Source: a virus
UHGV virus genome: UHGV-1366603
Reading direction: 5' to 3' (one strand)
DNA length: 64,000 nt
Shown here: positions 1 through 64,000 of the stretch, piece by piece
Numbering within the stretch: the first letter of the stretch is position 1
Layout of the letters: every line of letters begins with the position of its first letter
The notes under the pieces: generated by a model
The model's input: the letters and a program-made list of their open reading frames with translations, nothing else
Database searches by the model: none
What the model was told of the DNA's origin: nothing
Program-made: the position numbers and the translations under genes

Positions 1-960
1 CGCCAGTTAATGTAACGTCCCGCACCTGTGCCTTCCAGATGCCCTACCGCTAATACCACAGAACCGTTGGATTTTAACGTAAAGCCATCATTCGCAAAAA
101 TGATTTCTGACTCGCCGTTTTTCGAACGGAACTGTGCGCGGTTTCCTGACACCGTACAGTTAAACACACCCCGTACTTCCGAAGAAATCCAGTGAGAGAT
201 ATACGTGTCGATAACCGACTGCGGTAAACGAAACGCTTTGAGTTCTTCCGTTAACGCTTTCAACTTTAACCCATACGCCATAAAGGTGTCGGGTGTTTTC
301 AGGTTAACGGGATGGGCATTAATTTGTGCGCTCGTGGTTTCGTGCGGGTTCGTCGCGGCGATATGTGCTGGGTAGTTGAACGCTTCAATTTCTTTACCCA
401 GCGCAGTCACTAACGCTTTAACTTCGGCTAATTTATCTTTAATTAGCTGGTTAGCATCATCGGTTTTCAGCTCAATATCGTGAATCGCTGACGCTAAATA
501 TTTTTTGTTCAGCAAATCCGCCCAAGACGTTGCCGCAGGCGTAGCTGGATATAACGACGGCCTTCCGTCTAACAACAGCCAGTCTGCACTGACCGGGTTA
601 TTCAAATATTTCACCAGCTCGTCGAGCATGTCAACGAACGGGTCGTAGAACGTACCGCCGAGCATTTGTCCTTCAAAGGTTACGATGCCTTTGATGGATG
701 GGTTGATAAGGTGTACCCCACAATACACGTTGGCTGCTACCGAGTCATCCAGTTCCGTCAGCTGATATTGCAGTTCGTAGTCCACCCCACGGCTCAGTGG
801 GGTGGTTGAACCTGGTTGTCTGACGACTAAATCTTCAAAGAACGGGCGATGGTCTAAAATCACCACCCGATCGTTGTTGTTTTCTGACCCGATGATACGC
901 TCCTCTAAGAAGTGATTCTCGGTTTTCGTCCCCCGAGGATCGTAAGGATACGCTTTCATC
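1..960 (-). CDS. tail-fibre-like protein, N-terminal ~320 codons (gene continues past window start)
   Basis: Minus-strand ATG at ~958-960 preceded by AAGGAGA. N-terminus (MKAYPYDPRG...HRPFFEDLVV...GVDY) parallels the N-terminus of the adjacent 1440-aa protein. Frame in the printed text needs a 1-nt correction near 900, so the call is tentative. Confidence 0.4.
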
Positions 961-972
961 AAAAAATTCTCC

Positions 973-3900
973 TTAATCGCGAATGATTACCGCCTGCACT
1001 TTATTGTTGGTGTCGATAAACGACATTACGCGCTCCTTGTTAAGATAAGGAGGTATCGGTAACGCAGCGTAATCCGCCAGGTTGTTATTAAACTCGGTTG
1101 CCACTAGCGCATTAAGCGTTTCGGGGTCTGAGCTTGTCCCGGCCAATTCCATGACACGTACACGATTTAACGAGGAGTAGTTGCTAATATAATCCAGCAG
1201 CGTACCGTAGAGTTTGTTCCCGGTTATGCTGTCTGCCGTAGAACGGATATTAGCACGCACTTCGTCCTCATAAAGTCCCCCTAAACCGTAGTAAATAGGG
1301 GTGTACGGATCGTTAACGATAGGTGCAATATTGAACCCGGTTAAACGGTCGCTTAGTGGGATTTTCTGCGTAGTGCCGCCTGCTGCTGTACAGCTTACGT
1401 ATTTATCTACCGCAGACAAGTACACCACGATAGTGTAAACGGTACCTGCTAAGGTCAGCGATGCGTTAAACGTTAAGTCGTTATTCGCACCACGCGTGTG
1501 TGTAAAAGTCACATCGGGTTGTAACGTACTCCACGGTGCAGGTGTAACACGTTTGGTGGGCGTGAAGCCTAACACCACAGATTTCCCGTTACCGAAGTTT
1601 AAACCAAACCCGGCGTAACAATACTCGCCGTTGCTATCAGTTAACCGATAACCACGGGTGACAAGTAACGACAACCGCATAAACTCGCCATCGGTGTTTT
1701 TCCAGCAACCCAGGACGGTTTCTAGCACCGTTCCGGTTTTTGCGTTGCTTTCGGTTTCCCAACTGACTCGCATCCCCGCATTGTTAAATACTGGGAACAA
1801 GTTGTGGATAAACCCGTGAACGTTATCACTTACCCCTTTCGCATCAAACACCCACTTCGACGCAAGCTGGTCGTATTTCACACCATCGAGTGCTTTATAT
1901 CCACCGCCAACCACATAACGCCAATCTGCCTCGCCACGCACAACCGCTTGAAGTCCAGAAGCCCAGCAGGGCGCACCTACTGTTAAATTGCTTAACCCCA
2001 GCACTGCACGCGGAGCAGAACGCTGAATATGTGCGTTGTCATTAGCGACGTGGTCTTTCAATTCACGGAAATCGCCTAACCGTGTCACGTTACGTAGTTC
2101 AGTAACGAACACTTCAGAAAGGTCGTTAATACCGATCAGCCCCACGCGCGTCATGGTATCCGTTTCAGCCTGACTGTAGCTGTCGTGAATAATATACTTC
2201 GCTTTGTTATCGACAATGTCAACAAAAATCCCTGCGTAAATTTCCTTATTCAGATTCGGGAAACGTTCAGTGACGTTAACCGACATCAACGGCACGTCGT
2301 ACGTTTCGCCGCCAATGAAATACGTGGAAGCAGGAAGTGTCACCAGGATTTTGTCTTTAACCGTAACGTCAATTAGGTCGTTACCGGACTTACCAAAGCG
2401 AATAATGTCAACGCGAGCACCCGAGTCAACCCCACCGACGGTATTCTCCAAATCTTCAATCTGGGAAGTCTGCGCCATCACCACACTACCATCGAGTGCT
2501 AAGGTGACATCATCCACATCCAGACCGAACTTAATCAGACCCCGTTTCGTGGTGTCTGCGTTTTCAACACCGAACACAGAAGACGGGTGTTGGTGAACCT
2601 TCGGTGAGTATTTGTCTAACTCAGTCTGTTGTGCAACAGAAATCGGTAAGTCAACGTCCGGGGTATTCGCAACGTTACCTAAACCAAAGGTAATTTTGTC
2701 GATAGTAACCGAACTGGTAAGCTGCATGTCGTTGATGTACGACTTGGCAGCAACCAACTTACCAGTAAACTCTGCGTCCAGTTTTTCAATTAGCGCAGGA
2801 GTCGCCGCGAGGTTTTCAGCCGTACCAAACTCGTCAGTCAACTGCCAACACGCTAACGTAGTAACGTCTTCGGCAACCGGAAGGATAAACGTTGCGACAA
2901 ACGGCGATGCTTTAATCCCGCTACCGGTAAGTTCCACCGTAGACGTCGACGCACCGTAGAACAGACCTGTACCGCCTGCGGTATTACCCGGCAAATACGG
3001 ACCGACCGTAGTGGGGTCTAAGAGCTTCTTACCACGCCACAACAATCCACGGTCATCGGGGTATAGCACAAGCTGGTTACCGCCTGCTTGTAACGTAACA
3101 GGGTTATTACCCACGTTAACATCGGTAGAACCTTGACCGATGAACTTAATGGATTTCGGATCAACGACGAACTGGGCACCTAAACGTTTTTCGTCAACTA
3201 CACCAGGTGCTTTCTTAATGGTAACCGTGTTACCTTTGTTTTGCGAACTAATAGAGACGCCGTCAGCAACATTATTGATCAGCGATTTAAAGTGATGCTG
3301 ATTCTCTAATGCTTCTAACGCAGCGTCCATGTTATCGAAGTTAATCCGGGAGCTATACGTTTTACCGTTTAAGCTAATAACGGCGTCAAACACGTTCCCT
3401 GTACGCTTCAGTTGAAAACGCAGCGTAAAATCCCCATCCGGTATTGCTGGATCAGGAGCTTGAGAAATGTACCGAACTGACGGTACCGGATTCCCGTAAC
3501 CGTGCAACGACAGTTCGATAGTAAGAGTACCACTCCGGACTTCACCGAAAATCTCTACGTACTTACCGGAGTTACTACCGGGATTTTCGTAGAAACGTAA
3601 ACCGGCCCTACCGACTGCCTCATTACCAGACGCTGTTTTACGTCCAGTAACAATAAAGTCAATATCTTGCAGGCTGGCGGGTACCGCGTTAAAAGAAGCA
3701 CTAAATCCATTCTTCGTTCCTGTGTAACGAAGTGCGCCGTGATACGTGCGACCTTGACTAACATAGCTTTCGCTAAAATAAGGATTCACGTATTTAGACA
3801 TCGAAACCGGATCAACTTCTGTCGTGAACGAAGTAAAACCGGATAGCGTTCCAATGGTTCCGTCGGCCGTTTTCGTAGTTGACGTGCGCAGTAGTTTCTT

Positions 3901-5295
3901 TTGCGCAGTCAATGTTGCTTGCGTTGGATACTTAGCATTAACATAATCTGTTAACTGCGGCTTCGTTTTTCCGTAAGCTAACGCTGCATCCGTCGCAATA
4001 CCATTCAACTCTAACGCACGAATCGGGCCCCAAGTGTCAGCGTGTGGGTTATCCTTACGAGTGACGTGTTCGTGTGCAGGGGCGTTGCGATAGAGTTGTT
4101 CTACTAACTGATGGTACTTAACGATTAGCTGATAAACGTCATTACTTACGTCGGCTTCTGGCGCACCAGGTAACGCAAGGAATTGAGCGTAATCGTTTTC
4201 AGCCGCCCACCAGTTTAAGTTAACGTTGGTTTTGTATTTCAGCCACTTCGCAACGTCGGTTTTGCTGTAACCTGCTGAGAATTCGTCTGGCGGTGTGTCA
4301 ACGTTAAACGTATAGTCCATGGACTGTTTGTTAGTCGTTACCTCGATAACGTATACACCATTACCCGGCTGACGAACGACACTAAACGTTAACTCGCCTT
4401 TTAATTCATCGTCGGTCAAACCGTTGATTAACGTATAATCGTAATCGGTCGAACCACTGCCTAACGCAACCGTTAGACGTAGGCCGATTTTACGTTGTTT
4501 TAATTGGAGACGAAGGATACTTGCGCCACCGTTCGCGTAACACAACATCCAATCGATTTGTTCGTTCGGATTAATACTCCCCATATTCGGAAAAATAGCC
4601 GGAATGCGGTATTTCATCGACAGGGAATATTCATTTAACGTGGTGGTTTTGTACGTAACAGAGAAACGACGTTTAGCGGTATTGTAAGTATACCCACCTT
4701 TGTTGTCGTACGTTGCGTACTGTTCAGACGTGATAACCGTGCCATTAGCGCGATGCTCGATATCTAACGTGTTACGTGCAATCGGGTCTACCCGATTCAC
4801 CACGTTACCTAACGAATCACCTAAGCCTGCAATGGCCTGCATTAATTCCAGTTCACCTTTCCAGTTTTCCCAGTCAAACTGAATATCAACCGGTGGAAAG
4901 TAAACGTCTCCGATAACGGTATCCCATTGACACGCAGACGGGTATTTATCTTTATTGAGTTCGCGTTCTGCGGTAATCTGTTCTTGGGTCGCTTCACCAC
5001 AACCTACGGCGTGGTAATCTACCGTGAAATTCGATTTGTATTTGTCGTTAACAATCCAAATCATCCCGTGCACGAGATAGGCTGTGCGCAACATACCGGT
5101 CTCGTACGGGTGTGTAATAACGTAATCGTCGCCTAAGGTCAGTATTTTGCCGCCGCTCTTGACCACCAGGGATGTGGTGAAAAAAGGGGCGTGGGCAGGT
5201 ACCAACATTCGGTACTTCGTACCAATGACGGCGACCGCTTCACCGGTTATTTTATTCCCCGGTTCTTTGAAGTGTGGGTCTAGGACGACAGCCAT
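973..5295 (-). CDS. large tail fibre / tailspike-like virion protein (1440 aa)
   Basis: ORF track. N-terminal domain (..AHAPFFTTSLVV..GDDYV..) is shared with the upstream partial gene. Size and Gly/Thr/Asn-rich repetitive body are typical of fibre proteins. No enzymatic motif recognised. Confidence 0.6.
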   Translation of the reverse strand: MAVVLDPHFKEPGNKITGEAVAVIGTKYRMLVPAHAPFFTTSLVVKSGGKILTLGDDYVITHPYETGMLRTAYLVHGMIWIVNDKYKSNFTVDYHAVGCGEATQEQITAERELNKDKYPSACQWDTVIGDVYFPPVDIQFDWENWKGELELMQAIAGLGDSLGNVVNRVDPIARNTLDIEHRANGTVITSEQYATYDNKGGYTYNTAKRRFSVTYKTTTLNEYSLSMKYRIPAIFPNMGSINPNEQIDWMLCYANGGASILRLQLKQRKIGLRLTVALGSGSTDYDYTLINGLTDDELKGELTFSVVRQPGNGVYVIEVTTNKQSMDYTFNVDTPPDEFSAGYSKTDVAKWLKYKTNVNLNWWAAENDYAQFLALPGAPEADVSNDVYQLIVKYHQLVEQLYRNAPAHEHVTRKDNPHADTWGPIRALELNGIATDAALAYGKTKPQLTDYVNAKYPTQATLTAQKKLLRTSTTKTADGTIGTLSGFTSFTTEVDPVSMSKYVNPYFSESYVSQGRTYHGALRYTGTKNGFSASFNAVPASLQDIDFIVTGRKTASGNEAVGRAGLRFYENPGSNSGKYVEIFGEVRSGTLTIELSLHGYGNPVPSVRYISQAPDPAIPDGDFTLRFQLKRTGNVFDAVISLNGKTYSSRINFDNMDAALEALENQHHFKSLINNVADGVSISSQNKGNTVTIKKAPGVVDEKRLGAQFVVDPKSIKFIGQGSTDVNVGNNPVTLQAGGNQLVLYPDDRGLLWRGKKLLDPTTVGPYLPGNTAGGTGLFYGASTSTVELTGSGIKASPFVATFILPVAEDVTTLACWQLTDEFGTAENLAATPALIEKLDAEFTGKLVAAKSYINDMQLTSSVTIDKITFGLGNVANTPDVDLPISVAQQTELDKYSPKVHQHPSSVFGVENADTTKRGLIKFGLDVDDVTLALDGSVVMAQTSQIEDLENTVGGVDSGARVDIIRFGKSGNDLIDVTVKDKILVTLPASTYFIGGETYDVPLMSVNVTERFPNLNKEIYAGIFVDIVDNKAKYIIHDSYSQAETDTMTRVGLIGINDLSEVFVTELRNVTRLGDFRELKDHVANDNAHIQRSAPRAVLGLSNLTVGAPCWASGLQAVVRGEADWRYVVGGGYKALDGVKYDQLASKWVFDAKGVSDNVHGFIHNLFPVFNNAGMRVSWETESNAKTGTVLETVLGCWKNTDGEFMRLSLLVTRGYRLTDSNGEYCYAGFGLNFGNGKSVVLGFTPTKRVTPAPWSTLQPDVTFTHTRGANNDLTFNASLTLAGTVYTIVVYLSAVDKYVSCTAAGGTTQKIPLSDRLTGFNIAPIVNDPYTPIYYGLGGLYEDEVRANIRSTADSITGNKLYGTLLDYISNYSSLNRVRVMELAGTSSDPETLNALVATEFNNNLADYAALPIPPYLNKERVMSFIDTNNKVQAVIIRD

Positions 5296-5362
5296 TATCT
5301 ACTCCTATAGTCCGTGGGCGTCGAGTTCATACTATGACTTGAATCTATTGAGGAAAAGAGCT

Positions 5363-6625
5363 GTGACTACTGCTTATCAAGTGCGGCCTGACAGCGCTTT
5401 TGGCTTCTCTCGTGAGACCCGTACCTGGGGAGCCATCGACGTCACGCAACCCTTAGAAACCTTGTGTTCTGATTACCATATTTTCGAAGTCGGTCTGAGT
5501 GCGCTTGGTAAAGACTATACGTTAATTAGCCAATATCACCTCGCTGACTTACAAAACCGTACCGATACATTACAAGACTGGCTGAATGAAAAAGCCGGTG
5601 TGGTTATCTCTGCGTTGAAAGACGGTTTACCGACGTTAGAGTTTGATTGGGCACACTATCAATCGATTAATGCTGATGTTCCAGTAGAAACCTATCTGTG
5701 TCCTCCTGGTTATCACTACAGTCAAGAATTCAGTATAGACGATGCTGACGACGTTGTGATTGTTTGCGAAGATAAATGGAAAGACAAATACCGTAACGGG
5801 GTGCTGTATAACATCAACGGTCAATGGGTACCACATCAGTCGGATACTGTTGGTGTACGTTTACCGGGTGCAGGTAAGATAGTACGTCGTGCAGGGACAC
5901 CGGATATCGGGTGCATGGTCTTTAGTAAATTGGGGAATGTTAAAACGTACCCCATTGCTAACTTGACCTTAAACAAACTCGACACCACCCGTGACTATTA
6001 TTCCACGTTAATGATTTCTTTACCGGAATCTATTACAGGTAAAACCGTGGGGTTTGTTATCGGGGGACTGATACACTGGTTACCGGTTACTGGGTACTTC
6101 TCCGACAAAGCCATTATGGTGTCGCTACCGAACTTTGACGTTGCGCGTACTGTGTTAGAAACACGTCGCTATTACGATTGGGACAGTATTGGTGTTGGCG
6201 ATTTATCATCGCCGACCAGCGTACAGCGTATCCGCAACCCAGAAACGTTAAAGGCGCTTTTAACCCACGAGTCGTCGTTTATCTTTACGGTGGATAATCC
6301 GTATCTGGAAGAAGAAGTTGTGGGGGTTTCTCACAACGCTATCTGGGGACGTTTATACCTTAAAGATCCTACTGACCCTGACGGGGAAAAGCAGCTGGGG
6401 TATCTGTTAAACCGCTTCGGTAAAACCGTTGCCTATTGGCCGACGTGGGAAGAAGGGGAATGGGTATTTAACACCACGGAGTTCGACAGTCAAAACTACG
6501 TGTTCCGTGAAGCCCGCTGGTATAACCAGAAGAAAATTAACGATGCACAGGCAATCGTAGGGCCTTTCGGTCCCTGGGAAAAAGTCTATTTGGAAATGCA
6601 TCGTTTCCGTGCAAGAAAAAAATAA
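5363..6625 (+). CDS. hypothetical protein (~420 aa)
   Basis: In-frame GTG at 5363 with AGGAAAAG 5 nt upstream. The longer TTG-initiated ORF from 5147 would overlap the upstream gene by ~150 nt. No recognisable domain. Confidence 0.5.
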   Translation: MTTAYQVRPDSAFGFSRETRTWGAIDVTQPLETLCSDYHIFEVGLSALGKDYTLISQYHLADLQNRTDTLQDWLNEKAGVVISALKDGLPTLEFDWAHYQSINADVPVETYLCPPGYHYSQEFSIDDADDVVIVCEDKWKDKYRNGVLYNINGQWVPHQSDTVGVRLPGAGKIVRRAGTPDIGCMVFSKLGNVKTYPIANLTLNKLDTTRDYYSTLMISLPESITGKTVGFVIGGLIHWLPVTGYFSDKAIMVSLPNFDVARTVLETRRYYDWDSIGVGDLSSPTSVQRIRNPETLKALLTHESSFIFTVDNPYLEEEVVGVSHNAIWGRLYLKDPTDPDGEKQLGYLLNRFGKTVAYWPTWEEGEWVFNTTEFDSQNYVFREARWYNQKKINDAQAIVGPFGPWEKVYLEMHRFRARKK

Positions 6626-6630
6626 GTAAC

Positions 6631-6672
6631 CTCCTACCCTCTTAGAGGGTAGGAGTAGCACGTTTTTTTTTT
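6631..6672 (+). terminator. terminator-like hairpin (CTCCTACCCT-CTTAG-AGGGTAGGAG) followed by T10
   Basis: 10-bp stem between convergent genes 5363..6625 and 6676..6885; the T-run starts ~8 nt after the stem. Confidence 0.45.
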
Positions 6673-6675
6673 CAC

Positions 6676-6885
6676 TTAGTCTTTTTTGTAGACGATCGCG
6701 TTACCGTGCAGTTTGTTGTTACCGGAAATACCGATAACTTTAAACGCTTCACCGCCGATCTTTTCAGCTTCGACAGCCAGCTTAGCAGTAACGTCGTCTA
6801 CGGTGTCACCGAAAGCGCTTACGTTACCAATTTTCTTGAACTCTTCAGGAATGTGTTCAGCAGAAGAGAATTCTTTAATAGCCAT
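6676..6885 (-). CDS. small YdgH/BhsA/McbA (DUF1471)-like domain protein, no signal peptide
   Basis: 69 aa. C-terminal pattern ..KLAVEAEKIGGEAFKVIGISGNNKLHGNAIVYKK matches the DUF1471 signature (..SG.N..HG.A..YK). Confidence 0.5.
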   Translation of the reverse strand: MAIKEFSSAEHIPEEFKKIGNVSAFGDTVDDVTAKLAVEAEKIGGEAFKVIGISGNNKLHGNAIVYKKD

Positions 6886-7084
6886 AGCTACTCTCCAGTT
6901 AAAGAAAGGAAGGACTGTATCGTGTTACAACCAAAGCATAAGATAGCTCCTCCCCGAAGGGAGGAGTGAGTGCGCGAAAAAAGTGGCCTGCTTAACTAAA
7001 CGATGAGGTTTAAGAAAAGTGTTGATAAGAAGCTTACCAACGTCAGGTCACAATATATAATACCAACGTAAGAAAAAGGGGAAA

Positions 7085-8050
7085 TTAGCGTGGGCCTGAA
7101 GTTGGGCCATGTACACCGTCGTGGATGTGTACGCTGAAGGTAATACCGGAAATCACCGCATCCTTAACTGTAAAGACACCCACACCTTCACCCGTACCAC
7201 CGTATTTGAAGTTCTTAGCAACTTCCAAATTACCGGTGAACATCGCTTCATTACCCTCTTGCTTAAAGTTCGGCGTTTTATACGTTGTGGAACCGGAGGC
7301 TTCGGTTAGCCACGTTTCTGTTTTAAAGGTAACCGATTTCGACGCTTCGGTATTCCGAACTTCGCATTTCTCATTAATCGTTTTCGTTTCCAGGTTAATC
7401 GAACGTTTTGCGTAAATGAACGCATCTTCTTTGTTGATGTTCACTTTCGAGAGCATCGCGTTCTCAAAACCTAAATCGTCTTCCACCGAGTTAATGTAAT
7501 ACTTATTCCCTTTATGGTCAACGCACTGCCACGACCCGTTAGCGTTATCGAATTGGAATAACCACGCCGCTTTCTCCCCGTTCACCATACTTGTTCTTAG
7601 GGTAACGTGTTTGTCAATCGTTGAGACGTTTAACACATACGCGTTCGACAAGTCATCCGCCATCTGGTTTTCAGGGTCAGCAGACCACGCGTAAACCGCA
7701 TCCTCTAATCGCTTAACGTTAGCGAAATTCAAATCAATCCAAAAATAAATATCGGTTTGCCCTAGACGTAGCAAGATAACATAATCTTCACGCTTAACGT
7801 CTGGGGAATTAATTCGATTGGAATTAAACTTCCACCACTTTGCGGTAATCGTGTTACCGGTTTTAATCGTTAGGTTGTCGGTAGCACCCCCGGCTTCGTG
7901 TACCTTTTCAGCGGTTGAGGAAACTGACTGTACAACGGTAGGGTTCGCAAAGTTGGTTTCAATGGGAATAACACTCACCCGATCCGTACCACGAGGTTTA
8001 TCTTCCGCGACGATACCAATCGAGAAAAAGTCAACGCTGGATTTCTCCAT
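7085..8050 (-). CDS. hypothetical protein (321 aa), possibly virion-associated
   Basis: ORF track; Thr/Asn-rich beta-type composition; lies in the minus-strand structural block. No motif recognised. Confidence 0.55.
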   Translation of the reverse strand: MEKSSVDFFSIGIVAEDKPRGTDRVSVIPIETNFANPTVVQSVSSTAEKVHEAGGATDNLTIKTGNTITAKWWKFNSNRINSPDVKREDYVILLRLGQTDIYFWIDLNFANVKRLEDAVYAWSADPENQMADDLSNAYVLNVSTIDKHVTLRTSMVNGEKAAWLFQFDNANGSWQCVDHKGNKYYINSVEDDLGFENAMLSKVNINKEDAFIYAKRSINLETKTINEKCEVRNTEASKSVTFKTETWLTEASGSTTYKTPNFKQEGNEAMFTGNLEVAKNFKYGGTGEGVGVFTVKDAVISGITFSVHIHDGVHGPTSGPR

Positions 8051-8080
8051 TAGGTCGTTCCTTAGATCGGAAATGTAATC

Positions 8081-8102
8081 AGATATATTTTACTTAGGTG
8101 AG
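8081..8102 (+). promoter_or_regulatory. candidate phage promoter motif AGATATATTTTACTTAGGTGAG, followed by a hairpin at 8104..8130
   Basis: Member of a recurring AT-rich motif family (see findings); sits at the head of the plus-strand block. Confidence 0.3.
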
Positions 8103-8438
8103 TAGGGGCTGAAGTGCGAATTCAGCCCCTATGGGCACGTTTCTTTCGAAACGGAGTTACCATGTGATTAGGAGACAGACCAATGTCTACTGAGAAGAAA
8201 AGCGGATTGGACGAAGTCATCGAATTGTTCAAACGCTACAACCCGGCTATTCCTCGGTAATCATAGTATTACTTAAAATTTACAGATTGTCCCTTTATTC
8301 TGCTACTCGGGATACCGGTAGGGGGTAGGGGGCAATATGTATACGGATATAAATAGCGGAGGTATACGTAGTATACCGACATACTCTTCCCAGAGGAACG
8401 TAGTGACTTCCTTATTCCTTTTTAGGAGAATAAACCTC

Positions 8439-9173
8439 ATGAGAGAATTATTAGACGATATCTTTACCAACACCAGTTTAGAACTTTCTTCTACAGTGGT
8501 TAACGAACTAATAAAACAATCGCAACCTGCTAAGTTAGTCACTGTCAGGGTAGTTAACCCTAAAGATTATCTAGGCTGCGATATCATAAACGGTACGATC
8601 GATGAGTACGCAATTGGTATTTACGCCGACTGGGTCTTCTTTGTTCTTAATACCGAAACCGGTGTCATGTTAACCTACACGATGAGTAGTGATGTCGAAC
8701 ACGAAGTTGTAGCGAAACATATTCGCCACATTGCCAGCACGCCTACCTTTTCCGACGTTACGTTTATTGGGGGAAGCACTATGCTGACGTTATTCTCTTA
8801 CTTCCCACTGTTTAGACATGGGGTAGGGTTAATCAAGCATGTAGAAAACCTTCCCGCTGATGTAGAATTAACGTTGCTCGGTCGGGACATTAGTCTTTAT
8901 CCCTTAAAAGATAACGGTAAGTTATACGGTTTACGTATCTATGTTTCTTGGTTAGAGGGATACCGCGTTATTGAACTGATTGCATCGGATTTAACAAAAC
9001 AAATCCCAGAGGTGGAAACGATTTCTAAAGCCACCCACCTGGTTGAGATTAACCCAGACGATCCGTTTTTACAGTATCACAATGAAATTGCCCTTCGTGG
9101 TATCGCTGCCGTAAAAGGGTGGGGGTGTGCTGAGATTACGAAGGGGTATCTGCTGTTAATTAAAACCGCGTAA
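8439..9173 (+). CDS. hypothetical protein, divergent member of tandem paralog family 1
   Basis: ATG at 8439 preceded by TAGGAGA. C-terminus ..AAVKGWGCAEITKGYLLLIKTA resembles the GW..V...G.QLLF.A tail of the next three genes. Confidence 0.55.
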   Translation: MRELLDDIFTNTSLELSSTVVNELIKQSQPAKLVTVRVVNPKDYLGCDIINGTIDEYAIGIYADWVFFVLNTETGVMLTYTMSSDVEHEVVAKHIRHIASTPTFSDVTFIGGSTMLTLFSYFPLFRHGVGLIKHVENLPADVELTLLGRDISLYPLKDNGKLYGLRIYVSWLEGYRVIELIASDLTKQIPEVETISKATHLVEINPDDPFLQYHNEIALRGIAAVKGWGCAEITKGYLLLIKTA

Positions 9174-9198
9174 GTAAAAACCTAAAGGAGAAAATATC

Positions 9199-9753
9199 AT
9201 GTTTCAAACTGAACTGAAAATTGAAATTATCCAAACCCTTGAAAAAGGCGTAGGCGAACATTTCTTTAGCTGTCCTTATACCGTACTGACCAATACCATT
9301 ATTCAGCCAGGCGCGATGATAGTAGGGGTGAGGGTACAAGCTGTGGAGGAAACCCCGCTGCGTCGCAACATCACTCGTAAAAACCATATCCCATTTAGAA
9401 CGGGTTTTACAGATTACTTTCAGAGCTTACTGAAAGATAGCGTTTGGAAAACGGGCAGCTTCTTCCACGAAGGGAAGACGTCCACGCTGGTTTATAAAGA
9501 AAATACCAAGTATCTGGTTGATTTTCTCTTAGCGCGGCAATACGATTTCTTTCCATCCCCTTCTGGCACCACCCCTGATAATCCAGGTAAGTTATTAAAC
9601 CAAGACGAAGCCGAAGCACTCTTTACAAAACTTCGGAATGAGCAGTGCGATGTTGACGACTGGGAAACATTGATCGCGGTCGCTAAAGCCCACGGTTGGT
9701 ATACTGTACGTAAACTCGGCCAGCAGTTGTTGTTCTTAGCTTATAATGTTTAA
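9199..9753 (+). CDS. hypothetical protein, paralog family 1 (C-terminal GW..V...GxQLLF motif)
   Basis: ORF track; SD AAAGGAG; C-terminus AKAHGWYTVRKLGQQLLFLAYNV. Confidence 0.7.
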   Translation: MFQTELKIEIIQTLEKGVGEHFFSCPYTVLTNTIIQPGAMIVGVRVQAVEETPLRRNITRKNHIPFRTGFTDYFQSLLKDSVWKTGSFFHEGKTSTLVYKENTKYLVDFLLARQYDFFPSPSGTTPDNPGKLLNQDEAEALFTKLRNEQCDVDDWETLIAVAKAHGWYTVRKLGQQLLFLAYNV

Positions 9754-9781
9754 GTAACGAAAACCCTAAAGGAGAGTAAAA

Positions 9782-10933
9782 ATGCGAAATATTATTTCTA
9801 AACCAGGACATGTCAAAATCCTAAAAGAACTGATGGACAGATGCTATAATCAGACTTGGCCTCTGCCAAGCTTAACCATCGAGTCTTCATTACAACGTGA
9901 GTTGTTTGGTTATAACTTGGGCTGCTGTGTACTTACTGAATACAATGAGATTATCGCGCCTGTCGATATCTGTACTTACGATGAAGAAATTGAAGGTTAC
10001 AAGTTCGCGGTTTACACAAATTCTGGACTAAATTACCGTAAACTCGTTGTTAGAGAAAAGAGTAGCAACCGGAAGATTATGTTTAAAGTCTTCCCAAGTG
10101 GTAAAGTCAGTAATTTATGTTTTCAGCTTGAGCAAGTGCCCTTTCACGGTGCGGACATTTTAACTAAACCAGAACTCGCGTTATTAAGCGGGTTAATCGG
10201 CTTTGAAGCAAAAACCATCAAAGTTGAGCAGGAACTTACACAAAACGATTTCGGCTCAAGTTGGTACGAAAGTTTCTTCCGCTACGAAATGTTAAGTGAT
10301 AAAGCTATCAAACTCACTTACCGTTCTACCGACGATCTCGTTTACCACATTTTAATTAGCGGCGAACCCCACCTGATTATTGAAGACAAAGGAGAAAATC
10401 AAATGTCTGCCTTAAAAGACGAATTAGCCCAATTCATTCGTGACGTTGAAGAGAAAAGCAAGAGCGATCATATTTTCTCACAACGCTATCCTGAACTTAT
10501 TGACGAAACCACCGATAGTGTTGTCGATGGTATACGCATTTTCCCAAGTGGTCTTGCAATTTACCGACTGCCTAGCGTTAACCAGCTTAAAGTCATGGAA
10601 ATGCTAAAAGACGTTTTAGCAGAAGCGGGTTGGGAATATCGCTTCGATTGCAATTTCGAAGGGATGGCGTTATTCGTTACAAAGAAAAACTATACCTTGT
10701 CAATCGATCTGCCTAAAAGTCAATACTACAGTTTCTTCCCAAAAGCGTATGACCGCACTGAAAAAGAACCTGCGATGTTACTTGATGCGGCAGAATCCAA
10801 TACGTTAATGATGCATTTGCGGTCAATTGACAAAAAGTTAAATACTAGTCATTTAACGACGATCGGTAAAGATTACGGTTGGAAATCTGTCGAACCGTAC
10901 GGCAGTCAGCTGCTGTTTGTTGCTGACCTTTAA
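9782..10933 (+). CDS. hypothetical protein, paralog family 1
   Basis: ORF track; SD AAAGGAG; C-terminus GKDYGWKSVEPYGSQLLFVADL. Confidence 0.7.
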   Translation: MRNIISKPGHVKILKELMDRCYNQTWPLPSLTIESSLQRELFGYNLGCCVLTEYNEIIAPVDICTYDEEIEGYKFAVYTNSGLNYRKLVVREKSSNRKIMFKVFPSGKVSNLCFQLEQVPFHGADILTKPELALLSGLIGFEAKTIKVEQELTQNDFGSSWYESFFRYEMLSDKAIKLTYRSTDDLVYHILISGEPHLIIEDKGENQMSALKDELAQFIRDVEEKSKSDHIFSQRYPELIDETTDSVVDGIRIFPSGLAIYRLPSVNQLKVMEMLKDVLAEAGWEYRFDCNFEGMALFVTKKNYTLSIDLPKSQYYSFFPKAYDRTEKEPAMLLDAAESNTLMMHLRSIDKKLNTSHLTTIGKDYGWKSVEPYGSQLLFVADL

Positions 10934-11000
10934 TAAGTGAAAATACACTTTCTCTAACTGCCGCGCTTTAGTCGCGGCTTTTGTTAAGAAGGAAATAGAA

Positions 11001-11774
11001 ATGAAAGTCCATTTAGACGATATCTTTAAAACCGAACCGTATATGATCGAAGGTCCGCTAACGTCCCTACTATTCGCCGATAGACTAGATCGTACGTTGC
11101 AATTACAATCGGTCGAATCTGCACCGATTAACGATGTAGAGCGCTACGAGCGTATCAACCATACGCGGGGTGAGTATCGTCGCTATAAGCCAAACTCACT
11201 AACCATCAAACTTTGGAAAGTAAGCACAGGTAAAGTATTAACTTATCGCGCCGTTGGTAGTTATTACATTCAACAGGCCAAAGAGTGGTTAGAAAAAGTT
11301 AAAGAACTGAACTTCGATCTACTGAGCAAAAAACTGCGCGATCATAACGCCAGTTTGCCGATACGTAATTATTTCGCCACGATTGAAAATAGTCGTTGCT
11401 TCGTTTCCAGCAAGTCTATGATCTTACCCGGGGCTGATGTTCAAACAACACTGAAAGATGTGGTTGTGAAGAAAATCTTTCATGAATCTGAACACGTTGG
11501 ATTTCGTATCTATTTAACGCACAAGAGGCCATTTACCGTGATTCATGTTGTTACCGCACCCGAAGGCTCAGCAGTCGTACGTGAACTTCCTGACGCACGT
11601 GACCGCAGCCCTAATGAGCCGCTTTACTTAATGTCAGGAACAAAATCAGAATCTTTGATGTCCCGTTACAGCATGGTTGATGTTGTTGATACTGCTATGA
11701 AGTTAGGTTGGAAAGAAGTACAGCAGCACGGCAAACAATTGCTGTTTATCGCAGATGTAAATCTCAATAACTAA
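11001..11774 (+). CDS. hypothetical protein, paralog family 1
   Basis: ORF track; SD AAGGAAA; C-terminus AMKLGWKEVQQHGKQLLFIADVNLNN. Confidence 0.7.
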   Translation: MKVHLDDIFKTEPYMIEGPLTSLLFADRLDRTLQLQSVESAPINDVERYERINHTRGEYRRYKPNSLTIKLWKVSTGKVLTYRAVGSYYIQQAKEWLEKVKELNFDLLSKKLRDHNASLPIRNYFATIENSRCFVSSKSMILPGADVQTTLKDVVVKKIFHESEHVGFRIYLTHKRPFTVIHVVTAPEGSAVVRELPDARDRSPNEPLYLMSGTKSESLMSRYSMVDVVDTAMKLGWKEVQQHGKQLLFIADVNLNN

Positions 11775-11786
11775 AGAGGTGGTACC

Positions 11787-12365
11787 GTGTACCGATTAAT
11801 AGAAATGAGAAAAGACGTTTGGTTGGAAAACCTCGTCGATGGGGAGCTTGAGGGAATAGAGCTTTCCTTACCAGAGAGAGCGGACACGGTATTGGCCTTT
11901 CTGGTAAAACAGGCAGACCGTGAACCGGTAGGAATCTTCACTGTGGACTATAAAGATCCACGAGGAATTCATTTACGGAACATTTGCAGTGGTTTGGAAA
12001 ACTTACCGGCTAATCCGTTCTTAAACTACGCAAAACGTAAACTCCAAACGGGACAACACCTCTGGGTAACGTTATCGCCTGACGTTAGGATCATACGTGA
12101 CGATTACTCGGCGTTTGTACAGGCAACGAAAGTCAGTCTGTATAACCCGAACGCAGAGCGTACCGATATGCCGTTTATAATTACCTTAGAAGACGATGGA
12201 ACGCAAGAAGGTATTGAGGCAATTACGGAATTAGTAAATTCTTATCCGGTTGCCACTATTGAGTTAGAAAACCCAAACCGATTACCGTTGGGTGACCTGC
12301 TCGAATGGATCGAACTGAATACAGAATTCTTAATCAATTCTCGTCAGTATCGATTCGACGTTTAA
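11787..12365 (+). CDS. hypothetical protein (192 aa)
   Basis: GTG start with AAAGAGGTGG just upstream; no motif recognised. Confidence 0.55.
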   Translation: MYRLIEMRKDVWLENLVDGELEGIELSLPERADTVLAFLVKQADREPVGIFTVDYKDPRGIHLRNICSGLENLPANPFLNYAKRKLQTGQHLWVTLSPDVRIIRDDYSAFVQATKVSLYNPNAERTDMPFIITLEDDGTQEGIEAITELVNSYPVATIELENPNRLPLGDLLEWIELNTEFLINSRQYRFDV

Positions 12366-12369
12366 CAAC

Positions 12370-12400
12370 GGTGGGGTGTAAGCCCCACCTTTTATTTTTT
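12370..12400 (+). terminator. rho-independent terminator (GGTGGGG-loop-CCCCACC + T-run)
   Basis: 7-bp GC stem followed by TTTTATTTTTT directly after the stop of 11787..12365. Confidence 0.6.
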
Positions 12401-12425
12401 GTTCGCTAACATTAAAAATAATCTC

Positions 12426-12447
12426 AGATATATATTACTCAGGTGAG
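12426..12447 (+). promoter_or_regulatory. candidate phage promoter motif AGATATATATTACTCAGGTGAG, followed by a hairpin
   Basis: Contains TATATTAC; lies between the terminator and the first secreted-protein gene; followed by hairpin AGAGTTAA-GAT-TTAACTCT. Confidence 0.35.
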
Positions 12448-12494
12448 AGTTAAGATTAACTCTTTTACTTGTTAACCCCACGAGGAGCAAAACA

Positions 12495-12956
12495 ATGAAA
12501 ATCTTCACTTCCTTTTTAATCGCCCTTTTCGCAATCGGATTCAATACTGCACACGCCGCAATCAATAGCTGGGAACAACTACCGAACCCAGGTCAGACTG
12601 TTTACGAAATTGAAGACACCGCCGGAAACGGACTGTCTATCAACTGTGACACTGAAACTGCGAATCGCAAATTTTACGGTCGTATGGTTTGGTATTACGG
12701 GGAACCTGTAGGTGCAACTAACGCTGAAGACAACACGATGGATATCGTCGTAAATGGCAAAACCTACAACATCCCTACGGTGGATGGCAGTGACAAAGCA
12801 GAGCTCGCTTGGGTGGCTTTCGTTAACGCTATCGGTAACGCCAAAACTTTCAGTGTGAACATCAATGGTAACGAAGCTGCTAACTTTACCGTAGAAGGCG
12901 AACGTCTGTCTGAAACTTTCTTCCAGAACTGTGGACACACCCGTCCTAACAAATAA
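12495..12956 (+). CDS. small secreted protein (signal peptide)
   Basis: N-terminus MKIFTSFLIALFAIGFNTAHA (hydrophobic core, AxA site); SD GAGGAG; two Cys. Confidence 0.65.
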   Translation: MKIFTSFLIALFAIGFNTAHAAINSWEQLPNPGQTVYEIEDTAGNGLSINCDTETANRKFYGRMVWYYGEPVGATNAEDNTMDIVVNGKTYNIPTVDGSDKAELAWVAFVNAIGNAKTFSVNINGNEAANFTVEGERLSETFFQNCGHTRPNK

Positions 12957-12978
12957 GTAATAATCTTTTTTAGAGTGC

Positions 12979-13371
12979 GTGAAAATGAATATCAGAACTA
13001 TACTTTATTCAATCATTATTTTCTGTGCAATCGGTATTACTGGCACTTATGCTTTCGGCGATTCGGACGTCCGCCATTACGAACCGGCTCCTGACTCGCC
13101 CATTATCAACCCGGATGAGTCCCCTACGTTAATGCGCAGTTTCGGTAAACTGCAAGTTTATCGCTTAGTACGTGGTGAAACGTGTACCGGATTACTCATT
13201 GCTGACACCCGTGCACAGGTCTACCAACGTCTGACGGATATCGCCTGCGAACAACCAAAAGTCATGTCGGTCAGTATTCATCCGTTAGAGGTCGGTAACT
13301 ATACTGCTGTGGACTTCTTCCATAATGCAGAACTGATTGGTCGTATCACTTTAAATCGTAGCGCTGAATAA
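12979..13371 (+). CDS. small secreted or membrane-anchored protein
   Basis: N-terminal hydrophobic segment ILYSIIIFCAIGITGTYAFG; start may be GTG 12979 or ATG 12985. Confidence 0.55.
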   Translation: MKMNIRTILYSIIIFCAIGITGTYAFGDSDVRHYEPAPDSPIINPDESPTLMRSFGKLQVYRLVRGETCTGLLIADTRAQVYQRLTDIACEQPKVMSVSIHPLEVGNYTAVDFFHNAELIGRITLNRSAE

Positions 13372-13389
13372 TTTAATGGAGAATTTACA

Positions 13390-13872
13390 ATGAAACGTTT
13401 ACACACCCTGATGCTTTTCGTGGCTATTCTGTTCACAGGCTTTACCTTTAACACAGAAGCGGCTACCGTAAAACAAGCACTTAGCTGTAACCCGGAAGCC
13501 TGGGCTGAACAACCTGGTGCGTGTCCTGACATCAATACGCTCTATACCGACGACGCGACTTATAAAGCCGCAATCGATAAAGCGTTGAAACCTGTCGGAC
13601 TAGACGGGTTATTCGGTAAAGATGGTGTAATGAATGGTCCTGGCGGCGATGTTATTCCCGTGCAAATCAACGGTAAAGTCTGGCTTGAGTCTACCGCTTG
13701 CAAAAGCAATGCTTGTGGTTGGGAATACATCACGACGCTTTATAACCCGCAGACCCATGTCGTGGTAGGTTACTATTACAACGTCGACCCAGGTTACCTG
13801 GTCTGGTTCGGCGATATCGGCGTTAACGAATTCGCCTATCTGGTTAAGAAATACGTAGCTACGGTTAATTAA
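13390..13872 (+). CDS. secreted protein, Ivy-like (candidate periplasmic lysozyme / lytic-transglycosylase inhibitor)
   Basis: Signal peptide MKRLHTLMLFVAILFTGFTFNTEA. Loop ..ESTACKSNACGW.. matches the Ivy-family ..SACKPHDCG.. arrangement (C-x4-C with Lys at position 2), but the loop His is replaced by Asn. Confidence 0.45.
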   Translation: MKRLHTLMLFVAILFTGFTFNTEAATVKQALSCNPEAWAEQPGACPDINTLYTDDATYKAAIDKALKPVGLDGLFGKDGVMNGPGGDVIPVQINGKVWLESTACKSNACGWEYITTLYNPQTHVVVGYYYNVDPGYLVWFGDIGVNEFAYLVKKYVATVN

Positions 13873-13887
13873 TTTAAGGAGTCTGTC

Positions 13888-14298
13888 ATGAAAACGTTTA
13901 TCAAAACTTTACTCGTTGCTGTAACTGTTCTGTTCTCTCTTAACGTAGCAGCAAAAACAATAAAGCTACCGGCGGGTATCAAATACGTCAACAGTACCGA
14001 TGAATTCTACTGCACTGAAATTGACGGCCTGTATTGCCAGACAAAGAATTTGTTTGAATACAAAGGTAACAGATATGTTTTCGTTGTTGAGCAAGGTGGT
14101 GCCTGGTGCTACGACAGCCCTATGTCGGTACTCAACCTGGAAACTTGGAAAGCACAGAAAATTGAATACAAAGACAACCAACTGTGTTCAGGCGAAAACA
14201 AACCGTTCTTCAAAATCAAAAATGGTGTGCCGACTGTAGGTATTATCGACACCTCTGGAGCACCCATCGTTGTAGCTCAGGACAAACTTAAAATCTAA
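13888..14298 (+). CDS. small secreted protein (signal peptide, multiple Cys)
   Basis: N-terminus MKTFIKTLLVAVTVLFSLNVAA; SD AAGGAG. Confidence 0.65.
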   Translation: MKTFIKTLLVAVTVLFSLNVAAKTIKLPAGIKYVNSTDEFYCTEIDGLYCQTKNLFEYKGNRYVFVVEQGGAWCYDSPMSVLNLETWKAQKIEYKDNQLCSGENKPFFKIKNGVPTVGIIDTSGAPIVVAQDKLKI

Positions 14299-14308
14299 GG
14301 AGTAAACC

Positions 14309-14698
14309 ATGCGTCTTATCTGCGCTTTGTTGGCGTTTTTCTCAATCGGAGTTATGGCTTCTACACACATCGACGATTTATTACTTACCCCGGCAACGAA
14401 CACAGACTATCACTACAACCCACCGGGTTTTGAAGTCTGCGAAGGCGATGCAGGCGAATGCCAAGAAGTTGGCGCAGATGGACGCTATATACTCGTAAAA
14501 GCAGACGGCGGGACAACCTGCCCTGCGGGTTATTATTTCGTACTTGACGCTGTAGCAAAAGAGGTACTTCCTGTAACGACCAAAACGTGTGACCCCACAG
14601 TTGTACTAACGCTTGCGAAAAGCAAATCACGTGACCGCCATCTTATCGTCATCGAAGAACGCGGTGAGATGCTAGGCGCTATCGAATTAGATTACTGA
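14309..14698 (+). CDS. small secreted protein (signal peptide, Cys-rich)
   Basis: N-terminus MRLICALLAFFSIGVMAS; SD TAAGGAG. Confidence 0.65.
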   Translation: MRLICALLAFFSIGVMASTHIDDLLLTPATNTDYHYNPPGFEVCEGDAGECQEVGADGRYILVKADGGTTCPAGYYFVLDAVAKEVLPVTTKTCDPTVVLTLAKSKSRDRHLIVIEERGEMLGAIELDY

Positions 14699-14709
14699 TG
14701 TGTAGTCTT

Positions 14710-14746
14710 GACCCCGGTTCGTGCCGATTCGTCCGGGGTCCTTTTT
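14710..14746 (+). terminator. rho-independent terminator (GACCCCGG ... CCGGGGTC + CTTTTT)
   Basis: 8-bp GC stem with a large loop and a short T-run after the secreted-protein cluster. Confidence 0.45.
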
Positions 14747-14777
14747 ACGACCTGTTTTACCTAAAGGAGAATTAAAA

Positions 14778-15254
14778 ATGCGTTTATCTAATGTTTATCA
14801 AGCGGCCCAATTCCATCACGAACTGACGGCTAAGCCTGAATATATTCGCCACAACTTAACGGTGGCTTGGAAACTGCTATTGATTGCTGACGCAGCACGG
14901 CACAACGACCAGGAAACTATTATCAAAACCGTGCGTACTTTACGCCCTATTGACCTGGAAACAATTTGGTCGTTTGACTTAATTCGAATTTATCATCGTC
15001 GTTTTAATGCGGCGGTGGATGCGATACGTCCTTATTTCCACTATTTGCAAGCAACATCAGACTGTGGTCCATCCTTAGAGTGGGTCTTGGTACAAAGCGT
15101 ATGGAGCGATTACATTTATCTCCTATCTTTAGAGACGGGTGAATGCATTATCGCTAACGAGGTATTCTCAACCAACGCTGAAATGTATCGTTCCCACGCT
15201 ACTATCCAGGGTGTCTCACAGCCTATCTTATCACTCACGCACTTAGGGCTGTGA
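14778..15254 (+). CDS. hypothetical protein (~158 aa)
   Basis: ATG at 14778 with AAAGGAG upstream; the ORF-track start at 14721 lies inside the terminator. Confidence 0.55.
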   Translation: MRLSNVYQAAQFHHELTAKPEYIRHNLTVAWKLLLIADAARHNDQETIIKTVRTLRPIDLETIWSFDLIRIYHRRFNAAVDAIRPYFHYLQATSDCGPSLEWVLVQSVWSDYIYLLSLETGECIIANEVFSTNAEMYRSHATIQGVSQPILSLTHLGL

Positions 15255-15262
15255 TTAGCCCG

Positions 15263-15290
15263 GCCCCGCTGTGTACGGGGCTTCTTTTTT
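15263..15290 (+). terminator. rho-independent terminator (GCCCCG-loop-CGGGGC + TTCTTTTTT)
   Basis: Seen directly in the sequence after the stop at 15254. Confidence 0.55.
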
Positions 15291-15308
15291 GCCCAAGGAA
15301 ACTGAAAC

Positions 15309-15917
15309 ATGAACGAAATTACTTTGGTTCGTTTTATTGAAGCGATGCATCTAAACGAAGCTAATCCGCACTCTCCGTTATTCATCGATTTAATGGAGGA
15401 AGAAGTCGAAGGGTTCTTAGCGTACCCGCGTTTGAAAGACTACTTCGAACGTAAAACACCAACCGCTTACGAAAAGCTGATGTACGCGTTAGATAACCGT
15501 ACTACGCTAAACAATACGCCGTTTAAAGCGCTGGAAGCAATAGACCCTACCGGGGGTGCAGGTATCCCACAACGTGTTGTGTTCTACTACATCGACAACG
15601 GACGTATTAAAGCCGACGTTGTAAACTGGATCTCCGAAGGGGAAATCCCAGAAACGCGTACTTTTAACCTCTGTCCGGTAGAAGAAGGTTGGGTTGCAGG
15701 AACGCATTATTCCTATCCGTATCAAAGCATCAAATCACCTTATCTGTATCCGGTGTATTTAGATGACGTTACGCCAGGGAAATGTATTCCCGTTACCAAT
15801 CTGATTTGTTTACTGACGATGGAAGTTGTTGCGTCGGACGCAGGCCAGGCTTGGGTTGAGCAATCGAAGAATATCCAAAACTGGCAGGAGATGGGTTACA
15901 AACTCTATCAGCCGTAA
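15309..15917 (+). CDS. hypothetical protein (202 aa)
   Basis: ORF track; SD AAGGAAA; no motif recognised. Confidence 0.6.
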   Translation: MNEITLVRFIEAMHLNEANPHSPLFIDLMEEEVEGFLAYPRLKDYFERKTPTAYEKLMYALDNRTTLNNTPFKALEAIDPTGGAGIPQRVVFYYIDNGRIKADVVNWISEGEIPETRTFNLCPVEEGWVAGTHYSYPYQSIKSPYLYPVYLDDVTPGKCIPVTNLICLLTMEVVASDAGQAWVEQSKNIQNWQEMGYKLYQP

Positions 15918-15923
15918 TACCAC

Positions 15924-15970
15924 GAGAGAACCTTCGGGTTCTCTCCCTTCTCTTTTATTTTTTTTTCTTT
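15924..15970 (+). terminator. rho-independent terminator (GAGAGAACC-TTCG-GGTTCTCTC + long T-run)
   Basis: 9-bp stem, tetraloop, then TCTTTTATTTTTTTTTCTTTTT. Confidence 0.6.
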
Positions 15971-16002
15971 TTACACCACGCTCCGTGAATATGGAGGTGG
16001 AC

Positions 16003-18507
16003 ATGTTAAAAGTTGAACGTATTGTACTTAAAGGATTTACCGGAATGGGATTACACGAAATCGAAACCTTCGATTTTACTATCCATTCCCCGACCACCAT
16101 TATCCTCGGTGGTAACGGGTGCGGTAAGACCAGCTTACTGTCCGTGTTTCTACCTATCGCACCTTCGAAATCCGAATTCCGTGACGGGGGTTCTTACACC
16201 AACATCTGTTTGGTTAACGACCATCGTTACAAATTTAAGGTTGCACGTAAAGGCAACTCACTGGTTTGCGATATCGAGAACCTGACGACGGGTACCAAAA
16301 TCGTCGAACAAGGTAATGCGAAAGTGTATAACTCTCGTGTAGAAGAAATCACGGGCATTACAAAAGAGATTAAAGAGTTACTGAACGGAGAAGTGCTTTT
16401 AACGGATGCAGGAACGGAGCTGCGTCGTAAGTGGTTCTACCGTTTAAGTACGTCAGACTTAACTTACGCGTTAGGTTTTTATCAACGTTTACGAAAAAAC
16501 CTGACGATGCTAAACGGTGGTATTGAAATCACCAGCCGTAAAATTGCAGAGTTGCGTACCCGCGTAATTGATAACGAGGAAGAACGTCAGCAGTTAGCAA
16601 CACGGTTAAAAGCATTAGAAGTAGATTTACGTGAACTCAACAAACAGATTGAACAACTGCCTGGTCTGAATCGTGACGTTACGGTGGCAACTATTCAATC
16701 GCTATTGCTTAAAATCGAAGCACCGATTAATGCTATCTTGGAACACCGTGGCGGATTACCTACGGAAGAACAGGTAGAGGAAGCACGACGGATTGAAGCC
16801 ACTGCCCGTGAAGCGGTGGTCTCTGCTGAAACAGAACTATCCATGCTAAACAAAGATTTGTCTTTGTTGATGGACGAGTCCACTCGCCAAGATTACCTGA
16901 TGCGGAATCACGAGGGGTTAAAAAACACGGTTGCGAAACTGCGCGAGTTATTAAAGCAGTGGGACACTGAGCATCTTTTCCCTGAACTGTTTGCGGAGAC
17001 CGTTAACATCGACCAGCTTAAAGCAGCGACGGATGCGCGTGTCTGGGGACAACGTTTAGGAACAACGCTGGATGCTATTAAATCAACGGAACGGTTGAAC
17101 GTACTGGAAGAGAAACTGTTGACCTTAGACCAAAACTCATCTGGGTTGCGTGACCGGTTACAACGCGTTGAAAACGTATTGCAGAACCTCAACCACGAAC
17201 GGAATCACTATTTGGAAACTGCCGAGGTTGATTGTCCGCAGTGTCAATTTAAATTCCGTCCGGGTGTCCGTCGATCGCTGCCTGAATTGGAAGAAGCCAT
17301 TCGTGGTCAGATGGAGCAACGTAATACGTTACAGACTCAACTTGATTCCGTATTGCGAGACCGTACGGAATTAGAGTCAGACGTTAATTACATGCGTCAA
17401 GTACGGGAAATTGTTTTAACATACTCGAAAGACCCGGTATTGAGCTTGTTCTTTAAACGACTCCAGGAGCGGAATGTCTTTACGGATAACCGTAGTCAGT
17501 TTGGTAGTTTGTGCGCAGAGTTTGATCGTGAACTTTATTCTGCAATTGAGTACCACGAAACGAAACACCGTTTCGCTAAAGCGGAAAAAGAGTGGGAAAA
17601 TGCAGTTGCAGCGGTAGGTAACGTTGACGGTGCACTACAGCAGAAAATTGCCTTCCAGCAGGAACGTTTGGGTAAGGCAACAGAAACGCTCTCAGAGCGC
17701 CGTAGAGAGCACGCAGTTGCTAATGATACCTTTTGTTATCTAAACGAACTTAAAGCCACTGTAGACAATTTTAATGCGGTTTTTGAGCGTTTAGAGAACG
17801 ATGTTAAGGTAACATTAACCAACACGGTGGTCGAAACGTTATTAAACGCCCGAGAAAACAAGTTGGATGCGTTCACCACAGCACGGGAACGGTACCGTCA
17901 GATGGAAAACGAACTCAACCAACTTACTGCGTTAGAAAAGGAGTTATCAGATTTACAAGCGCAGCAATTCAATAACAAGCTGATGATTCAAGCGTTCTCA
18001 CCTGAGAAAGGGGTATTACGCAAATACTTCTACAACGCTATCGTGAGAATCACGGAATTGATGACGCGGTATATCGAACAAGTCTGGACCTACCCTATGC
18101 GGGTCATGCCGTGCGACTTAACCGACGGTGACTTAGACTACACGTTCCCAGTGCAGTTGAAAACCCATCCTGAGCCGGTACCTGACGTGCGGAAAGGGTC
18201 GAAAGCGCAGCGAGCCATCTTTAATTTGATGTTTCGTTTAACCGCTTACAAAGCCCTGAAACTTCATCAGTATCCGCTACTGTTGGATGAACCGTCAGAA
18301 GGGATGGATGAGGAACACCGAAATAACCTCGTCGGGTTTATTAAAACCCTGGCGAATTCCGGTGAGTTCTCTCAGTTACTGGTGGTATCTCACGAAGCAG
18401 AAATTCATTCAAAACTTAACGAAGCCGCATACTGTGTTATTGAACCTGAAGGCGTAACACTGCCTGCGGTATACAACGAGGGAGTAAAAATTGTCTACGC
18501 AAACTGA
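16003..18507 (+). CDS. Rad50/SbcC/gp46-like ABC ATPase with coiled coil and CPQC zinc hook
   Basis: N-terminal Walker A ILGGNGCGKTSLL; long coiled-coil middle containing ..VDCPQCQF..; C-terminal signature-like GSKAQRAIFNL, Walker B LLLDEPSEGMD and H-loop VVSHE. ATG at 16003 preceded by GGAGGTGG. Confidence 0.7.
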   Translation: MLKVERIVLKGFTGMGLHEIETFDFTIHSPTTIILGGNGCGKTSLLSVFLPIAPSKSEFRDGGSYTNICLVNDHRYKFKVARKGNSLVCDIENLTTGTKIVEQGNAKVYNSRVEEITGITKEIKELLNGEVLLTDAGTELRRKWFYRLSTSDLTYALGFYQRLRKNLTMLNGGIEITSRKIAELRTRVIDNEEERQQLATRLKALEVDLRELNKQIEQLPGLNRDVTVATIQSLLLKIEAPINAILEHRGGLPTEEQVEEARRIEATAREAVVSAETELSMLNKDLSLLMDESTRQDYLMRNHEGLKNTVAKLRELLKQWDTEHLFPELFAETVNIDQLKAATDARVWGQRLGTTLDAIKSTERLNVLEEKLLTLDQNSSGLRDRLQRVENVLQNLNHERNHYLETAEVDCPQCQFKFRPGVRRSLPELEEAIRGQMEQRNTLQTQLDSVLRDRTELESDVNYMRQVREIVLTYSKDPVLSLFFKRLQERNVFTDNRSQFGSLCAEFDRELYSAIEYHETKHRFAKAEKEWENAVAAVGNVDGALQQKIAFQQERLGKATETLSERRREHAVANDTFCYLNELKATVDNFNAVFERLENDVKVTLTNTVVETLLNARENKLDAFTTARERYRQMENELNQLTALEKELSDLQAQQFNNKLMIQAFSPEKGVLRKYFYNAIVRITELMTRYIEQVWTYPMRVMPCDLTDGDLDYTFPVQLKTHPEPVPDVRKGSKAQRAIFNLMFRLTAYKALKLHQYPLLLDEPSEGMDEEHRNNLVGFIKTLANSGEFSQLLVVSHEAEIHSKLNEAAYCVIEPEGVTLPAVYNEGVKIVYAN

Positions 18508-18691
18508 TTGGTGGCGTCAGTTACTAAGCGTTTTAGGGTTTAGCGTCATGGTGCTGGTTGCCATTCTGTACGTGCTATTTTGTATAACGGCGATTTTATG
18601 GGTGGTCTTAGCGTACGCGATTAGACTCGCCTGGGGTTCAATTTGGCACCAACGCGAATGTGAGTGGCGGTGTGTTGGAGGGAAGTCATGA
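18491..18691 (+). CDS. small membrane protein (66 aa)
   Basis: TTG start with GAGGGAG upstream, overlapping the end of the ATPase gene; one long hydrophobic segment. Confidence 0.4.
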   Translation: MSTQTDWWRQLLSVLGFSVMVLVAILYVLFCITAILWVVLAYAIRLAWGSIWHQRECEWRCVGGKS

Positions 18692-18798
18692 TTGAGGGTA
18701 TTCTGTTAACACTTGGGTCGTTGTGGATTATTGGGAAATCCCTCAACTGGCTGATTAATAAGTACGGATGGGCTTTCAAAGGCTCTACGCACAGTTAA
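18688..18798 (+). CDS. small membrane peptide (36 aa)
   Basis: ATG overlaps the upstream stop (ATGA); SD GGAGGGAAG; sequence MIEGILLTLGSLWIIGKSLNWLINKYGWAFKGSTHS. Below the ORF-track size cutoff. Confidence 0.35.
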   Translation: MIEGILLTLGSLWIIGKSLNWLINKYGWAFKGSTHS

Positions 18799-18848
18799 GT
18801 TAGAACCCCCTCCTGGGTAACTGGGAGGGCGTTTTACGAGGGAAAACC

Positions 18849-18977
18849 ATGACTGTTGTCAATACTACCAATGCTGCAATTGGCGCTTTATACAACGCGG
18901 AACTAACATGGGGTGCGGGTTTTATCACCGTACTGCTTCTCGCCGCAGCCGCTTTTATCATTGGACGTTGGTTTTAA
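18849..18977 (+). CDS. small membrane peptide (42 aa)
   Basis: ATG with GAGGGAAAACC upstream; sequence MTVVNTTNAAIGALYNAELTWGAGFITVLLLAAAAFIIGRWF. Below the ORF-track size cutoff. Confidence 0.35.
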   Translation: MTVVNTTNAAIGALYNAELTWGAGFITVLLLAAAAFIIGRWF

Positions 18978-19010
18978 TTTCATCTTTTTTGCGTCTGTAA
19001 GGTCTGATAA

Positions 19011-19454
19011 ATGGAAATTTATTTGTTGAACGCACTTTCTAAAATCGGTGAAGAACAAGCGAAAGATTTACTCGCACTTCATTACCGTTACTTAGATCAT
19101 CAAGCAACGATGCTGAAAATCAAAACCGCTGTACCGAAATTAAACGTGCGTCAACTGATCGAAGGCAACTGTGTTGTTCTGATTTATATCGACGATGTTG
19201 CGGTGGGTTATTGCAGTTACCGCAATCGCAACGGGGTACTCAAAATTCGTTCGTTATACGTGCTGCCTGATTACCGTCAACGCGGGGTAATGAAAGAAAT
19301 CTTCAAAGCGATAGCCGCTGATGAAGCATTCGGTGAAATTGCCATTGGGATGTACACGAAGTGCAAAGAAGCGAAAGAGTATTTCATTCGTCGTGGCTAC
19401 AAAGCAACCTATTCTCACGATAAAGAATGGGTGGATTTCAGCAAAACTTTCTAA
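19011..19454 (+). CDS. GNAT-family N-acetyltransferase (putative)
   Basis: 147 aa; ..GYCSYRNRNGVLKIRSLYVLPDYRQRGVMKEIF.. resembles GNAT motif A (acetyl-CoA binding). Confidence 0.5.
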   Translation: MEIYLLNALSKIGEEQAKDLLALHYRYLDHQATMLKIKTAVPKLNVRQLIEGNCVVLIYIDDVAVGYCSYRNRNGVLKIRSLYVLPDYRQRGVMKEIFKAIAADEAFGEIAIGMYTKCKEAKEYFIRRGYKATYSHDKEWVDFSKTF

Positions 19455-19520
19455 AACAATAAAGGCTCTCTTGACGTTCCTCACTATGAGTGTGAGATTT
19501 TTACGTCAGGAGAGCTACTT

Positions 19521-19757
19521 ATGTTAAACAGTTTCGGTGTAGGTGGAATGGATACAAGCATTTGCTGGAAAGAATACGAACGCGCAAAAGCATTTCTCCA
19601 GCATCCCAACGTGGGTAAGATCGGTCAGGTGTGTTTTGGTAAACCTGAACTGACGGCCTGTATTCAAGGTGCGTTAGGAACGCTGCCACCTGAATCACCT
19701 TTCGAGCCTAAGGAGAATCCAGATGTTACCAGGAACCCAAACCCCGTATCTATTTAG
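19521..19757 (+). CDS. hypothetical protein (78 aa)
   Basis: ORF track; no motif recognised. Confidence 0.45.
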   Translation: MLNSFGVGGMDTSICWKEYERAKAFLQHPNVGKIGQVCFGKPELTACIQGALGTLPPESPFEPKENPDVTRNPNPVSI

Positions 19758-20097
19758 TGAACCACTGGATAACAGCGACATCTTACAAATCTGTTATCAG
19801 TGTCACGAAATCGGTGGTAGCGAACTTACGCGGATTAATAAACTACTGTGGCTGATTCCAGAAATCGAATTACCGTTCGTTAAACCGAGTTTGTGGCGTC
19901 GTGGTGCGTGTCGTGAAGCGTATATGCTGTCAAAATTTAACATTAATCTGGAGAAAGTCTGGGAGAAAATGAATGATGCTCAAACCCGAGAACAGATTAC
20001 GCACACGCTGGAATTGCATCTTGCCATGAAACGCCTCGGTCTTGAGCATGAAGGGCTAGAGTCCGTTATCAGTCAATGGGTGAAAAGGAATCGTTAA
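19723..20097 (+). CDS. hypothetical protein (124 aa)
   Basis: ATG with AAGGAGA upstream. Confidence 0.55.
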   Translation: MLPGTQTPYLFSEPLDNSDILQICYQCHEIGGSELTRINKLLWLIPEIELPFVKPSLWRRGACREAYMLSKFNINLEKVWEKMNDAQTREQITHTLELHLAMKRLGLEHEGLESVISQWVKRNR

Positions 20098-20170
20098 TGT
20101 CTAAAACGTATATAGCGATTTTGGTTGAGTTAGCGATTGGCGGAACGCGGTTTATCCCTGTGCATCAATT

Positions 20171-20695
20171 ATGCTTACCTCACTCGGTAAGACCGTTATG
20201 CTAACGATACTTCCAGAATCGGTTATTGACAACGACCTGTTTAACGCCCCTGAGCGCTTCAAGGTCGTTACGATAAATTGCGTAGGGGCAATGGGTCGGG
20301 GTATCGCTTTAGCGTGCAGAGAACGCTATCCTGGGCTTTATCAGGACTACCGGGAACGTTGCTTCGCTAACGAAATACGAATAGGGAATGTGTACGTTTA
20401 TCCCGAGGAAAACTGCATTCTCTTACCAACCAAAACACATTGGAAACTAAAATCCCAGGTTTCTTATGTTATCGCGGGTATCACCGCGTTGGCAGATGCC
20501 GCAGAAAACTTAGAGGGTGGGGTGGCTTTACCGCCGTTAGGGATGGCTAACGGTTGGTTGACAAAAGCTGAACGTCAACAAATCTTTTTGTTTATCGAAA
20601 AGAAACTCGTACCGAGGAGACAACATTACCGTTTCTATTTACCCGATACGCTTTATCAAGAAGCAAAACCTTTAATTCCAAACCTTTTTAAATAG
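20171..20695 (+). CDS. macrodomain protein, TARG1/DarG-like (putative ADP-ribose hydrolase)
   Basis: ..VVTINCVGAMGRGIALACRERYPGLY.. resembles TARG1 ..[24 protein letters not shown]..; downstream ..ILLPTKTHWK.. and ..VALPPLGMANGWL.. parallel TARG1 ..LITKKRASHK.. and ..LSMPRIGCGLDRL.. Start may be ATG 20171 or 20201. Confidence 0.5.
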   Translation: MLTSLGKTVMLTILPESVIDNDLFNAPERFKVVTINCVGAMGRGIALACRERYPGLYQDYRERCFANEIRIGNVYVYPEENCILLPTKTHWKLKSQVSYVIAGITALADAAENLEGGVALPPLGMANGWLTKAERQQIFLFIEKKLVPRRQHYRFYLPDTLYQEAKPLIPNLFK

Positions 20696-20795
20696 ATATT
20701 ATCATTAGGGCACACAACAAAGGAGTTCCAGCTGTCCGCGCCGTGATTTCGTTCTACGGAACACGGAAATGTATAAATCCAACTGGAGAACTAGT

Positions 20796-21482
20796 ATGTT
20801 TCGTATTTTCTTTCTTTTACTGGTAACACTTTTCGCGTTTAACGCATACGCATCCAAATCCGCACCCAGTGCCAAACACCATCGTGAATTCGAAATGATT
20901 CAAGACCGTTTCGAACGTGTAAAACCGTTGATTGTGGAAATCTCCCGAAAGCAGGGCGTCGATCCTAAGTTGATGACCACGCTAATCTATCGGGAATCGC
21001 GGTTTAATCCGAAGGCGTATAATCGAACGTCTAAAGCGCACAGTCTGGTTCAGATGCTACCGAGCACAAAGCGTAATTTGCTAAAACTCTACGGTGCCGA
21101 AATCGGACTTAGTCGTAACGCGGATTTGTATAATCCTCGTAATGCGGTGCTATTGGCTTCCGTCTACGTTAAACATTTAGAAAAGGGGTTGACTAAACGA
21201 CTCAAACGCAAGCCCACTATTGCAGAAATTGCATTGGCTTATCACTGGGGTGAAAGTGGTGCACACGCCAGGATTAAAAGCAAGTCTCGGGCAGCACAAC
21301 GAGAAATGGCGAGCTTTATGAAAGATGCAACGTTCTACAGTGCGAAAATCGACAAGCCTGTAGCATCTCGTCAGCTTGCGTTTGCGAAGAAACCAGAACG
21401 CCAGATTCAGTTAGCGGAAGTTAACCGAATTTGGGATACGATAAACACCAGTTTTCCATTTAAACAAGGAGTCACCCTTTGA
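20796..21482 (+). CDS. secreted soluble lytic transglycosylase (SLT domain), endolysin candidate
   Basis: Signal-peptide-like N-terminus MFRIFFLLLVTLFAFNAYA; SLT motifs ..LIYRESRFNPKA.. (catalytic Glu-Ser) and ..AHSLVQMLPST..; ATG at 20796 has GGAGAA upstream (ORF-track start at 20769). Confidence 0.65.
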   Translation: MFRIFFLLLVTLFAFNAYASKSAPSAKHHREFEMIQDRFERVKPLIVEISRKQGVDPKLMTTLIYRESRFNPKAYNRTSKAHSLVQMLPSTKRNLLKLYGAEIGLSRNADLYNPRNAVLLASVYVKHLEKGLTKRLKRKPTIAEIALAYHWGESGAHARIKSKSRAAQREMASFMKDATFYSAKIDKPVASRQLAFAKKPERQIQLAEVNRIWDTINTSFPFKQGVTL

Positions 21483-21988
21483 GCATCGTTGTAACCGATT
21501 GGTATAAAGGTATCACTAAGGCTACCCAAATTACTGCCCAGGACGTGTACAGTATCGTTCGTAGCAGTAACGAAGACCAGATAAAGTCCGACGAAGACTT
21601 TGCAACGCGTCATGAGTTTTACGATGCCCTTAAAACGGCTTTCGGTGATGACGAAGAAGAAGGTTTAGAGTTTGACTGGAACGTCAACCTTGCCTTGTTG
21701 TGGATTTGCGGATTACGTCCGAGTGTGAAAGACACGGAGCAAGGGAAAGTTCTGTTGTGGCGCTACACCGGTAAATACAATCCGAACCAGGTCTTTAAAG
21801 AAGCGTATATGGAAGCCACTGTAGAGTTACAGAATCTGCTGTTGGGTGAGAACACCTACTGTCAACGCAGCTTCCTGACGATTCTGGAGAAACTGGCGAC
21901 TACACACAAAATCTGGCGTCAAGCAGATGCCCCTGAACACATCTTCGTTCTGGAATATGCTGTGATTCCAAACCAACCGTTCTTTTAA
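21479..21988 (+). CDS. hypothetical protein (169 aa)
   Basis: TTG start overlapping the upstream stop, with AAGGAG upstream. Confidence 0.5.
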   Translation: MSIVVTDWYKGITKATQITAQDVYSIVRSSNEDQIKSDEDFATRHEFYDALKTAFGDDEEEGLEFDWNVNLALLWICGLRPSVKDTEQGKVLLWRYTGKYNPNQVFKEAYMEATVELQNLLLGENTYCQRSFLTILEKLATTHKIWRQADAPEHIFVLEYAVIPNQPFF

Positions 21989-21994
21989 TACTTG

Positions 21995-22030
21995 CCCCTA
22001 ATCCGATTGGATTAGGGGTACTTTTATTTA
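21995..22030 (+). terminator. rho-independent terminator (CCCCTAATCC-GATT-GGATTAGGGG + T-run)
   Basis: 10-bp perfect stem followed by TACTTTTATTTATT. Confidence 0.6.
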
Positions 22031-22051
22031 TTCCCCTAAAGGAGCAAAGGT

Positions 22052-22531
22052 ATGTTGAAGTTTATCTGGCGTTACCCAACCCGCTTTTGGTTCGTGGTAT
22101 TAGAGGTAATCACCGTTTTACTGTTAGTGACGTTCGTAAACGCCTCTACGAAACAAATGGTGATTTTCTGTGTATTCGTGGCTATACCGCTGTGGGTGTT
22201 TGCAAAGATTATTAAGTTTTACATGATAAGCTGGGCGAACTACACCTGTCCATTTAAACCCAGAGAAATCATGAACTGGTTGATGTATATCGAAGACCGT
22301 TTACCCGCTCAGTCTAAAACGTTAGGTTGGCAATCGATGTTGGATATTGCGCTAGAAACAAACGCAAAATTCCCTGGGTCAAAGAATCCTTATTTGCTGC
22401 TGGCTGTTATTGTTGCCCAGCAGAAACGTGCAGGCGAACGTTGGTTACCGAAAGAAGCGAAAGAGTATATTCGTAAACATCCGAAGGCTTTCTATTCCGT
22501 AGGTCAATGGCGTAACCTCCCACTCTTTTAA
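22052..22531 (+). CDS. membrane protein (two N-terminal TM segments), function unknown
   Basis: SD AAAGGAG; hydrophobic stretches FWFVVLEVITVLLLVTFV and MVIFCVFVAIPLWVFAKII. Confidence 0.6.
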   Translation: MLKFIWRYPTRFWFVVLEVITVLLLVTFVNASTKQMVIFCVFVAIPLWVFAKIIKFYMISWANYTCPFKPREIMNWLMYIEDRLPAQSKTLGWQSMLDIALETNAKFPGSKNPYLLLAVIVAQQKRAGERWLPKEAKEYIRKHPKAFYSVGQWRNLPLF

Positions 22532-22583
22532 CTTTTTACAAAACCCTTAGTTGATTTGAACAAACCTAAAGAGGACTATTAAA

Positions 22584-23516
22584 ATGACTTTTCCATCTGA
22601 AGTAATTTACGAACTGGCTAACACACTGCGCCGTCGTTATAACTACCATATGCTGCAAACCAGCGTAGGTGCAACCGCTACCTTTCTGCGCAACCATTTC
22701 CTAGGCAGTAATCAATCTTCAATTACGCAGGAAATGGTTTTCTCTATCGATCGAACCACCAAAATTCTTCCGATTGACAGTGCAATTGCGGTTCAAAATG
22801 GTGATATGTTCAACTTCTCCATGGGAATGCGCCATACAACCGTTACTGTTGACCCAAACGTAGGGATCGAACATTCTTTCATGCGCAACCCGTATCCTCT
22901 CCCGGATAGCTGGTTCGTTGTTGTAGAACAAGGGGTGAATCAGTACGAAGTTGTTGCGGCACGCGACGAGTCTTTCTTTGACTTGGGGCAGATTTCGCGC
23001 CGCCTGGAAATTGCTCTCGAACTTCGCCAAGGCAATATCGGATTAAATGGGGGCGTCGTCTACTTCATCCTGAGCAACTGGGCGCATGTGAGCTACGTCC
23101 TGAGAAAAGCTGACGCAACGTTCCACGCAACAGAAGTAAATTACCTCTCCGCTGAGAATGAAGATCAAGACGAAGAAGAAACCGTCCCTGGTACAGAAGT
23201 CGCCGTTTGCGAAGACTACGATGATCTGAAATCTGTGCTTGTTAAGCGCGATGTTTTCGAATCGTTAAACCTGGATTTCCCTGGTGACGAAAATGAAATA
23301 TCCGTAGCTGACCTGGTAGAAGCATTGTGTCAGAAAGACCAAGCTAATGAAATCAGTGACGAAGAAGCGGAACTCTTCCAAGTTCAACAACTCGTCAGCA
23401 AGGTTATCGGCGGCCAGGAAATCGTTGACACCCTTATGGCTTTACCAGCGAAGAAACGCACTCAAAAGTACATTCGTGAACTGGTTCTTAAAAATCTGGG
23501 TCAAACCAAAAAGTAA
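22584..23516 (+). CDS. hypothetical protein, paralog pair 2 member, acidic C-terminal region
   Basis: N-terminus MTFPSEVIYELANTLRRR and ..LNGGVVYFILSNW...EV shared with 23577..24125. Confidence 0.6.
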   Translation: MTFPSEVIYELANTLRRRYNYHMLQTSVGATATFLRNHFLGSNQSSITQEMVFSIDRTTKILPIDSAIAVQNGDMFNFSMGMRHTTVTVDPNVGIEHSFMRNPYPLPDSWFVVVEQGVNQYEVVAARDESFFDLGQISRRLEIALELRQGNIGLNGGVVYFILSNWAHVSYVLRKADATFHATEVNYLSAENEDQDEEETVPGTEVAVCEDYDDLKSVLVKRDVFESLNLDFPGDENEISVADLVEALCQKDQANEISDEEAELFQVQQLVSKVIGGQEIVDTLMALPAKKRTQKYIRELVLKNLGQTKK

Positions 23517-23523
23517 TATAAGT

Positions 23524-23557
23524 CCCCTACTCCTCCGGGAGTAGGGTTATTCTTTTT
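23524..23557 (+). terminator. rho-independent terminator (CCCTACTCC-TCCG-GGAGTAGGG + T-run)
   Basis: Member of the CCCTAC-type hairpin family. Confidence 0.6.
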
Positions 23558-23576
23558 TCCATCTTAGGAGTATTAA

Positions 23577-24125
23577 ATGTTTCCATCGTCTGAATATTTA
23601 ACCCACCTGGCTTACGGTATTCGTCGTGGTTCTGTTTTCCGTACACGTTTAAAGGATATAAATTTCCTGGCTAATTTCTTATTTGATCGTTTGGGAGATG
23701 GCAATAGCGTTTACAAAAAGATCACCACAACACAACTTTATTCCCTTATAGCAGCATCGGAAATTGTACCTACAGATATTTGGCGATTCAAACGGTATTG
23801 CGAGGGAATTACGATCAGTTTTCTTGATCATTCTCCGATTACCGTTGAAATCGTCGATCGCGTTGATATTAATAGTGAAGTATCAGGTTGGAAGATTCTG
23901 TTCGATTGTGGCAATCGTTATGCGGTACTTGGTTCCTCTGATGAGCGTGACTTCCCATTCGACAAACCCTACTACTACCTCAACGAGGATGAATTCCCGG
24001 ATAAAGAATCCAATATCTTTTTAAACGGGAATACCGTTTACTTCATTTTTCGTACCTGGAACGATGTTGCTGCTATGATTGCTCAAGGCGTCATCGATTA
24101 CCGTAAACTAGAAGTCGACATTTAA
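23577..24125 (+). CDS. hypothetical protein, paralog pair 2 member
   Basis: N-terminus MFPSSEYLTHLAYGIRR and ..LNGNTVYFIFRTW...EV. Confidence 0.6.
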   Translation: MFPSSEYLTHLAYGIRRGSVFRTRLKDINFLANFLFDRLGDGNSVYKKITTTQLYSLIAASEIVPTDIWRFKRYCEGITISFLDHSPITVEIVDRVDINSEVSGWKILFDCGNRYAVLGSSDERDFPFDKPYYYLNEDEFPDKESNIFLNGNTVYFIFRTWNDVAAMIAQGVIDYRKLEVDI

Positions 24126-24136
24126 AATAAAAGCTA

Positions 24137-24172
24137 CCCTACTCCCGAAAAGGAGTAGGGTAATTTCTTTTA
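24137..24172. terminator. bidirectional terminator between convergent genes (CCCTACTCC-CGAAAA-GGAGTAGGG, T/A runs on both sides)
   Basis: Same stem sequence as the hairpin at 23524; flanked by A-rich 5' and T-rich 3' sequence. Confidence 0.6.
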
Positions 24173-24793
24173 GTTAACTAACCCGTTAGCTTTAAGAATC
24201 TCTAACATCTGGTTGTTTAACTCTTTTAATTTTTTGTTTTCGTTTGTCAACGAAGTAACCTGTTCTGACAACGGAATAGCCTCCCGAATTTTCCTTTTCC
24301 GAGCTGCTTCCATTTGCAGGTGTTGCTCCTCCGTCACTTTCCCTTCATACTCCATGGTCGTGATTTCGACTTTCGGGTCGATACCCAACGTTCGGGTAAG
24401 AATATCCGAAACGTCTTTAGTCATCACCGACACATCTACGTAATCCGGTACAAACGATAAGTCCACTACCATCACATTACGCTGATACGCAATCCCCGAT
24501 AAACCAGGACACGATTCTACGTAAGTATCGGGGATATAAACGACTTGGCCATCGCGTGATTTAAACGTAAGTATTGACGCGTTAACGGTGGCATCAGCAA
24601 GATATTCTTCTCGCTCCAACCCGACAGGCTTGTAATACTCGTTGTAAACATCAATATTCTGACGTACTAAATCTGGGAAGGTACGTGATGCCTCCACCGT
24701 GAAGATAACCGTTTCGGCTAACGTAAACGGTGTTTTTACCTTAAATAAACCCGTTGTGTTAACGGGAACCAAAAGAGGTAAACGCGTAGCCAT
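24170..24793 (-). CDS. hypothetical protein (207 aa)
   Basis: ORF track; no motif recognised. Confidence 0.55.
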   Translation of the reverse strand: MATRLPLLVPVNTTGLFKVKTPFTLAETVIFTVEASRTFPDLVRQNIDVYNEYYKPVGLEREEYLADATVNASILTFKSRDGQVVYIPDTYVESCPGLSGIAYQRNVMVVDLSFVPDYVDVSVMTKDVSDILTRTLGIDPKVEITTMEYEGKVTEEQHLQMEAARKRKIREAIPLSEQVTSLTNENKKLKELNNQMLEILKANGLVN

Positions 24794-24796
24794 TCA

Positions 24797-26170
24797 TTAC
24801 TCCTCGTCGATTTCAGTGTACCATTTCGCTTTACGAGACAGTATGCGATATTCGACGTTATCGTATTCGAACACCCAGAAGTAGTTATCGGGATCAGCTT
24901 CATCAACGAGTTTCACGACATCCAGACTGGTCTGGTACGGATGGTATTCTTCCGCTGCGATTAACGCCTGGAAGAACAACGCTAACCACTCGGTGGTGGA
25001 TTTCGACATTCGTGCAATGTCTGGGTTTGTTGTTGCAATCAGTGCATAGTCTGGTAACGTTTCGTGTAAGGTATTCTTACGGGTGTCATTCTCAGGACCA
25101 CTGATAACCACCATGTTCAGTGATTTATACACAGTAGGTAAATCGGTAACATCCGTCGTCGGTTTGCTTACCGTTTTACTATTTCTTTCTGCAACAGACT
25201 GATCAGACCATTCCCCAAACTTTGTAATGGCTTTGACCCAGAAATCATATGGAAGGATGGGGGAATAGAGAGCCGCCACGTCTTCCTCATTCGGTATACC
25301 ACGGATTTTCCACCCCGGAACCATTGTGAATTTCGTGGTGGTAAAGATCTCAGGGAATACCTTCACTCCAATCGGAACCGTAAAGCTGGAGTTTGCAAGA
25401 ATATGTTCACGCAACGCTTGCTTTATTTTCGTTGGGTTTTTTCCTGCGCGTCCGTAAATGATAACCGACATTGGAACAACCAGTGTTGACTCGTAGTTTT
25501 CTTGGTCATGCCAGGTGTAGTAGTTAGTCTGGATGGCAGTATACGGGAACCCTGCCATTAACTCGTTGATTTTCTTATGGTGTTCGGTAAGGTTAAACCC
25601 TTCCATCGCTTTTTCAACGACTGACTTCGTGGCCAAAAACGTGTCGATTGGCTCAATCGGCATTTGCACTTCGATTTCATAACCCGTGTAGTCCTGGTCG
25701 AAGTCTTCATCCGAGAACCAAACTATGATTTGGTTATCTACATCAGTGTCATCTTGTACTTGATCTGCTGTTGCTTCATATTTCCAGCTCACCCAACGTG
25801 GGAACCAGTTACTGTTCGTCTGGATCATCGCACCGGATTGAACACCGGAAATGGTTGATTGGAATTGGCCTAATAATAGGCGCTGGAATTCAAGTTCGTC
25901 ATTTCTCAGATTCCCCAAGATGGCTTGCTGGTAAATCCATTGAGAAACGGTTAGAATATGATCAGAAAACTCGGCTGGAACAACAACCGTCTGTTTTTCT
26001 CGTTTAGACGTAAATGTCACCAACTGCACTTGCAGATTGGATTTAGTAAACGTCTGTTTACTCTTCGCGTACGAGAGGGTCAGATCAGACAGCTCACCTA
26101 CCGGAGCGGTGACGCCGTCCTGATTGTCAAACAGAGCCGGTATCTGAATAAAACCTTGTAAGTCTAACAT
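24797..26170 (-). CDS. hypothetical protein (~457 aa; start uncertain, 26170 or 26230)
   Basis: ORF track gives 24797..26230; an internal ATG at 26170 avoids overlap with the divergent gene at 26196. Confidence 0.5.
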   Translation of the reverse strand: MLDLQGFIQIPALFDNQDGVTAPVGELSDLTLSYAKSKQTFTKSNLQVQLVTFTSKREKQTVVVPAEFSDHILTVSQWIYQQAILGNLRNDELEFQRLLLGQFQSTISGVQSGAMIQTNSNWFPRWVSWKYEATADQVQDDTDVDNQIIVWFSDEDFDQDYTGYEIEVQMPIEPIDTFLATKSVVEKAMEGFNLTEHHKKINELMAGFPYTAIQTNYYTWHDQENYESTLVVPMSVIIYGRAGKNPTKIKQALREHILANSSFTVPIGVKVFPEIFTTTKFTMVPGWKIRGIPNEEDVAALYSPILPYDFWVKAITKFGEWSDQSVAERNSKTVSKPTTDVTDLPTVYKSLNMVVISGPENDTRKNTLHETLPDYALIATTNPDIARMSKSTTEWLALFFQALIAAEEYHPYQTSLDVVKLVDEADPDNYFWVFEYDNVEYRILSRKAKWYTEIDEE

Positions 26171-26195
26171 AATTAAAAATACTCCGAGGTGAGCA

Positions 26196-26699
26196 ATGGG
26201 TTCATTTCTTAAAGTGCTTCCGTTCTTCATTCAGATGTTGATGGAAGCATTTAAACCAGGAGAAGGAGAAAACGTATCAAGAGCAAACAAGATAATGACT
26301 TTAATCATCACGGTCTTGTTATCCTATTCGACTTTCGTCTCCTATGCGTACGTAGTGCAGTTTCACAAGCTCGTTACAGTACAATCTCATGATCAATACA
26401 TGTCGCAATCTTACCAAGAGATGAAGCAAGATCGTGACAAACTGAAAGATGATAATGGTAGATTATACGACAAGCTCTTTATTTGCCTCGGCCAGAAACC
26501 GCCATATGAAAGCGGGTACAGCACGGTAAAAGAAGACAACTCTACCAAAGATTTAACACCTAAGAAACCAGAAACTCCTGTTAGCCCAGCTTCAACACCA
26601 GAACAACGCAAAGAAGCTTCGGCGCGACCTGTTGGTAGTCAAAACGCTAACAGTTTCCGTCAGGAGATCATAAAGACGTTATCCTCACCTAAGGAGTAA
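26196..26699 (+). CDS. hypothetical membrane-anchored protein with disordered Ser/Pro/Lys-rich C-terminus
   Basis: SD GAGGTGA; N-terminal hydrophobic segments. Confidence 0.55.
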   Translation: MGSFLKVLPFFIQMLMEAFKPGEGENVSRANKIMTLIITVLLSYSTFVSYAYVVQFHKLVTVQSHDQYMSQSYQEMKQDRDKLKDDNGRLYDKLFICLGQKPPYESGYSTVKEDNSTKDLTPKKPETPVSPASTPEQRKEASARPVGSQNANSFRQEIIKTLSSPKE

Positions 26700-26702
26700 C
26701 TG

Positions 26703-27158
26703 ATGAAATTGCTGTTATTCATCATGATTTTGTGCGTGGGTTTGGTGAGTAATAGCTATGGAGAACCCGGTAAACGGCCATCCTATACTGCGTTACAACC
26801 TCCGCCAGCGCCGCCTATCATGCTAAATTGGAAGATTGATAAAGACGCGATGCGGGAATATGTTGCGGATGTGAATACATACGCTTATTACGTTTATCTC
26901 TACACACGAAACTTAAATCAACAAGCAGTCAAGCGCGGGTGGAATCCACCGATGTTAGCGCCTATCTGCGAACGGTTTGAAATTCCTAAATTACATTCCG
27001 TTCCAGAGAAGATGTTATTAGACGACAAAGCGTTAACGCCACAAGAAATCAGTCGCGATTTATCACGTAAACTGAATTCGTTGTTGTGGAATTATCGCTC
27101 TGACCGGCAAGCTTTATTAGACGCCTACGATCAGTATCTGACAACGTGTTTGAACTGA
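26703..27158 (+). CDS. small secreted protein (signal peptide)
   Basis: N-terminus MKLLLFIMILCVGLVSNSYG; SD TAAGGAG. Confidence 0.6.
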   Translation: MKLLLFIMILCVGLVSNSYGEPGKRPSYTALQPPPAPPIMLNWKIDKDAMREYVADVNTYAYYVYLYTRNLNQQAVKRGWNPPMLAPICERFEIPKLHSVPEKMLLDDKALTPQEISRDLSRKLNSLLWNYRSDRQALLDAYDQYLTTCLN

Positions 27159-27163
27159 CAACG

Positions 27164-27205
27164 CCTCCTGTATCCTTCGGGGTACAGGAGGTATTTTCTT
27201 TTTAA
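27164..27205 (+). terminator. rho-independent terminator (CCTCCTGTA...TACAGGAGG + TATTTTCTTTTT)
   Basis: Seen directly in the sequence after the stop at 27158. Confidence 0.55.
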
Positions 27206-27245
27206 CGTTTAACCCCCTTCTAATGTATAGAGAAAGGAGCTTAAC

Positions 27246-27980
27246 ATGACATACCCGAAAACGATTCAACCTACCTTACCGACGCTGGTAATCGGTGCTG
27301 ACGCAGAAACCAAATCACTGCGTCCTGATGCGTATCTGTTAACCACAGGCTTAGTTGCCTTTGACGTACCGACTTTAAAAATGGTAGGGTCGTCGTATAT
27401 GCGTATTGATCCTAACGACCCTAAAGCAAAAGCTGTGTTCCACGAAGACCCGCAAACCGTGGGGTGGTGGGAAGGTAAAGGAGAACCTGAATACGCACCG
27501 TCTCGCGAAGCCTATACGGAAGCATGGGGCGGTACTACACCTATGCCGGAAGCGCTGTGGGCGATGCGTAAGTGGTTAGACGAAATCACCGGTAAACACA
27601 ATTTTGTTATCACCATGCGTGGCCCGGATTTCGATTCTCCGATTTTCATGAACGCGTTCGCACAATGTGACGTCCCTCCAGGTAAGTTCCGTAAATTCAG
27701 CGCGTTAGACAGCGACCGCACCGCAGAACGTTTAGCGTTGGCGTTTGGTTTTGAACCTGACTTGACCGTTGAGCAAGTTTACTGGACGCGTGGCAAACCT
27801 GCATTTGAACACCATGCTTTGTGGGACGCTGCGAAAGAAGCGTACACCACCGCACGTATTTATCACCTTGCACTGATTACCCGCGAGTATGGGTACGAAC
27901 GTGCTAAAGCCTGTCACGAAGAACTGAAAACCGGTGAATATATTCCACCACAGATTCGTGATCAGTTAACCAGGGATTAA
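27246..27980 (+). CDS. DEDDh (DnaQ-like) 3'-5' exonuclease (putative)
   Basis: Exo I-like IGADAETKS, Exo II-like GPDFDSPIFM, Exo III-like HHALWDAAKEAYTTARIYH. Confidence 0.55.
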   Translation: MTYPKTIQPTLPTLVIGADAETKSLRPDAYLLTTGLVAFDVPTLKMVGSSYMRIDPNDPKAKAVFHEDPQTVGWWEGKGEPEYAPSREAYTEAWGGTTPMPEALWAMRKWLDEITGKHNFVITMRGPDFDSPIFMNAFAQCDVPPGKFRKFSALDSDRTAERLALAFGFEPDLTVEQVYWTRGKPAFEHHALWDAAKEAYTTARIYHLALITREYGYERAKACHEELKTGEYIPPQIRDQLTRD

Positions 27981-27982
27981 GA

Positions 27983-29494
27983 ATGAAGAACGTTGATGTT
28001 GCTGTACTTTATACCGACGGTAGCCATTTAACCTCACCGATGGGAACAGGCGGTGGGATTCACGGTTACCTGTTTAATAAGGAAGAAATTGTTGACGGTG
28101 GCGTTTATCGCCACCCTACCATTCCCGAAGGGATTACAACCTCCGGCTATCGCCAGATTAACAAAGAGGAAAAACTTCCTGCGTTACCAGACTCTGTTGA
28201 GTTCGTGGACTGTGTTATTCCGGTACCGAAACACCACCACTCTGACGTTGCAGAGATTGTTGCTTTTTTAACCGTTTTCGAAAAAGCACCGTTCGTTGCA
28301 AAGAACTACATTATCTATATCGATGCGTCTTACGTTGTGAATACGTTTAACGATTGGATTGACGGTTGGGCTAAGCGGGACTGGCGACGGGCTGATGGAA
28401 CCCCTATCGCGAACCTTGAGCTGGTTCAACGGATGTGGGAAATTAAGAAACGTCTGAAGCGTGAAGGAAAAGGGATTCGTGTTCTTAAAATCAAAGGACA
28501 CTCTGGTCACTACGGTAACGAACGGGCTGACGGGCTGGCACGAAAAGGATCGTCCATCTCTGCACACGGAGAAGGCTTAGATTATCAGGCGTACTGGTCA
28601 GCAGACGAAATCCCGGAAGAACAGCAGGAAGAAATCGTCAGTGAAGGCGTTAACGTTGCCGCGTTTCCTGATATTTGCGTAACTAAGTTCTGTTACCCGA
28701 TGGTAAATGAGCAGCACCCTACAGTTAAAGTAAACGGTGAAAATCTCTATTACATGTTCGGGGGTAACCACGCAAAACAGAAGGACGATATTGTCTTCGT
28801 CGGAAAATACATTCCTGATGCGCAGTTTTGTGTGATGTTTACACGTGAGCCGTGGACAAACGTTTACGATTTGGTTAACACCCACGCTGCTAAAGCCTGG
28901 GAAGGTGTGCCGCGTTTGCGTCAGTTTGACCCTATCGCAGTTGTTTTTAACCTGTTCGTAAAACGTAAGAAGTTTGCGGAAGCAGCGGCTAACGGTATTC
29001 CGGTTGACAAAATGCACTTTAGCGAAGACAAAAACCTGTGGATGTACGAAGACTTGTCCATCAGTCGTATTCTGCGTCCTGCGTTATTGTCTTACCGTTG
29101 CATTTCCATTCGTGATGAACTGGCAGTGTGGCTGCGTGACTGTTTGGAAGGCAAATCAAACGTTGTCTTAAATGACATTACCGATTTGCTTTATGACGAA
29201 AAAGGTAAACCCACCAAAGACTTTTACCGAAACGTGGATAAAGGGTTTGACGTCTCCATTAAAATCCCTAACGGGAAGGTTGCCGTTAAAACTATTTTGA
29301 CGCGTGCTATCGACTTACCGACGCGTACGGAAATCAACCGTATCAAAGAACCGAATGGACGATTCTACGTCGCTGTACGTCGTCCAGAACGTCAGTACGT
29401 TGAATACGCGTTAGTGTATATCGGTGAGAAGTATCACGGTCTGTGGTGTGGTTATTATTCAAACAAACGAATATTGACCGATAAGGAACTTTGA
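27983..29494 (+). CDS. RNase HI-like domain protein with ~300-aa C-terminal extension
   Basis: VAVLYTDGS (Asp), ..VAEIVAFL.. (Glu), ..IYIDASYVVNTFNDWIDGWAKRDW.. (Asp), ..KIKGHSGHYGNERADGLARKG.. (His/Asp) parallel E. coli RNase HI catalytic motifs. Confidence 0.75.
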   Translation: MKNVDVAVLYTDGSHLTSPMGTGGGIHGYLFNKEEIVDGGVYRHPTIPEGITTSGYRQINKEEKLPALPDSVEFVDCVIPVPKHHHSDVAEIVAFLTVFEKAPFVAKNYIIYIDASYVVNTFNDWIDGWAKRDWRRADGTPIANLELVQRMWEIKKRLKREGKGIRVLKIKGHSGHYGNERADGLARKGSSISAHGEGLDYQAYWSADEIPEEQQEEIVSEGVNVAAFPDICVTKFCYPMVNEQHPTVKVNGENLYYMFGGNHAKQKDDIVFVGKYIPDAQFCVMFTREPWTNVYDLVNTHAAKAWEGVPRLRQFDPIAVVFNLFVKRKKFAEAAANGIPVDKMHFSEDKNLWMYEDLSISRILRPALLSYRCISIRDELAVWLRDCLEGKSNVVLNDITDLLYDEKGKPTKDFYRNVDKGFDVSIKIPNGKVAVKTILTRAIDLPTRTEINRIKEPNGRFYVAVRRPERQYVEYALVYIGEKYHGLWCGYYSNKRILTDKEL

Positions 29495-30162
29495 TGCTGA
29501 TTGTTTTTAGTCATGCGTTATCGATGGCACCGAGTTATATTCAGATACGCTTTTCAGCAATTGCGCGTCAGCAGTGGGGCTTTAAAGCCCCCTATTCTGA
29601 CGACCACTATACTCTTGGTGAAGTAGCACTTGAACTTGCCTTACGCTCATTGTGGGAAATCATCGCATTGTATAATGCAGGTTGTGATATACCGAAAGAT
29701 TGTTTCCCGCAACGGTTGATTGCGCAAGGTACTACGAACACTTACGGTAATCCGGCATTGGTAGAAGAGTGCTTAGGCTACGCTAACCAGTCTGGGGAAC
29801 TGCAACACAACTTTAATCTGGTGATTAACAAAGTCTGGAGTGAGCTGGAAAGCTATCCTGAAAAGATTATCTGGTTTGATCGTAACCAATTCGTTAAGGA
29901 GGTGGCCAGTAAACGACCTGTTCGTTTAGTTACCTTAAAACCCGCCGACCTTGATTTGAAACAAACGTATCCCTTCCCGGAAGAAATTCGGCTTTCTCCA
30001 GAAACTGTAGGTCACACTATTTTCAAACAAGGTGACGCCTGGATATTGCCTCACGATCTAGACCGTTTCCTGCTCAACTCCGATCAGATTCACTCCGGCT
30101 ATGATTCTCTCGTGAAAGCGTTTCACATCGATCCCTATTTCGCTAAAAACTTTCTTAGATAG
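29494..30162 (+). CDS. hypothetical protein
   Basis: ATG overlapping the upstream stop (TGATG); ORF track 29491..30162. Confidence 0.55.
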   Translation: MLIVFSHALSMAPSYIQIRFSAIARQQWGFKAPYSDDHYTLGEVALELALRSLWEIIALYNAGCDIPKDCFPQRLIAQGTTNTYGNPALVEECLGYANQSGELQHNFNLVINKVWSELESYPEKIIWFDRNQFVKEVASKRPVRLVTLKPADLDLKQTYPFPEEIRLSPETVGHTIFKQGDAWILPHDLDRFLLNSDQIHSGYDSLVKAFHIDPYFAKNFLR

Positions 30163-30176
30163 ATATTATTCAGGTG
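30158..30176 (+). promoter_or_regulatory. candidate phage promoter motif AGATAGATATTATTCAGGTG
   Basis: Matches the recurring AGATAT-ATT-AC/TC-AGGTG motif, upstream of gene 30200. Confidence 0.3.
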
Positions 30177-30199
30177 TAGAACCCTCGGAGTTAATCACC

Positions 30200-30937
30200 A
30201 TGTTGAAAGTTTATGTCCCTCAATTACAACGTATTAATCCCTCGTTGTTCGAGGGACTCTTTTATAAAATTTGGCCACAATACTTCAATGAACGCCTGAA
30301 AGACCCAAAATGGTCAACTGTCCAAGGAGAATTCTTTTACACCGCACAAACAGCCTGTACAAATGTCTTTACTCACCTCATCTCTGAGGTTATTGACGCT
30401 ATCAACACCAACCGAAACTTTGACCTTCGTGACATCATAATAGATCTCTCAGCAATCTTCGATAACTACGATTGTGATGACGCCGTATTCGAACATTTCT
30501 CCTCTGAAGATGTCTGGGAGGCCGTTTATCAATGGCTAGAATACTACGTAAATTTTCTACTTTCCCCGAACATGTTAGAAAATTACAATAAAGCACTCTT
30601 TCCCATTTATAACGACTTAATGAACGTCAAACGAACAAAGAATCTCGTTGGTTTCTGGTATTCGACTTATGACGCTGAATGTAAGTTGTGGGAAAAAGAA
30701 ATGATTGCTTACGGTATCGAGCGCGATGATTTTGATGAATTACATCGTGGTTATTGGCCGTTCAATCATTACGAAAATGGGTGTCATGGCGATCCGTATT
30801 TGTGGTCTTTTTATTTCTGTAATCAGACTGGTGTTATCTATCTTGAAGACACCGGTGTGCGAATCCCTAACGGTGCGGATGTGACATACTGCCAGTTACG
30901 TAAAGACCGGGCTGACGTCATTTATCAGGATTATTAA
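30200..30937 (+). CDS. hypothetical protein (245 aa)
   Basis: ORF track; no motif recognised. Confidence 0.6.
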   Translation: MLKVYVPQLQRINPSLFEGLFYKIWPQYFNERLKDPKWSTVQGEFFYTAQTACTNVFTHLISEVIDAINTNRNFDLRDIIIDLSAIFDNYDCDDAVFEHFSSEDVWEAVYQWLEYYVNFLLSPNMLENYNKALFPIYNDLMNVKRTKNLVGFWYSTYDAECKLWEKEMIAYGIERDDFDELHRGYWPFNHYENGCHGDPYLWSFYFCNQTGVIYLEDTGVRIPNGADVTYCQLRKDRADVIYQDY

Positions 30938-30938
30938 C

Positions 30939-31487
30939 ATGAAATTACTTATTGATTTCTCTCTGAGCTCGTCACGAGACAGGCTAAATAAAATACTTAC
31001 TGAAATGCGAAATAAAGTGACGTTAGAACTGCACGACGCGATAGCGGTGTACGAGAGAAAGCTAACAAAAGAGAACAACGGGGAAACCGTGGTGATCTTA
31101 GACGCTAAGGCGATGGTGGATTTTCTGGTAGACGTATTAGAAAGGCGGATTCACGCAGTGATAGAACGACCTTATCTGGTTCGTGTAACTGACCCAGACA
31201 CTACGGTAGAATCAATACTGGAAAAGGCGTTCGTCGACGCAGCACACTATTTACAAAACCATTCCCCAGACGATTTCGAAACGATTTACGTTGGCGTTAT
31301 ACAGCAACAGAATGCTGAAACCAACATCGTGGATACCGTCTGCTGGAGCGATATCCTTACTAATGAAACCATGTCTCGTATTCGAGATATCTTTATTGAA
31401 AATCTGGCATTAGTGAAAAGGGTGTGTAGTTCCGAGATTATTTATTTATCATCAAAACTTCAACCCGCTAAGACAAGCACCGTTTAA
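30939..31487 (+). CDS. hypothetical protein (182 aa)
   Basis: ORF track; start 2 nt after the upstream stop. Confidence 0.6.
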   Translation: MKLLIDFSLSSSRDRLNKILTEMRNKVTLELHDAIAVYERKLTKENNGETVVILDAKAMVDFLVDVLERRIHAVIERPYLVRVTDPDTTVESILEKAFVDAAHYLQNHSPDDFETIYVGVIQQQNAETNIVDTVCWSDILTNETMSRIRDIFIENLALVKRVCSSEIIYLSSKLQPAKTSTV

Positions 31488-31504
31488 CTTAAGGAGATTA
31501 AAAC

Positions 31505-31993
31505 ATGAATTTAAATCAAATTATCGCTTTGAAAAACTCAGACATCATTCATGAATTCCTCAACCATACCGACCGTGTACATGCCACGATCAGAAATAAA
31601 CTCGCACCAATGGTCGTCGATACTCCCTGGATGGCTGGCGTTGCCAGCGACTACATCGAAAATAGTTACAGAGCCCGACTTATAACGAATCTGGATGATT
31701 TCTTTGTTGGTTTCTTTGGCGGAATCACAAAATCATTTATCGATAGACGGTTATACGGAATCCGTATTGAAACATTACAATCGCTAATTAACGAATACCA
31801 TAACGGTTTTATCCCAGCAATTGTACCGCCTTATGCAGAAGGTGAGTGGCGTCGTTTCTATAGTCAAATTTGGGGCAATGAAGCACACTCACACGGTATT
31901 GTGGAAATCATTAGCTACGATCAAGGTATGCTCGCACTACACCTGTGGGAATGGCTAAAAGCTAACTATCCAAATTACGTCAAGATCGACTAA
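31505..31993 (+). CDS. hypothetical protein (162 aa)
   Basis: ORF track; SD TAAGGAG. Confidence 0.6.
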   Translation: MNLNQIIALKNSDIIHEFLNHTDRVHATIRNKLAPMVVDTPWMAGVASDYIENSYRARLITNLDDFFVGFFGGITKSFIDRRLYGIRIETLQSLINEYHNGFIPAIVPPYAEGEWRRFYSQIWGNEAHSHGIVEIISYDQGMLALHLWEWLKANYPNYVKID

Positions 31994-31998
31994 TATAC

Positions 31999-32030
31999 AC
32001 CCTAGCCTCGGCTAGGGTTACTTTATTTTA
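31999..32030 (+). terminator. rho-independent terminator (CCCTAGCC-loop-GGCTAGGG + T-run)
   Basis: Hairpin followed by TTACTTTATTTT. Confidence 0.5.
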
Positions 32031-32051
32031 ACCATTTTAGGAGTATATACC

Positions 32052-32984
32052 ATGTATTTGTACAAAAGTAAAAAAGTAAAAGGTATTAAAGACTGTCTTA
32101 GACAAATGGGGAGTCAGCATCTAGAAAATGTCATGGAAGAAAACCAAACAAAAGAAAATCCTGTCTCGAAATGGATAAAAAAGAATCGTAACCATTTAAC
32201 CAATTCCTTTATACCCTACGACACTGAGTTAGGTCTCAAAGATCCACGTTCCCTTCACGCACAAACGTTGGCAATCGGGTGGCTATATGGCGGGGTTTCC
32301 TTAATATCCAACCAAGCACTTAGAGAACTTGTTTTCGAGACTGAGATGCCCAGTAAATTCCCTGAAGAATGGTTGGACTTTATACCCGCATGGACTGTGG
32401 CAATCGACGTAGGTAAAGAGGATGAGACTTTCTTTCTCGGCTATCGAAAAAATGGGAAGAAAAGGTTTATTATAATCGCTACAAATACTGATTACGGGTT
32501 AACAGAAGGAGTTACCACAATTGCCACTTGTTCGTTAGAGCTTCGTAGTGTAGGAAACGGGCTTGTTGAAATTGATTATACAACTGGCGTACAGACCGAA
32601 GAAGAGAAGATGTTATGGTTATCTCTGGCCAAAGCCGCCACTTCGATGATATTTCTGTGCACGCTAATCCCGCCTAATTACAGGGAGTCTTTTAATGATA
32701 TTAAGTTCAGGGAAATCAAAAAGAACGGTAGTATTAGTTACGACGTTAAACCGCGAGAACGTGATGTTAAGGTTGATATCACACCAGGACAAGTAAAATA
32801 TCTAAAAGGATTTAACACCGACTTGAAAGCCATGCAGGGTATCAAACACGCCAAAGCTGCACATATTCGTCGTGCACACTGGCGTAGATATTGGGTCGGT
32901 CCAAGAGATGGGGAAAGGAAGAGAAAACTTTGCTGGATTCCACCGACGTTTGTCCGAGGCTACGTACCCCACACGCAAGACTAG
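32052..32984 (+). CDS. hypothetical protein, paralog pair 3 (Arg-rich C-terminal HIRRAHWRR..W.WI.PTF motif)
   Basis: C-terminus KAAHIRRAHWRRYWVGPRDGERKRKLCWIPPTFVRGY; SD TTAGGAG. Confidence 0.6.
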   Translation: MYLYKSKKVKGIKDCLRQMGSQHLENVMEENQTKENPVSKWIKKNRNHLTNSFIPYDTELGLKDPRSLHAQTLAIGWLYGGVSLISNQALRELVFETEMPSKFPEEWLDFIPAWTVAIDVGKEDETFFLGYRKNGKKRFIIIATNTDYGLTEGVTTIATCSLELRSVGNGLVEIDYTTGVQTEEEKMLWLSLAKAATSMIFLCTLIPPNYRESFNDIKFREIKKNGSISYDVKPRERDVKVDITPGQVKYLKGFNTDLKAMQGIKHAKAAHIRRAHWRRYWVGPRDGERKRKLCWIPPTFVRGYVPHTQD

Positions 32985-32995
32985 GAGAATTATAA

Positions 32996-33879
32996 TGTTA
33001 AGACGCAGAATTTATGGAGACACGCTTCGTCGTATTAGTGAAGCTATAGAGACTGCACACAAAGACTTGTTTGGTCTGAAAGAAGATCGGTTTCTAACGT
33101 TTGTCAGGGAACACAAGAGACAACTCCCCGTAACCTTTCTGCCCGTTAACGACCCAACGTACCGTGAGTTCGGCACCACCAAACAGGTGCCGTATTCTAT
33201 TCGCCAGTCGTTAGGTTTGGGTTGGCAATACGCAGGTATTGAAATTATCTCTGATAAAGAGCTGATGGGATTACTTGCAGACACAGAACGTTTAACGGAT
33301 ATTCCGTACGCGTGGATTGAAGCCATCCCTTCATTCACCTTTTCCGTGACTGTCAAGATTAACGAACTTCCTGCTACGCTCTTTATCGGTCGTCGTAAAT
33401 TCGAAGGTGAAGAAGTATTGTTCGTTTTACGATGGGTGGAGATAAATCAGCGGCACTGTTGGTCAACCAAGATTTATCGGTTCAACAGAAAGGCAGACGA
33501 CTTTGTTAGTTTAGAACCTTACTTTGCTAACGAGTCAAAGGACGAGGAACTTCTGGATGAGGTACATATCGGTTTATATCTTTCCTCGCGGGTGAAGAAA
33601 TCGGAACGCGAGCGACGGGAATACCGTGGTAGAACGACACGTTACGTACCTGATACAGAAATCCTCCCACGCAGAGAACCTGTCGTTGTTGACGTAAGTC
33701 CAGTACAACGCGAAGACTTAGAGAAGCAACGCAGAGAAGGCAGGAGAATCTGTTTAACGCCGCATCGCGCAGCGCACATACGCAGAGCACATTGGAAACG
33801 GGTCTGGTGTGGACCAATGACAGGGACACGCTGGCAGGAATGGCGTTGGATTGCACCCACCTTTATATCCGGTTTTTAG
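32996..33879 (+). CDS. hypothetical protein, paralog pair 3
   Basis: ATG at 32996 preceded by AGGAGA; C-terminus RAAHIRRAHWKRVWCGPMTGTRWQEWRWIAPTFISGF. Confidence 0.6.
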
Positions 33880-33896
33880 CGTGAAAATAAAGATTA

Positions 33897-33942
33897 CCCC
33901 TAGACCTTGTGGTCTAGGGGTAGCTTTTACTTATTATTTTTT
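33897..33942. terminator. bidirectional terminator (CCCCTAGACC-TTGT-GGTCTAGGGG, T-runs both sides)
   Basis: 10-bp stem between convergent genes 32996..33879 and 33934..34689. Confidence 0.6.
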
Positions 33943-34689
33943 GTTTGCCTTCAGCGCTTTCAGGCGTTCAGCCGTCACGTTCAGGCATTCAATCAATTCG
34001 TTCACTTGTTTCATGAACAAACCAAACAGTTCAACCCAATCGGATGCAAAGTCTAACATCGCTGTCAGTTCTTTTGCCACATTAGGATGGATGTTTTGTT
34101 CAGACAGAATCGTTGCAGAAGCTTTAATGGACTCGATGGATTTATCGATGTTCGTACGAAGTTTCTTCGTGATTTCAACGTTCAGTGCTTTTGCACGGTT
34201 AAACGCAATATCGATTTCCGTAGCACTGTGGTACGTTTTCTCAATCGGACGCTGGTCAATAACGTTGTTGGTGTAAGACTTAGCCAACTGGTTAACCAGG
34301 TCTTTCGGATTCACGTTACGTAACGGAATGTTAACGTTTTTATAACGGAAACCGATAGGTAATGACAGTACGCCCACATCATGTGTAAGGGCGGAAAGTT
34401 GCAACTCAACAGGTAAAAGGACACCGTCGTAGATCTTCTGTAATGAACTCCACACCGATTCTAAGCGGTTAATGTGATCCATTACGTAGGTATTGAAGCC
34501 TGGCGGTACAATAACCAACATGCCTGCAAAGTGTAAGAATTTTTCCTGTTGCATCCACTTGGAAACGTCTGACATGTCGTCGTAAGTGGTTAATGCAATC
34601 TCTTGTTGAGGGCCACTGAACCCTTTGGGTAAGATTGCAGACGCTTTAGCGGCAAAGCTAGTTAACGCTGCAAGTGGATTTACGTTCAT
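33934..34689 (-). CDS. hypothetical protein (251 aa)
   Basis: ORF track; no motif recognised. Confidence 0.6.
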   Translation of the reverse strand: MNVNPLAALTSFAAKASAILPKGFSGPQQEIALTTYDDMSDVSKWMQQEKFLHFAGMLVIVPPGFNTYVMDHINRLESVWSSLQKIYDGVLLPVELQLSALTHDVGVLSLPIGFRYKNVNIPLRNVNPKDLVNQLAKSYTNNVIDQRPIEKTYHSATEIDIAFNRAKALNVEITKKLRTNIDKSIESIKASATILSEQNIHPNVAKELTAMLDFASDWVELFGLFMKQVNELIECLNVTAERLKALKANKK

Positions 34690-34786
34690 TTAAAACCTCG
34701 GATTATAAGTCAGGGTTACATAGTAAAGTCTTTTTACAGTTCATCCTGAACTTATGACCGAGATTATCTCACAAAGGTAAAGCTCG

Positions 34787-35086
34787 ATGAAAATCAAATT
34801 ACTGACTCGAAACACCACGCCTCGTCTGGAACCGGAAATCTATCTTACCCCGGTGAAAAAAGACAAAGAAGGTAAGCCTATTCAAGTAGGTAAGATTCTT
34901 AGCGTGACTTCTTTACCTAACGGTAAGCGCGTGATGGAATTAGAAATCGACGAGCGCAACAAACGTCGTTTCGAGTCTATTGAGAACCCCTATCCTGAAA
35001 AATCGGAAGAAGTCACCGAGTGGGCAGAGACCTACTTTGAATTCTGGCACAAACGCCGTCTTCTTCTTCCGACCAAGAATCGTTAA
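34787..35086 (+). CDS. hypothetical protein (99 aa)
   Basis: ORF track. Confidence 0.5.
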   Translation: MKIKLLTRNTTPRLEPEIYLTPVKKDKEGKPIQVGKILSVTSLPNGKRVMELEIDERNKRRFESIENPYPEKSEEVTEWAETYFEFWHKRRLLLPTKNR

Positions 35087-35101
35087 TTATTGGAGCGCTA
35101 A

Positions 35102-36598
35102 ATGGCAGGCCCAACTAAGCAAGTTATCGGTGAAGTAATTCGTCCTCGTTTTAACGTTTATACCATCATGGACCACGCCTTAGGCAACTACGAAAGAGGC
35201 GAAGATGGTTTATACTACCTTAACGGTGGTTTTGCCCACATCATGGGTTTCGCGGGTCGTGGTAACACCTTCAAATCTACACTGTTGGATTTCTGTATCT
35301 TCCAAATCCTGCAACGCTATAAAGCAGAGTGGGGTTCGAAATACGATACCGAAGTGTCTGCTGCCCTCGATCGCTTAGAGACTGGTTATATTTCTGCCAT
35401 GCACGCCAACGGTATTGACGATGGAACTTCGGTACTGGAACTTATTCACGAAGGTCGTTATAACCTCGTTGGTTCTGACGTGATGCCAGGGGAACAGTAT
35501 TACAGTGACTATATTCGTGACGAAGTGGAAAAACGCTTCAAGCAGTATATGTCTGGTAAAACCCGTGTAACCCCGTTCCTTGACCCAGTTCGTCGTAAGC
35601 AAAAAGAAATCCTTGACCCGTGGCTGTATTCTATCGACTCCCTGTCTGAGTGGCACTCGTCTTCTCTGGAAGACAAGCACGCTAAAACGGATATCGGTGA
35701 TTCCGATCAGAACATTCTCAACGCCCACGACGCCTTACAGAAATCGAACATGATGAGCCGTTGGCCGTCTGCGTTTGCCCGTGGTGGTTTCTACATGGGC
35801 TTTGTTGCACAGATGGCGGACGACTCCGGTAAGGCGATGGCTGGCGGTCGTCAAGGGCAGAAAGCAAACGCGAAACTGCTGGACGATGCGAACGACGATC
35901 TCAAATTCGCAGGGATTCCTCGTCGTCAGTTAAGCTTCCTGACTAACTCGTTTATTGTTGCGACAAAATCAGGCGAGCTGAAAAAAGACCAGAGTTATAA
36001 TGCCCAGACCGGTGTTAACGAAGAACTTTACCCAACTGCACGTTCAAAAGCCATGAACGCGTCGGTTAACGACCTGAAAGTTATCACCTTTACGCAATAC
36101 CGTGCTAAAGGCGGTCACACGGGTGTGAAGTTCCAGATGATCTTCTCACAAGAGATGGGTCTACTGTACCACCTGAGCCTGTGGCATTACCTGAGTGACA
36201 CCCTGAAAAAATCCGAATTTGGGTTTACGTCCAGCGGTAGCGGTGGTTCCATTAAAGAACTCCAGATTCTTCCTGGTGTTAAATTCCAGCGTACGACGAT
36301 TCGTGACATGATTGACGATAACCCGAAACTGCGTCGGGCATTAGAAATCACGGCTGCGATTGCGTACATGCAAAACAACTACCATCGTTTAGAGGTTAAA
36401 TACCACCTCACGATGGAAGAAATCTACAAACTCATTGATGAAAAATGGGATTGGAATGAGATTCTGGAAAACACCGTAGAATACTGGATGTTTAAAGACC
36501 AGGAAACGAAAGGTGGTAAACGCACGTTAACTGCCCGTACGATTCTGGGTATGGCCGTGGACGGCCTGGAACCGAAGTTCCTCACCAAAAAGAAATAA
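35102..36598 (+). CDS. RecA/UvsX-like P-loop ATPase (putative recombinase)
   Basis: ..GGFAHIMGFAGRGNTFKSTLLD.. resembles the T4 UvsX P-loop ..GLTIFAGPSKHFKSNMSL..; candidate Walker B ..PWLYSIDSLSEW.. Confidence 0.45.
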   Translation: MAGPTKQVIGEVIRPRFNVYTIMDHALGNYERGEDGLYYLNGGFAHIMGFAGRGNTFKSTLLDFCIFQILQRYKAEWGSKYDTEVSAALDRLETGYISAMHANGIDDGTSVLELIHEGRYNLVGSDVMPGEQYYSDYIRDEVEKRFKQYMSGKTRVTPFLDPVRRKQKEILDPWLYSIDSLSEWHSSSLEDKHAKTDIGDSDQNILNAHDALQKSNMMSRWPSAFARGGFYMGFVAQMADDSGKAMAGGRQGQKANAKLLDDANDDLKFAGIPRRQLSFLTNSFIVATKSGELKKDQSYNAQTGVNEELYPTARSKAMNASVNDLKVITFTQYRAKGGHTGVKFQMIFSQEMGLLYHLSLWHYLSDTLKKSEFGFTSSGSGGSIKELQILPGVKFQRTTIRDMIDDNPKLRRALEITAAIAYMQNNYHRLEVKYHLTMEEIYKLIDEKWDWNEILENTVEYWMFKDQETKGGKRTLTARTILGMAVDGLEPKFLTKKK

Positions 36599-36643
36599 AA
36601 GCGTTAGGGTAGGGGATTACCCTACCCTAGCTAAGGAGTCGTT

Positions 36644-36943
36644 ATGCGTTATCAAACGGAGATTGTGGAACGCTTAAGCGAAGGTTTAGCCAGCGTCAGT
36701 CTGGAAACAGCAGCGGCATTTCGTGAGACTTTCGCTACTTTCTTTCCCGATCGTGAATCTTTTTGTTTAAAGGTCGGTGAATATTATTCCAAGTTACTCG
36801 AACACTACGGTTATCCGCCGGTGAAATTCGACGTACCTGAAAACACCGACGACATCAGTTATTGGATTGAAACCCTCGAAGCAGGGACACTTTCCAACTT
36901 GCGTAAGGCGGTAGAAAATGAAACTCGATCCAGCGCGGCGTAA
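36644..36943 (+). CDS. hypothetical protein (99 aa)
   Basis: SD TAAGGAG; preceded by hairpin GGGTAGGG-GATTA-CCCTACCC with no T-run. Confidence 0.5.
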   Translation: MRYQTEIVERLSEGLASVSLETAAAFRETFATFFPDRESFCLKVGEYYSKLLEHYGYPPVKFDVPENTDDISYWIETLEAGTLSNLRKAVENETRSSAA

Positions 36944-37586
36944 AAAAGCGGAAGCTTACGCCTTACAAATCTTAAGCCTGGTTGACCCCTCTGGGATTAA
37001 CGCGGAAGCAGCAAAGAAAGCCTTTGCTCGAATGACGGACGAACAGTTTAATCGTCTTCGTGAAGGGCTACCGATTTACAACCCGGTCGGTAGTAAAGTT
37101 AAAATCGACCACATGCGAAACGTTAAGCTTTGTCGTGTTTTAGGTTTGAACCTGGAACAACGGTTGTGGTTAACTGAGCCGAAAACGGGTGTTTTCCATC
37201 GTACTCGCTATCCCCATCTGGTGCTACGTTTACCTGCGCGTCGTCAAACACAGATGCAAGAAAAGAAAATGGCGGTAGCGAAGAACGACAAAGTTCGTGA
37301 TAAACTCTCCGGTCAGGTTGTGGGTCCTTCTAAGGCATCTGGCGTCTCTTTCCCAGAAGCGTACATCATGTACTCGGATGGTCACGACTGGACACTGAAA
37401 GAGTTTCTGTGGGCGCGTGGGGGTAACGAAGCGTTACAACGTGCGTTCTATCAATCGTTACGTCAAACCGGTAAGGGACGTATTGACCTACCGGGGGCAG
37501 AACGTACCAGTTCGAAAGCAACACGTACCTGGTCTGCGTATCTGAAAGCGATGCACATTGGTAACAACATAGGCCATCCGTCATGA
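36918..37586 (+). CDS. hypothetical protein (222 aa)
   Basis: ORF track; overlaps the upstream gene by 26 nt. Confidence 0.5.
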   Translation: MKLDPARRKKAEAYALQILSLVDPSGINAEAAKKAFARMTDEQFNRLREGLPIYNPVGSKVKIDHMRNVKLCRVLGLNLEQRLWLTEPKTGVFHRTRYPHLVLRLPARRQTQMQEKKMAVAKNDKVRDKLSGQVVGPSKASGVSFPEAYIMYSDGHDWTLKEFLWARGGNEALQRAFYQSLRQTGKGRIDLPGAERTSSKATRTWSAYLKAMHIGNNIGHPS

Positions 37587-38305
37587 GATTTTCTCGACGT
37601 TTTTTGATTGATATCGATGCGTTGTTTGACACCCGAATCGGTTGGGTCAAAGCCATCAAACCTGAAAGATTGGAAATTATGGATTACGACGTTTATCGTC
37701 GTCGTTTTACGGAGGAATGGGCGACTGTCTTGGGGTTTGAGAATTGGGAAGAGGAGTATCAGAAACGCGATAAACGCGCGTTGATGAATGCGGAACCCAC
37801 CGAACTGTTGTTGACGATGAAGAACGAGTTCGAATGTATGTTACTCGAAATCGAGATGCATTCGCCTATCGAAAAACCGACGCTGACGATCAACACCTGG
37901 CCGTATACTGATCTTACTGACCAAGAAATGCAAACGTTCTTGCAGATGTTCCGTATCTATTACGATATGGTGCAGGTTGAGTTAGTGTCGTGGCCGCATT
38001 CGGAGCTCACACCAGGTCGTTTAGCGACGGCTTGGGATTGTTGGATAATGTACGATTGGTTCGCTTGGATTGAACTCAATGCGAAACATCTGAAAAAACC
38101 TATCCCTAGCTTTACCATTACGCACCCTGCCCTGCTAACACCGGAGCTTACAAAAGAGACGGTAGAGCAGCTTAAACGCGATGGTGTAAATCCGTTCAAG
38201 GAACACATCCGGTTTATGGCAGAGTGGGTCGGTGTCGACCCACGTGATTCTGCGTTATTTAGTCTTGCTCGTCCGAAGAAGGACGCGCAAACGCCGCAGT
38301 CATAA
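37583..38305 (+). CDS. hypothetical protein (240 aa)
   Basis: ORF track; start overlaps the upstream stop. Confidence 0.55.
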   Translation: MRFSRRFLIDIDALFDTRIGWVKAIKPERLEIMDYDVYRRRFTEEWATVLGFENWEEEYQKRDKRALMNAEPTELLLTMKNEFECMLLEIEMHSPIEKPTLTINTWPYTDLTDQEMQTFLQMFRIYYDMVQVELVSWPHSELTPGRLATAWDCWIMYDWFAWIELNAKHLKKPIPSFTITHPALLTPELTKETVEQLKRDGVNPFKEHIRFMAEWVGVDPRDSALFSLARPKKDAQTPQS

Positions 38306-38723
38306 TGGACTTCACGTCAATTTGTTCGCCAACCGGAGCCAACTCCCCTTCCGAGATTTCTACGTTAGGAATGTCTGGAAGGGTGGGTTGGTAACTATTA
38401 TTTTCATCAGGTTCTTCGTCGTGACGTTTTATTTTCACGTTACCGCGTTGCATCAGAATTGTATTCAGTGCGTTAGCCAAGTCTTGGTTCGCTTCACTGT
38501 TTTTCTGAGCAGCAGCAACACGACGTTTAGAAATGATTTGCTTATCTAGGTCGTTTAATAACGTCCCGATACGATCCACGGTCTTTAAATCTTTGTGGGC
38601 ATTAGGATCGTCTAAGATTAGATTGACAATTCTGACACGGGCTTGTTGCGTTTGGCGGAGAAGCGATTCTTCGTCGTCTACTTCACCATCTAACGCCTGG
38701 TATTTCACTTCTTCTTCAGCCAT
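38259..38723 (-). CDS. hypothetical acidic protein (154 aa)
   Basis: ORF track; 3' end overlaps convergent gene 37583..38305. Confidence 0.45.
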   Translation of the reverse strand: MAEEEVKYQALDGEVDDEESLLRQTQQARVRIVNLILDDPNAHKDLKTVDRIGTLLNDLDKQIISKRRVAAAQKNSEANQDLANALNTILMQRGNVKIKRHDEEPDENNSYQPTLPDIPNVEISEGELAPVGEQIDVKSIMTAAFARPSSDEQD

Positions 38724-38757
38724 TTAAAACCACCTCATTTTCAAAAAGAAGTCAGAC

Positions 38758-38775
38758 AGATATTATTTACGTGAG
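38758..38775 (+). promoter_or_regulatory. candidate phage promoter motif AGATATTATTTACGTGAG
   Basis: Member of the recurring motif family, ~20 nt upstream of gene 38796. Confidence 0.3.
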
Positions 38776-38795
38776 ACATTCTTTCGGAGTGAATT

Positions 38796-39344
38796 ATGTT
38801 TACAGGATTAATAGCACGTTTTAAGAAACGTCTACAGCAAAAGCGTTTACAGGCTCTCAGAGAGTCTCTAAGGCAGGAGTTTCATAAGAACATCCATAAC
38901 CCCTACGTAAGAACGTTTAGCGGCTTACGGTTGCTTACGTTGCCTATAAACGTAGATACCGAACCCTACCACCCCAGCTTACGTGGTAATCTCGAGTTAC
39001 GTATCGCTAATCTCGATATTCTTTACCAACGTCTTGCTTTTTATATCAACGAATACCAACGCACGATTAACGGCACCTCTATCGAGTGGTTATCATTGCC
39101 AGAGTCGTTAAGTAAACAAAAAGACTCGTCAGAAAACCGCTGGTTAGACACTTATTTTGGGACGTCCAATCCGGCGGTTGCCTATTATAAGCTAACGCAG
39201 TTACTCGAGCTTATCGATCCTTACGAAGATATTTTCTTAAAGCCCAAGACCGATGAAGATCGGGCATTGGTGAATCACTGTGCACATTTGTTTCGTGAAA
39301 TGGAGGTACTCATCGAACACTACCTTTTAAACCGACCTGTTTAA
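38796..39344 (+). CDS. hypothetical protein (182 aa)
   Basis: ORF track. Confidence 0.6.
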   Translation: MFTGLIARFKKRLQQKRLQALRESLRQEFHKNIHNPYVRTFSGLRLLTLPINVDTEPYHPSLRGNLELRIANLDILYQRLAFYINEYQRTINGTSIEWLSLPESLSKQKDSSENRWLDTYFGTSNPAVAYYKLTQLLELIDPYEDIFLKPKTDEDRALVNHCAHLFREMEVLIEHYLLNRPV

Positions 39345-39377
39345 TAACCAGTTAACCCCTTGTAACAAGGTGAAGTG

Positions 39378-40190
39378 ATGGATAACGAAGCAAAAGCAAA
39401 ACTGCAACGAGACGAAGACGAACGTGCGGGTAAACCGTTGCAAAAACTTTACTGGGAATATAAAACTCAGATTGGGTGGGAACCTAAAGATTATAAGCTT
39501 GCGGTTGCAAGACACATCCTATCCCCTGATTTCCGCACACGTTCGAAGGCCGTTCTCGAAGATCGAGTACAACGCATCTCAACGAAACTTACCTCGGGTA
39601 ACAACCGTGACTTACCGGTTGACCTTACGTGGCGAGGGTTCACGGAAGGGTTAGTGATTACCGGGGTAGAATCGTTGAGAATCTGTATAACGACTTACCG
39701 TGGACGTTTCCAGACAAAAACCATTTCTGAAGTCACCACACGAGTGCGTGACGATCTTATCCGCTACGATTTCGAGGACTGTAACGAGAAACCGACGGCC
39801 AGTGCCAGTACGGAACTGAATCGTTTCTTCCGAGATTGTGCGGGAACCGCAAAGACGATGGAGCACCCCCTTTCGAGACTCCTGTGGACAATTTTTGCGA
39901 ATATCAAAATGACTTCGGATTGGTGGCATCGACTTTCAACGAACTATGTTAATAATCCAGAGAACTGTCTTCCTATCTCTTCTAAACGCAATGACATGCG
40001 GCACAATATGCAGCACAACATGCGACTGAAAAAGAAGCTGTCTTGGAAATGGTTTATGAGGATACTCAAGGCGATTGATGTGAAGAAATTCGACATTCTG
40101 TTGACGTTAAAACGCAAAAACGACAACAAGATTTACGAAGTCGTTCACACGGTTGACCTCGAGGCTTATCAATTTCGGAGTACAGAATGA
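39378..40190 (+). CDS. hypothetical protein (~270 aa)
   Basis: ATG at 39378 with AAGGTGAAG upstream. Confidence 0.6.
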   Translation: MDNEAKAKLQRDEDERAGKPLQKLYWEYKTQIGWEPKDYKLAVARHILSPDFRTRSKAVLEDRVQRISTKLTSGNNRDLPVDLTWRGFTEGLVITGVESLRICITTYRGRFQTKTISEVTTRVRDDLIRYDFEDCNEKPTASASTELNRFFRDCAGTAKTMEHPLSRLLWTIFANIKMTSDWWHRLSTNYVNNPENCLPISSKRNDMRHNMQHNMRLKKKLSWKWFMRILKAIDVKKFDILLTLKRKNDNKIYEVVHTVDLEAYQFRSTE

Positions 40191-41461
40191 AACTCGATCA
40201 GATAACCAGCCAGATTAACAAAGGTCAATCGGCTATCGACAACTCGGTTAATACCGCGAAGAATGCGGTTAACCGAGTACAGTCTACGGTGGAGAACGCC
40301 GAACGTGGCATTCAGAATACCGTCGATAAAGTCAGTCAGCTTTCCGATCGTGCTGGTGAAACCTTTAACAAACTCATCAGCGGTGGGAGCGAACTGACCT
40401 CAAAAATCGGTAACCTTTTCGGTGGTAGCGACATTGCAAGCGTAGGGGGTACCAAAACAGCGGGTAGCTCCACTTCCGGTGTTTCCCCAGGACAAAAAGT
40501 TCCTGGGTTTGCTTCTAACACTAAAGAGACACTGCCTGTTCTCGATCCGCAGAAGCGTGATGTTTCAGAACCTTTCAAAAAGGTTAATGAGGAAGGACTT
40601 AAAGCACTAGGGTATCTGTCACCGGGTGACTCAGGAAGTTTACTGGGTAAAGGTTGGAACAGTCTTTCGTCGCTTAGTGATTCTCTTCTGTCAGGAATCG
40701 GTACTGACTTCTCCTCCGTGAAGAAACGTCTCGAAGGAACGCTGAATATCGCAGGTCAACTGGCTAAGCTTCCTTCGGAAATCAGTCATGAAGTCAACAA
40801 CTTTATGTCTGAAGTCAACAGTATGCGTTACCAGATAACCTCGGTTATTGATGACGTACAACACACGTTTGACAGCTATAAAGACCTTGACGATTTCTTA
40901 GCCATCGACAACTTGATTAACAGTTTCAAAGGCAGCGACAGTTTTTCAGCGTTAGACATTAACACATCGTCTGCATTGATCTACGGTCTGTCTACGAAAC
41001 TTAACAGTTACGGACTGCCTGCAAAAATCGACCCGATGATTCAGGCTATTACTGACGATCAAGCAAAAGAGGCGCTTTACGGGGAGTTGATGATTCAAGC
41101 TGCTGCGACCGGTAACTTGGACTCAACGGAATATTACCTGGACAAACTTCAGGAAGGTCAGGGCAAACAGATTGCGGAAACCGTGATTCAAAACATCATG
41201 GCTAACTTGCGTGTAGAACCCGGTACGAGTTTTAGTACGTACGGGACACGAATGTTGGCGTTGTTTAAAGCACTGGATGCCAAATGGGATAAAACGAAAA
41301 ACGTTACTCCCGAAACTACCGAATTGAAACTCTATACTTACGCAGGCGCTAACGCGATACAAGCGCTGATGACCACCGAAAAACGTAACTACGTTTTAGC
41401 GGCAGGTAGTGTAAGTTATCAGTCTACCGATGAAATCGTGGAAGACTACTTTGCAATCTAA
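40187..41461 (+). CDS. hypothetical protein with N-terminal coiled-coil and Gly/Ser-rich segment (424 aa)
   Basis: ORF track; start overlaps the upstream stop. Confidence 0.6.
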   Translation: MKLDQITSQINKGQSAIDNSVNTAKNAVNRVQSTVENAERGIQNTVDKVSQLSDRAGETFNKLISGGSELTSKIGNLFGGSDIASVGGTKTAGSSTSGVSPGQKVPGFASNTKETLPVLDPQKRDVSEPFKKVNEEGLKALGYLSPGDSGSLLGKGWNSLSSLSDSLLSGIGTDFSSVKKRLEGTLNIAGQLAKLPSEISHEVNNFMSEVNSMRYQITSVIDDVQHTFDSYKDLDDFLAIDNLINSFKGSDSFSALDINTSSALIYGLSTKLNSYGLPAKIDPMIQAITDDQAKEALYGELMIQAAATGNLDSTEYYLDKLQEGQGKQIAETVIQNIMANLRVEPGTSFSTYGTRMLALFKALDAKWDKTKNVTPETTELKLYTYAGANAIQALMTTEKRNYVLAAGSVSYQSTDEIVEDYFAI

Positions 41462-41471
41462 GAGGCCGGAT

Positions 41472-42293
41472 ATGTCCGAACCACAATTACTGCGCTCCGT
41501 ATTAATGAAAATCAAAAGTCAACGTGAAGACATTCAATCATTGGCTTTAACGCTCGGTTATGCGCCGGGTGACTTACGTTCTAAATCCTACGTGAACGCG
41601 TCAAGCATTGTACTCACGCCTGATGAGCGCCTTGCTTATGTCCTATACCTGAGACGGTTAGGCTATGTTTGTGCTTTACCTGAACAACTCCCGTTTACCG
41701 ATGGGGTGAACCACATCAACTTTTACTCCAACGGTCGTACTACCGTGGGTAAGATGATCAGTAACTTCTACGCGAAACCTGACGGGTCAAAATTCGACAC
41801 GATTCACGGTCAGTTCCTGACGTTGGAAGGTTACTATCACTACTTGCGTATCGTTGACTACATGTTACACATGGGTTATTCGATTAAAACGATGGGGCGT
41901 CTGGAAACTGAATTTCCTGATATTCTTCGTTTACGTACGTTAACGGGTACGGAATGTATTCAGTTAGGTCGTCGATTAAAAGCGGCAATTTACGGGAAAA
42001 CGGATTACCGTCCGGGCGAGTTTAGTAGCTACGCGACTGGCGCATTTAAGAATGCACTGCTGCGTAAGTTACACCTGTTACAATACGACGGGTCTTGTTT
42101 AGGTAATACCCTGTCTTACTGCCATTCAATGAATCTTCCGTTCTTGCATTATTACGTTATGAACGGTCGGGTGATTACACCACCGCATTCTGAATGGCTT
42201 CCTAATCTGGTGATTTCTATTGTAGAAAACATCGACTATAACGACTCGACGTTCGATATTACGGACGTCAGTGAACGTATGGGATTAATCTAA
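41472..42293 (+). CDS. hypothetical protein (~273 aa)
   Basis: ATG at 41472 with AGAGG upstream; ORF-track start at 41430. Confidence 0.55.
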   Translation: MSEPQLLRSVLMKIKSQREDIQSLALTLGYAPGDLRSKSYVNASSIVLTPDERLAYVLYLRRLGYVCALPEQLPFTDGVNHINFYSNGRTTVGKMISNFYAKPDGSKFDTIHGQFLTLEGYYHYLRIVDYMLHMGYSIKTMGRLETEFPDILRLRTLTGTECIQLGRRLKAAIYGKTDYRPGEFSSYATGAFKNALLRKLHLLQYDGSCLGNTLSYCHSMNLPFLHYYVMNGRVITPPHSEWLPNLVISIVENIDYNDSTFDITDVSERMGLI

Positions 42294-42952
42294 TGGGATT
42301 GTTCGATACCCTAGCGCGGCTGGATAAAGCGCAGGAAGAAGAAATCATTCGTGTTGCAGGTGAATCCATTAAACACGAAGTCGAAAAGGAATACTGCGTT
42401 TGGGTAAAACCGACGCAAGCGGGATGGGATTGGCTCCACGCACAAGAAGCCAAGATGTTCATGGACATTCTCATGCCGATAGAAGGTGGGCGTCGTCGTA
42501 TCCGTATTAAAGAAGACGGTACGGCACAGCTAACGCTTAAGCGTAAATTCCAGGACGGAAAGGTTGAAGAGAATTCGGATATCGGGATTAGTTCCGCACT
42601 CTCTTTTTACAAAGATGGCTATTTGGCACACCTGGTGAAGCGTGTTCACTTAGAGCCAGGTGAATTAGCCGATAAAGGTGCTAAGCATTGGGATATTGAT
42701 ATTTTCAGTATCACCACCGGACACCCTGCTATTGAAGTTTCGGCTGACTTTAACGATCTCCTCACCGAGATGCGTAGTAGTACCAGCGTCGGAGACTGGG
42801 TGAAAGTTGAACTGGAAGTCGAGCGTTACGAGATTGCGGATGTGTTGTCCGTGATTCCGTTTGAGTTTGACGGCCATATTCCGGCTACGCCAAAAGATCC
42901 TGAAGACCAAGAATACCTTCGCGATTACTGGGATTCAGTTACCCGTATGTAA
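42293..42952 (+). CDS. hypothetical protein (219 aa)
   Basis: ATG overlapping the upstream stop. Confidence 0.6.
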   Translation: MGLFDTLARLDKAQEEEIIRVAGESIKHEVEKEYCVWVKPTQAGWDWLHAQEAKMFMDILMPIEGGRRRIRIKEDGTAQLTLKRKFQDGKVEENSDIGISSALSFYKDGYLAHLVKRVHLEPGELADKGAKHWDIDIFSITTGHPAIEVSADFNDLLTEMRSSTSVGDWVKVELEVERYEIADVLSVIPFEFDGHIPATPKDPEDQEYLRDYWDSVTRM

Positions 42953-42958
42953 CACCTA

Positions 42959-42997
42959 CCCTACTCCTGTCTGGGAGTAGGGTATTTTCATTTTTTA
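42959..42997 (+). terminator. rho-independent terminator (CCCTACTCC-loop-GGAGTAGGG + T-run)
   Basis: Third copy of the identical CCCTACTCC/GGAGTAGGG stem, followed by TATTTTCATTTTTT. Confidence 0.6.
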
Positions 42998-43016
42998 CCC
43001 TAAAGGAGAATTTACC

Positions 43017-43385
43017 ATGCAAGCTCAGTTTTTTAATACTCCCAACGGATTCGGTTTTAGATTCCCTGAATTTGTTTTACCAAAACAAGTTATTGAAGTA
43101 CCACTCACACGTGGTGTGCTATTAAAGCTACGCACCGTACTGGCCAACTTCTCAGGAAAGACTGTGGATATTCGTGTATGGTCAGGTTCGGGAAGTCCTG
43201 GTGGTGTTTTGTTTGTCGATTACAATTGGATTAAAAGGACAGGTTTTCCGCTTGTACGAAAAGTTGAAGCTGTACACGGATTATCCTTCCACACTCTGCT
43301 GGGTGATTTAACGTTCCCTGAAAGTGGCGAATATTCTACTCCTGCTGAAGACGAATACCAAATTCATCTCGTTTTGTTGAAGTAA
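43017..43385 (+). CDS. hypothetical protein (122 aa)
   Basis: SD AAAGGAG. Confidence 0.55.
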   Translation: MQAQFFNTPNGFGFRFPEFVLPKQVIEVPLTRGVLLKLRTVLANFSGKTVDIRVWSGSGSPGGVLFVDYNWIKRTGFPLVRKVEAVHGLSFHTLLGDLTFPESGEYSTPAEDEYQIHLVLLK

Positions 43386-43448
43386 TTTTTACAATTAGGT
43401 GTAGATTTATGTCTCCCCTAGAACAAAATCTAAATCGGAGAAACAATT

Positions 43449-43859
43449 ATGCGTGAACATATCCTCGATCTTAGTGTTTCTGTAGAAGAACTTGTCAATC
43501 AACTTGGCGGCACGGGTCATGGTCTTCATTCAAAGACGAACAGTATAAGCCATCTCCTCGACCCAGAGTACGAACGAAAACTCCACATGATCGCAACCGT
43601 TCGTAACAAAGCCATGCACGAGAATATTCTCCCTACCAACATTCAAGCCTTTGAACAAGCCGTAGCAGATACAAAAGTTTATTTGCTTGACCTCTGTTTG
43701 CGCCAAGAAAACCCTAGCCAGTCGGAACCCAAAGAGCCGGGTAAAAGAAAGCTTGGGTGGTCTGAAATGAATAAGAAGCAAAGAATCTATTACGGTATCG
43801 GTATTGCTATCGGCTGTGTCGCTATTGGTATTTTCGGTATAACAGGACCTAAAAGATGA
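43449..43859 (+). CDS. hypothetical protein with C-terminal TM anchor (136 aa)
   Basis: C-terminal hydrophobic segment IYYGIGIAIGCVAIGIFGI. Confidence 0.55.
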   Translation: MREHILDLSVSVEELVNQLGGTGHGLHSKTNSISHLLDPEYERKLHMIATVRNKAMHENILPTNIQAFEQAVADTKVYLLDLCLRQENPSQSEPKEPGKRKLGWSEMNKKQRIYYGIGIAIGCVAIGIFGITGPKR

Positions 43860-44401
43860 AACTCGTAAACATGACGGACGAGGTTTCTAAGTTTATTGTT
43901 TTCTTAGAAAACCAAAATGTAAAGCCGGGTGAGAACATTGACGAATGGATGCTTAGACTACACAGCACGATAGGTAAAGTGTGTGGGTCAATCACCTCAA
44001 TCGACAGTTTAGGTCTGGCCAGAAACATTGGGGTAGCCTTTTGGGATATTGCTGCTTTTGTCTACGTTACTAATAAAGGAAACTTACACCCGTTCTTAAG
44101 CTCTCTGGTAAGGATGAATGGGGTTCGTAAATGGAGCAACGACCCTATCGTGATACAGGGAAGTAAATTAGTTAACGCGGCAGTACGAACTATTGCTCTT
44201 GGGCAATGCCGTACGGGAAAATACACGGACAAATGTGAGATAGAACTCACGACGTTAACTTATCGCCTGGCGTCTGTTGCCAGAACCAACGGCTTAGTCG
44301 TAGACCGCGTTATCAAAAACGGTCGCGAGACGTGGGTTAAGGAACAAAACAAAGGCGATTTTCTCTCTTATCTTGAATTACACAAAATGATTAAAGGATA
44401 A
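43856..44401 (+). CDS. hypothetical protein (181 aa)
   Basis: ORF track; start overlaps the upstream stop. Confidence 0.55.
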   Translation: MKLVNMTDEVSKFIVFLENQNVKPGENIDEWMLRLHSTIGKVCGSITSIDSLGLARNIGVAFWDIAAFVYVTNKGNLHPFLSSLVRMNGVRKWSNDPIVIQGSKLVNAAVRTIALGQCRTGKYTDKCEIELTTLTYRLASVARTNGLVVDRVIKNGRETWVKEQNKGDFLSYLELHKMIKG

Positions 44402-44409
44402 TCAGTACG

Positions 44410-44718
44410 ATGGAAAACTATTCGGGTTGGGCAATTTCGCAGTGCATTGGCTATTCTTTACGTTCTTTAGTGCGTACACTTTATAACAAAAACTCAGGTG
44501 AAGCTATTACACCACAGTTACTGGGCAAATTGGAAGTCGAAGTTAACCACAAATTAAAGCAGTTACTCGACAACCACGTAAGAACAATGCGTTGGGAGTT
44601 TTTGTTGCGTGGTAAGAAGCCGTCAATTACTGTTGTGGCAGAAGGCAGTGAAATTGTTCTCCAATCCAACGCAGACCTGTTTGAAATTTTAACTGAACTC
44701 GAAAAGGACAAAATCTGA
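44410..44718 (+). CDS. hypothetical protein (102 aa)
   Basis: ORF track. Confidence 0.5.
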
Positions 44719-45752
44719 TGAAACAGTATTTAGCGTTAATGCAAGACATTCTGGATAACGGCGTTGTCAAGAAAGACCGTACAGGCGTAGGGACACTTTC
44801 TGTATTTGGCCGTCAACTACGTTTTGACCTGAAAGAAGGTTTCCCATTAGTTACTACGAAAAAGGTTCACCTGAAAAGTATCATTCATGAACTGCTGTGG
44901 TTCTTAAACGGTGACACTAACGTGAAGTACCTGCAAGAGAATGGGGTAAGAATTTGGAACGAATGGAGTGATGAAGAGGGGAACTTAGGGCCAGTATATG
45001 GTAAACAATGGCGCGAATGGCGCGACTGTAAAGTTGTGGAATGTCACGATGTAGGACGTACACAACAACTAATGCAGCTCGGTTACAAGTATATTGGGAA
45101 CATAAAGGAAGACGGTACGACGTATTTGGTCTATGAAAAAGCACATGACCAGATCAGTAAAGTTATCCAACAACTTCGTGAAGACCCAGATTCTCGCCGC
45201 ATTATTGTTAGTGCCTGGAACGTAGCCGACCTGGACGACATGGCACTTAACCCATGCCACAACTATTTCCAATTCTACACTACAGAAATGACACTGCTTG
45301 AACGACTGGATTGGTACGAAGTAAACGAGCCGGAAAAATTTGCGAGCGCACCGCTTATTAATCACGAAGATATTGATGATGAAGAGCGGCTTCAAGAAAC
45401 TTTAGATCGTGAGGGCATTCCACGCCGTAAGCTTTCATGTTTTTACATGATGCGGAGCAACGATTACCTACTCGGCGCGCCATTTAACATCGCTTCCTAC
45501 GCTCTGTTAACCTATATGGTTGCACAGCAGTTGAACATGGTTCCAGACGAACTCGTTTACAGCGGCGTAGATGTTCATCTGTACTCTAACCATCTGGAGC
45601 AAGCAAAACTTCAGCTTACACGCGAACCATACCCGTTACCTAAACTGGTTATCAAACGTAAACCTGATTCTATCTTCGATTACAAATACGAAGACTTCGA
45701 ATTAGTCGGCTATCAAGCACATCCACATATTGCGGCCCCCGTCGCAGTATAA
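44718..45752 (+). CDS. thyA: thymidylate synthase (ThyA-family) with two insertions
   Basis: N-terminal ~100 aa close to enterobacterial ThyA ([45 protein letters not shown]); catalytic NPCH and [10 protein letters not shown] present; C-terminus ..[28 protein letters not shown]..; extra segments at ~45020-45125 and ~45300-45440. Confidence 0.85.
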
Positions 45753-45782
45753 ATTACCACCTAATTAAAAAGGTATGATAAA

Positions 45783-46229
45783 ATGTCTAAAACTCATGTT
45801 AACTATAACATCGTAGTAGAAGAATTATCAAAAGGTTTAACCGATCTGGATTCTAAAGATAATCCGTTTACCGATCGCTATGGTCCCAATGCTTTGTCTG
45901 AATTTCGTACTATCCGCTACGGTACAGGTAGGCAGATGGGGCTTACAGACTTTGGTGTCGAGTTAGCTAAGAACCATAAAGGGAAAGTATTATTCGTTAA
46001 CCCAAAAGGGTTCTTAGAGGACGATGTGCTATTCCGTTTAGGTCTCGAAGACTTACCGGAGAATATCACACAAATCAGCGGTTACCAAATGGGTACAGAA
46101 AAAGAAAAATACAGCCTTGTCATTGTAGACGACGCTGGGGTTTTCTTTAGCATGTTCCGTTACATGAAGTTCTTCCGCTTACTTGCAAACTCAGTAACTA
46201 AAGACGTTGTAATCCATTTAATAGGTTAA
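45783..46229 (+). CDS. hypothetical protein (148 aa)
   Basis: ORF track. Confidence 0.55.
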   Translation: MSKTHVNYNIVVEELSKGLTDLDSKDNPFTDRYGPNALSEFRTIRYGTGRQMGLTDFGVELAKNHKGKVLFVNPKGFLEDDVLFRLGLEDLPENITQISGYQMGTEKEKYSLVIVDDAGVFFSMFRYMKFFRLLANSVTKDVVIHLIG

Positions 46230-46249
46230 TTAATGACGAGGGAATTCTT

Positions 46250-46400
46250 TATGTCGAATGATGTCATTAAAGTTACTATAAAGTATATCAATCTGAATAA
46301 GAGAATCCGTTGCAAAGTAAATCGTAAAGCTATCGCTAGTCGCTGGCGTAAAGGACCACACAAGGGTCGTAAACGCTTTCTGGCTTTTTGGGATGTCTGA
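46250..46400 (+). CDS. small basic protein (49 aa)
   Basis: MSNDVIKVTIKYINLNKRIRCKVNRKAIASRWRKGPHKGRKRFLAFWDV; below the ORF-track cutoff. Confidence 0.3.
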
Positions 46401-46624
46401 TGAAAAAACCACGTTTTCACAGCCTGAGATACTTTACAGGTACTCTATATTTTATTGGCTACAACCGTGTACGTAAGGGTCCTGGTAAATCGAAGATGCG
46501 CATCGTGCGATATAAAGAGACGCCGCCAGGTCTAGCACCGATGGCGAAACTTCTGTCGCCGTTCGCTAACCTTAATATCAAAACTGTTAACCCCTTTGTA
46601 AGAAATCTGGAAACTAAAAAATGA
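46400..46624 (+). CDS. small basic protein (~74 aa)
   Basis: ATG overlapping the upstream stop (TGATG); ..RVRKGPGKSKMRIVRYK.. resembles the RWRKGPHKGRKRF segment of the preceding ORF. Confidence 0.4.
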   Translation: MKKPRFHSLRYFTGTLYFIGYNRVRKGPGKSKMRIVRYKETPPGLAPMAKLLSPFANLNIKTVNPFVRNLETKK

Positions 46625-46764
46625 CTGAAGAAGTTAAAGTAGAAGCCGTTAAAGAAACTGACGAATTTGCAATCCCTGGCTTAGACCCGGAAGCGACCGT
46701 AGAGAAAGGTGCTGACCCAACTACGGAAGACGATAACTGCTCAGGCGGGGCTTGCAAAATTTAA
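46621..46764 (+). CDS. small acidic peptide with C-terminal CSGGACKI (47 aa)
   Basis: ATG overlapping the upstream stop; below the ORF-track cutoff. Confidence 0.3.
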   Translation: MTEEVKVEAVKETDEFAIPGLDPEATVEKGADPTTEDDNCSGGACKI

Positions 46765-46772
46765 CAGTTCAC

Positions 46773-46813
46773 GGGGTGCTTATGTAGCACCCCTAATCCT
46801 TATTCTTTTTTTG
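46773..46813 (+). terminator. rho-independent terminator (GGGGTGC-TATGTA-GCACCCC + long T-run)
   Basis: Seen directly in the sequence. Confidence 0.6.
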
Positions 46814-46834
46814 TTAATCTAATGGAGTTTTAGA

Positions 46835-47665
46835 ATGGGCGAACGTTTTAACATCAACGCTATTTACAACATCGTAGTTAATCCTGGTCAGCACCTGGAA
46901 GAAGTTAACGCGCAACTGCGTGCTCTGAATGAGAAGGCAATACAGTTCGACGCCATTTACACAATCGGTGTAAACCCTGGTACCAATCGTATTCGCGTGG
47001 AAGGTAAACGACACACCGGCACTCAAGAACTGGACATCGAAACGATTGAAGCACCGATTAAACTTACTGATGCTGTTTATAACGGTACAGTAATGCACAC
47101 CGTATCGGTTCCGGTCTATTCTATTGCGAACTGTGCAGAACATGTTAAAGGTTGGTCTAAAGAACGCGGCATCCTCGATAACGGTAAACTGGAAACTCAA
47201 ATCACGAAATTCTTTGAAGAGTTTGGTGAAATTGCAACGGGTATCAGTAAAAACAAACCTGATTTGATCATGGACGGGATCGGCGATGCGTTAGTGGTTT
47301 TAGTGAACATCCTGGAGCTGGGTAAAGACAAACTGTCTGGAGAAATGACAACCGCTGAAATCATCGAGCACGGTTTACAGTTGCAGGTAGATGATGTCGC
47401 TGACGTTGAAGAACATTTTGATGACAACGGGTATCCACATCATTTGTATCTCCACGCTACCGAAATCTTCGCTACCGCATTTATTCGCTCCGATGCTGGG
47501 TTCGATCAGCTTAACTGGGCTTTGTACCGCCTTGCAAAACTGGCTCTCTACTATCGTCTTGACATTCGTCATTGTTTCTCTTTAGCCTGGCACGAAATCA
47601 AAGACCGTAAAGGTTACCTGAACGCCGACGGCATCTTTGTAAAAGAAGCAGACTTGGCGAAATAA
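46835..47665 (+). CDS. MazG-like nucleoside triphosphate pyrophosphohydrolase domain protein with N-terminal extension
   Basis: ..KFFEEFGEIATG..(x10)..LIMDGIGDALVVLVNILELG.. matches the MazG EExxE ... E/DxxGD helix pair. Confidence 0.6.
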   Translation: MGERFNINAIYNIVVNPGQHLEEVNAQLRALNEKAIQFDAIYTIGVNPGTNRIRVEGKRHTGTQELDIETIEAPIKLTDAVYNGTVMHTVSVPVYSIANCAEHVKGWSKERGILDNGKLETQITKFFEEFGEIATGISKNKPDLIMDGIGDALVVLVNILELGKDKLSGEMTTAEIIEHGLQLQVDDVADVEEHFDDNGYPHHLYLHATEIFATAFIRSDAGFDQLNWALYRLAKLALYYRLDIRHCFSLAWHEIKDRKGYLNADGIFVKEADLAK

Positions 47666-47673
47666 ATAAAAGT

Positions 47674-47720
47674 ACCTACCTCCGAAAGGAGGTAGGTTAA
47701 CTTTCTTTTTTTCTTTTTTT
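47674..47720. terminator. bidirectional terminator (CCTACCTCC-GAAA-GGAGGTAGG, T-runs both sides)
   Basis: Between convergent genes 46835..47665 and 47719..48282. Confidence 0.6.
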
Positions 47721-48282
47721 AAGCGCCAGGAACAATCCCAGAAGAGATATACGTCAAACCGTCAAGTTCGGTAACTTTAATCAGTTTCGAAATATCCTTA
47801 CCGTCAGACGGCAGTTCAGTTAAGTACACTTCCAACTGACCTGTCCAAGCTAAAGATCTCCCGTTCATGATAATGATGGTTTTATCTTTGCTGTCTGGCG
47901 CAGCTGTTGGGTTCTCAACTTCGTCGTCCGTAATCTGTAAGTTATATTTCGTACGGAATAGTTCCAATACTTCAGAAACAGTAGCAGCGTTCACACCTGC
48001 GACAGAGACAACGAAATCACCTAACAGATGTTCCAAATCCAACCGACGATAAATAACGTCAATTTTACCAAACGTTTTCTGTTCAATAATTCCCTGGACG
48101 CTGAGTTGAGTATTTAATCGCGTAAATTGAGTTTCTGGTGTTTCTACTGCGGGGATATGTGCCGGTGTGCCGAAATTCAATTTATCGATTGTAATACCTT
48201 TCTCTACCAAACCTGGATTCTTTTTTACTAATAACTCATAAACCAGTTGTTTTCCTGATTTACCTAATAGCGTATTAGCCAT
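47719..48282 (-). CDS. hypothetical protein (187 aa), possibly virion-associated
   Basis: ORF track; first gene of the minus-strand block. Confidence 0.55.
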   Translation of the reverse strand: MANTLLGKSGKQLVYELLVKKNPGLVEKGITIDKLNFGTPAHIPAVETPETQFTRLNTQLSVQGIIEQKTFGKIDVIYRRLDLEHLLGDFVVSVAGVNAATVSEVLELFRTKYNLQITDDEVENPTAAPDSKDKTIIIMNGRSLAWTGQLEVYLTELPSDGKDISKLIKVTELDGLTYISSGIVPGA

Positions 48283-48298
48283 TATTTCCTCTCAAACA

Positions 48299-50500
48299 TT
48301 AACGTGCTTGCGGCAGGAAGATGTTCGCGATCTGGCGTGCTGGGATAACATCCAGTGCCGAGTTAATAAAACTACCCTGCGACCATGCAGATGCCCAGTT
48401 TTGTGCCCAGATGCTCGCATTAATCTTGGCACGCGCAATACCGTTAGTACGTTCGTACAACGTAGCACCACCTAAACACGCCATAAATTCACTGAATTTG
48501 TTATCATCATCCCACACACCTGTGTCAGTAACAATGGGCATGTACATAACGCGAGTCAAATCACGAATAGTAACAGAGATGTCGCAAGACAGTGGGACGG
48601 AATCACCTGGCCGCCAACCTAAACCACCCACACCGAACTGTAACGACATCGACGTTACCATTGCATTACGGAACGAGAAACGTCCTTGAGAGTAACACTC
48701 TAAGTAGAACGGGTGGGTAAAGGATTGTTTACCGGTTGCGAGCGGACACACTGCTGCAATCCAAAACGAAAGCGGAACTAACAAATCCTGGAAAATATCC
48801 AGGTCGTTACCCGACCAACAACGTAAAGGAATGGTTAAAGTAATGTCGTCTCCTGATGCGTCAGAACTATCCCAGACTTCTGGGAAGTCTATCACCGAGG
48901 AGTTGTACAACGACATTATCCCTGTCAAATGTAGGGTGTCTGCAACGCCTCGCATCGCTGACTTAATACCGGAAACTAAAGCATCGACCGCACTAAAACC
49001 GGTTTGTCCACCCGACAGGTTAACCTCCAACGAACGCGCTTTTGCTGTTGCGGAGTTTACCATCCCGGAAATCTCAGGTTCTTTCGTGGAGTTAGAGAAC
49101 GAACGCGAAACGGTGTCTTTACCGTCAATACGCCAAGTAACCCATTGTGAACCGTTCTTAATCTCTGACAGGACGTTATCGCCAACATCCGCAACCATGT
49201 CGGTAAACTCTTTAAAGAACGTTCCTACTTTGGATTCATCTTTACCTTTGTTCATCCAATCTTGGACTTGAACGATGTCTCCTTCGGTAAGGTCTTCTGG
49301 GTTCTTTTCATCTAACGTAGAGTTCAACTGCTTAGCTGCTGCCGCACGTTTCTCCATGGTCTGACGGGTTTTTTCCTGCTCAGATTGGATTTCTGCGGCT
49401 TGCTGTTGTAGTTCATTAGCGGTACCACCCACCACCAGGCTATTACTCATCTGTCCGATGAGCTGGTCTTCCTGACTGTCAATATCCTGTATCGGAGAAG
49501 CGTAACCACCCTTTTCACTTCTGGCAACTTTTTCCAAGTCGTATAGCGAGACTTCGAACTGTTCTGCTTTTAGACGTACGTTATCGCTGTAAGTAGCATT
49601 ATAGTAAAACGCACGTAAGCGACTAGCAAACAATTCTTCATCGTCACCGGATTCTACACGAATCGCATCGATAGTTTTAGCCTGATAGTTCGCCAAGGTC
49701 TGGTAACGGTTAATCATTCGGTAAATGTCAAACTCACCGTTCGCTTTCCAGACTTCGGGTAAGGATTTATACCACTCTTCACGATCTTTATGGTAACTAT
49801 TTTCTTTGCTTTCGGTATCGTAGCCCAACGCAAAAGTCCCTAACACCCCTGTAGGTACCAAACGACGGTAAATTAGCTGGGTATTCAGGATGTTTTGCAC
49901 CGCGCGCAAATACAGATGCATTGTGGGCTTAACGTAATAGTATCTTGACGTTTCTTTATTCAGCGCTGCCGAAAGAATCCTCGGTGTAATCAGAATCACC
50001 GCAAACGCTACAGTACCCACCGTCGCCCAAATAGCAGCCGCACCGATGTACGATGCCGCTGTTCGAATAATTCCTGGATAGTCACCTGTACGCGCAAGAT
50101 ACGCCAGGTTAGAATCGTACATGTTCGCAAAGAACGAAGCCATGCCCAGATACTTCGGTTTACCGAAACGGCAATGAACGTAAAATGAGTTCTGGCTGAT
50201 ACTTTCGTAGTAATACGTCCCTAAGCGATAAGACCCTGCGGCTGAGGAGTTATAAAGGGACTCGGTACCGCTCTTAGTCGCGTCGGGTTGTGCAAACGCG
50301 CCTGTTGAGGAAGGGTCTGCAAAAAGTGTAAACTGGGGCGGTGTGTTAATCGCTTTACTGCCACCAACTGTGGTGTCTTCAAACGACATCATACCACCGG
50401 AATAGCGGCGCAAGGCCAGGAAACGTTCATCTCGGCCATCGACTGCGCCATTAAATAGGTTTTTGACCCAGCTTGAGTCGTTAACTGTTCTAGCGTCCAC
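48299..50500 (-). CDS. large hypothetical virion-type protein (733 aa) with internal hydrophobic segment
   Basis: ORF track; hydrophobic stretch ..IGAAAIWATVGTVAFAVILI..; coiled-coil-like central region. Confidence 0.6.
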   Translation of the reverse strand: MDARTVNDSSWVKNLFNGAVDGRDERFLALRRYSGGMMSFEDTTVGGSKAINTPPQFTLFADPSSTGAFAQPDATKSGTESLYNSSAAGSYRLGTYYYESISQNSFYVHCRFGKPKYLGMASFFANMYDSNLAYLARTGDYPGIIRTAASYIGAAAIWATVGTVAFAVILITPRILSAALNKETSRYYYVKPTMHLYLRAVQNILNTQLIYRRLVPTGVLGTFALGYDTESKENSYHKDREEWYKSLPEVWKANGEFDIYRMINRYQTLANYQAKTIDAIRVESGDDEELFASRLRAFYYNATYSDNVRLKAEQFEVSLYDLEKVARSEKGGYASPIQDIDSQEDQLIGQMSNSLVVGGTANELQQQAAEIQSEQEKTRQTMEKRAAAAKQLNSTLDEKNPEDLTEGDIVQVQDWMNKGKDESKVGTFFKEFTDMVADVGDNVLSEIKNGSQWVTWRIDGKDTVSRSFSNSTKEPEISGMVNSATAKARSLEVNLSGGQTGFSAVDALVSGIKSAMRGVADTLHLTGIMSLYNSSVIDFPEVWDSSDASGDDITLTIPLRCWSGNDLDIFQDLLVPLSFWIAAVCPLATGKQSFTHPFYLECYSQGRFSFRNAMVTSMSLQFGVGGLGWRPGDSVPLSCDISVTIRDLTRVMYMPIVTDTGVWDDDNKFSEFMACLGGATLYERTNGIARAKINASIWAQNWASAWSQGSFINSALDVIPARQIANIFLPQAR

Positions 50501-50545
50501 TTTCTACCTCTTTAAGATGGGGGTGGTTTCCCACCCCCGTTTGTA

Positions 50546-53500
50546 TTAACCTGCACGTCTAACGTTAAGCTGTCGTGCTGGCTGTTCAACGGACATTTGT
50601 CGTGATGCTGAACCTGCTGGTGCCATAGGTTGAGCCGATGCGGTGTTTTGTACCGGTTGTGGACGTTGCTTAAGGATCGTGACAATCTCTTTGAGATAAC
50701 CCGCCGATTCTTTCGCAACAGCCAACTGCTGAACACTAATCGGATCGCCACTGCTAAGTGTAGGTCCGTTTTGTGCATCAGAAGTAACCGCAGGTGCCGG
50801 TTTACTCGTCGCTGCTGCGCGCTGCACAGCACCTTCTTTCACCTTCTCGACATCTTCTTCAGGCAACCCTTCATTTCTGGCTCCAGTTGCAACAGTCTCC
50901 CCAATCATAGAGGCGTCACCGCCTGCACTACTACCGCCAGGTGACGGTACTGCTGGACCACCACTGGTTGCAGCTTTGACGTTGTCCGCACCCATTGCAC
51001 CTTTCTCTGCTAACGCTTCATCACGACGCGCAGCATTGGACGCAGGCAAGTTATCCGTCGCTCCAGAAATTGATGGATCGTTAGCTGCCCCTGCTGCTAC
51101 CGCCGGAGAGGAGGCAACCGCAGGCGTTAGCCCTTTCACCATGTCTTTCGTTGAAGCTGGGTTAGCCGCAATTTCGTTTGTCGCCACAGCACCCATACGG
51201 CGGTTCAGTTCATTAATAACTTCACCAACAGTACGAATACGAACAATCTGCTTGCCGCGCATTTCGTAGAAGACCCCCTTATTACCACTAAGGATTTGAG
51301 GAGTAATGCCTTCTGCTTTGTCGGCTGGCATGTTCGGATTCTGCCGCCATGCATTAAGGAACTTCTTACCACCGCCTGGGCCCAAGAAGTGATACAGATA
51401 CGCAACAGCCGGAGGCGGTTCTACACCACCTAAGTCTTTCTGCGCCTGCATGATATTGTCACGAATAAACTGTACCCCGAGGATGGTATTTGCCCACGGG
51501 TCGTACTGGTTTACTTGCGGTATACCGTACCGACGAGAGTACCCTTTCATCATTCCAGACCACGTTTTGTCAATGAACTGGAACAACCCTGCTGCTGACG
51601 CACCTGGGTTCTTGACACCATATTTGAAATCAGATTCGGCTTTCGCCATCGCAATCGCGACCGCAGGCGGAACACCTAAGGTATTTGCGACATCCGCAAT
51701 CATCGCTTTAACGCCTTCTACGTTAGGTGACTTACCATCACCCAGTTTGCTGATTGGATACTTCTCAGCCAAGGTTTTGTAATCACCTTCTTTGACGTCC
51801 CCGAGTTTAATCCCGGATTGGCCCGTAGAGAACTTCGCGTAATTGCTAATACCCATCTCACCCACAACTTGAGACAGATCACCCGGTGTACCGTAAGACG
51901 ACCCACCGTTTGGCAAGTACCCATCCTTAGACGCTGTACCCCAATCAACAACACCTTTGAAACGATCTTTGGTGTCTTCGTCGGTTTGGTACATTCTCGT
52001 CGCACGATCGGCTTTCTGCCACTTCGCACGTTTACCTGCTGCGGGTGTAGACCGCAGGGTATCACGAACAGCCAGGTCAGGTTCTTTGGACAGTTCTTTC
52101 AGGTTGGCAAGTTCAGTAGCAACAGAACCTGCGTCGGTGTTTGCTTCTTCACCCAGTGGGTTGAACGGAATCTCCCACACGGACTGACGAATACCACCCT
52201 TCATGTTGTAAGCGCCACGAATCATCAACGCCAATTCGTACATGAACCCACCGGATACTTTCAGTTCGGTAGGGTCTGCTTGCGGAATGTAACGTTTCAG
52301 ACCAACGACGTAGGTCATATACGCCGGTAAGAAACGGTTGTAGAACCAGTTCTTACAACGCTCCTCTTTAGGACCACCTATCAGGTCAGGCGAGATAACC
52401 GCAATGGCTTCTTTCCAGTTGCCTTTATAGGTACAGTTCTTCACATCAATGTCTTTCAACACGTTCTTCTCTAACAGTGTGAAAAGATTACGCGTTGTTT
52501 GGTTGATAGTAACCGCACCGTAGGTTTTCCACCTGACCGATTCCAGGTCTTCCAAATCACTTTTCTTCGGTAAGGAATGCCAGTCAACTTGGATTTGAAC
52601 CTGTTCAGTTCCGTCTTCCCAACCTTCGACCTTCGCAACTTTCTCGTTACGTTCAGCATCTGCATTCGCCAGTACCTGACTGGTTTCAGCAACGGACGCA
52701 ACTTTGTGGCCTTCGACAGCATCACGCATACCTGAACGTTGTTTCCGTTTGTCGTCAGTACGCATGTTGATTGACCGCCACACACGTTCCTGTGCTTCGA
52801 CAACCTCTTCCCCTGACAAGAACTCTGCCGGAGTAAAGGTAACGAAATCCCACGCTTTAGAGAACCAACCCTGGTTAACTTTACGCGGGTCAGTCAATGA
52901 ACGGAATTCCGCAGAATCTTTACCCATCTTCATTTTGTTGTAGAGGGTAATCATATCCGCTTTCGACACTTTCTTCGGATCACCAACATCTGCCAAAGCG
53001 ATGTCGTTATCCATCGACTTCAGTGCTGAAATCCAGCGGAGGTAAATCGGTGCGAAACGTTGTAGCATAAACGCAGTAAATGCTAACATCTCACCACGTT
53101 CTTCCAAGTTTACACCGAACCCTTCTGCGAGTTTCTTCACGTCTTCGGAAGACAAGCCACGTAATTGTGCTTCACCCCCTTCGGTATACGAGACGTAAGG
53201 TTTCAAAGCGTCTTCTAAATAACGGGCTTTCATACCGTCTTCAGAAGACCACTGGTCGTAGTCACGGAAACCGTATTGTGCCAGACGCATATAGTCGAGG
53301 TACTGTGCTTTCACACGGGTAGCGCATTTATACGCCCAATAACCCAGACCAGCGGCAGTCGCACCGATCGCAATTGCAGGCCAACCCACCGCAGCCACTA
53401 CCGTAGATGCAGCCGAGGCTACCGCAGTCACTGCCGGTACCGCTAAACGTTGTACAGCAAACTTACCAACGTTCCACGCTGCTTTACCGAGGAACCCGGT

Positions 53501-56500
53501 AGGTTTAAAAATACCCCACTTCGCAACTTTGCCCAGTATCGAACCCACCGTACCTAAGATACTCACGATTGGTCCTACTAACGGTAAGTCTTTGAGGAAG
53601 TCCATCACCCCGCCTTTACGTCCTTTCTGCTCAGCGGTTTTCTTGGCTTTCTCTTCTTCCTTAGAACGTCTACGACGACGGAAGAATTGGAAGTAGTCAC
53701 GTTTTTCATCGTTGGCTGCCGGTTTGTTACGTTGTCCGAACTTACTGAACATCGTACGAATCAGGCCATCAGGTGCACCAGCACGTTCCGCAGAGTCACG
53801 CATGGTGTTAAACCAGGACATTTCCTGGAGGTTAACCATCCGGTTTAAACGTTCCAATAATGCTGAACCAACACTCTTCGCTTTCTGCTTACCTTTGTTG
53901 ATAACGCGTCCTGCGGTATCCGTTGCGGTTTCGAAATCCTCCTTCGCTGCGTTAAACACGCGTGTTGGAGAAACCTTACCACGAGCGTACAAGTGTTGAC
54001 GGTAAAACTCCGCAACGTCATCATCACGACCCGCTAAACGCGACTCCGCCCGATAACGTGTGGCAATATCGTAGCGTGGGTCACGGAAGCTATCTACTGT
54101 TTCACCAAAGCGCCCACGGAAACGGTCAAACCACCCTTTACCCGCAGCGCCCCAACGAGACAGTCTATCGCCAACGCCATGACGGAAACGTGAGAATCGG
54201 TCACGTTGTCTGCCTCGCCAATCCCGGAAATTCTGGAAGTAATCTTTAAATCCGTCGCGGAAATCCTTAACACGGTTAAGCATCCCTTTGATAGATTTCG
54301 AGCCAACGTTTTTCTCCAGTTGCTCCGTCCAGGATTCATCTTCAGGCTCACCGTCTAAACGACGGTTAAGGAGTTTATAGATACGAATCAGGATATGGTT
54401 GGTCTTACGGCCATTCGACCAAGAGAACATGCTGAAGCCACCGCCAGAACCACCTTCCTTACGATTCTGCCACCACCGGGTAAGCGGGTTGTCGGTCGCT
54501 AACTCTTTGAATTTCTCAAAGCCACGTTTTGCATTGTTCCACAAACGAGCAGGCATTCCGGTTACGCGAGAAATCATGCTTTGTAAACGTGTTTTCTCAC
54601 TCCCCTCAGGAATCTCATTAAGCCACTCACGCGCTTTCTCGAAGATAGACGCTGCTCTTGGCGAGATTAGACCAATCAGTTTCTTCGGTAAGTTAACAGC
54701 TTTGTTTACTGCTGTACCTGCTTTACCGGAGATATACTGGAACAGGGCCTGGAGTTTACCGCCTTTATAGAAGCGCAGTTTACCCGCAGCCGCTAAGTCT
54801 GCCGCTGCGAGAATCAAGTTCCCGGCTTCGTCAACAATATCACGACCCAGCTTAATGTCGTCTAACGAGCGGAGTTGTACCAGCTTGTTGGTTTTAGGGT
54901 CAGCCTGATAATACTCACCTGCCTCTAAACGGCTTCCTTGTAAAACAACATTGCCTTTCTCGTCGTAGATGTCCCGAACACCAAGAACACCTTTCCCGAA
55001 GGCGACCGCCGAATTCCAGCCTGTGGACAACGTACCAGTAACTAAACCTTTCAGTCGTTCAAAAACACCTGGACCGTCAGATGGCCCACCGGAGAATTTC
55101 CCACGAATAAAACTGCCCAGTGACTGTAAACGCCCTTTCCCTCTCAGGAACATGTTCTTCGCAAAACGACCCGCGCCCGTACCGGTGTCCCAAAGTACGC
55201 CCGCCCAACGACGGAACAGCCCACTTTCACCAAGCACGATGCGTTTACGCTTGCGTTTGTTACCGGTGCTACCTGCATCTTCAGAAGCGTCACCCTCGTC
55301 ACCGTCACGACCACCACCTAAGCTGGCCAGCAGGATACCTTCCTCATCCATGTTCTTAACATGTTTCAGAATTTCCTGCACGGTGTTGGATTCGGACTTA
55401 TTACGAATAGCATCAACGATTCTATCAAACTGTTGCTCTAACCCTGCGGTGGTATCAGGACGTTCGCTTAGCAGTTCAACAAAGTTGGTAGATTTTTCAC
55501 CGTAGAGGACAGCAGCAAGTTGTCGTGCCGACAGTCCACGGCCACCGCGACCGCCTTTACCTTTAACGGTGTCAATTGTCGACTCGTCACCGGTTACGGA
55601 GGCGTCTACCCCTAAACGACGTAAATAGTCACCTAGCGCAGAACCGTTTTTCAGTTTGCGCTGGATTTCTTGTTCACGCGTTAACGAACGACCGGAACGG
55701 GTTTTCCCCATGGCCAGGTCGTTATACAGCGTATACGGATCGTTAATGTCTTTATCTACATCAAACCGATCGTTCTTCGCATCGTACTTAAAGATACCTG
55801 CATCACGTAACGCATTCTCACCGTAGATAATTGAAGCTTCGTCTACCGTGTTTTGACGTGCACGAATTGTTGACTGAATGGCCGAAATCTTACCAGCGAT
55901 TTCGTTGCTAAGTTCGTGATGACCGCCTGTCAGTTCTGAAGACCGTGCTTCTAAGACCGCCTGAATCGCTTCTACCGCGTTTGCATTCATGTAACGATAC
56001 ATGTGCATCGGGTCTTTCAGCAGACTGCCTACGTCGAACGCCTTACCTTCAGACGCACGTGATTCGATATAGTCCGCCAGCGCTTGGCGAGTTTTCGAAT
56101 CCAGAGTTTTGTCTTTGTCGATAAAGTCAACGGTTTCGTTAATGTACTGCTGTAAACGCTTCCGCTGTTCATCGTTCGCAACCGCTTTACGGACACGGTT
56201 GCCGACAACTTTACGGTCAATCATCCCACGCGTGGTTAAATCGTACACCTGGTCGTGGTGTTCGCCGTACCCGCGACGAATAGATTTGTTAATCTCCGTC
56301 AGCAAAGTCGGGATGACTTCCGTGATGCTAAGATACGCTTTACGGTCGAACTTCGCAGCGGCGGATAACGCTTCTGCTGAACGTTCTTCTAAAGCTAATC
56401 CCTCACGACGCAGCGGTGTCACTAACCCCATCTCGTGCATTAAACGGAAGACGGTGGCCAGTGGGCCGTCTATCTCACCAGCAATCGCCGAGTTAGAGAT

Positions 56501-57682
56501 AGAAGATAAGTTACCGAACCCGTAGCGTGCCAACTGAAGCCGTTTCATGACTTCTGGGTTCTTTTCTAACTCACTGCGTGTCCAGTTCTGTAAACGTTCT
56601 ACCTGAGGTTGTAAGAACCGTTTTGCTAACCAACTACCGGCAAACCCTGCGACTTTACCTCGGGAATTCGTACGACGACGTTCTGGCGACAGTGTAGAAC
56701 TGTCTTCCATGCCGAAGTCGTCTTCCTGACTCATTGACAGAACTTGTTCTAATATCCCGCGTCCGTCGCTGAAGATATTCGAAATCTTTTTCTTCGCGTT
56801 CTCACGAATCTGATCAATAAAGTTATCCGCGTAACGCAAGGGGTTCATCCATTCGGCAGCTTTACGTTTTACGTTAGCCCAACGAACTTCAGAGAATTCC
56901 TCTTTTGCGTAGTCCGGCAACGCGGTGTTTTTAACAATCGCTTCAAGTGCCGGGGTGTTACGGCTAAACTCATCCTGTTTAAGTTTAGCAATATCTTGCA
57001 ACGCGAATAACGTACGGTATTGCAGCTCTAGCTGTTTACGCTGAACGTTAAGCATTACCCCGCGACTTAAACTGGTCGTCAGGTTAACGTCTTTCGCAAT
57101 ACCGATAACCGTCTGGAACAGCGCATCGGACTTCATGTCCTTGATGGTGTCACGAAGACGGTCTTCTACCATTCCTTCCTGAACTTCACGTTGTTGTTCA
57201 GGTGTTTGTGGCGTACCTGCAAAAACAGAGTCTAACTCACGATCCATTAACGCTTGTTTAGGATCGTAATTCCCGTAATCGTACTGGTCGCTTTTCGCCC
57301 ACTTGTCGATCTTACGGGTTACACTGTCAGGCAAATACCGTTTTAGGGTTGGGCCTAACTGACGAGCTTGTGCCTTCACCACACGGGAGGTCTTTTCAAT
57401 CTCGTCTTTCGTATGGGCCAGAATGTCTTGACCTGCGGCTTTGACGTTCTTATAACCTTCATAAGCGTCAGTCGCCGGTTTTGGCATTCCTTTTAAAATG
57501 ACCTGATCACGTTTATTTTCGGGCCAGATAGTCGACAACGCCGACTTACGGGCAGCACGAAATGTGTCCATGACCGGGTTACGCGATTGGTCTTGTTGAC
57601 GAGGGGGCTCATCAAAATCGTCCCAGTCGTCCATGTTATCAAGATCGATTTCATCGAAATCGTCTTTACCTTTTTTAGCCAT
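50546..57682 (-). CDS. giant virion-type protein (2378 aa) with C-terminal lytic transglycosylase (SLT) domain
   Basis: SLT motifs ..AMAKAESDFKYGVKNPGASAAGLFQFIDKTW.. and ..AYLYHFLGPGG.. (coding ~51290..51720); acidic N-terminus; Gly/Arg repeats; Ala/Pro-rich C-terminal tail. Confidence 0.8.
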   Translation of the reverse strand: MAKKGKDDFDEIDLDNMDDWDDFDEPPRQQDQSRNPVMDTFRAARKSALSTIWPENKRDQVILKGMPKPATDAYEGYKNVKAAGQDILAHTKDEIEKTSRVVKAQARQLGPTLKRYLPDSVTRKIDKWAKSDQYDYGNYDPKQALMDRELDSVFAGTPQTPEQQREVQEGMVEDRLRDTIKDMKSDALFQTVIGIAKDVNLTTSLSRGVMLNVQRKQLELQYRTLFALQDIAKLKQDEFSRNTPALEAIVKNTALPDYAKEEFSEVRWANVKRKAAEWMNPLRYADNFIDQIRENAKKKISNIFSDGRGILEQVLSMSQEDDFGMEDSSTLSPERRRTNSRGKVAGFAGSWLAKRFLQPQVERLQNWTRSELEKNPEVMKRLQLARYGFGNLSSISNSAIAGEIDGPLATVFRLMHEMGLVTPLRREGLALEERSAEALSAAAKFDRKAYLSITEVIPTLLTEINKSIRRGYGEHHDQVYDLTTRGMIDRKVVGNRVRKAVANDEQRKRLQQYINETVDFIDKDKTLDSKTRQALADYIESRASEGKAFDVGSLLKDPMHMYRYMNANAVEAIQAVLEARSSELTGGHHELSNEIAGKISAIQSTIRARQNTVDEASIIYGENALRDAGIFKYDAKNDRFDVDKDINDPYTLYNDLAMGKTRSGRSLTREQEIQRKLKNGSALGDYLRRLGVDASVTGDESTIDTVKGKGGRGGRGLSARQLAAVLYGEKSTNFVELLSERPDTTAGLEQQFDRIVDAIRNKSESNTVQEILKHVKNMDEEGILLASLGGGRDGDEGDASEDAGSTGNKRKRKRIVLGESGLFRRWAGVLWDTGTGAGRFAKNMFLRGKGRLQSLGSFIRGKFSGGPSDGPGVFERLKGLVTGTLSTGWNSAVAFGKGVLGVRDIYDEKGNVVLQGSRLEAGEYYQADPKTNKLVQLRSLDDIKLGRDIVDEAGNLILAAADLAAAGKLRFYKGGKLQALFQYISGKAGTAVNKAVNLPKKLIGLISPRAASIFEKAREWLNEIPEGSEKTRLQSMISRVTGMPARLWNNAKRGFEKFKELATDNPLTRWWQNRKEGGSGGGFSMFSWSNGRKTNHILIRIYKLLNRRLDGEPEDESWTEQLEKNVGSKSIKGMLNRVKDFRDGFKDYFQNFRDWRGRQRDRFSRFRHGVGDRLSRWGAAGKGWFDRFRGRFGETVDSFRDPRYDIATRYRAESRLAGRDDDVAEFYRQHLYARGKVSPTRVFNAAKEDFETATDTAGRVINKGKQKAKSVGSALLERLNRMVNLQEMSWFNTMRDSAERAGAPDGLIRTMFSKFGQRNKPAANDEKRDYFQFFRRRRRSKEEEKAKKTAEQKGRKGGVMDFLKDLPLVGPIVSILGTVGSILGKVAKWGIFKPTGFLGKAAWNVGKFAVQRLAVPAVTAVASAASTVVAAVGWPAIAIGATAAGLGYWAYKCATRVKAQYLDYMRLAQYGFRDYDQWSSEDGMKARYLEDALKPYVSYTEGGEAQLRGLSSEDVKKLAEGFGVNLEERGEMLAFTAFMLQRFAPIYLRWISALKSMDNDIALADVGDPKKVSKADMITLYNKMKMGKDSAEFRSLTDPRKVNQGWFSKAWDFVTFTPAEFLSGEEVVEAQERVWRSINMRTDDKRKQRSGMRDAVEGHKVASVAETSQVLANADAERNEKVAKVEGWEDGTEQVQIQVDWHSLPKKSDLEDLESVRWKTYGAVTINQTTRNLFTLLEKNVLKDIDVKNCTYKGNWKEAIAVISPDLIGGPKEERCKNWFYNRFLPAYMTYVVGLKRYIPQADPTELKVSGGFMYELALMIRGAYNMKGGIRQSVWEIPFNPLGEEANTDAGSVATELANLKELSKEPDLAVRDTLRSTPAAGKRAKWQKADRATRMYQTDEDTKDRFKGVVDWGTASKDGYLPNGGSSYGTPGDLSQVVGEMGISNYAKFSTGQSGIKLGDVKEGDYKTLAEKYPISKLGDGKSPNVEGVKAMIADVANTLGVPPAVAIAMAKAESDFKYGVKNPGASAAGLFQFIDKTWSGMMKGYSRRYGIPQVNQYDPWANTILGVQFIRDNIMQAQKDLGGVEPPPAVAYLYHFLGPGGGKKFLNAWRQNPNMPADKAEGITPQILSGNKGVFYEMRGKQIVRIRTVGEVINELNRRMGAVATNEIAANPASTKDMVKGLTPAVASSPAVAAGAANDPSISGATDNLPASNAARRDEALAEKGAMGADNVKAATSGGPAVPSPGGSSAGGDASMIGETVATGARNEGLPEEDVEKVKEGAVQRAAATSKPAPAVTSDAQNGPTLSSGDPISVQQLAVAKESAGYLKEIVTILKQRPQPVQNTASAQPMAPAGSASRQMSVEQPARQLNVRRAG

Positions 57683-57711
57683 AACGTTTAATCCGTATCA
57701 GGAGATTTAGC

Positions 57712-59337
57712 GTGAATAAACTTAATTGGGTTGACTTTTATCTGCTCAATGTAAACAAGTCTCTTGTGTCGCGATTACGACCCGTCACGACCACAGATAC
57801 TTTTCAAGGGTTGACAAAAAACTTTCACCCTGAAGGGTTATACTCCACGGAGATATTCGGTCTTACGGGAAGTGAAGCCCGAGACTCAACGTTTTCTTAC
57901 ATTGATATTAAATTAGATATCATTTCGCCGACGGTGTGTTTGGCGTTATTCCAACTAAAACAACTCTACGAAGAAATTTGTTCTGGAAAACGCTACGCAA
58001 CCTGGAGCGAAAAAGAAAAAGATTTTGAACCGGCTTTGCCTGGCGACGCTGGCGCAGATACCGGTTTTAACTTTTTCCTTAGTCACTACAACGACTTAAA
58101 ACCCGGACGTAACGAATCGTTACAACGTGACGAAACGGTGGATTTCTTCGAGAAGTTCCGTCCCGTGAGTCTTAGCCGCTATGTTCTCGTATTACCCGCA
58201 GGTTTACGTGATTTGGTGGTTAGACAAGACGGTAGGGAACAGGAAGAGGAAATCGGCGGGTTATATCGTCGTTTGATTTCTTTGGCCAGGGCGATTCCTG
58301 ACCGTGCCACACGGGTTGAATTAACGAACCCTGTGCGATGGAAACTCCAACAAACCTTTAACGAAATCTGGATGTACTTCTTTAACATCCAGGACGGTAA
58401 AGGGGGTTTCCAACGTCGTAAAGTGACGTCGCGTAAACTGATGAACGGGACACGTAACGTATTGTCCTCATTCTCCACAGGCTCTAAATGCATGGGGCGT
58501 GAGGATGCGATTCGACCAACTGACACCAAAATTGGTTTGTATCAGGGTCTGAAGGCGTTACTGCCCGTTGCGCAATACCAGATACGTGAACGTTACCTCG
58601 GTAACATTCGTGCTGGCGATGGCAACCTTTACGGCGTAAACACCAAAACGCTTAAACGCGAGTTCTTGGAAGTTGGGGGTCGAGTTTACGACACCTTTAC
58701 CACGGACGACGGTATCGAAACATTAATTAACCGAATGGAAGCTCGCGAGCTTCGTCATCAGCCGTTAATGATTAACGATACCCATTACGTCGCGTTAGTC
58801 TACCAAGACAACAAACATTTTAAGGTGTTCTACGATATCGATGAACTGCCTAAAACGTTTGACCGTAAAAACGTCCACGGAATGACCCTGGTAGAACTAC
58901 TCTACTTATCGGGTTACGATCTGTGGAACAACTATTTCGGTTTCGTTACACGTTATCCCGTCACCGGTCGAGGCTCGACGTACTCATCGACCATAAGATT
59001 GGAGACCACCACGTCATCTTTATACTTAAAAGAACTGGAAGATGACTGGGAGACTGAAAAGCCTCGCGGGGCAATCAGTTATCCTGACCGGTCGGTTCCA
59101 ACCTTTGTTGAGTCGATGGCACCGCACCCGTCACGACTGGGTGGCTTAGGGGGTGACTACGACGGTGACACCGGTTCACTTAACGCGCCTATGTCGGAAG
59201 AAGCGCTCGAGGAAAACCGTAACTGGGTACACTCGAAGAACTACTGGTTCGACTCTGACGGGAATTTCAAAATCAACCCCGTCAACAACGTGATTAAACG
59301 TGCGACGCAAGCGTTATTAAAGAATCCAAAAGGCTAA
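57712..59337 (+). CDS. multisubunit RNA polymerase beta-prime-like subunit, N-terminal fragment (split RNAP)
   Basis: GTG start with AGGAG 7 nt upstream. Motifs ..GLYSTEIFG.., ..IDIKLDIISPTV.., ..VLVLPAGLRDLV..GGLYRRLISL.., ..GGDYDGDTGSLNAP.. align with bacterial RpoC landmarks (ARIFGP, HIELASP, VLPVLPPDLRPLV / LYRRVIN, NADFDGD). No Zn-finger cysteines. Confidence 0.65.
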   Translation: MNKLNWVDFYLLNVNKSLVSRLRPVTTTDTFQGLTKNFHPEGLYSTEIFGLTGSEARDSTFSYIDIKLDIISPTVCLALFQLKQLYEEICSGKRYATWSEKEKDFEPALPGDAGADTGFNFFLSHYNDLKPGRNESLQRDETVDFFEKFRPVSLSRYVLVLPAGLRDLVVRQDGREQEEEIGGLYRRLISLARAIPDRATRVELTNPVRWKLQQTFNEIWMYFFNIQDGKGGFQRRKVTSRKLMNGTRNVLSSFSTGSKCMGREDAIRPTDTKIGLYQGLKALLPVAQYQIRERYLGNIRAGDGNLYGVNTKTLKREFLEVGGRVYDTFTTDDGIETLINRMEARELRHQPLMINDTHYVALVYQDNKHFKVFYDIDELPKTFDRKNVHGMTLVELLYLSGYDLWNNYFGFVTRYPVTGRGSTYSSTIRLETTTSSLYLKELEDDWETEKPRGAISYPDRSVPTFVESMAPHPSRLGGLGGDYDGDTGSLNAPMSEEALEENRNWVHSKNYWFDSDGNFKINPVNNVIKRATQALLKNPKG

Positions 59338-59340
59338 TCA

Positions 59341-62300
59341 ATGCTGCTCATTAAACAGTTTAACCAACGCTTCTCTGTGCGTAAAACAGACGAGTTTGGT
59401 AATCCGAGGATTATCCCGCTCGAGAAGCTCCAGATACCACGAGGCTCCATACTGCACGTCGTGGATCTCGATCAGGTGGTCTTAGCGCCACCTGCTACGC
59501 TGGAAATCATCCAGCCGTTGGAAAAACCTGCACAAATTCGCCACCACTTTAAACTTCCCGAAGAAGGGATTAGTGGGCATCCACGTAACAAACCTGTGCA
59601 GGGGCAAGAACGTGCTATCTTTGCGTACCATCGCGCTAACCGTCCAATTCGTCGTCTGACTTCAGATGACCTGGTGCGTAAAGACTTAAAAGTTCTCCTT
59701 ATTGAGAACTACACACCGATGTTATCGCACTACTATTATCCAGACACTCAGTTAGCCTGGTACGATAGACTGCGTAATATCCAGCTGTTAATGACCAACC
59801 AGTTCAAATACGACACGCAAGAATACATGCGTCAGAACTATTTCGTGATTGAGCTGGGATCAACGTTACCGTCTTTCCAGAAGTTCCAAACGACGTATAA
59901 CGATCGCGTTAAAAGCAAGATTGAAAAGTTCCAGGACTTTAACCTGCTGTGGCTGTTGGAACTTTTCGCTTGGGCGTACGGTAAACAGTCCGATTCTCTG
60001 TTTGCGGGAATGGACTTAACGCAACTGTCTCGAATGAACTTCATCTTCACCCATAACGGCGGCTTTACGTCGATGAACATGGGTGTCGTGGAGAAGATGC
60101 GTAAATCGTCCGGTGGTCGTTTAAGTGACGACCAGATGGCCAGGATGTTCTATCGTACGTTAGTGCGTGTAATGACACAAGCACCGTCTAATGCGTACGA
60201 AGCTGAATTCCTGACACCGGAAGGTGATGAACGTATCTTTGTTAAAGACATCGAAGAAGAGACGGTTGACGTCGCTGACGATGGAGACGTTGTTAACGAC
60301 GCTGTGGTTGAATCGGATAACGCATTCGATGAAAAAGAAGACCTCGTTATTGAGGAACCGAAAGAAGACGTTAAGCCGACGACTATCGTTATCGAAAAAA
60401 CGATTGCTCACGATGACATTATCAAACAGGAAGCGCAGAAACTGGCTGAGGCGGGCCGCTTAAGCTCTAAAGCGTATCAGTTCCTGTCTGATTCGACTAA
60501 ACGTTTCGTTCAGTTACCGAACCCGTATAACCCGAAAGAGACTTACGGTGAAGCATTAACCATTCACGAAAAAGACATTGCCGTGAAAGCGGAACCGAAG
60601 AAAGTCCAGCGACTGGTTACGGATGAAGGTTGGGCAGAAAACGTCACCGACCAAATGGTGAAACAATACAACCAGACCATGATGAGTAAAGACGTACTGG
60701 CAGCTGTCGCCAGCTCGCAGCGTCTTGGTTTGGCTATTCACAACCACACGATCGAGAAAGAGATTTCCGTTACGGGAACTATCGAACACCACACCCTGCG
60801 TGTTCAACCGATTGGTGGTGAACCGACGACAGTGCGTTTCTCTATCCCTGGTCTAACCGAAGACGGTACCTGGGTAGCAAACGGTGTTGAATACACCATG
60901 CGTCGTCAGCGTGTAGACGTGCCGATTCGTAAGGTCGCCCCAGACACCGTAGCGTTAACGACCGCTTACGGTAAAAACTTCGTACGTCGCAGTGACAAAG
61001 TCGCAAACGACTACGGTCGCTGGTTAACGAACGCGATTATCACGCGTGCCGTAGACCCGACCAACACGGAGATCACTGACGCACGTCTCGCGAACGTTTT
61101 CGATCCTACTGAGAAACTTCCTCGTCAGTATACGGAGATTGCACGTCGTATCGCCAGCTTTAATGCAGGCGGGTATATGTGGAACTTCGATTATAAAGAA
61201 GCGGTTAACTTCTTTAATGACGAACAGCTTACTGACGCAAACAACGTTGAGATGTTGCCGGTTGCGAAACGTCCGCGTAGTGAAGTTATTGTGGTGATGG
61301 ATACCAAGTCCATGCTCTATACCGTTAAGGGTAAAGAGTGCACACCGCTGGGCACCATCTCTGAAGTGCTTGGTTTCAGTAACCAGAAAGCGCCAAGAGA
61401 GATGACCGAACTTTCACTGATGGGCAAATCGCTCTCACTGGGCTTCATCTTCTCGTTCTATTTAGGTCTGCAAGGGATGCTTAAGCATTTCGGCATTCAG
61501 TACGAAATCGTCCCTGTTGGCCAACGTGTAGATAAGAGCACGTACGATTCTATTATTCGTCTCCAGGACAGTAAGTTCCTGGTAACGTGTGATAACGATC
61601 AGCAACGAATGATTCTACACGGTCTGGATAAGTACCTGAAACACCTGGTAGCTTATACCGAGTCCGAAGTCGACCGCGAAGACATTTACCTGAACTTAAT
61701 ACGTGATGCAGATGGGCTAACTCCACGCTACATCAACGAGCTGAAACAAATGCGGGCCGCGTTTGTTGATGACATGCACGCACGTATCCTCAGGAAAATG
61801 GGTGAACCGGAAACCTTTATCGGGCTGTTGGAACGTTCTAACGAACTGTTACAAACCGACCACTCTTTGCCGGAGATTAACGGTGATGAGATGATGTTCT
61901 TAGGGAACCAACGTATTTCCTACCACATCTACACCGCGTTGGTCAGGGCGATGCGTAACTACAACAACGCACCGAACAGTAACCGTAAGTTCGAACTTAC
62001 TCAGGACATGATTTGGGGTGCCATTAACTCCGACCCGTCTGTTCTGTTAGCGCCGGGTGCTAACCCTATCCAGTCGATTAAAGAGAAAGACGTTATCACC
62101 ATGGGGGGCACGGGTGGCCGTAACCGTAAAACAATGGTTTATCACACGCGTGAGTTCCAACCGAGTGACCTGGGTATTGTATCCGGTAACACGGTGGATA
62201 ACGGTGACGTAGGTATTACTGCTTTCGCCACTAACAACCCACGTTTTGATACCGTTGACGGCACCACCTATAAACGGGATGAAAAGAAACTGAAGCCGAG

Positions 62301-63507
62301 TGACACTCTGTCATTTATTGACGGTCTCGTACCGGATACCCTGATGGATGACGCTAAACGTCAAAACTTCGTTGGGATTCAGTTAGGTTCTGCCACCAGT
62401 TGCAACGGCGCTACCACTACCCCTTATCGTACCGAACAGGAGAAATTTGTCGCTCACCGTACGTCGGTGAAACACGCACGCGTTATTGATAAAGCAGGTA
62501 AAATCACCGGTCTGTCTAAAGACCATATCGAAATTACGTACGAAGATGGAAGTAAAGAAGCCTTTCCTCTAGGGCGCTGGTTCGGCCCCCACGAAGGTAC
62601 CTTCTATCCGCACACCCTGGTGACTCGCTGGAAAGCCGGTGACAAACTCCCGGCCGGGGCAGTCATCACCTATAACGAGCAACACTTTGAACCCGATATC
62701 TACGACCCTACTCAGGTTTCCTGGAAAAACGGGGTGCTGGCTACCGTCGCTCTAATCGAAGCTGAAGAAGTAATCGAAGACTCCAATGCTATTTCTGAAC
62801 GGTTCGCGAAGAAAATGGTTGGGCAGGTTACTAAGCTGAAAGAAGTGGTGATTAACAGCAACCAGATGCTCCTGGAAATCGTTAACGAAGGGGAACACGT
62901 TGACGTCGACACAATCCTATGCACATTTACTGACGACCTTACGGGGGATATGAGTACCTTTAGTAAGGAAGCAGCACAAACGTTGCAAAGTTTAAGTTCG
63001 TACGCGCCTCGTGCTGGGGTTCGTGGTATCGTGGATAAAATCGAAGTCGTGTATCACGGTGAAACCGAAGACATGACGCCTTCACTGGCAGAACTGGTAC
63101 GTAAATACGATCGCATTCGTCGTAAAGCAGCATTGGCTGTTAATCGTGGCGATCCGGTATCAGGGAGTGTTAATGGGGATTACCGTGTAGAGGGTGTACC
63201 GTTAGCCTTTAACTCGCTTTGTGTTCGATTCTTTATTACGCACGAAGTTGAAATGGCCGCAGCGGATAAGATGGTTATTGCTAACCAGCTGAAAACCACT
63301 GTACAAGAAGTGATGTACGGGGAAAACAAAACAGAAGATGGCGACGACATTGACATTTTGTTCGGTCGTGATTCTGTCGACGCACGTATCGTAGGTTCTA
63401 TCCAACGAATCGGTACCGCAAATGCTGTGGGTGAACAAGCAGGGATTCTTATCGGTCGTATTCTCGACGGCGAGTCCGTGCCTGAGTTACCAGCGACACT
63501 TAAATAA
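59341..63507 (+). CDS. multisubunit RNA polymerase beta-like subunit, N-terminal fragment (putative)
   Basis: ..NPIQSIKEKDVITMGGTGGRNRK..FQPSDLGIVSGNTVDNGDVGIT..NNPRFDTVDGTTYKR.. parallels E. coli RpoB ..[60 protein letters not shown]..; the RpoB C-terminal catalytic region is absent. Confidence 0.55.
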   Translation: MLLIKQFNQRFSVRKTDEFGNPRIIPLEKLQIPRGSILHVVDLDQVVLAPPATLEIIQPLEKPAQIRHHFKLPEEGISGHPRNKPVQGQERAIFAYHRANRPIRRLTSDDLVRKDLKVLLIENYTPMLSHYYYPDTQLAWYDRLRNIQLLMTNQFKYDTQEYMRQNYFVIELGSTLPSFQKFQTTYNDRVKSKIEKFQDFNLLWLLELFAWAYGKQSDSLFAGMDLTQLSRMNFIFTHNGGFTSMNMGVVEKMRKSSGGRLSDDQMARMFYRTLVRVMTQAPSNAYEAEFLTPEGDERIFVKDIEEETVDVADDGDVVNDAVVESDNAFDEKEDLVIEEPKEDVKPTTIVIEKTIAHDDIIKQEAQKLAEAGRLSSKAYQFLSDSTKRFVQLPNPYNPKETYGEALTIHEKDIAVKAEPKKVQRLVTDEGWAENVTDQMVKQYNQTMMSKDVLAAVASSQRLGLAIHNHTIEKEISVTGTIEHHTLRVQPIGGEPTTVRFSIPGLTEDGTWVANGVEYTMRRQRVDVPIRKVAPDTVALTTAYGKNFVRRSDKVANDYGRWLTNAIITRAVDPTNTEITDARLANVFDPTEKLPRQYTEIARRIASFNAGGYMWNFDYKEAVNFFNDEQLTDANNVEMLPVAKRPRSEVIVVMDTKSMLYTVKGKECTPLGTISEVLGFSNQKAPREMTELSLMGKSLSLGFIFSFYLGLQGMLKHFGIQYEIVPVGQRVDKSTYDSIIRLQDSKFLVTCDNDQQRMILHGLDKYLKHLVAYTESEVDREDIYLNLIRDADGLTPRYINELKQMRAAFVDDMHARILRKMGEPETFIGLLERSNELLQTDHSLPEINGDEMMFLGNQRISYHIYTALVRAMRNYNNAPNSNRKFELTQDMIWGAINSDPSVLLAPGANPIQSIKEKDVITMGGTGGRNRKTMVYHTREFQPSDLGIVSGNTVDNGDVGITAFATNNPRFDTVDGTTYKRDEKKLKPSDTLSFIDGLVPDTLMDDAKRQNFVGIQLGSATSCNGATTTPYRTEQEKFVAHRTSVKHARVIDKAGKITGLSKDHIEITYEDGSKEAFPLGRWFGPHEGTFYPHTLVTRWKAGDKLPAGAVITYNEQHFEPDIYDPTQVSWKNGVLATVALIEAEEVIEDSNAISERFAKKMVGQVTKLKEVVINSNQMLLEIVNEGEHVDVDTILCTFTDDLTGDMSTFSKEAAQTLQSLSSYAPRAGVRGIVDKIEVVYHGETEDMTPSLAELVRKYDRIRRKAALAVNRGDPVSGSVNGDYRVEGVPLAFNSLCVRFFITHEVEMAAADKMVIANQLKTTVQEVMYGENKTEDGDDIDILFGRDSVDARIVGSIQRIGTANAVGEQAGILIGRILDGESVPELPATLK

Positions 63508-63554
63508 TCTCAAGGGGTGGGTCGCTCCCACCCTGATAAACTCCGGAGTAGAGA

Positions 63555-63848
63555 ATGTCTATTTTAGATAAAATCAAACAGCGACACGGTATTCCGACTG
63601 GGAAAAATATTACCCAGCAAAGCGTGGAGGGCTATAGCCCTATCCAACGTACTAACTACGTGTCTTTGGGCAACACGGTTGAACTGACAACGGAAATCGT
63701 GCACGGCTTGATTCGTGGCAATTCTGGAATGTCTGACCGTATCGGCGATCAGAAACTGCTGAAACGCGATATCGCTGACCTGGTGGGAGCTCGTTTGTAC
63801 ACGAAGCTTCAGGATGCCGTCACCACCAATAATGAGGTTAAACAATGA
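63555..63848 (+). CDS. hypothetical protein (97 aa)
   Basis: ORF track. Confidence 0.5.
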   Translation: MSILDKIKQRHGIPTGKNITQQSVEGYSPIQRTNYVSLGNTVELTTEIVHGLIRGNSGMSDRIGDQKLLKRDIADLVGARLYTKLQDAVTTNNEVKQ

Positions 63849-64000
63849 TCAGTTTATACTCGCTGAACGCAGTTACCAACGCCATGAAGCTGTGCAAACA
63901 GCACAACATTCAACTCGGCACCGACGTTGACTCTCCGGTTGACCTGTTAAACCGTGCGGTAGATCCATCTCGTGTTTTTGACACCACCATTACTGACGAA
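63845..64000 (+). CDS. hypothetical protein, 5' part (runs off window end)
   Basis: ATG overlapping the upstream stop (ATGA); open to the window end. Confidence 0.35.
   Translation, partial: MISLYSLNAVTNAMKLCKQHNIQLGTDVDSPVDLLNRAVDPSRVFDTTITDE

What the first reader, a model, noticed from the sequence alone, without database searches (positions are those of the whole stretch)
12495..14698. Five consecutive small signal-peptide proteins, apparently unrelated to one another
Each of the five adjacent genes (129-160 aa) opens with a classical Sec-type signal peptide, and several carry paired cysteines. Phage-encoded periplasmic proteins are uncommon and usually act at the envelope (superinfection exclusion, lysis control, receptor masking). 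Five in a row behind a promoter-like motif and bounded by terminators look like a dedicated envelope-remodelling module.
Basis: partly seen in the sequence, partly recalled or inferred. Interest (0 to 1): 0.55.

Follow-up and report, generated by a model that had tools for sequence, protein, structure and literature searches.

The report
Jumbo-phage periplasmic cassette with Ivy-like inhibitor
Five neighbouring genes of a giant phage encode small proteins exported to the bacterial periplasm; one is a distant relative of the lysozyme inhibitor Ivy, the others resemble the E. coli island proteins YfjT and YfjS, and part of the block is shared with a gene pair found in about 40% of E. coli genomes that a preprint links to resistance against phage T7.

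The parts
12370..12399 (+). Intrinsic terminator closing the upstream gene (GGTGGGGT-GTAA-GCCCCACC followed by a T-run)
   Evidence: 8-bp stem, dG -16.7 kcal/mol, z -3.8, 0 of 200 shuffles fold as well.
12424..12447 (+). Clade-specific promoter motif TCAGATATATATTAC-TCA-GGTGAG, a probable early promoter read by the virion RNA polymerase
   Evidence: Four copies in the window, all 30-244 nt upstream of + strand genes. Conserved upstream of the cassette in SPN3US, SNUABM_29, SPAsTU, Huxley and (degenerate) Caitlin. 36 exact matches in IMG/VR, almost all on 107-246 kb contigs, and 0 in 596 Gb of bacterial genomes. Matches the description of jumbo-phage early promoters in PMC7598289.
12447..12462 (+). 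Short conserved hairpin (GAGTTAA/TTAACTC) just downstream of the motif, probably at the 5' end of the transcript
   Evidence: Read directly from the sequence; conserved in SPN3US, SNUABM_29 and SPAsTU. Function not tested.
12495..12956 (+). p1: YfjT-family periplasmic protein; signal peptide 1-21; conserved Cys51 and Cys146
   Evidence: Its counterpart in the near-identical contig L007 is tagged PF27224 YfjT. BLASTP against E. coli K-12 YfjT gives E 2e-13 and hhalign 96%. p1 and K-12 YfjT both fall in phrog_3429. Alignment A6. No match in 50,697 phage records.
12979..13371 (+). p2: ortholog of SPN3US gp180 / Asesino gp201; signal peptide; 2 Cys in the mature part; probable distant member of the YfjS-like superfamily
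   Evidence: 45-50% identity to gp180/gp201; phrog_9424 at 2e-41 and a weak phrog_5248 hit; hhalign against the p5 family 69%, E 4.5e-5 over 77 columns.
13390..13872 (+). p3: divergent Ivy-superfamily protein; signal peptide 1-24; Cys33-Cys45 and the disulfide loop C104-K-S-N-A-C109 between two beta strands
13888..14298 (+). p4: 4-Cys beta-rich periplasmic protein in the gp182/gp203 family, but 74% identical to an E. coli island protein (WP_000846711.1)
   Evidence: 35% identity to SPN3US gp182 against 74% to the E. coli O157 protein; hhalign against the p5 family 97% and against the gp181 family 98%.
14309..14698 (+). p5: 4-Cys beta-rich periplasmic protein; ortholog of SPN3US gp183 / Asesino gp204; distant homolog of the E. 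coli lipoprotein YfjS/YafY but without a lipobox
13383..14331 (+). Block shared at the DNA level with E. coli CP4-44-type islands: p3, spacer, p4, spacer and the first codons of p5
   Evidence: 77.4% identity over 959 bp to L022 and 79.7% over 944 bp to L023. The islands keep a 7-codon p5-like stub.
14710..14746 (+). Intrinsic terminator after p5 (GACCCCGG, 15-nt loop, CCGGGGTC, then CUUUUU)
   Evidence: dG -20.6 kcal/mol, z -3.5, 1 of 200 shuffles folds as well.
20769..21482 (+). Context: endolysin candidate, an SLT lytic transglycosylase with an N-terminal signal or SAR-like segment (possible target or co-resident of p3)
   Evidence: PF01464 E 4e-14; flagged by the signal-peptide heuristic; syntenic with the annotated endolysins of Asesino and SPN3US.
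50546..57682 (-). Context: 2,378-aa protein with an SLT domain (aa 1998-2083), the candidate virion-borne cell-wall-piercing enzyme of this phage type
   Evidence: PF01464 E 6e-8. The virion role is inferred by analogy with phiKZ-type tail lysins and was not tested.

Best explanation
The five genes form one operon. It is probably expressed early from a jumbo-phage-specific promoter, and it sends five small disulfide-bonded proteins to the periplasm of the infected cell. The cassette is a mosaic. Its core (p2, p4, p5) consists of paralogs of a 4-Cys beta-rich family that all SPN3US-type jumbo phages carry at this position and that is distantly related to the E. coli island lipoprotein YfjS/YafY. 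In this phage lineage a YfjT-family gene (p1) has been added, and the second and third slots are occupied by an Ivy-like gene plus a p4 variant (p3-p4) that are about 77-80% nucleotide-identical to a gene pair in CP4-44-type islands of E. coli. The most likely function is protection of the infected cell against further phage attack (superinfection exclusion), by analogy with T4 Spackle. In this reading p3 binds the peptidoglycan-cleaving domain (SLT lytic transglycosylase or lysozyme) of incoming virions through its Cys-closed loop and blocks cell-wall penetration. The YfjS-like and YfjT-like proteins probably bind other envelope or phage targets that are still unknown. Shown here: the gene structure, the signal-peptide features, the family assignments, the synteny and the exchange with islands. 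Inferred: export, early timing, the inhibitory activity and the biological role.
Against: No activity was measured. p3 scores below the Pfam and NCBIfam Ivy thresholds, and its loop has Asn where Ivy and most relatives have His, so it may have a different target or none. The AF2 model is only moderately confident and is weakest in the loop. E. coli Ivy is only a weak inhibitor of lytic transglycosylases. The preprint used CRISPRi, which is polar, so the T7 phenotype could come from the p4-like gene downstream. I also could not confirm by sequence that Hypo_04657 is the same gene. The folds of p4 and p5 give no functional clue, and p1 and p2 were not modelled. Early timing rests on a motif, not on transcript data. 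Motif-like copies also occur at other island positions, which muddies the idea of a phage-specific promoter.
Confidence: 0.5

Rival explanations
1. Lysis-timing control. The phage's own endolysin is an SLT lytic transglycosylase with a signal or SAR-like N-terminus, so it reaches the periplasm before lysis. In this reading p3, and perhaps the other proteins, hold it in check until the proper time.
For: The endolysin candidate 20769-21482 has an SLT domain and a signal-like N-terminus. Ivy proteins can inhibit lytic transglycosylases. Both proteins would share the periplasm.
Against: SPN3US, Asesino and the other relatives annotate a syntenic endolysin but lack p3. E. coli islands carry p3-p4 without any endolysin. 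The promoter motif suggests early rather than late expression. The cassette is about 6 kb away from the lysis genes and is separately terminated.
Confidence: 0.15
2. Periplasmic binders with targets other than cell-wall hydrolases. Possible roles are masking or modifying a receptor, blocking DNA ejection at the inner membrane (as T4 Imm does), or triggering or damping an envelope stress response. In this reading the Ivy fold serves only as a scaffold.
For: p3 lacks the loop His. Overproduction of YafY, the paralog of YfjS, activates the Cpx envelope stress response (PMC6538781). The p5 fold is a generic beta-meander binding module. Four of the five proteins show no link to lysozyme inhibitors.
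Against: The Cys-closed loop, the preceding Lys and the following Gly of the Ivy inhibitory hairpin are strictly conserved across the p3 family. That conservation is hard to explain if the loop is not the working part. No direct evidence points to any alternative target.
Confidence: 0.2
3. Passenger genes. The cassette is mobile cargo that benefits bacterial carriers (for example tolerance to animal lysozyme) and is merely tolerated in the phage, with no role in lytic infection.
For: p1, p3 and p4 have their closest relatives in bacterial chromosomes. The pair is fixed in about 41% of complete E. coli genomes.
Against: The cassette slot is conserved across at least four genera of strictly lytic jumbo phages, with intact signal peptides and cysteines. 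It has its own phage-specific promoter. A lytic phage gains nothing from long-term host fitness.
Confidence: 0.1
4. The N-termini are membrane anchors or chance hydrophobic stretches, and the proteins are not exported.
For: No signal-peptide predictor or experiment was available. The gp181-family members have longer N-terminal extensions that could act as signal anchors.
Against: All five have the n-h-c architecture with small-x-small sites. The mature parts have even cysteine counts that are conserved in homologs. They are homologous to Ivy (periplasmic) and YfjS (a lipoprotein).
Confidence: 0.03

Closest known systems
Ivy (inhibitor of vertebrate lysozyme; Pfam PF08816; PDB 1GPQ, 1XS0, 1UUZ)
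   Different: p3 scores below the family thresholds. Its loop is CKSNAC rather than CKPHDC (no His). It has an extra N-terminal disulfide and helices. It is encoded by a lytic jumbo phage and by genomic islands rather than at the chromosomal ivy locus. Its target is unknown.
T4 Spackle (gp61.3), the periplasmic inhibitor of the gp5 tail lysozyme
   Same: It is the proposed working analog: an early phage gene whose product has a cleaved signal peptide, is disulfide-bonded in the periplasm, and blocks the cell-wall-cutting enzyme of superinfecting phages.
   Different: There is no homology. Spackle is an alpha-helical bundle that acts allosterically, whereas Ivy-type inhibitors insert a loop into the active site (PMC7677548). 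The exclusion function of p3 has not been tested.
E. coli YfjS/YafY (PF20494) and YfjT (PF27224) of the cryptic prophages CP4-57 and CP4-6
   Same: p1 is a YfjT homolog. The p5 family, and through it p4 and p2, is distantly homologous to YfjS. In the islands the two families also sit next to each other, as they do in the phage.
   Different: The phage proteins have signal-peptidase-I type signals and no lipobox, so they are predicted to be soluble rather than lipid-anchored. Sequence identity is low (about 20-26%). Neither E. coli protein has a known function beyond Cpx activation by overproduced YafY.
E. coli island pair WP_000775497.1 / WP_000846711.1 (probably the 'Hypo_04657' of the PHAGEPACK preprint)
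   Same: 74% amino-acid identity to p3 and to p4, the same gene order, spacers and ribosome-binding sites, and 77-80% DNA identity. A reported anti-T7 phenotype.
   Different: The pair lies in a bacterial island between patatin and DUF932 genes. Its loop is CKANTC/CKAHAC/CKANAC in most copies (CKSNAC in the closest copy). The p5 gene is reduced to a 7-codon stub.

Membership tests
Ivy family (PF08816 / NF007443) | Sequence match above the curated family threshold | tested here: not met
   Pfam 15.1 bits against a cut-off of 21. NCBIfam 19.9 bits against 180 for the equivalog model. However, 26 of 30 relatives found with the p3 profile match Pfam Ivy at E<=0.01, best 8e-12, so superfamily membership is supported by transitivity.
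Ivy family (PF08816 / NF007443) | Ivy fold: antiparallel beta sheet flanked by helices | tested here: met
Ivy family (PF08816 / NF007443) | Disulfide-closed protruding loop CKPHDC whose His enters the lysozyme active site | tested here: inconclusive
   Both Cys, the Lys and the following Gly are invariant in the p3 family and align with Ivy's loop. The His is replaced by Asn in the phage copy (CKSNAC). Island copies have CKAHAC, CKANAC or CKANTC, and distant relatives have CExHNC. That the His is the residue entering the active site is recalled from the Ivy structure papers; I could not open them.
Ivy family (PF08816 / NF007443) | Periplasmic location | tested here: met
   Predicted only: the n-h-c signal peptide with TEA|A.
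Ivy family (PF08816 / NF007443) | Inhibition of C-type lysozyme or lytic transglycosylase | not testable with these tools
   Requires purified protein.
YfjT family (PF27224) | Sequence match to the family, with signal peptide and two conserved Cys | tested here: met
   Precomputed PF27224 tag on the p1 counterpart in L007. BLASTP against K-12 YfjT E 2e-13 and hhalign 96%. Cys51 and Cys146 are invariant. Shared phrog_3429. The model is absent from my local Pfam copy, so the gathering score could not be checked.
YfjS/YafY lipoprotein domain (PF20494) | Sequence match above the Pfam threshold | tested here: not met
   No PF20494 hit for p2, p4 or p5 at E<=1. Only profile-level similarity: p5 family against YfjS 88%, E 3e-6, and YfjS hits the p5 PHROG at 4e-5. 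These proteins are distant homologs, not members.
YfjS/YafY lipoprotein domain (PF20494) | Lipobox and inner-membrane lipoprotein anchoring | tested here: not met
   YfjS has LSAC. p2, p4 and p5 have no L-x-x-C lipobox at the end of the h-region; the Cys residues in the p2 and p5 signal peptides are not in a lipobox context.
T4 Spackle-type superinfection exclusion | Early phage gene, exported product, inhibits the tail-associated wall hydrolase of incoming phage | not testable with these tools
   Only the first two features could be approached, through the promoter motif and the signal peptide. There is no homology to Spackle.

The most novel reading that the evidence does not exclude
The E. 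coli islands carry recognisable copies of the jumbo-phage early-promoter motif directly upstream of the captured Ivy-like/p4-like cassette. They also carry motif-like copies upstream of other island operons. The island genes may therefore be wired to the virion RNA polymerase of SPN3US-type jumbo phages, so that an infecting phage itself switches on a periplasmic defence. A second untested possibility: the YfjS-like paralogs, each modelled as a two-blade beta meander, might assemble into a hetero-oligomeric propeller-like ring in the periplasm.
Probability: 0.12. Interest if true: 0.85.

Novelty: new variant of a known kind. Interest (0 to 1): 0.62.

Why it matters
If this reading is right, it gives giant nucleus-forming phages a periplasmic exclusion system built from Ivy-like and YfjS/YfjT-like proteins. 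That would be a second, evolutionarily independent solution to the problem T4 solves with Spackle. It would also give a first testable function to two long-standing E. coli y-gene families (YfjS/YafY and YfjT), and to a 'hypothetical' gene pair present in about 41% of complete E. coli genomes. It shows repeated gene traffic between lytic jumbo phages and CP4-type islands. This matters for phage therapy, because such island genes could limit the host range of T7-like or jumbo phages.

Tried and rejected
1. Nucleotide search of the region, and tblastn of p1 and p3, against 50,697 phage genomes found nothing.
2. PADLOC defence models gave no hit for any of the five proteins.
3. Sigma-70 promoter scan: nothing above chance, so a host-type promoter was rejected.
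4. The short motif TATATTAC alone is not enriched. Only the 15-24-nt version is informative.
6. Sequence profiles of the 4-Cys family and the YfjT family against the PDB gave only spurious hits: ThreeFoil, and a coronavirus spike fragment.
7. The BFVD fold search with p3 found no viral Ivy-like structure.
9. Base composition did not indicate the direction of transfer.
10. Literature searches for SPN3US gp180-183 and for YfjT found nothing useful.
11. The Ivy structure paper (PMC1847508) is not held.
12. A text search for the motif string returned only unrelated papers.
Full report
**What is there.** The region 12495-14698 holds five + strand ORFs at exactly the coordinates given. They are p1 (153 aa), p2 (130 aa from GTG 12979, or 128 aa from ATG 12985), p3 (160 aa), p4 (136 aa) and p5 (129 aa). 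Spacers of 22, 18, 15 and 10 nt separate them. p1, p3, p4 and p5 have clear Shine-Dalgarno sequences.

Every N-terminus has one or two K/R residues and a 12-residue hydrophobic core (mean Kyte-Doolittle about 2.5-2.6). Each also has a small-x-small cleavage motif: AHA|A, TYA|F, TEA|A, VAA|K, VMA|S. None has a lipobox. A simple heuristic applied to 66 gene-like ORFs in the window flags seven, and five of those are these adjacent genes. My rough estimate for such a run by chance is about 1e-4. The mature parts carry 2, 2, 4, 4 and 4 cysteines, all conserved in homologs, as expected for disulfide-bonded periplasmic proteins. SignalP could not be run, so export is predicted, not shown.

**Boundaries.** A strong intrinsic terminator (12370-12389 plus a T-run; dG -16.7, z -3.8) closes the upstream gene. 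A second one (14710-14740 plus a U-run; dG -20.6, z -3.5) follows p5. No sigma-70 promoter stands out.

TCAGATATATATTAC-TCAGGTGAG at 12424-12447 is one of four copies in the window, each on the + strand and 30-244 nt upstream of a gene. The same element precedes the cassette in SPN3US, SNUABM_29, SPAsTU, Huxley and, in degenerate form, Caitlin, although the neighbouring proteins are only about 50% identical. The 21-specified-base version has 36 exact matches in IMG/VR. All but one lie on 107-246 kb contigs, with up to four copies per genome. It has no match in 596 Gb of bacterial genomes.

A review of jumbo-phage RNA polymerases states that such clade-specific, highly conserved AT-rich motifs upstream of presumed early operons have proved to be early promoters read by the virion RNA polymerase in every profiled case. 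It adds that middle and late promoters cannot be found this way (PMC7598289). The cassette is therefore probably an early operon. This is an inference from the motif, not from transcript data.

**Which genome.** The window has no nucleotide match among deposited phages. Its SMC/SbcC-like protein (16003-18507) is 69% identical to that of Erwinia phage Asesino and 58% to Salmonella phage SPN3US. It is therefore a new member of the SPN3US/phiEaH2 group of phiKZ-like jumbo phages. Near-identical contigs exist in public sequencing runs (L007-L009).

**The cassette in relatives.** SPN3US (gp180-183), Asesino (gp201-204), SNUABM_29, SPAsTU, Huxley, Caitlin, Wellington and SNUABM_11 all carry three to five small signal-peptide genes in the same slot, upstream of two conserved genes and the SMC-like gene. 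p2, p4 and p5 are orthologs of gp180, gp182 and gp183 (45-50%, 35% and 48-51% identity). p3 occupies the slot of gp181 without any sequence similarity to it, and p1 is an extra gene.

**Relatedness among the five.** Profile-profile comparison links the p4 and p5 families (97%, E 1e-10). It also links the displaced gp181 family to both (98% and 96%), and a further Wellington family to p5 (75%). p2 is linked to p5 at 69%, E 4.5e-5 over 77 columns. Four cysteines align across these families. Only p1 and p3 are unrelated to the rest.

**p3 is an Ivy-superfamily protein.** Several independent lines agree.
- Sequence profiles: Pfam Ivy E 0.025 and NCBIfam Ivy E 5e-4 over residues 51-133.
- PDB: a p3-family profile finds Ivy entries 1GPQ and 1XS0, aligned on the Cys loop, but weakly (E 0.7).
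- Bridging: an exhaustive profile search of 1.84 billion proteins gives 59 relatives. Of the 30 full-length distant ones, 26 are themselves recognised by Pfam Ivy (best E 8e-12).

The loop C104-K-S-N-A-C109-G lies between two beta strands, like Ivy's CKPHDC. The Cys, Lys and Gly residues are invariant in the family, but the central residues vary: CKAHAC, CKANAC, CKANTC, CKSNAC. The phage copy has Asn where Ivy has His. p3 is thus a divergent superfamily member, below the curated thresholds, and its target may differ.

**p1, p4 and p5.** p1 is a YfjT-family protein. Its counterpart in the near-identical contig L007 carries a precomputed PF27224 tag. BLASTP against K-12 YfjT gives E 2e-13 and hhalign 96%. 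Both proteins fall in the same PHROG, and both cysteines are conserved.

The p5 family is distantly homologous to the inner-membrane lipoprotein YfjS (PF20494). The evidence is hhalign 88%, E 3e-6, the CR5 member at BLASTP 1e-6, and a YfjS hit on the p5 PHROG. p5 has no lipobox.

**Exchange with bacterial islands.** p3 homologs (63-86% identity) lie in E. coli chromosomes inside CP4-44/CP4-57-type islands. They sit between dynamin-like GTPase, YjcZ/RdcB and patatin genes on one side and DUF932, antirestriction, RadC, DUF987 and CbeA/CbtA genes on the other.

In O157 the p3 homolog (74% identity, loop CKANTC) is followed at once by a protein 74% identical to p4 over its full length. That is far closer than p4 is to SPN3US gp182 (35%). 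At the DNA level the block (p3, spacer, p4, spacer, first codons of p5) is 77.4% identical over 959 bp to L022 and 79.7% over 944 bp to L023. The islands retain a 7-codon p5-like stub.

The pair is present en bloc in 2,248 of 5,426 complete E. coli genomes, always annotated as two hypothetical proteins.

In Yersinia rohdei and Pantoea ananatis the same island slot holds a gp181-family protein (68% identical to Asesino gp202) followed by a YfjT gene. In K-12 CP4-57 it holds yfjS-yfjT. All the cassette families are therefore shared between SPN3US-type jumbo phages and this class of islands, and at least two separate exchanges are visible.

The islands also carry the 15-nt promoter motif, exact or with one mismatch, about 55-65 nt upstream of their cassette. 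That suggests capture of a phage cassette together with its promoter. Motif-like copies at other island positions leave this open.

**Function.** Nothing was measured here. The best-supported reading is an early periplasmic defence of the infected cell against further phage attack.

Ivy-type inhibitors work by inserting a loop into the active site of lysozymes (PMC7677548). P. aeruginosa Ivy proteins inhibit the lytic transglycosylase MltB in vitro, and E. coli Ivy is a weak inhibitor of such enzymes (PMC10139938). This phage encodes an SLT-domain endolysin with a signal-like N-terminus (20769-21482) and a 2,378-aa protein with an SLT domain. Enzymes of that class are therefore what incoming sister phages would bring.

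A preprint reports an E. coli O121 protein with an Ivy-like domain and a CKANTC loop whose knockdown increases T7 fitness and plating (bioRxiv 10.1101/2024.04.20.590424). That loop is identical to the one in p3 homologs P0009/P0015 and the O157 protein. CRISPRi is polar, so the p4-like gene may contribute. I could not verify by sequence that it is the same gene.

T4 Spackle sets the precedent for an early, exported, disulfide-bonded inhibitor of a tail lysozyme that gives superinfection exclusion.

**Rival readings.** I give about 0.5 to the exclusion model as a whole. Within that, I am about 0.85 confident that p3 is Ivy-like and about 0.5 confident that it inhibits a wall hydrolase.
- Control of the phage's own exported endolysin: 0.15. 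Relatives have the endolysin without p3, and islands have p3 without an endolysin.
- Binders of other envelope targets or stress-response modulators: 0.2.
- Passenger cargo: 0.1.
- Non-exported proteins: 0.03.

**Novelty and verdict.** Periplasmic inhibition of wall hydrolases as a phage exclusion mechanism is known (Spackle), and the Ivy fold is known. The E. coli homolog has been flagged once, in a preprint. As far as these tools show, the following are new:
- an Ivy-superfamily gene in a phage (no match in 50,697 phage genomes or in BFVD);
- the recognition that the conserved jumbo-phage cassette belongs to the YfjS/YfjT families;
- the en-bloc exchange with a gene pair found in 41% of complete E. 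coli genomes;
- the shared promoter motif.

I rate it a new variant of a known kind, with interest 0.62.

Noticed in passing
window 8079-8093, 12424-12438, 30155-30169, 38752-38766; L022 6738, L023 5933, L003-L006 7033, L004/L005 1440, L021 15456, L019 5127: A 15-24-nt motif (TCAGATATATATTAC + 3 nt + GGTGAG) is a multi-copy element specific to SPN3US-type jumbo phages and is probably the early promoter. Exact or near-exact copies also occur in sense orientation in CP4-type islands of E. coli, Shigella and Pantoea, upstream of the captured cassette and of other island operons. I could not decide whether this reflects capture, a shared regulatory element, or phage-triggered expression of island genes.
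   Followed up: partly
L002 4786-4870 (SPN3US), L010 2317-2400, L011 2328-2415: In SPN3US-type relatives the promoter motif is followed by a conserved hairpin and then a strong intrinsic terminator before the first cassette gene. This could be a short RNA or an attenuator. In this window the terminator lies upstream of the motif instead.
   Followed up: no
window 20769-21482, 21479-21988, 22052-22531, 26703-27158: The endolysin candidate is an SLT lytic transglycosylase with a signal or SAR-like N-terminus. Genes downstream of it include one with an N-terminal transmembrane segment, and 26703-27158 encodes another signal-peptide protein. Together these may form a lysis cassette.
   Followed up: partly
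window 50546-57682 (- strand): A 2,378-aa protein has an SLT domain at residues 1998-2083. It is the likely virion-borne cell-wall-piercing protein of this phage type.
   Followed up: partly
L022 6806-7489 (E. coli O157 WP_000775497.1): The RefSeq 227-aa ORF appears to be mis-started. Its first 64 residues are a remnant of a 180-aa YfjS-like gene that is intact in other strains (L003 7098-7640; hhalign 98.5%). The Ivy-like protein proper starts at Met66 with its own signal peptide.
   Followed up: yes
L017 7001-8014 (Yersinia rohdei), L019 7001-7998 (Pantoea ananatis): A chromosomal protein 68% identical to Asesino gp202 sits next to a YfjT gene in a CP4-57-type island. This is a second, independent exchange between jumbo phages and islands.
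   Followed up: partly
L003-L006 and L022-L023, upstream of the cassette: Dynamin-like GTPase, YjcZ/RdcB-family and patatin-like phospholipase genes always precede the island cassette. They may form a defence system of their own. They were not scanned against PADLOC.
   Followed up: no
proteins P0059-P0064 (Salmonella phage SPFM records): These database entries look like block-scrambled versions of SPN3US gp181, which suggests an annotation or assembly artefact in those records.
   Followed up: no

What the first reader, a model, noticed from the sequence alone, without database searches (positions are those of the whole stretch)
13390..13872. Ivy-like periplasmic protein: candidate lysozyme / lytic-transglycosylase inhibitor in a phage
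After its signal peptide the protein has ..GKVWLESTACKSNACGWEYIT.., which mirrors the Ivy inhibitory loop context ..TYQVMSACKPHDCGSQRI.. (same C-x4-C spacing and ACK..CG frame). The loop His that plugs the lysozyme active site is Asn here, so the target may differ; Ivy homologues are reported to inhibit lytic transglycosylases in some bacteria. The phage encodes at least two SLT enzymes in this window (20796..21482 and the giant protein), so a phage-borne inhibitor could time lysis or block cell-wall attack by superinfecting virions.
Basis: partly seen in the sequence, partly recalled or inferred. Interest (0 to 1): 0.6.

Follow-up and report, generated by a model that had tools for sequence, protein, structure and literature searches.

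The report
Divergent Ivy-like periplasmic protein, jumbo phage
A jumbo phage of enterobacteria carries, in what looks like an early operon of small secreted proteins, a distant relative of the bacterial lysozyme inhibitor Ivy that it shares almost unchanged with common E. coli genomic islands; this suggests, but does not prove, that it blocks a cell-wall-cutting enzyme in the periplasm.

Summary

The window comes from an SPN3US-like jumbo phage. The gene lies in a five-gene cluster of small secreted proteins, behind a conserved phiKZ-type early-promoter motif. It replaces an unrelated gene found at that position in SPN3US. It is 94.6% identical in DNA to an allele in E. coli CP4-like islands, and its two-gene module occurs in 2366 of 5426 complete E. 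coli genomes.

The loop is the most conserved block of the family. The window allele has Asn where relatives and Ivy have His.

No function has been tested. The likeliest role is loop-insertion inhibition of a lysozyme or lytic transglycosylase, possibly that of incoming virions, as T4 Spackle does. I rate it a new variant of a known kind, of moderate interest.

The parts
12370..12399 (+). Terminator-like hairpin plus T-run that closes the upstream gene and marks the 5' boundary of the cluster
   Evidence: 8-bp stem with 6 GC pairs, followed by TTTTATTTTT.
12425..12445 (+). phiKZ-type early-promoter-like motif CAGATATATATTACTCAGGTG at the head of the small-secreted-protein cluster
   Evidence: The pattern YARRYAKATATTAYNNNNGTG was taken from the published OBP/N1M2/201phi2-1/phiKZ early-promoter consensus (PMC7058600, Table 2). 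It matches 5 sites in the window against 0.41 expected, and 0 of 100 shuffles reach 5. Perfect matches lie at the syntenic position in SPN3US (L007 7687) and in a second phage lineage (L017 4618). Promoter function and timing are inferred.
12495..12956 (+). First gene of the cluster: a secreted 153-aa protein homologous to E. coli CP4-57 YfjT
   Evidence: BLASTP against K-12 YfjT: 26% identity over 135 aa, E 3e-14. phrog_3429, E 1e-6.
12979..13371 (+). Small secreted protein, homologue of SPN3US gp180 (phrog_9424)
13378..13381 (+). Shine-Dalgarno GGAG for the Ivy-like gene
   Evidence: Read directly from the sequence.
13390..13872 (+). Ivy-like gene: 160-aa precursor, predicted 136-aa periplasmic mature protein with 4 Cys
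   Evidence: ORF. Pfam Ivy E 0.025, 15.1 bits, below the cut-off. Homology established. Fold. dN/dS 0.1-0.2.
13390..13461 (+). Signal peptide (residues 1-24, predicted cleavage TEA|AT)
   Evidence: Sequence features. M1, K2, R3, L4 and other signal-peptide positions are invariant in the family.
13486..13524 (+). Extra N-terminal Cys pair C33...C45 (a presumed second disulfide), absent from canonical Ivy
   Evidence: Invariant in the family and nearly invariant in distant relatives, many of which carry C-x(6-7)-CPY. It falls in a 16-residue insertion relative to Ivy. The disulfide itself is inferred.
13699..13716 (+). Predicted inhibitory loop C104-K-S-N-A-C109, equivalent to Ivy CKPHDC
   Evidence: C104, K105 and C109 are invariant across this family plus 22 Ivy orthologues. 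The block 104-111 is the most conserved of the family. In the model it lies between strands 96-104 and 112-119.
13888..14298 (+). Partner gene: secreted 136-aa four-Cys protein, homologue of SPN3US gp182 (phrog_8968). It travels with the Ivy-like gene as a two-gene module in E. coli islands.
14309..14698 (+). Secreted 129-aa four-Cys protein, homologue of SPN3US gp183 (phrog_5248). A domain of the same family is fused to an Ivy-like domain in Klebsiella plasmids.
15262..15290 (+). Terminator-like hairpin plus T-run, the likely 3' end of the transcription unit
20796..21482 (+). SLT-domain protein, homologue of the SPN3US putative endolysin gp198. A candidate target only.
   Evidence: Pfam SLT E 4e-14; synteny with SPN3US_0198. 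Any link to the Ivy-like protein is speculative.
50546..57682 (-). 2377-aa tail protein with a C-terminal SLT domain (virion-associated cell-wall-cutting enzyme). A candidate target only.
   Evidence: phrog_3201 tail fibre protein and phrog_4067 transglycosylase; Pfam SLT E 1e-8. Any link is speculative.

Best explanation
[quoted passage not shown] Homology, predicted fold and export signal are shown by computation.

The rest is inferred. The mature 136-aa protein folds in the periplasm into the Ivy five-stranded sheet with flanking helices. It is held by two disulfides: C104-C109 closing the loop, and C33-C45 in an extra N-terminal segment. It presents the rigid loop CKSNAC between two antiparallel strands and, like Ivy, inserts this loop into the active-site cleft of a lysozyme-fold peptidoglycan glycosidase, blocking it stoichiometrically. 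Because His is replaced by Asn and Pro and Asp are lost, the target is probably not hen-type lysozyme. A lytic transglycosylase or another muramidase is more likely.

The gene lies behind an early-type promoter of an SPN3US-like jumbo phage, among other small secreted proteins. The same allele sits in E. coli islands rich in anti-phage and anti-restriction genes. The most likely role is therefore to neutralise cell-wall-cutting enzymes that arrive from outside, above all the virion-borne SLT or lysozyme domains of superinfecting phages. That would be superinfection exclusion for the phage and defence for the island, functionally parallel to T4 Spackle. It probably works together with the adjacent four-Cys protein.
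For: Homology:
- The family profile finds 58 proteins at E<=1e-3 among 1.84 billion.
- In the 31-sequence alignment of the full-length distant relatives plus three close-family sequences, 26 match Pfam Ivy at E<=0.01, best 7.6e-12.
- hhalign of that extended family against canonical Ivy gives 98.6% probability, E 1e-15.
- A Klebsiella plasmid protein that is 31% identical over 146 aa (E 5e-24 pairwise; 2e-16 in the database search) passes the Pfam Ivy cut-off and is annotated as Ivy family.

Fold:

Loop and selection:
- C104, K105 and C109 are invariant across both families.
- The loop block is the most conserved part of the close family.
- dN/dS is 0.1-0.2.

Export: a Sec-type signal peptide.

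Timing and context:
- A conserved early-promoter-like motif heads the cluster, and terminators flank it.
- The gene replaces an unrelated gene at the same position in SPN3US.
- The allele has been exchanged with E. coli islands recently.

Precedents:
- The Ivy loop CKPHDC is essential for inhibition (PMC4262234, citing Abergel 2007).
- Ivy proteins inhibit P. aeruginosa MltB (PMC10746161 and PMC10139938, citing Clarke 2010).
- T4 Spackle is an early periplasmic inhibitor of the tail lysozyme (PMC7677548).
Against: - No activity, binding partner or target has been tested.
- The window protein lacks the His, Pro and Asp of CKPHDC. According to PMC5526577, the Ivyp2 paralogue of P. aeruginosa has no in vitro inhibitory capacity against lysozyme, although PMC10746161 states that both Ivyp1 and Ivyp2 inhibit c-type lysozyme and MltB.
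- E. coli Ivy is only a weak inhibitor of MltA and MltB in vitro (PMC10139938).
- PADLOC has no model for this protein or its neighbours.
- There is no sign of co-variation with the phage SLT. Between the two phage lineages the SLT protein is 83% identical and the Ivy-like protein 63%.
- dN/dS gives no gene-wide signal of an arms race.
- Early timing rests on a promoter motif carried over from other phiKZ-like phages, not on transcript data.
- The high-confidence model is not independent evidence for the fold, because Ivy sequences were in its alignment.
Confidence: 0.45

Rival explanations
1. It inhibits the host's own lytic transglycosylases, or the phage's endolysin-type SLT protein. This would stabilise the sacculus during the long jumbo-phage cycle or delay lysis. 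This is the reader's 'time lysis' idea and matches the proposed housekeeping role of Ivy.
For: Ivyp1 and Ivyp2 inhibit P. aeruginosa MltB, and Ivy is induced with the Rcs regulon when lytic transglycosylases are overproduced (PMC10139938, PMC10746161). The phage encodes an SLT-domain endolysin homologue 7 kb downstream, itself preceded by a weaker early-promoter-like motif at 20689.
Against: [quoted passage not shown] An early periplasmic inhibitor of the phage's own endolysin would oppose release of progeny. SPN3US itself lacks the gene, so it is dispensable for the basic cycle. The same allele lives in chromosomal islands without any phage lysis genes.
Confidence: 0.15
2. It is a host-fitness gene that protects the carrier bacterium against animal lysozymes in the gut, like canonical Ivy. 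The phage and the islands carry it as cargo.
For: It belongs to the Ivy superfamily. Its hosts are gut enterobacteria. The phage genome turns up as a circular replicon of about 222-225 kb in isolate assemblies of E. coli, Enterobacter and Salmonella, which suggests a carrier state. Some E. coli alleles keep the His (CKAHAC).
Against: E. coli already has canonical ivy, and the Rcs-induced lysozyme inhibitor MliC (PMC10139938). The window allele lacks the His, Pro and Asp of the loop that mutagenesis showed to be essential for lysozyme inhibition (PMC4262234). Placement behind an early lytic-cycle promoter motif, in a phage type with no detected integrase in this window, is odd for a host-benefit gene.
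Confidence: 0.15
3. It is not an enzyme inhibitor. The Ivy fold serves as a periplasmic binding or chaperone module that acts with the four-Cys proteins of the cluster on some other envelope component, for example a receptor, a porin, or part of the injection or secretion machinery.
For: In four Klebsiella plasmids an Ivy-like domain is fused through a Pro/Ala-rich linker to a four-Cys domain. That domain matches phrog_5248 at E 3e-4 and window ORF 14309 at E 0.004 with all four Cys aligned. The Ivy-like gene always sits next to a four-Cys gene in phages and islands. SPN3US has four such genes and no Ivy-like gene. RefSeq annotates K-12 Ivy as 'periplasmic chaperone, inhibitor of vertebrate C-type lysozyme'.
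Against: The strongest conservation in the family falls on the disulfide loop that is the inhibitory element of Ivy. No function is known for the four-Cys family: it has no PDB or Pfam match and no detectable relation to Ivy.
Confidence: 0.2
4. The resemblance to Ivy is a chance motif match, and the protein has an unrelated fold.
For: The protein itself scores below the curated thresholds: Pfam 15.1 vs 21 bits, NCBIfam 19.9 vs 180 bits. The unbiased model has low confidence (pLDDT 60.5).
Confidence: 0.02

Closest known systems
Ivy, inhibitor of vertebrate lysozyme (E. coli YkfE/Ivy, P. aeruginosa Ivyp1; Pfam PF08816; PDB 1GPQ, 1XS0, 1UUZ)
   Same: Homologous (hhalign 98.6%). Periplasmic and of similar size. 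Predicted five-stranded antiparallel sheet with flanking helices. A C-x4-C disulfide loop starting with CK lies between two strands at the aligned position.
   Different: Only about 18-25% identity, and below the Pfam and NCBIfam cut-offs. The loop is CKSNAC rather than CKPHDC: Pro, His and Asp are lost. A 16-residue N-terminal insertion carries an extra Cys pair. The SIDGKT segment before the C-terminal helix is missing. The gene is carried by a jumbo phage and by mobile islands rather than being a core chromosomal gene. No activity is known.
Divergent Ivy branch with loops such as CEAHNC, CEPHNC and CQAHNC and an N-terminal C-x(6-7)-CPY pair (uncharacterised proteins found; includes the Klebsiella plasmid protein WP_228706714.1)
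   Same: These are the nearest relatives outside the close family (19-35% identity). They share the N-terminal Cys pair, the C-x4-C loop, and the LY.P....VG.Y....WFG core.
   Different: Most keep His at loop position 4 and Asn at position 5, with Glu or Gln at position 2. The window protein has Lys at 2, Asn at 4 and Ala at 5. Several are multidomain proteins of 300-440 aa. None is characterised.
P. aeruginosa Ivyp2-type paralogues (CExxDxC loop)
   Same: Ivy-family proteins that depart from the CKPHDC motif. Reported to inhibit the lytic transglycosylase MltB (Clarke 2010, as cited in PMC10139938 and PMC10746161). This is a precedent for a changed loop going with a changed target.
   Different: Their loop is one residue longer (C-x5-C, per PMC4262234). 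They are chromosomal Pseudomonas genes. I did not compare them directly by sequence here.
T4 Spackle (gp61.3)
   Same: What it may work like: a small, disulfide-containing periplasmic protein with a signal peptide, encoded by a phage and made early. Spackle blocks the virion tail lysozyme of superinfecting phage (PMC7677548, PMC7650644).
   Different: No homology. Spackle is a 75-aa alpha-helical bundle that acts allosterically and by partly blocking the cleft, not by loop insertion (PMC7677548). The function of the protein studied here is untested.
MliC/PliC, PliG and PliI lysozyme inhibitors
   Same: Periplasmic beta-rich proteins that insert a loop into the lysozyme active site (PMC7677548).
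   Different: They are different families. Pfam gave no hit to them for this protein or its neighbours.

Membership tests
Ivy family (Pfam PF08816) | Whole-protein score at or above the Pfam gathering cut-off (21 bits) | tested here: not met
   The window protein scores 15.1 bits, E 0.025, residues 90-133 against profile positions 36-79. Eight of 12 close relatives give similar sub-threshold hits. A 31%-identical Klebsiella homologue scores 23.9 bits. In the 31-sequence extended alignment, 26 sequences match at E<=0.01, best 7.6e-12.
Ivy family (NCBIfam NF007443, equivalog 'Ivy family C-type lysozyme inhibitor') | Score at or above 180 bits, meaning an orthologue with the same function | tested here: not met
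   19.9 bits, E 5e-4. The protein is not an equivalog of Ivy.
Ivy superfamily (homology) | Statistically supported common ancestry with canonical Ivy | tested here: met
   hhalign of the close family against Ivy orthologues: 92.2%, E 6e-7. Extended family against Ivy: 98.6%, E 1e-15. BLASTP against K-12 Ivy: E 2e-5. Transitive link through WP_228706714.1.
Ivy superfamily (fold) | Five-stranded antiparallel beta-sheet flanked by helices, as in PDB entries 1UUZ and 1XS0 | tested here: met
Ivy family | Disulfide-closed C-x4-C loop between two strands | tested here: met
   C104 and C109 are invariant in the family and aligned with the Ivy loop cysteines. The loop lies between strands 96-104 and 112-119 in the model. 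The disulfide bond itself was not tested.
Ivy family (canonical lysozyme-inhibiting subgroup) | Strictly conserved CKPHDC motif, including the active-site-plugging His | tested here: not met
   The window protein has CKSNAC. Close relatives have CKANAC, CKANTC or CKAHAC. PMC4262234 reports that CKPHDC is strictly conserved in 30 Ivy members and essential for inhibition.
Ivy family | Periplasmic location through a cleavable signal peptide | tested here: met
   Sec-type signal features are present and conserved. This is judged from sequence rules only; no predictor or experiment was used.
Ivy family | Inhibition of C-type lysozyme and/or lytic transglycosylase | not testable with these tools
   Needs biochemistry.
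T4 Spackle family | Sequence or fold similarity to gp61.3 (alpha-helical bundle) | tested here: not met
   The predicted fold is a beta-sheet with helices, and Ivy is the best PDB match. No PHROG, Pfam or PDB sequence hit to Spackle. The similarity would be functional only.
Known anti-phage defence systems (PADLOC-DB 2.0) | Match to any defence-system protein model | tested here: not met
   No hit for the protein, its four neighbours or the Klebsiella fusion at E<=1.

The most novel reading that the evidence does not exclude
The Ivy-like protein, together with the adjacent four-Cys secreted proteins, forms a periplasmic exclusion cassette. It blocks the virion-borne lytic transglycosylase or lysozyme of incoming phages, so that DNA injection fails. 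Jumbo phages would use it early in infection for superinfection exclusion. The CP4-like islands of nearly half of complete E. coli genomes would use the same gene as an unrecognised envelope-level anti-phage defence. This would give the Ivy superfamily a phage-directed function, and it would be the first periplasmic exclusion factor described for phiKZ/SPN3US-type phages.
Probability: 0.2. Interest if true: 0.8.

Novelty: new variant of a known kind. Interest (0 to 1): 0.55.

Why it matters
- Ivy proteins are known as chromosomal lysozyme and transglycosylase inhibitors of Gram-negative bacteria, and their physiological role is still debated.
- A divergent Ivy branch carried by a jumbo phage and exchanged with widespread E. 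coli islands is annotated as 'hypothetical protein' in nearly every record seen here (a few carry a spurious DNA polymerase III name). It has no counterpart in 50,697 deposited phage genomes or in the BFVD viral structure set.
- If it inhibits virion-borne cell-wall enzymes, it would be a second, evolutionarily independent solution to the job done by T4 Spackle.
- It would also add an envelope-level defence gene present in 2366 of 5426 complete E. coli genomes.
- That would matter for jumbo-phage therapy of Salmonella and E. coli.
- If it instead inhibits host transglycosylases or animal lysozyme, it still widens the specificity range of the Ivy loop and offers natural His/Asn variants for structure-function work.

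Tried and rejected
1. YfjS or YfjT of CP4-57 as the identity of this protein or its partner: no similarity. Instead the upstream ORF 12495..12956 is the YfjT homologue.
2. The four-Cys neighbours as hidden, very divergent Ivy-like proteins: hhalign gives 3.7% and 1.2% probability, so I rejected this. The family also has no meaningful PDB sequence hit.
3. The beta-1,4-mannanase 3vup as a relative. It was the top PDB sequence hit (E 0.002 for the single sequence, 0.03 for the profile). It is a local match inside a TIM-barrel enzyme and neither Pfam nor the fold searches support it, so I treat it as chance.
4. Homologues in deposited phage genomes: megablast found nothing. tblastn found only hits at E>=1, in Brevundimonas jumbo phages and mycobacteriophages, which I did not follow up.
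5. phrog_13619, a weak hit for the query, turned out to be canonical E. coli Ivy itself (E 2e-96), so it is not evidence for a phage Ivy family.
6. The short phiKZ motif TATATTAC alone is not enriched (2 sites found, 1.9 expected). Only the extended consensus is.
7. Gene-wide diversifying selection: dN/dS is 0.1-0.2, so there is none.
8. Co-variation between the Ivy-like protein and the phage SLT protein across two lineages: uninformative (83% vs 63% identity).
9. The afdb50 fold library was unavailable. The papers by Abergel 2007 and Clarke 2010 are not held, so their content is cited second-hand.
10. The word-indexed protein searches found only close relatives and frameshifted fragments.
11. 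The genome-contig scan found only a Shigella flexneri representative. It used patterns specific to the close family, so it says little about distant relatives.
Full report
**1. The observation**

ORF 13390..13872 (+) is real. It has an ATG start, GGAG at 13378-13381, 160 codons, and begins 19 nt after the stop of the preceding gene. The quoted peptide GKVWLESTACKSNACGWEYIT is residues 95-115.

The N-terminus has two positive charges, a 14-residue hydrophobic core and a TEA|A cleavage-type site with no lipobox Cys. The product should therefore be a soluble periplasmic protein of about 136 aa, pI 4.6, with four Cys.

Pairwise dN/dS across ten distinct alleles is 0.1-0.2. This is a protein-coding gene under purifying selection.

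**2. Is it Ivy-like?**

On its own the protein misses the curated thresholds. Pfam Ivy gives 15.1 bits against a cut-off of 21 (E 0.025). NCBIfam NF007443 gives 19.9 bits against 180. The weak hits are in a constant register, however, and recur in 8 of 12 close relatives.

- BLASTP against K-12 Ivy gives E 2e-5 over 52 residues centred on the loop.
- A profile of the close family against 22 Ivy orthologues gives hhalign probability 92%, E 6e-7, over 83 columns. These run from the helix before the sheet to the fifth strand.
- tblastn against plasmids found a bridging sequence, a 312-aa Klebsiella protein annotated 'Ivy family c-type lysozyme inhibitor'. It is 31% identical to the query over 146 aa (E 5e-24 pairwise, 2e-16 in the database) and passes the Pfam Ivy cut-off at 23.9 bits.
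- The exhaustive HMMER search of 1.84 billion representatives with the family profile found 58 proteins at E<=1e-3.
- I aligned the full-length distant relatives (19-35% identity) with three close-family sequences, 31 in all. Of these, 26 match Pfam Ivy at E<=0.01, best 7.6e-12.
- That extended alignment against canonical Ivy gives 98.6% probability, E 1e-15.

Homology with Ivy is therefore established. Orthology with Ivy is not.

**3. Fold**

The second model is not independent evidence for the fold, because Ivy sequences informed it. It shows only that the sequence fits the fold. Model coordinates could not be inspected, so disulfide geometry and loop exposure remain inferred.

**4. How it differs from Ivy**

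In the joint alignment, L71, C104, K105, C109 and L137 are invariant across both families.

- The loop has Ivy's length and keeps Cys-Lys...Cys. It reads CKSNAC instead of CKPHDC.
- Close relatives read CKANAC, CKANTC or CKAHAC.
- Distant relatives mostly read CEAHNC, CEPHNC, CQAHNC, CKPHAC or CKAHDC.
- His at loop position 4 is thus the ancestral and usual state, and the Asn of the window allele is derived.
- Within the close family the block 104-111 is the least variable part of the protein (1.38 residue types per site against 1.9-2.8 elsewhere). That fits a functional loop.
- The branch also has a 16-residue N-terminal insertion with an extra Cys pair, C33 and C45. This appears as C-x(6-7)-CPY in many distant relatives.
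- It lacks the SIDGKT segment of Ivy.

According to PMC4262234, citing Abergel 2007, CKPHDC is strictly conserved in 30 Ivy members and essential for inhibition, and five other members carry CExxDxC.

**5. Genomic setting**

The window belongs to an SPN3US-like (phiKZ-type) jumbo phage.

- It has split multisubunit RNA polymerase beta subunits, one of them 86.6% identical to that of SPN3US.
- It has virion structural proteins, a 2377-aa tail protein with an SLT domain, and an SLT-domain homologue of the SPN3US putative endolysin.
- Near-identical DNA exists as circular records of about 222 kb labelled plasmids in E. coli and Enterobacter ludwigii, and as 223-225 kb contigs in Salmonella isolates and metagenomes.

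The Ivy-like gene is the third of five tightly spaced genes for small secreted proteins (12495-14698). Strong terminator-like hairpins bracket them at 12370-12399 and 15262-15290. A perfect match to the extended early-promoter consensus of phiKZ-like phages precedes them at 12425-12445. That motif has 5 sites in the window against 0.41 expected (consensus from PMC7058600). It is conserved at the syntenic site in SPN3US and in a second lineage. Early expression is thus inferred, not shown.

In SPN3US the four syntenic genes gp180-183 all belong to a loosely related family of four-Cys secreted proteins (phrog_9424, 17072, 8968 and 5248). The gene at the Ivy position, gp181, is not Ivy-like. No deposited phage genome has an Ivy-like homologue, and the BFVD viral structure set has no similar fold. 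IMG/VR does hold five jumbo-phage contigs with the gene, in two lineages, and the one I inspected, L017, has the same synteny.

**6. Exchange with bacterial islands**

The Ivy-like gene plus the downstream four-Cys gene match 2366 of 5426 complete E. coli genomes at 60-90% DNA identity. Nearly all matches are chromosomal.

In the copies I inspected the pair lies in a CP4-type island, between dynamin, RdcB and patatin genes on one side and the DUF932, antirestriction, RadC and CbeA/CbtA block on the other.

The window allele is 96% identical in protein and 94.6% in DNA to the allele of E. coli VE-T9 (dS about 0.2). The adjacent partner gene is only 75% and 79% identical (dS about 0.7). Between the two phage lineages the neighbouring genes are 76-95% identical in protein but the Ivy-like gene only 63%. 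Together these point to allele replacement of the Ivy-like gene alone, between phages and islands, and fairly recently.

The close family is essentially confined to Escherichia and Shigella and their mobile elements.

In four Klebsiella plasmids an Ivy-like domain is fused through a Pro/Ala-rich linker to a four-Cys domain. That domain matches phrog_5248 at E 3e-4 and ORF 14309 at E 0.004 with all four Cys aligned. This is a moderate hint that the two kinds of protein work together.

**7. Mechanism**

Shown: homology, predicted fold, an export signal, a conserved loop, purifying selection and the gene context.

The loss of His, Pro and Asp argues for a target other than hen-type lysozyme. Ivy proteins are reported to inhibit the lytic transglycosylase MltB (Clarke 2010, via PMC10139938 and PMC10746161), although E. 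coli Ivy is only weak against MltA and MltB (PMC10139938).

Four points lead me to rank neutralisation of incoming virion-borne SLT or lysozyme activity first, at about 0.45 when combined with the generic 'muramidase inhibitor' claim:

- The promoter is of the early type.
- The gene keeps company with other secreted proteins.
- It is absent from SPN3US.
- It is shared with islands that carry anti-phage genes.

T4 Spackle is the functional precedent: an early periplasmic inhibitor of the tail lysozyme, with an unrelated fold (PMC7677548).

The rivals are control of host transglycosylases or of lysis timing (0.15), protection from animal lysozyme as a carrier-state fitness gene (0.15), and a non-inhibitory binding role with the four-Cys partners (0.2). 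Chance resemblance is effectively excluded (0.02).

Several points count against the leading idea:

- PADLOC has no hit.
- There is no gene-wide positive selection.
- There is no informative co-variation with the phage SLT protein.
- There are no functional data at all.

**8. Verdict**

The functional part remains a reasonable hypothesis, and I would shift it from 'lysis timing' towards 'early periplasmic protection or exclusion'.

This is a new variant of a known kind. It is a divergent Ivy-superfamily branch with an altered loop and an extra disulfide. It is carried by jumbo phages and exchanged with very common E. coli islands, and nearly every record seen here labels it 'hypothetical protein'. 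Interest 0.55.

Noticed in passing
window 8080-8100, 12425-12445, 20689-20709, 30156-30176, 38753-38773 (all + strand): Matches to the extended early-promoter consensus of phiKZ-like phages (YARRYAKATATTAYNNNNGTG): 5 sites against 0.41 expected. The site at 20689 lies directly upstream of the SLT-domain gene 20796..21482, which would be unexpected for a late endolysin.
   Followed up: partly
whole window; NZ_CP173450.1, NZ_CP134650.1 (L001); contigs listed: This SPN3US-like jumbo phage genome appears as a circular 'plasmid' or contig of about 222-225 kb in isolate assemblies of E. coli, Enterobacter ludwigii and several Salmonella serovars. That suggests a carrier state or pseudolysogeny and a broad host range. 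It had no megablast match in the 50,697-record phage collection over the 2.4-kb region tested.
   Followed up: partly
window 12495-12956 (+): A secreted 153-aa homologue of E. coli CP4-57 YfjT (26% identity, E 3e-14). It is present in this phage and in lineage L017 but not at the syntenic position in SPN3US. It is a second gene shared between the phage cluster and CP4-type islands.
   Followed up: partly
window 12979-13371, 13888-14298, 14309-14698; L007 7784-9493 (SPN3US gp180-183): A loosely related family of small secreted proteins with two or four conserved Cys (phrog_9424, 17072, 8968, 5248), present as tandem paralogues in SPN3US-like phages and as single copies in E. coli islands. It has no Pfam, PDB or PADLOC match and its function is unknown.
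   Followed up: partly
L005 5998-6936 (Klebsiella sp. plasmid NZ_CP017451.1; also CP067932.1, NZ_CP084804.1, NZ_CP116215.1): A 312-aa natural fusion: an Ivy-like domain (loop CEQGNC), a Pro/Ala-rich linker, then a four-Cys domain. It sits in a yfjP/yfjR-like island context on large Klebsiella plasmids (three typed conjugative).
   Followed up: partly
L002 11813-12490; L015 5698-6483 (E. coli island copies): In the chromosomal copies the annotated ORF carries an in-frame N-terminal extension of about 65 aa with its own hydrophobic segment (MKLPVKLLMSLISLVSVIARAGEY...) ahead of the MKRLH signal peptide. This could be a mis-called start or a real upstream element. Many database entries are frameshifted fragments of this region.
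   Followed up: no
L017 4688-5059: The second jumbo-phage lineage has an extra 123-aa ORF inserted between the early-promoter motif and the YfjT-like gene. The window lacks it.
   Followed up: no
ON529852.1 347433-347705 and three related Brevundimonas jumbo phages: Weak tblastn hits (28% identity over about 60% of the query, E about 1) in four related Brevundimonas jumbo phages of about 350 kb. They could be very distant Ivy-like genes or noise.
   Followed up: no
window 15826-18507 (+): An SbcC/SMC-like ATPase (phrog_77, E 1e-92). The listed ORF starts at a TTG well upstream of the likely true start, since the homologues are about 835 aa.
   Followed up: no

Follow-up and report, generated by a model that had tools for sequence, protein, structure and literature searches.

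Within the jumbo phages, SbcC and SbcD have been described as 'practically universally conserved' (PMC7824862). An ordinary Rad50/SbcC-type ATPase for the processing of DNA ends is found in all phiKZ-like, nucleus-forming jumbo phages. The closest described relatives of the gene pair reported here are its direct orthologues, namely phiKZ orf165 and orf065, and SPN3US gp186 and Asesino gp207 with their SbcD-like genes. In phiKZ, orf065 is likewise encoded far from orf165, and both are core genes with fitness phenotypes on knockdown or insertion. The conserved core gene orf165 tolerated zero transposon insertions (PMC12676376), and antisense knockdown of phiKZ165 or phiKZ065 lowered plaque formation, with a knockdown strength of '+' for orf165 and '++' for orf065 (PMC12571901).

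T4 gp46/gp47 comprises the same subunit types, a coiled-coil ABC ATPase and a metallophosphoesterase nuclease, and its similarity to the present proteins is remote. The role of these proteins in T4 is end resection for recombination-dependent replication. T4 genes 46 and 47 are only two small ORFs apart, whereas the genes described here are separated by about 89 kb, and T4 gp46 has 560 aa compared to the 834 aa of the present ATPase. With E. coli SbcCD and the archaeal and eukaryotic Mre11-Rad50 complexes, the ATPase has a CxxC hook and a split ABC head in common, but sequence identity to these proteins is only 10-16%. Furthermore, the cellular genes are arranged in an operon, whereas the present genes are unlinked.

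The window analysed in this work is a stretch of 64 kb of viral DNA (UHGV-1366603), and it belongs to a jumbo phage of the family Chimalliviridae that resembles SPN3US and Asesino. Megablast against the phage collection gave no DNA match for the locus at or above about 85% identity, and it took a protein-level search to place it. The local gene order matches that of Asesino and SPN3US, including a hairpin upstream and small peptides downstream of the ATPase gene. A putative UvsX gene at 35102-36598 had no Pfam match; we assume that it is the counterpart of the Asesino 'putative UvsX protein'.

The ATPase gene (16003..18507) encodes 834 aa plus the stop codon and, like the flanking elements described below, lies on the plus strand. 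Its ATG at 16003 is preceded by a GGAGG box at 15994-15998, and the protein starts with MLKVERI in every homologue. According to the initial annotation, the product is a Rad50/SbcC-type ATPase that bears a zinc hook, and this description was borne out, as Walker A and B, D-loop, H-loop, the CPxC motif and a coiled coil could all be recognised. Walker A (the P-loop, GGNGCGKTS, residues 36-44, 16108..16134) was located by motif scan and homologue alignment, and its residues G36, N38, G41 and K42 do not vary in the 21 ATPase homologues aligned. The motifs of the C-terminal ATPase lobe (signature-like, Walker B, D-loop and H-loop) lie at 18196..18396, in a region that aligns with the Rad50 C-lobe in PDB searches. 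In the homologue alignment, D762 and E763 of Walker B (PLLLDEP, residues 758-764), D769 of the D-loop and H797 of the H-loop (VVSHE, residues 794-798) are invariant. A signature-like motif, which had also been reported initially, is indeed present (GSKAQR, residues 732-737), but it is degenerate with respect to the canonical SGG[QE]: both glycines are replaced, and S733 is the only residue of the motif that is invariant. No invariant Gln was found from Walker A to the coiled coil in the homologue alignment that would mark a Q-loop; a low-confidence hhalign alignment to T4 gp46 placed an acidic residue (~E125) opposite the gp46 Gln. Compared to cellular Rad50/SbcC, both the signature motif and the Q-loop of the present ATPase appear non-canonical.

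The GSKAQ signature and the lack of a clear Q-loop Gln, together with a Pfam SMC_N score of 35.1 bits, which is under the gathering threshold of 40 bits, would fit a degenerate or inactive ATPase that is kept as a structural relic. This explanation is barely credible, since the Walker A Lys, the Walker B Asp-Glu, the D-loop, the H-loop His, the signature Ser and the hook Cys residues are invariant down to 18% identity, and since the phiKZ orthologue does not tolerate transposon insertions (PMC12676376).

In the AlphaFold model of the ATPase (pLDDT 84.8), an outward helical arm (residues 138-405) and a returning one (residues 426-665) form a long antiparallel coiled coil. The CPQC motif (residues 411-414, 17233..17244), identified from the alignment and the model, sits at the apex in a turn of about 20 residues (406-425) between the two arms. 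C411, P412 and C414 are invariant among the 21 homologues, at identities down to 18%, and the motif is a predicted zinc hook. Neither the model nor the alignment contains an SMC-type globular hinge domain at the apex. The chain terminates in the ABC C-lobe, about 35 residues past the H-loop, and there is no extra or fused C-terminal domain.

An HMM classification of the ATPase, proposed as a check of the initial annotation, assigned it to PHROG 77 ('SbcC-like subunit', E 5e-91, 307.6 bits). Rad50 was the best PDB match both by single sequence and by family profile (profile E 5e-9); the family profile also aligned T4 gp46 (E 3e-5). Full-length tblastn identity was 69% to Asesino and 58% to SPN3US. 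Pfam curated thresholds were reached neither by the ATPase nor by the SbcD-like protein described below. When the model was used as a Foldseek query, the top match was Rad50 of C. thermophilum (7zr1_C, E 1.4e-18). Smc5/6, condensin and MukB were also among the matches (E 1e-17 to 1e-12), and databases label these ATPase proteins 'SMC domain-containing'. [quoted passage not shown] However, the apex carries an invariant CxxC hook where an SMC protein would have its hinge, Rad50 is the best match by sequence as well as by fold, and no kleisin or accessory gene was found adjoining the ATPase gene. We return to this possibility below, where the distribution of the two genes is described.

The surroundings of the ATPase gene were inspected with respect to a further alternative raised in the initial annotation, that the ATPase acts in exclusion or defence. 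In that case it would resemble the ATPases of Lamassu (LmuB), RloC or retron PtuA: DNA ends of foreign or competing origin would be recognised and an effector set off, perhaps the membrane peptides encoded downstream. The PADLOC LmuB model matches the ATPase over its whole length (E 8e-17, 59.6 bits), with AriA and PtuA matching more weakly, Lamassu and Wadjet structures are among the Foldseek matches, and conserved small hydrophobic peptides overlap the 3' end of the gene. However, the LmuB score is far below the 307.6 bits of the phage SbcC family and reflects common Rad50/SMC ancestry; the likeness to LmuB is one at the level of the superfamily. No LmuA- or LmuC-like gene or other Lmu component was found by PADLOC among the ten neighbouring ORFs, where the only match was a DarG-like macrodomain at 20171-20695, about 1.7 kb downstream. 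In RloC, a C-terminal nuclease domain is fused to the hook-bearing ATPase; the present protein lacks such an effector domain. Unlike LmuB, the ATPase is a core conserved gene of a lytic phage family rather than a variable accessory gene, and it co-occurs with SbcD. On the basis of gene context and relative scores, the Lamassu, PtuA and AriA assignments were rejected, and we consider a role in defence or superinfection exclusion highly improbable.

The flanking elements themselves are real and conserved, and nothing links either of them to the function of the ATPase. A consensus scan located a terminator-like hairpin with a T-rich tract (15924..15972), which follows the upstream gene (15309-15917) and precedes the ATPase gene. 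The hairpin proper (15924-15945) has a 9-bp stem (GAGAGAACC/GGTTCTCTC) and a TTCG loop, and the T-rich tract then runs to about position 15972. With a z-score of -5.3 versus shuffled sequences, and with its position kept in seven relatives in which the stem sequences differ, the strong terminator that had been noted at 15924-15970 is indeed present. Downstream, three small membrane peptides had been described as translationally coupled to the ATPase. Peptide 1 (66 aa, 18491..18691, TTG start at 18491; PHROG 16515, E 3e-6) overlaps the 3' end of the ATPase gene by 17 nt, reaches a maximum Kyte-Doolittle value of 2.93 in a 19-residue window, and has homologues at the same position in Asesino (gp208), SPN3US (gp187) and the examined relatives among L005-L015. 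Peptide 2 (36 aa, 18688..18798; PHROG 13448, E 4.7e-13) starts with an ATG at 18688 that overlaps the stop codon of peptide 1 as ATGA. It was also called as a 36-aa gene in ENA ERZ918879 k127_150560, which is 100% identical to the window over the 22.5 kb compared. Peptide 3 (42 aa, 18849..18977) is hydrophobic, is conserved in relatives and is homologous to SPN3US gp189, with which it has the N-terminus MTVVN in common. It is located about 50 nt beyond peptide 2, behind a hairpin at ~18806-18830, and is not coupled. The overlaps thus hold for peptides 1 and 2, and hydrophobicity and conservation were confirmed, while the coupling of peptide 3 was not.

It had further been stated that no neighbouring ORF encodes a calcineurin-like phosphoesterase, and this turned out to be true for the whole 64-kb window. 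None of the ORFs of at least 60 aa contained a GN[HD][DE] or GHxH motif, tblastn with an SPN3US-type SbcD gave no match, and the SbcD-like family profile, run with hmmsearch on all 651 six-frame segments of the window, scored 8.3 bits at best (controls: phiKZ065, 383 bits; T4 gp47, 18.7 bits). A 244-aa 'endodeoxyribonuclease' and an RNase H gene at 27246-29494 were considered as nuclease partners and rejected: the first is a DEDD exonuclease of the Rv2179c-like type, the second an RNase H, and neither is Mre11-like.

A candidate for the nuclease subunit is encoded at L021:5899-7047. This 382-aa protein matches PHROG 100 ('SbcD-like', E 2e-63) and shows 35% identity to phiKZ065 (E 9e-33), and the gene directly downstream matches phiKZ066. 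Single-sequence searches of Pfam, PDB and NCBIfam gave no match for it, and the link to Mre11 was made only by family profile and structure model. The family profile matches the Mre11/SbcD proteins of T. maritima, P. furiosus and E. coli with E values down to 1.3e-9, and also aligns T4 gp47 (E 5e-6). In a Foldseek search of the PDB with the AlphaFold model (pLDDT 92.5), the top 19 matches were all Mre11/SbcD; the best was E. coli SbcD in the SbcCD head complex (7yzo_A, E 1.6e-14), and the TM-score against the T. maritima Mre11 core was 0.73 (target-normalised). Among 34 SbcD-like sequences, the phosphoesterase residues H24, G57, D58, H180, H212 and H214 are invariant and D22 is nearly so (at least 90%). 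Motifs I (DxH), II (GD), IV (H) and V (GHxH) align to their counterparts in T. maritima Mre11, with motif V reading HHDH in the present lineage versus GHDH elsewhere. Motif III is an invariant GTPSHD in the Chimalliviridae nuclease, instead of the GNHD of T4 and other Mre11 proteins: Asn is exchanged for Ser, two residues are inserted, and His and Asp are retained. The canonical metal-binding Asn is therefore missing, and the altered motif is the probable reason why the protein is missed by Pfam Metallophos. Judged by sequence profile and model, the protein is a divergent Mre11/SbcD nuclease homologue and the orthologue of phiKZ065. A blastp search for chimallin beside the SbcD block, with phiKZ054 as the query, gave no match, which is uninformative as the clades are very divergent.

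The presence of this partner was read outside the 64-kb window, in genomes that are 96-97% identical to it. Both genes are present in IMG/VR contig 3300045988_078609 (224.8 kb, 96% nucleotide identity to the window) and in the closed circular genome NZ_CP134650.1 (222,441 bp, 97% identity), where the ATPase gene is located at ~16.9 kb and the SbcD-like gene at 106,244-107,392. Both queries also retrieved six more IMG/VR contigs. In the genomes that are 96-97% identical to the window, the two genes are about 87-89 kb apart; they are unlinked and belong to different conserved gene blocks. A similar distance, ~93 kb, separates the ATPase and SbcD-like genes of phiEaH2. The two genes of the present lineage carry the label 'hypothetical protein' in the closest RefSeq records. 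The ATPase query matched 290 phage records and the SbcD-like query 288, with near-identical genus counts. The initial annotation had called the ATPase an orphan. It has no adjacent Mre11/SbcD gene, but it is not a true orphan: it looks orphaned because its SbcD partner is ~89 kb away and outside the window. The alternative that the partner lies elsewhere is supported by the distal SbcD-like gene and by the co-occurrence of the two genes in about 290 phage genomes. The location of the two genes in different conserved blocks and the unequal phiKZ knockdowns ('+' for orf165 versus '++' for orf065; PMC12571901) would also fit the SMC-like DNA organiser discussed above. However, the co-occurrence of the ATPase and the SbcD-like gene is near-perfect, and together with the hook and the Rad50 matches this renders the organiser very unlikely.

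Taken together, the ATPase is very probably the Rad50/SbcC subunit of a phage SbcCD end-processing complex similar to T4 gp46/gp47, with a distal SbcD-like partner. The nuclease subunit would be the divergent Mre11/SbcD protein encoded ~87-89 kb away, in another conserved block of the same ~223-kb genome. By analogy with the family, ATP-driven dimerisation of two ATPase heads would clamp DNA ends, and the coiled coils would be joined via the Cys-Pro-x-Cys zinc hook. The bound SbcD dimer would then resect or open DNA ends and hairpins, and this end processing would serve recombination-dependent replication as well as the repair of phage DNA. It had been proposed that an Mre11/SbcD gene elsewhere in the genome, shown to form a complex with the ATPase, would make this an ordinary recombination-repair pair. 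Since such a homologue was found in the genomes 96-97% identical to the window, we regard the two genes as an ordinary recombination/repair pair, with complex formation, nuclease activity and biological role predicted from the family.

Several features count against the SbcCD reading, namely the degenerate GSKAQ signature, the missing invariant Q-loop Gln, the motif III without Asn and the unlinked genes. Because of the unlinked genes, the degenerate ATPase signature and the altered metal site of the nuclease (GTPSHD), it is conceivable that ATPase and nuclease are functionally uncoupled in nucleus-forming jumbo phages. The ATPase might then serve as a lone hook-linked DNA tether or act with the overlapping membrane peptides. 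We consider such an uncoupling very unlikely.

With the assignment as subunits of an SbcCD complex, two 'hypothetical proteins' of an enterobacterial jumbo-phage lineage can be annotated as SbcC and SbcD, subunits of a conserved recombination/repair module that was already known. Beyond annotation, this means little, and the biochemical gap concerning the Chimalliviridae SbcCD pair is already recognised in the literature. Motif and Pfam scans overlook the nuclease, probably because its motif III reads GTPSHD. Functionally linked genes are dispersed in Chimalliviridae genomes, and proximity on the map says little there about whether two genes are partners.

The ATPase gene (16003-18507, + strand) opens with an ATG at 16003, 5 nt after a GGAGG box; it encodes 834 amino acids, and its N-terminus, MLKVERI, is common to all homologues. 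The hallmarks listed for it in the initial annotation were all located: Walker A (GGNGCGKTS, residues 36-44), the hook (CPQC, 411-414), a signature-like motif (GSKAQR, 732-737), Walker B (PLLLDEP, 758-764) and the H-loop (SHE, 796-798). In an alignment of 21 homologues, with identities down to 18%, the Walker A glycine and lysine, C411-P412-x-C414, S733, D762-E763, D769 and H797 are invariant. This conservation is far beyond chance, and with its catalytic residues invariant the protein is extremely improbable as an inactive relic. Compared with the textbook Rad50 head, the signature motif retains only the serine, and the alignment shows no invariant Q-loop glutamine. The AlphaFold model (mean pLDDT 84.8) consists of an N-terminal beta-rich ATPase lobe, a C-terminal ATPase lobe and two helical arms (138-405 and 426-665) joined by the cysteine-bearing turn. 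The proposed classification check was carried out: the ATPase matches PHROG 77, "SbcC-like subunit" (E 5e-91), the Pfam SMC_N score is slightly below threshold, and Rad50 is the top PDB match both by sequence and by family profile. In structure, the model comes closest to C. thermophilum Rad50 (E 1.4e-18) and next to other members of the SMC superfamily. These searches agree in placing the protein with the Rad50/SbcC type.

A comparison of the 64-kb window with 50,697 deposited phage genomes yielded no DNA match of at least about 85% identity. Protein-level comparison of the ATPase ORF brought up 290 matching phage records, and almost all are large phiKZ-like jumbo phages. Identity is highest (68-69% over the full length) with the Erwinia phages Asesino, phiEaH2 and Stratton; Salmonella phage SPN3US and its relatives share 58%. 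Around the ORF, the genes run in the same order as Asesino gp188-gp238 and SPN3US gp170-gp208; Asesino is a published nucleus-forming member of the Chimalliviridae (PMC11724907). Outside the phage collection, the human-gut metagenome contig ENA ERZ918879 k127_150560 (223,427 bp) is 100% identical to the window over 22.5 kb, and 96-97% identity was found for a 224.8-kb IMG/VR contig and for two RefSeq circular "plasmids". The latter, NZ_CP134650.1 and NZ_CP173450.1, are ~222 kb long and deposited under Enterobacter ludwigii and E. coli. Isolate assemblies of Salmonella, E. coli and Shigella also contain contigs of up to 222-228 kb with members of the SbcD-like cluster that are at least 90% identical. 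These records suggest that the lineage is carried by, or persists with, cultured isolates of several genera.

Upstream of the ATPase gene lies a hairpin (15924-15945) with a TTCG loop and a T-rich tail (z = -5.3 against shuffles). Since seven relatives have a hairpin in the corresponding place, built from other stem sequences, we regard it as a conserved intergenic element. Of the strong terminator annotated here, the hairpin and its tail are thus real and conserved, and the terminator role is putative. Between the hairpin with its T tract and the gene (15946-16002 in the window), a comparison of the relatives' 90-nt upstream regions showed that they have TTTTTAC and (A/T)TATG motifs in common, ~13-35 nt ahead of the start codon; TATG presumably resembles the reported core promoter of the phiKZ non-virion RNA polymerase.

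Of the three downstream membrane peptides described as translationally coupled, two overlap the preceding gene. Peptide 1 (18491-18691, + strand, 66 aa) overlaps the 3' end of the ATPase gene by 17 nt, and an ATGA overlap joins peptide 2 (18688-18798, +, 36 aa) to peptide 1; peptide 3 (18849-18977, +, 42 aa) is set apart behind a hairpin. In 10/10 related loci examined, the ATPase gene is followed by a run of small hydrophobic ORFs, two to five in number and 32-86 aa long, the first starting at -16 to +4 nt relative to the ATPase stop codon. Family searches with the peptides gave nothing beyond PHROGs of unknown function, and no evidence tying them functionally to the ATPase was found. In T4, gp47.1 (28445-28585 of the T4 locus), a small predicted membrane protein, directly follows gene 47, a superficial and probably coincidental parallel to the peptides here.

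Several other genes of the window were recorded. An SLT-domain lysis enzyme is encoded at 20769-21482, ~2 kb downstream of the peptides. In PADLOC, the 174-aa product of 20171-20695 (+) hits the DarG model in its macrodomain part (E 3.5e-31), and it has no Pfam match at 1e-3; by position, its presumed Asesino counterpart is the gene annotated "Appr-1-p processing protein". A role as a phage-borne enzyme reversing DarT-type ADP-ribosylation of DNA is conceivable. Four tandem ORFs (12979-14698, +, 129-160 aa) with signal-peptide-like hydrophobic N-termini may encode a series of small proteins destined for secretion or the periplasm. Just upstream of them, at 12495-12956, the identical ENA contig carries a precomputed YfjT-family match (PF27224), and its 69-aa minus-strand gene near 6676-6885 has a YdgH/BhsA-like one (PF07338). 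At 27246-29494 (+), an Rv2179c-like 3'-5' exonuclease (244 aa) is directly followed by an RNase H-domain protein (503 aa), which is like the essential phiKZ155 (PMC12571901) in domain and length only.

The observation that no Mre11/SbcD-type nuclease neighbours the ATPase holds across the entire 64-kb window. The GN[HD][DE] and GHxH motifs are both absent from every window ORF of at least 60 aa, tblastn with SPN3US-type SbcD gave no match, and an SbcD-like family profile reached at most 8.3 bits among 651 six-frame window segments (controls: phiKZ065, 383 bits; T4 gp47, 18.7 bits). In SPLA3, a PHROG-annotated relative of SPN3US, an "SbcD-like subunit" is encoded at 32.9 kb and the SbcC-like gene at 179.8 kb, and its SbcD-like protein served as the query for a partner search in IMG/VR. 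There, a contig of 96% nucleotide identity carries the ATPase with 3 amino-acid differences and an SbcD-like gene ~87 kb away. The closed circular NZ_CP134650.1 (222,441 bp, 97% identical) has the ATPase gene at ~16.9-19.5 kb and the SbcD-like gene at 106,244-107,392, both annotated only as "hypothetical protein". The two queries also retrieve six further IMG/VR jumbo-phage contigs. In the phage collection, 290 records match the ATPase and 288 the SbcD-like protein, with near-identical counts per genus, including Pseudomonas (81/81), Erwinia (62/62), Serratia (21/21), Aeromonas (19/19), Klebsiella (16/16) and Ralstonia (13/13). The ATPase can thus no longer be called an orphan: the alternative raised initially, a partner elsewhere, was correct, as seen at ~87-89 kb distance in genomes 96-97% identical to the window rather than in its exact source contig. 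That the ATPase is an SMC-like tether acting without a nuclease is unlikely.

As a single sequence, the 382-aa SbcD-like protein had no match in Pfam, NCBIfam or PDB. It matches PHROG 100 (E 2e-63), but the match may be circular, since phage proteins, perhaps these SbcD-like ones among them, are what PHROG families are made from; a family alignment of 34 sequences was therefore built. The alignment recovered the phosphoesterase motifs D22 (nearly invariant) with H24, G57-D58, H180 and H212-x-H214. Motif III reads G-T-P-S-H-D instead of G-N-H-D in 34/34 sequences, so that, unlike Mre11/SbcD, the Chimalliviridae family has an Asn to Ser exchange and a two-residue insertion at a metal-binding position. 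The variant is the probable reason that the family escapes Pfam Metallophos and simple motif scans. Without exception, the top PDB matches of the profile are Mre11/SbcD proteins; that of T. maritima comes first (E 1.3e-9), ahead of those of P. furiosus and E. coli, and the motifs are in register. With the AlphaFold model (pLDDT 92.5), the top 19 Foldseek hits are likewise all Mre11/SbcD, led by E. coli SbcD from the SbcCD head complex (E 1.6e-14). The SbcD-like profile aligns with T4 gp47 (E 5e-6) and the ATPase profile with T4 gp46 (E 3e-5). The protein is 35% identical to phiKZ065 (RefSeq: SbcD-like; E 9e-33), and because the gene directly 3' of it matches phiKZ066, it lies in a conserved core block.

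Family membership of the two proteins, the joint presence of their genes in near-identical genomes and their co-occurrence are observed here, and we consider it very probable that the ATPase belongs to a phage machine of the SbcCD / Mre11-Rad50 kind, the counterpart of T4 gp46/gp47. By analogy with established knowledge of the family, the two proteins would form a complex in which ATP-driven dimerisation of the heads clamps DNA ends, the coiled coils are linked via the hook, and an SbcD dimer cuts and resects DNA; this would supply recombination-dependent replication as well as repair. When phiKZ165 ("SbcC-like nuclease") or phiKZ065 ("Nuclease") was knocked down by antisense, plaque formation fell, scored + and ++, respectively (PMC12571901). 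In the literature on this phage family, we found no paper with biochemical proof of an SbcC-SbcD complex. A match to LmuB (59.6 bits) would fit a Lamassu- or RloC-like ATPase for defence or exclusion; however, no adjacent effector was found in a PADLOC search of ten neighbouring ORFs, and such a role is at odds with the core status of the gene, which makes it very unlikely. The ATPase gene belongs to the standard core set of a known phage family and has its partner gene at another place in the genome.
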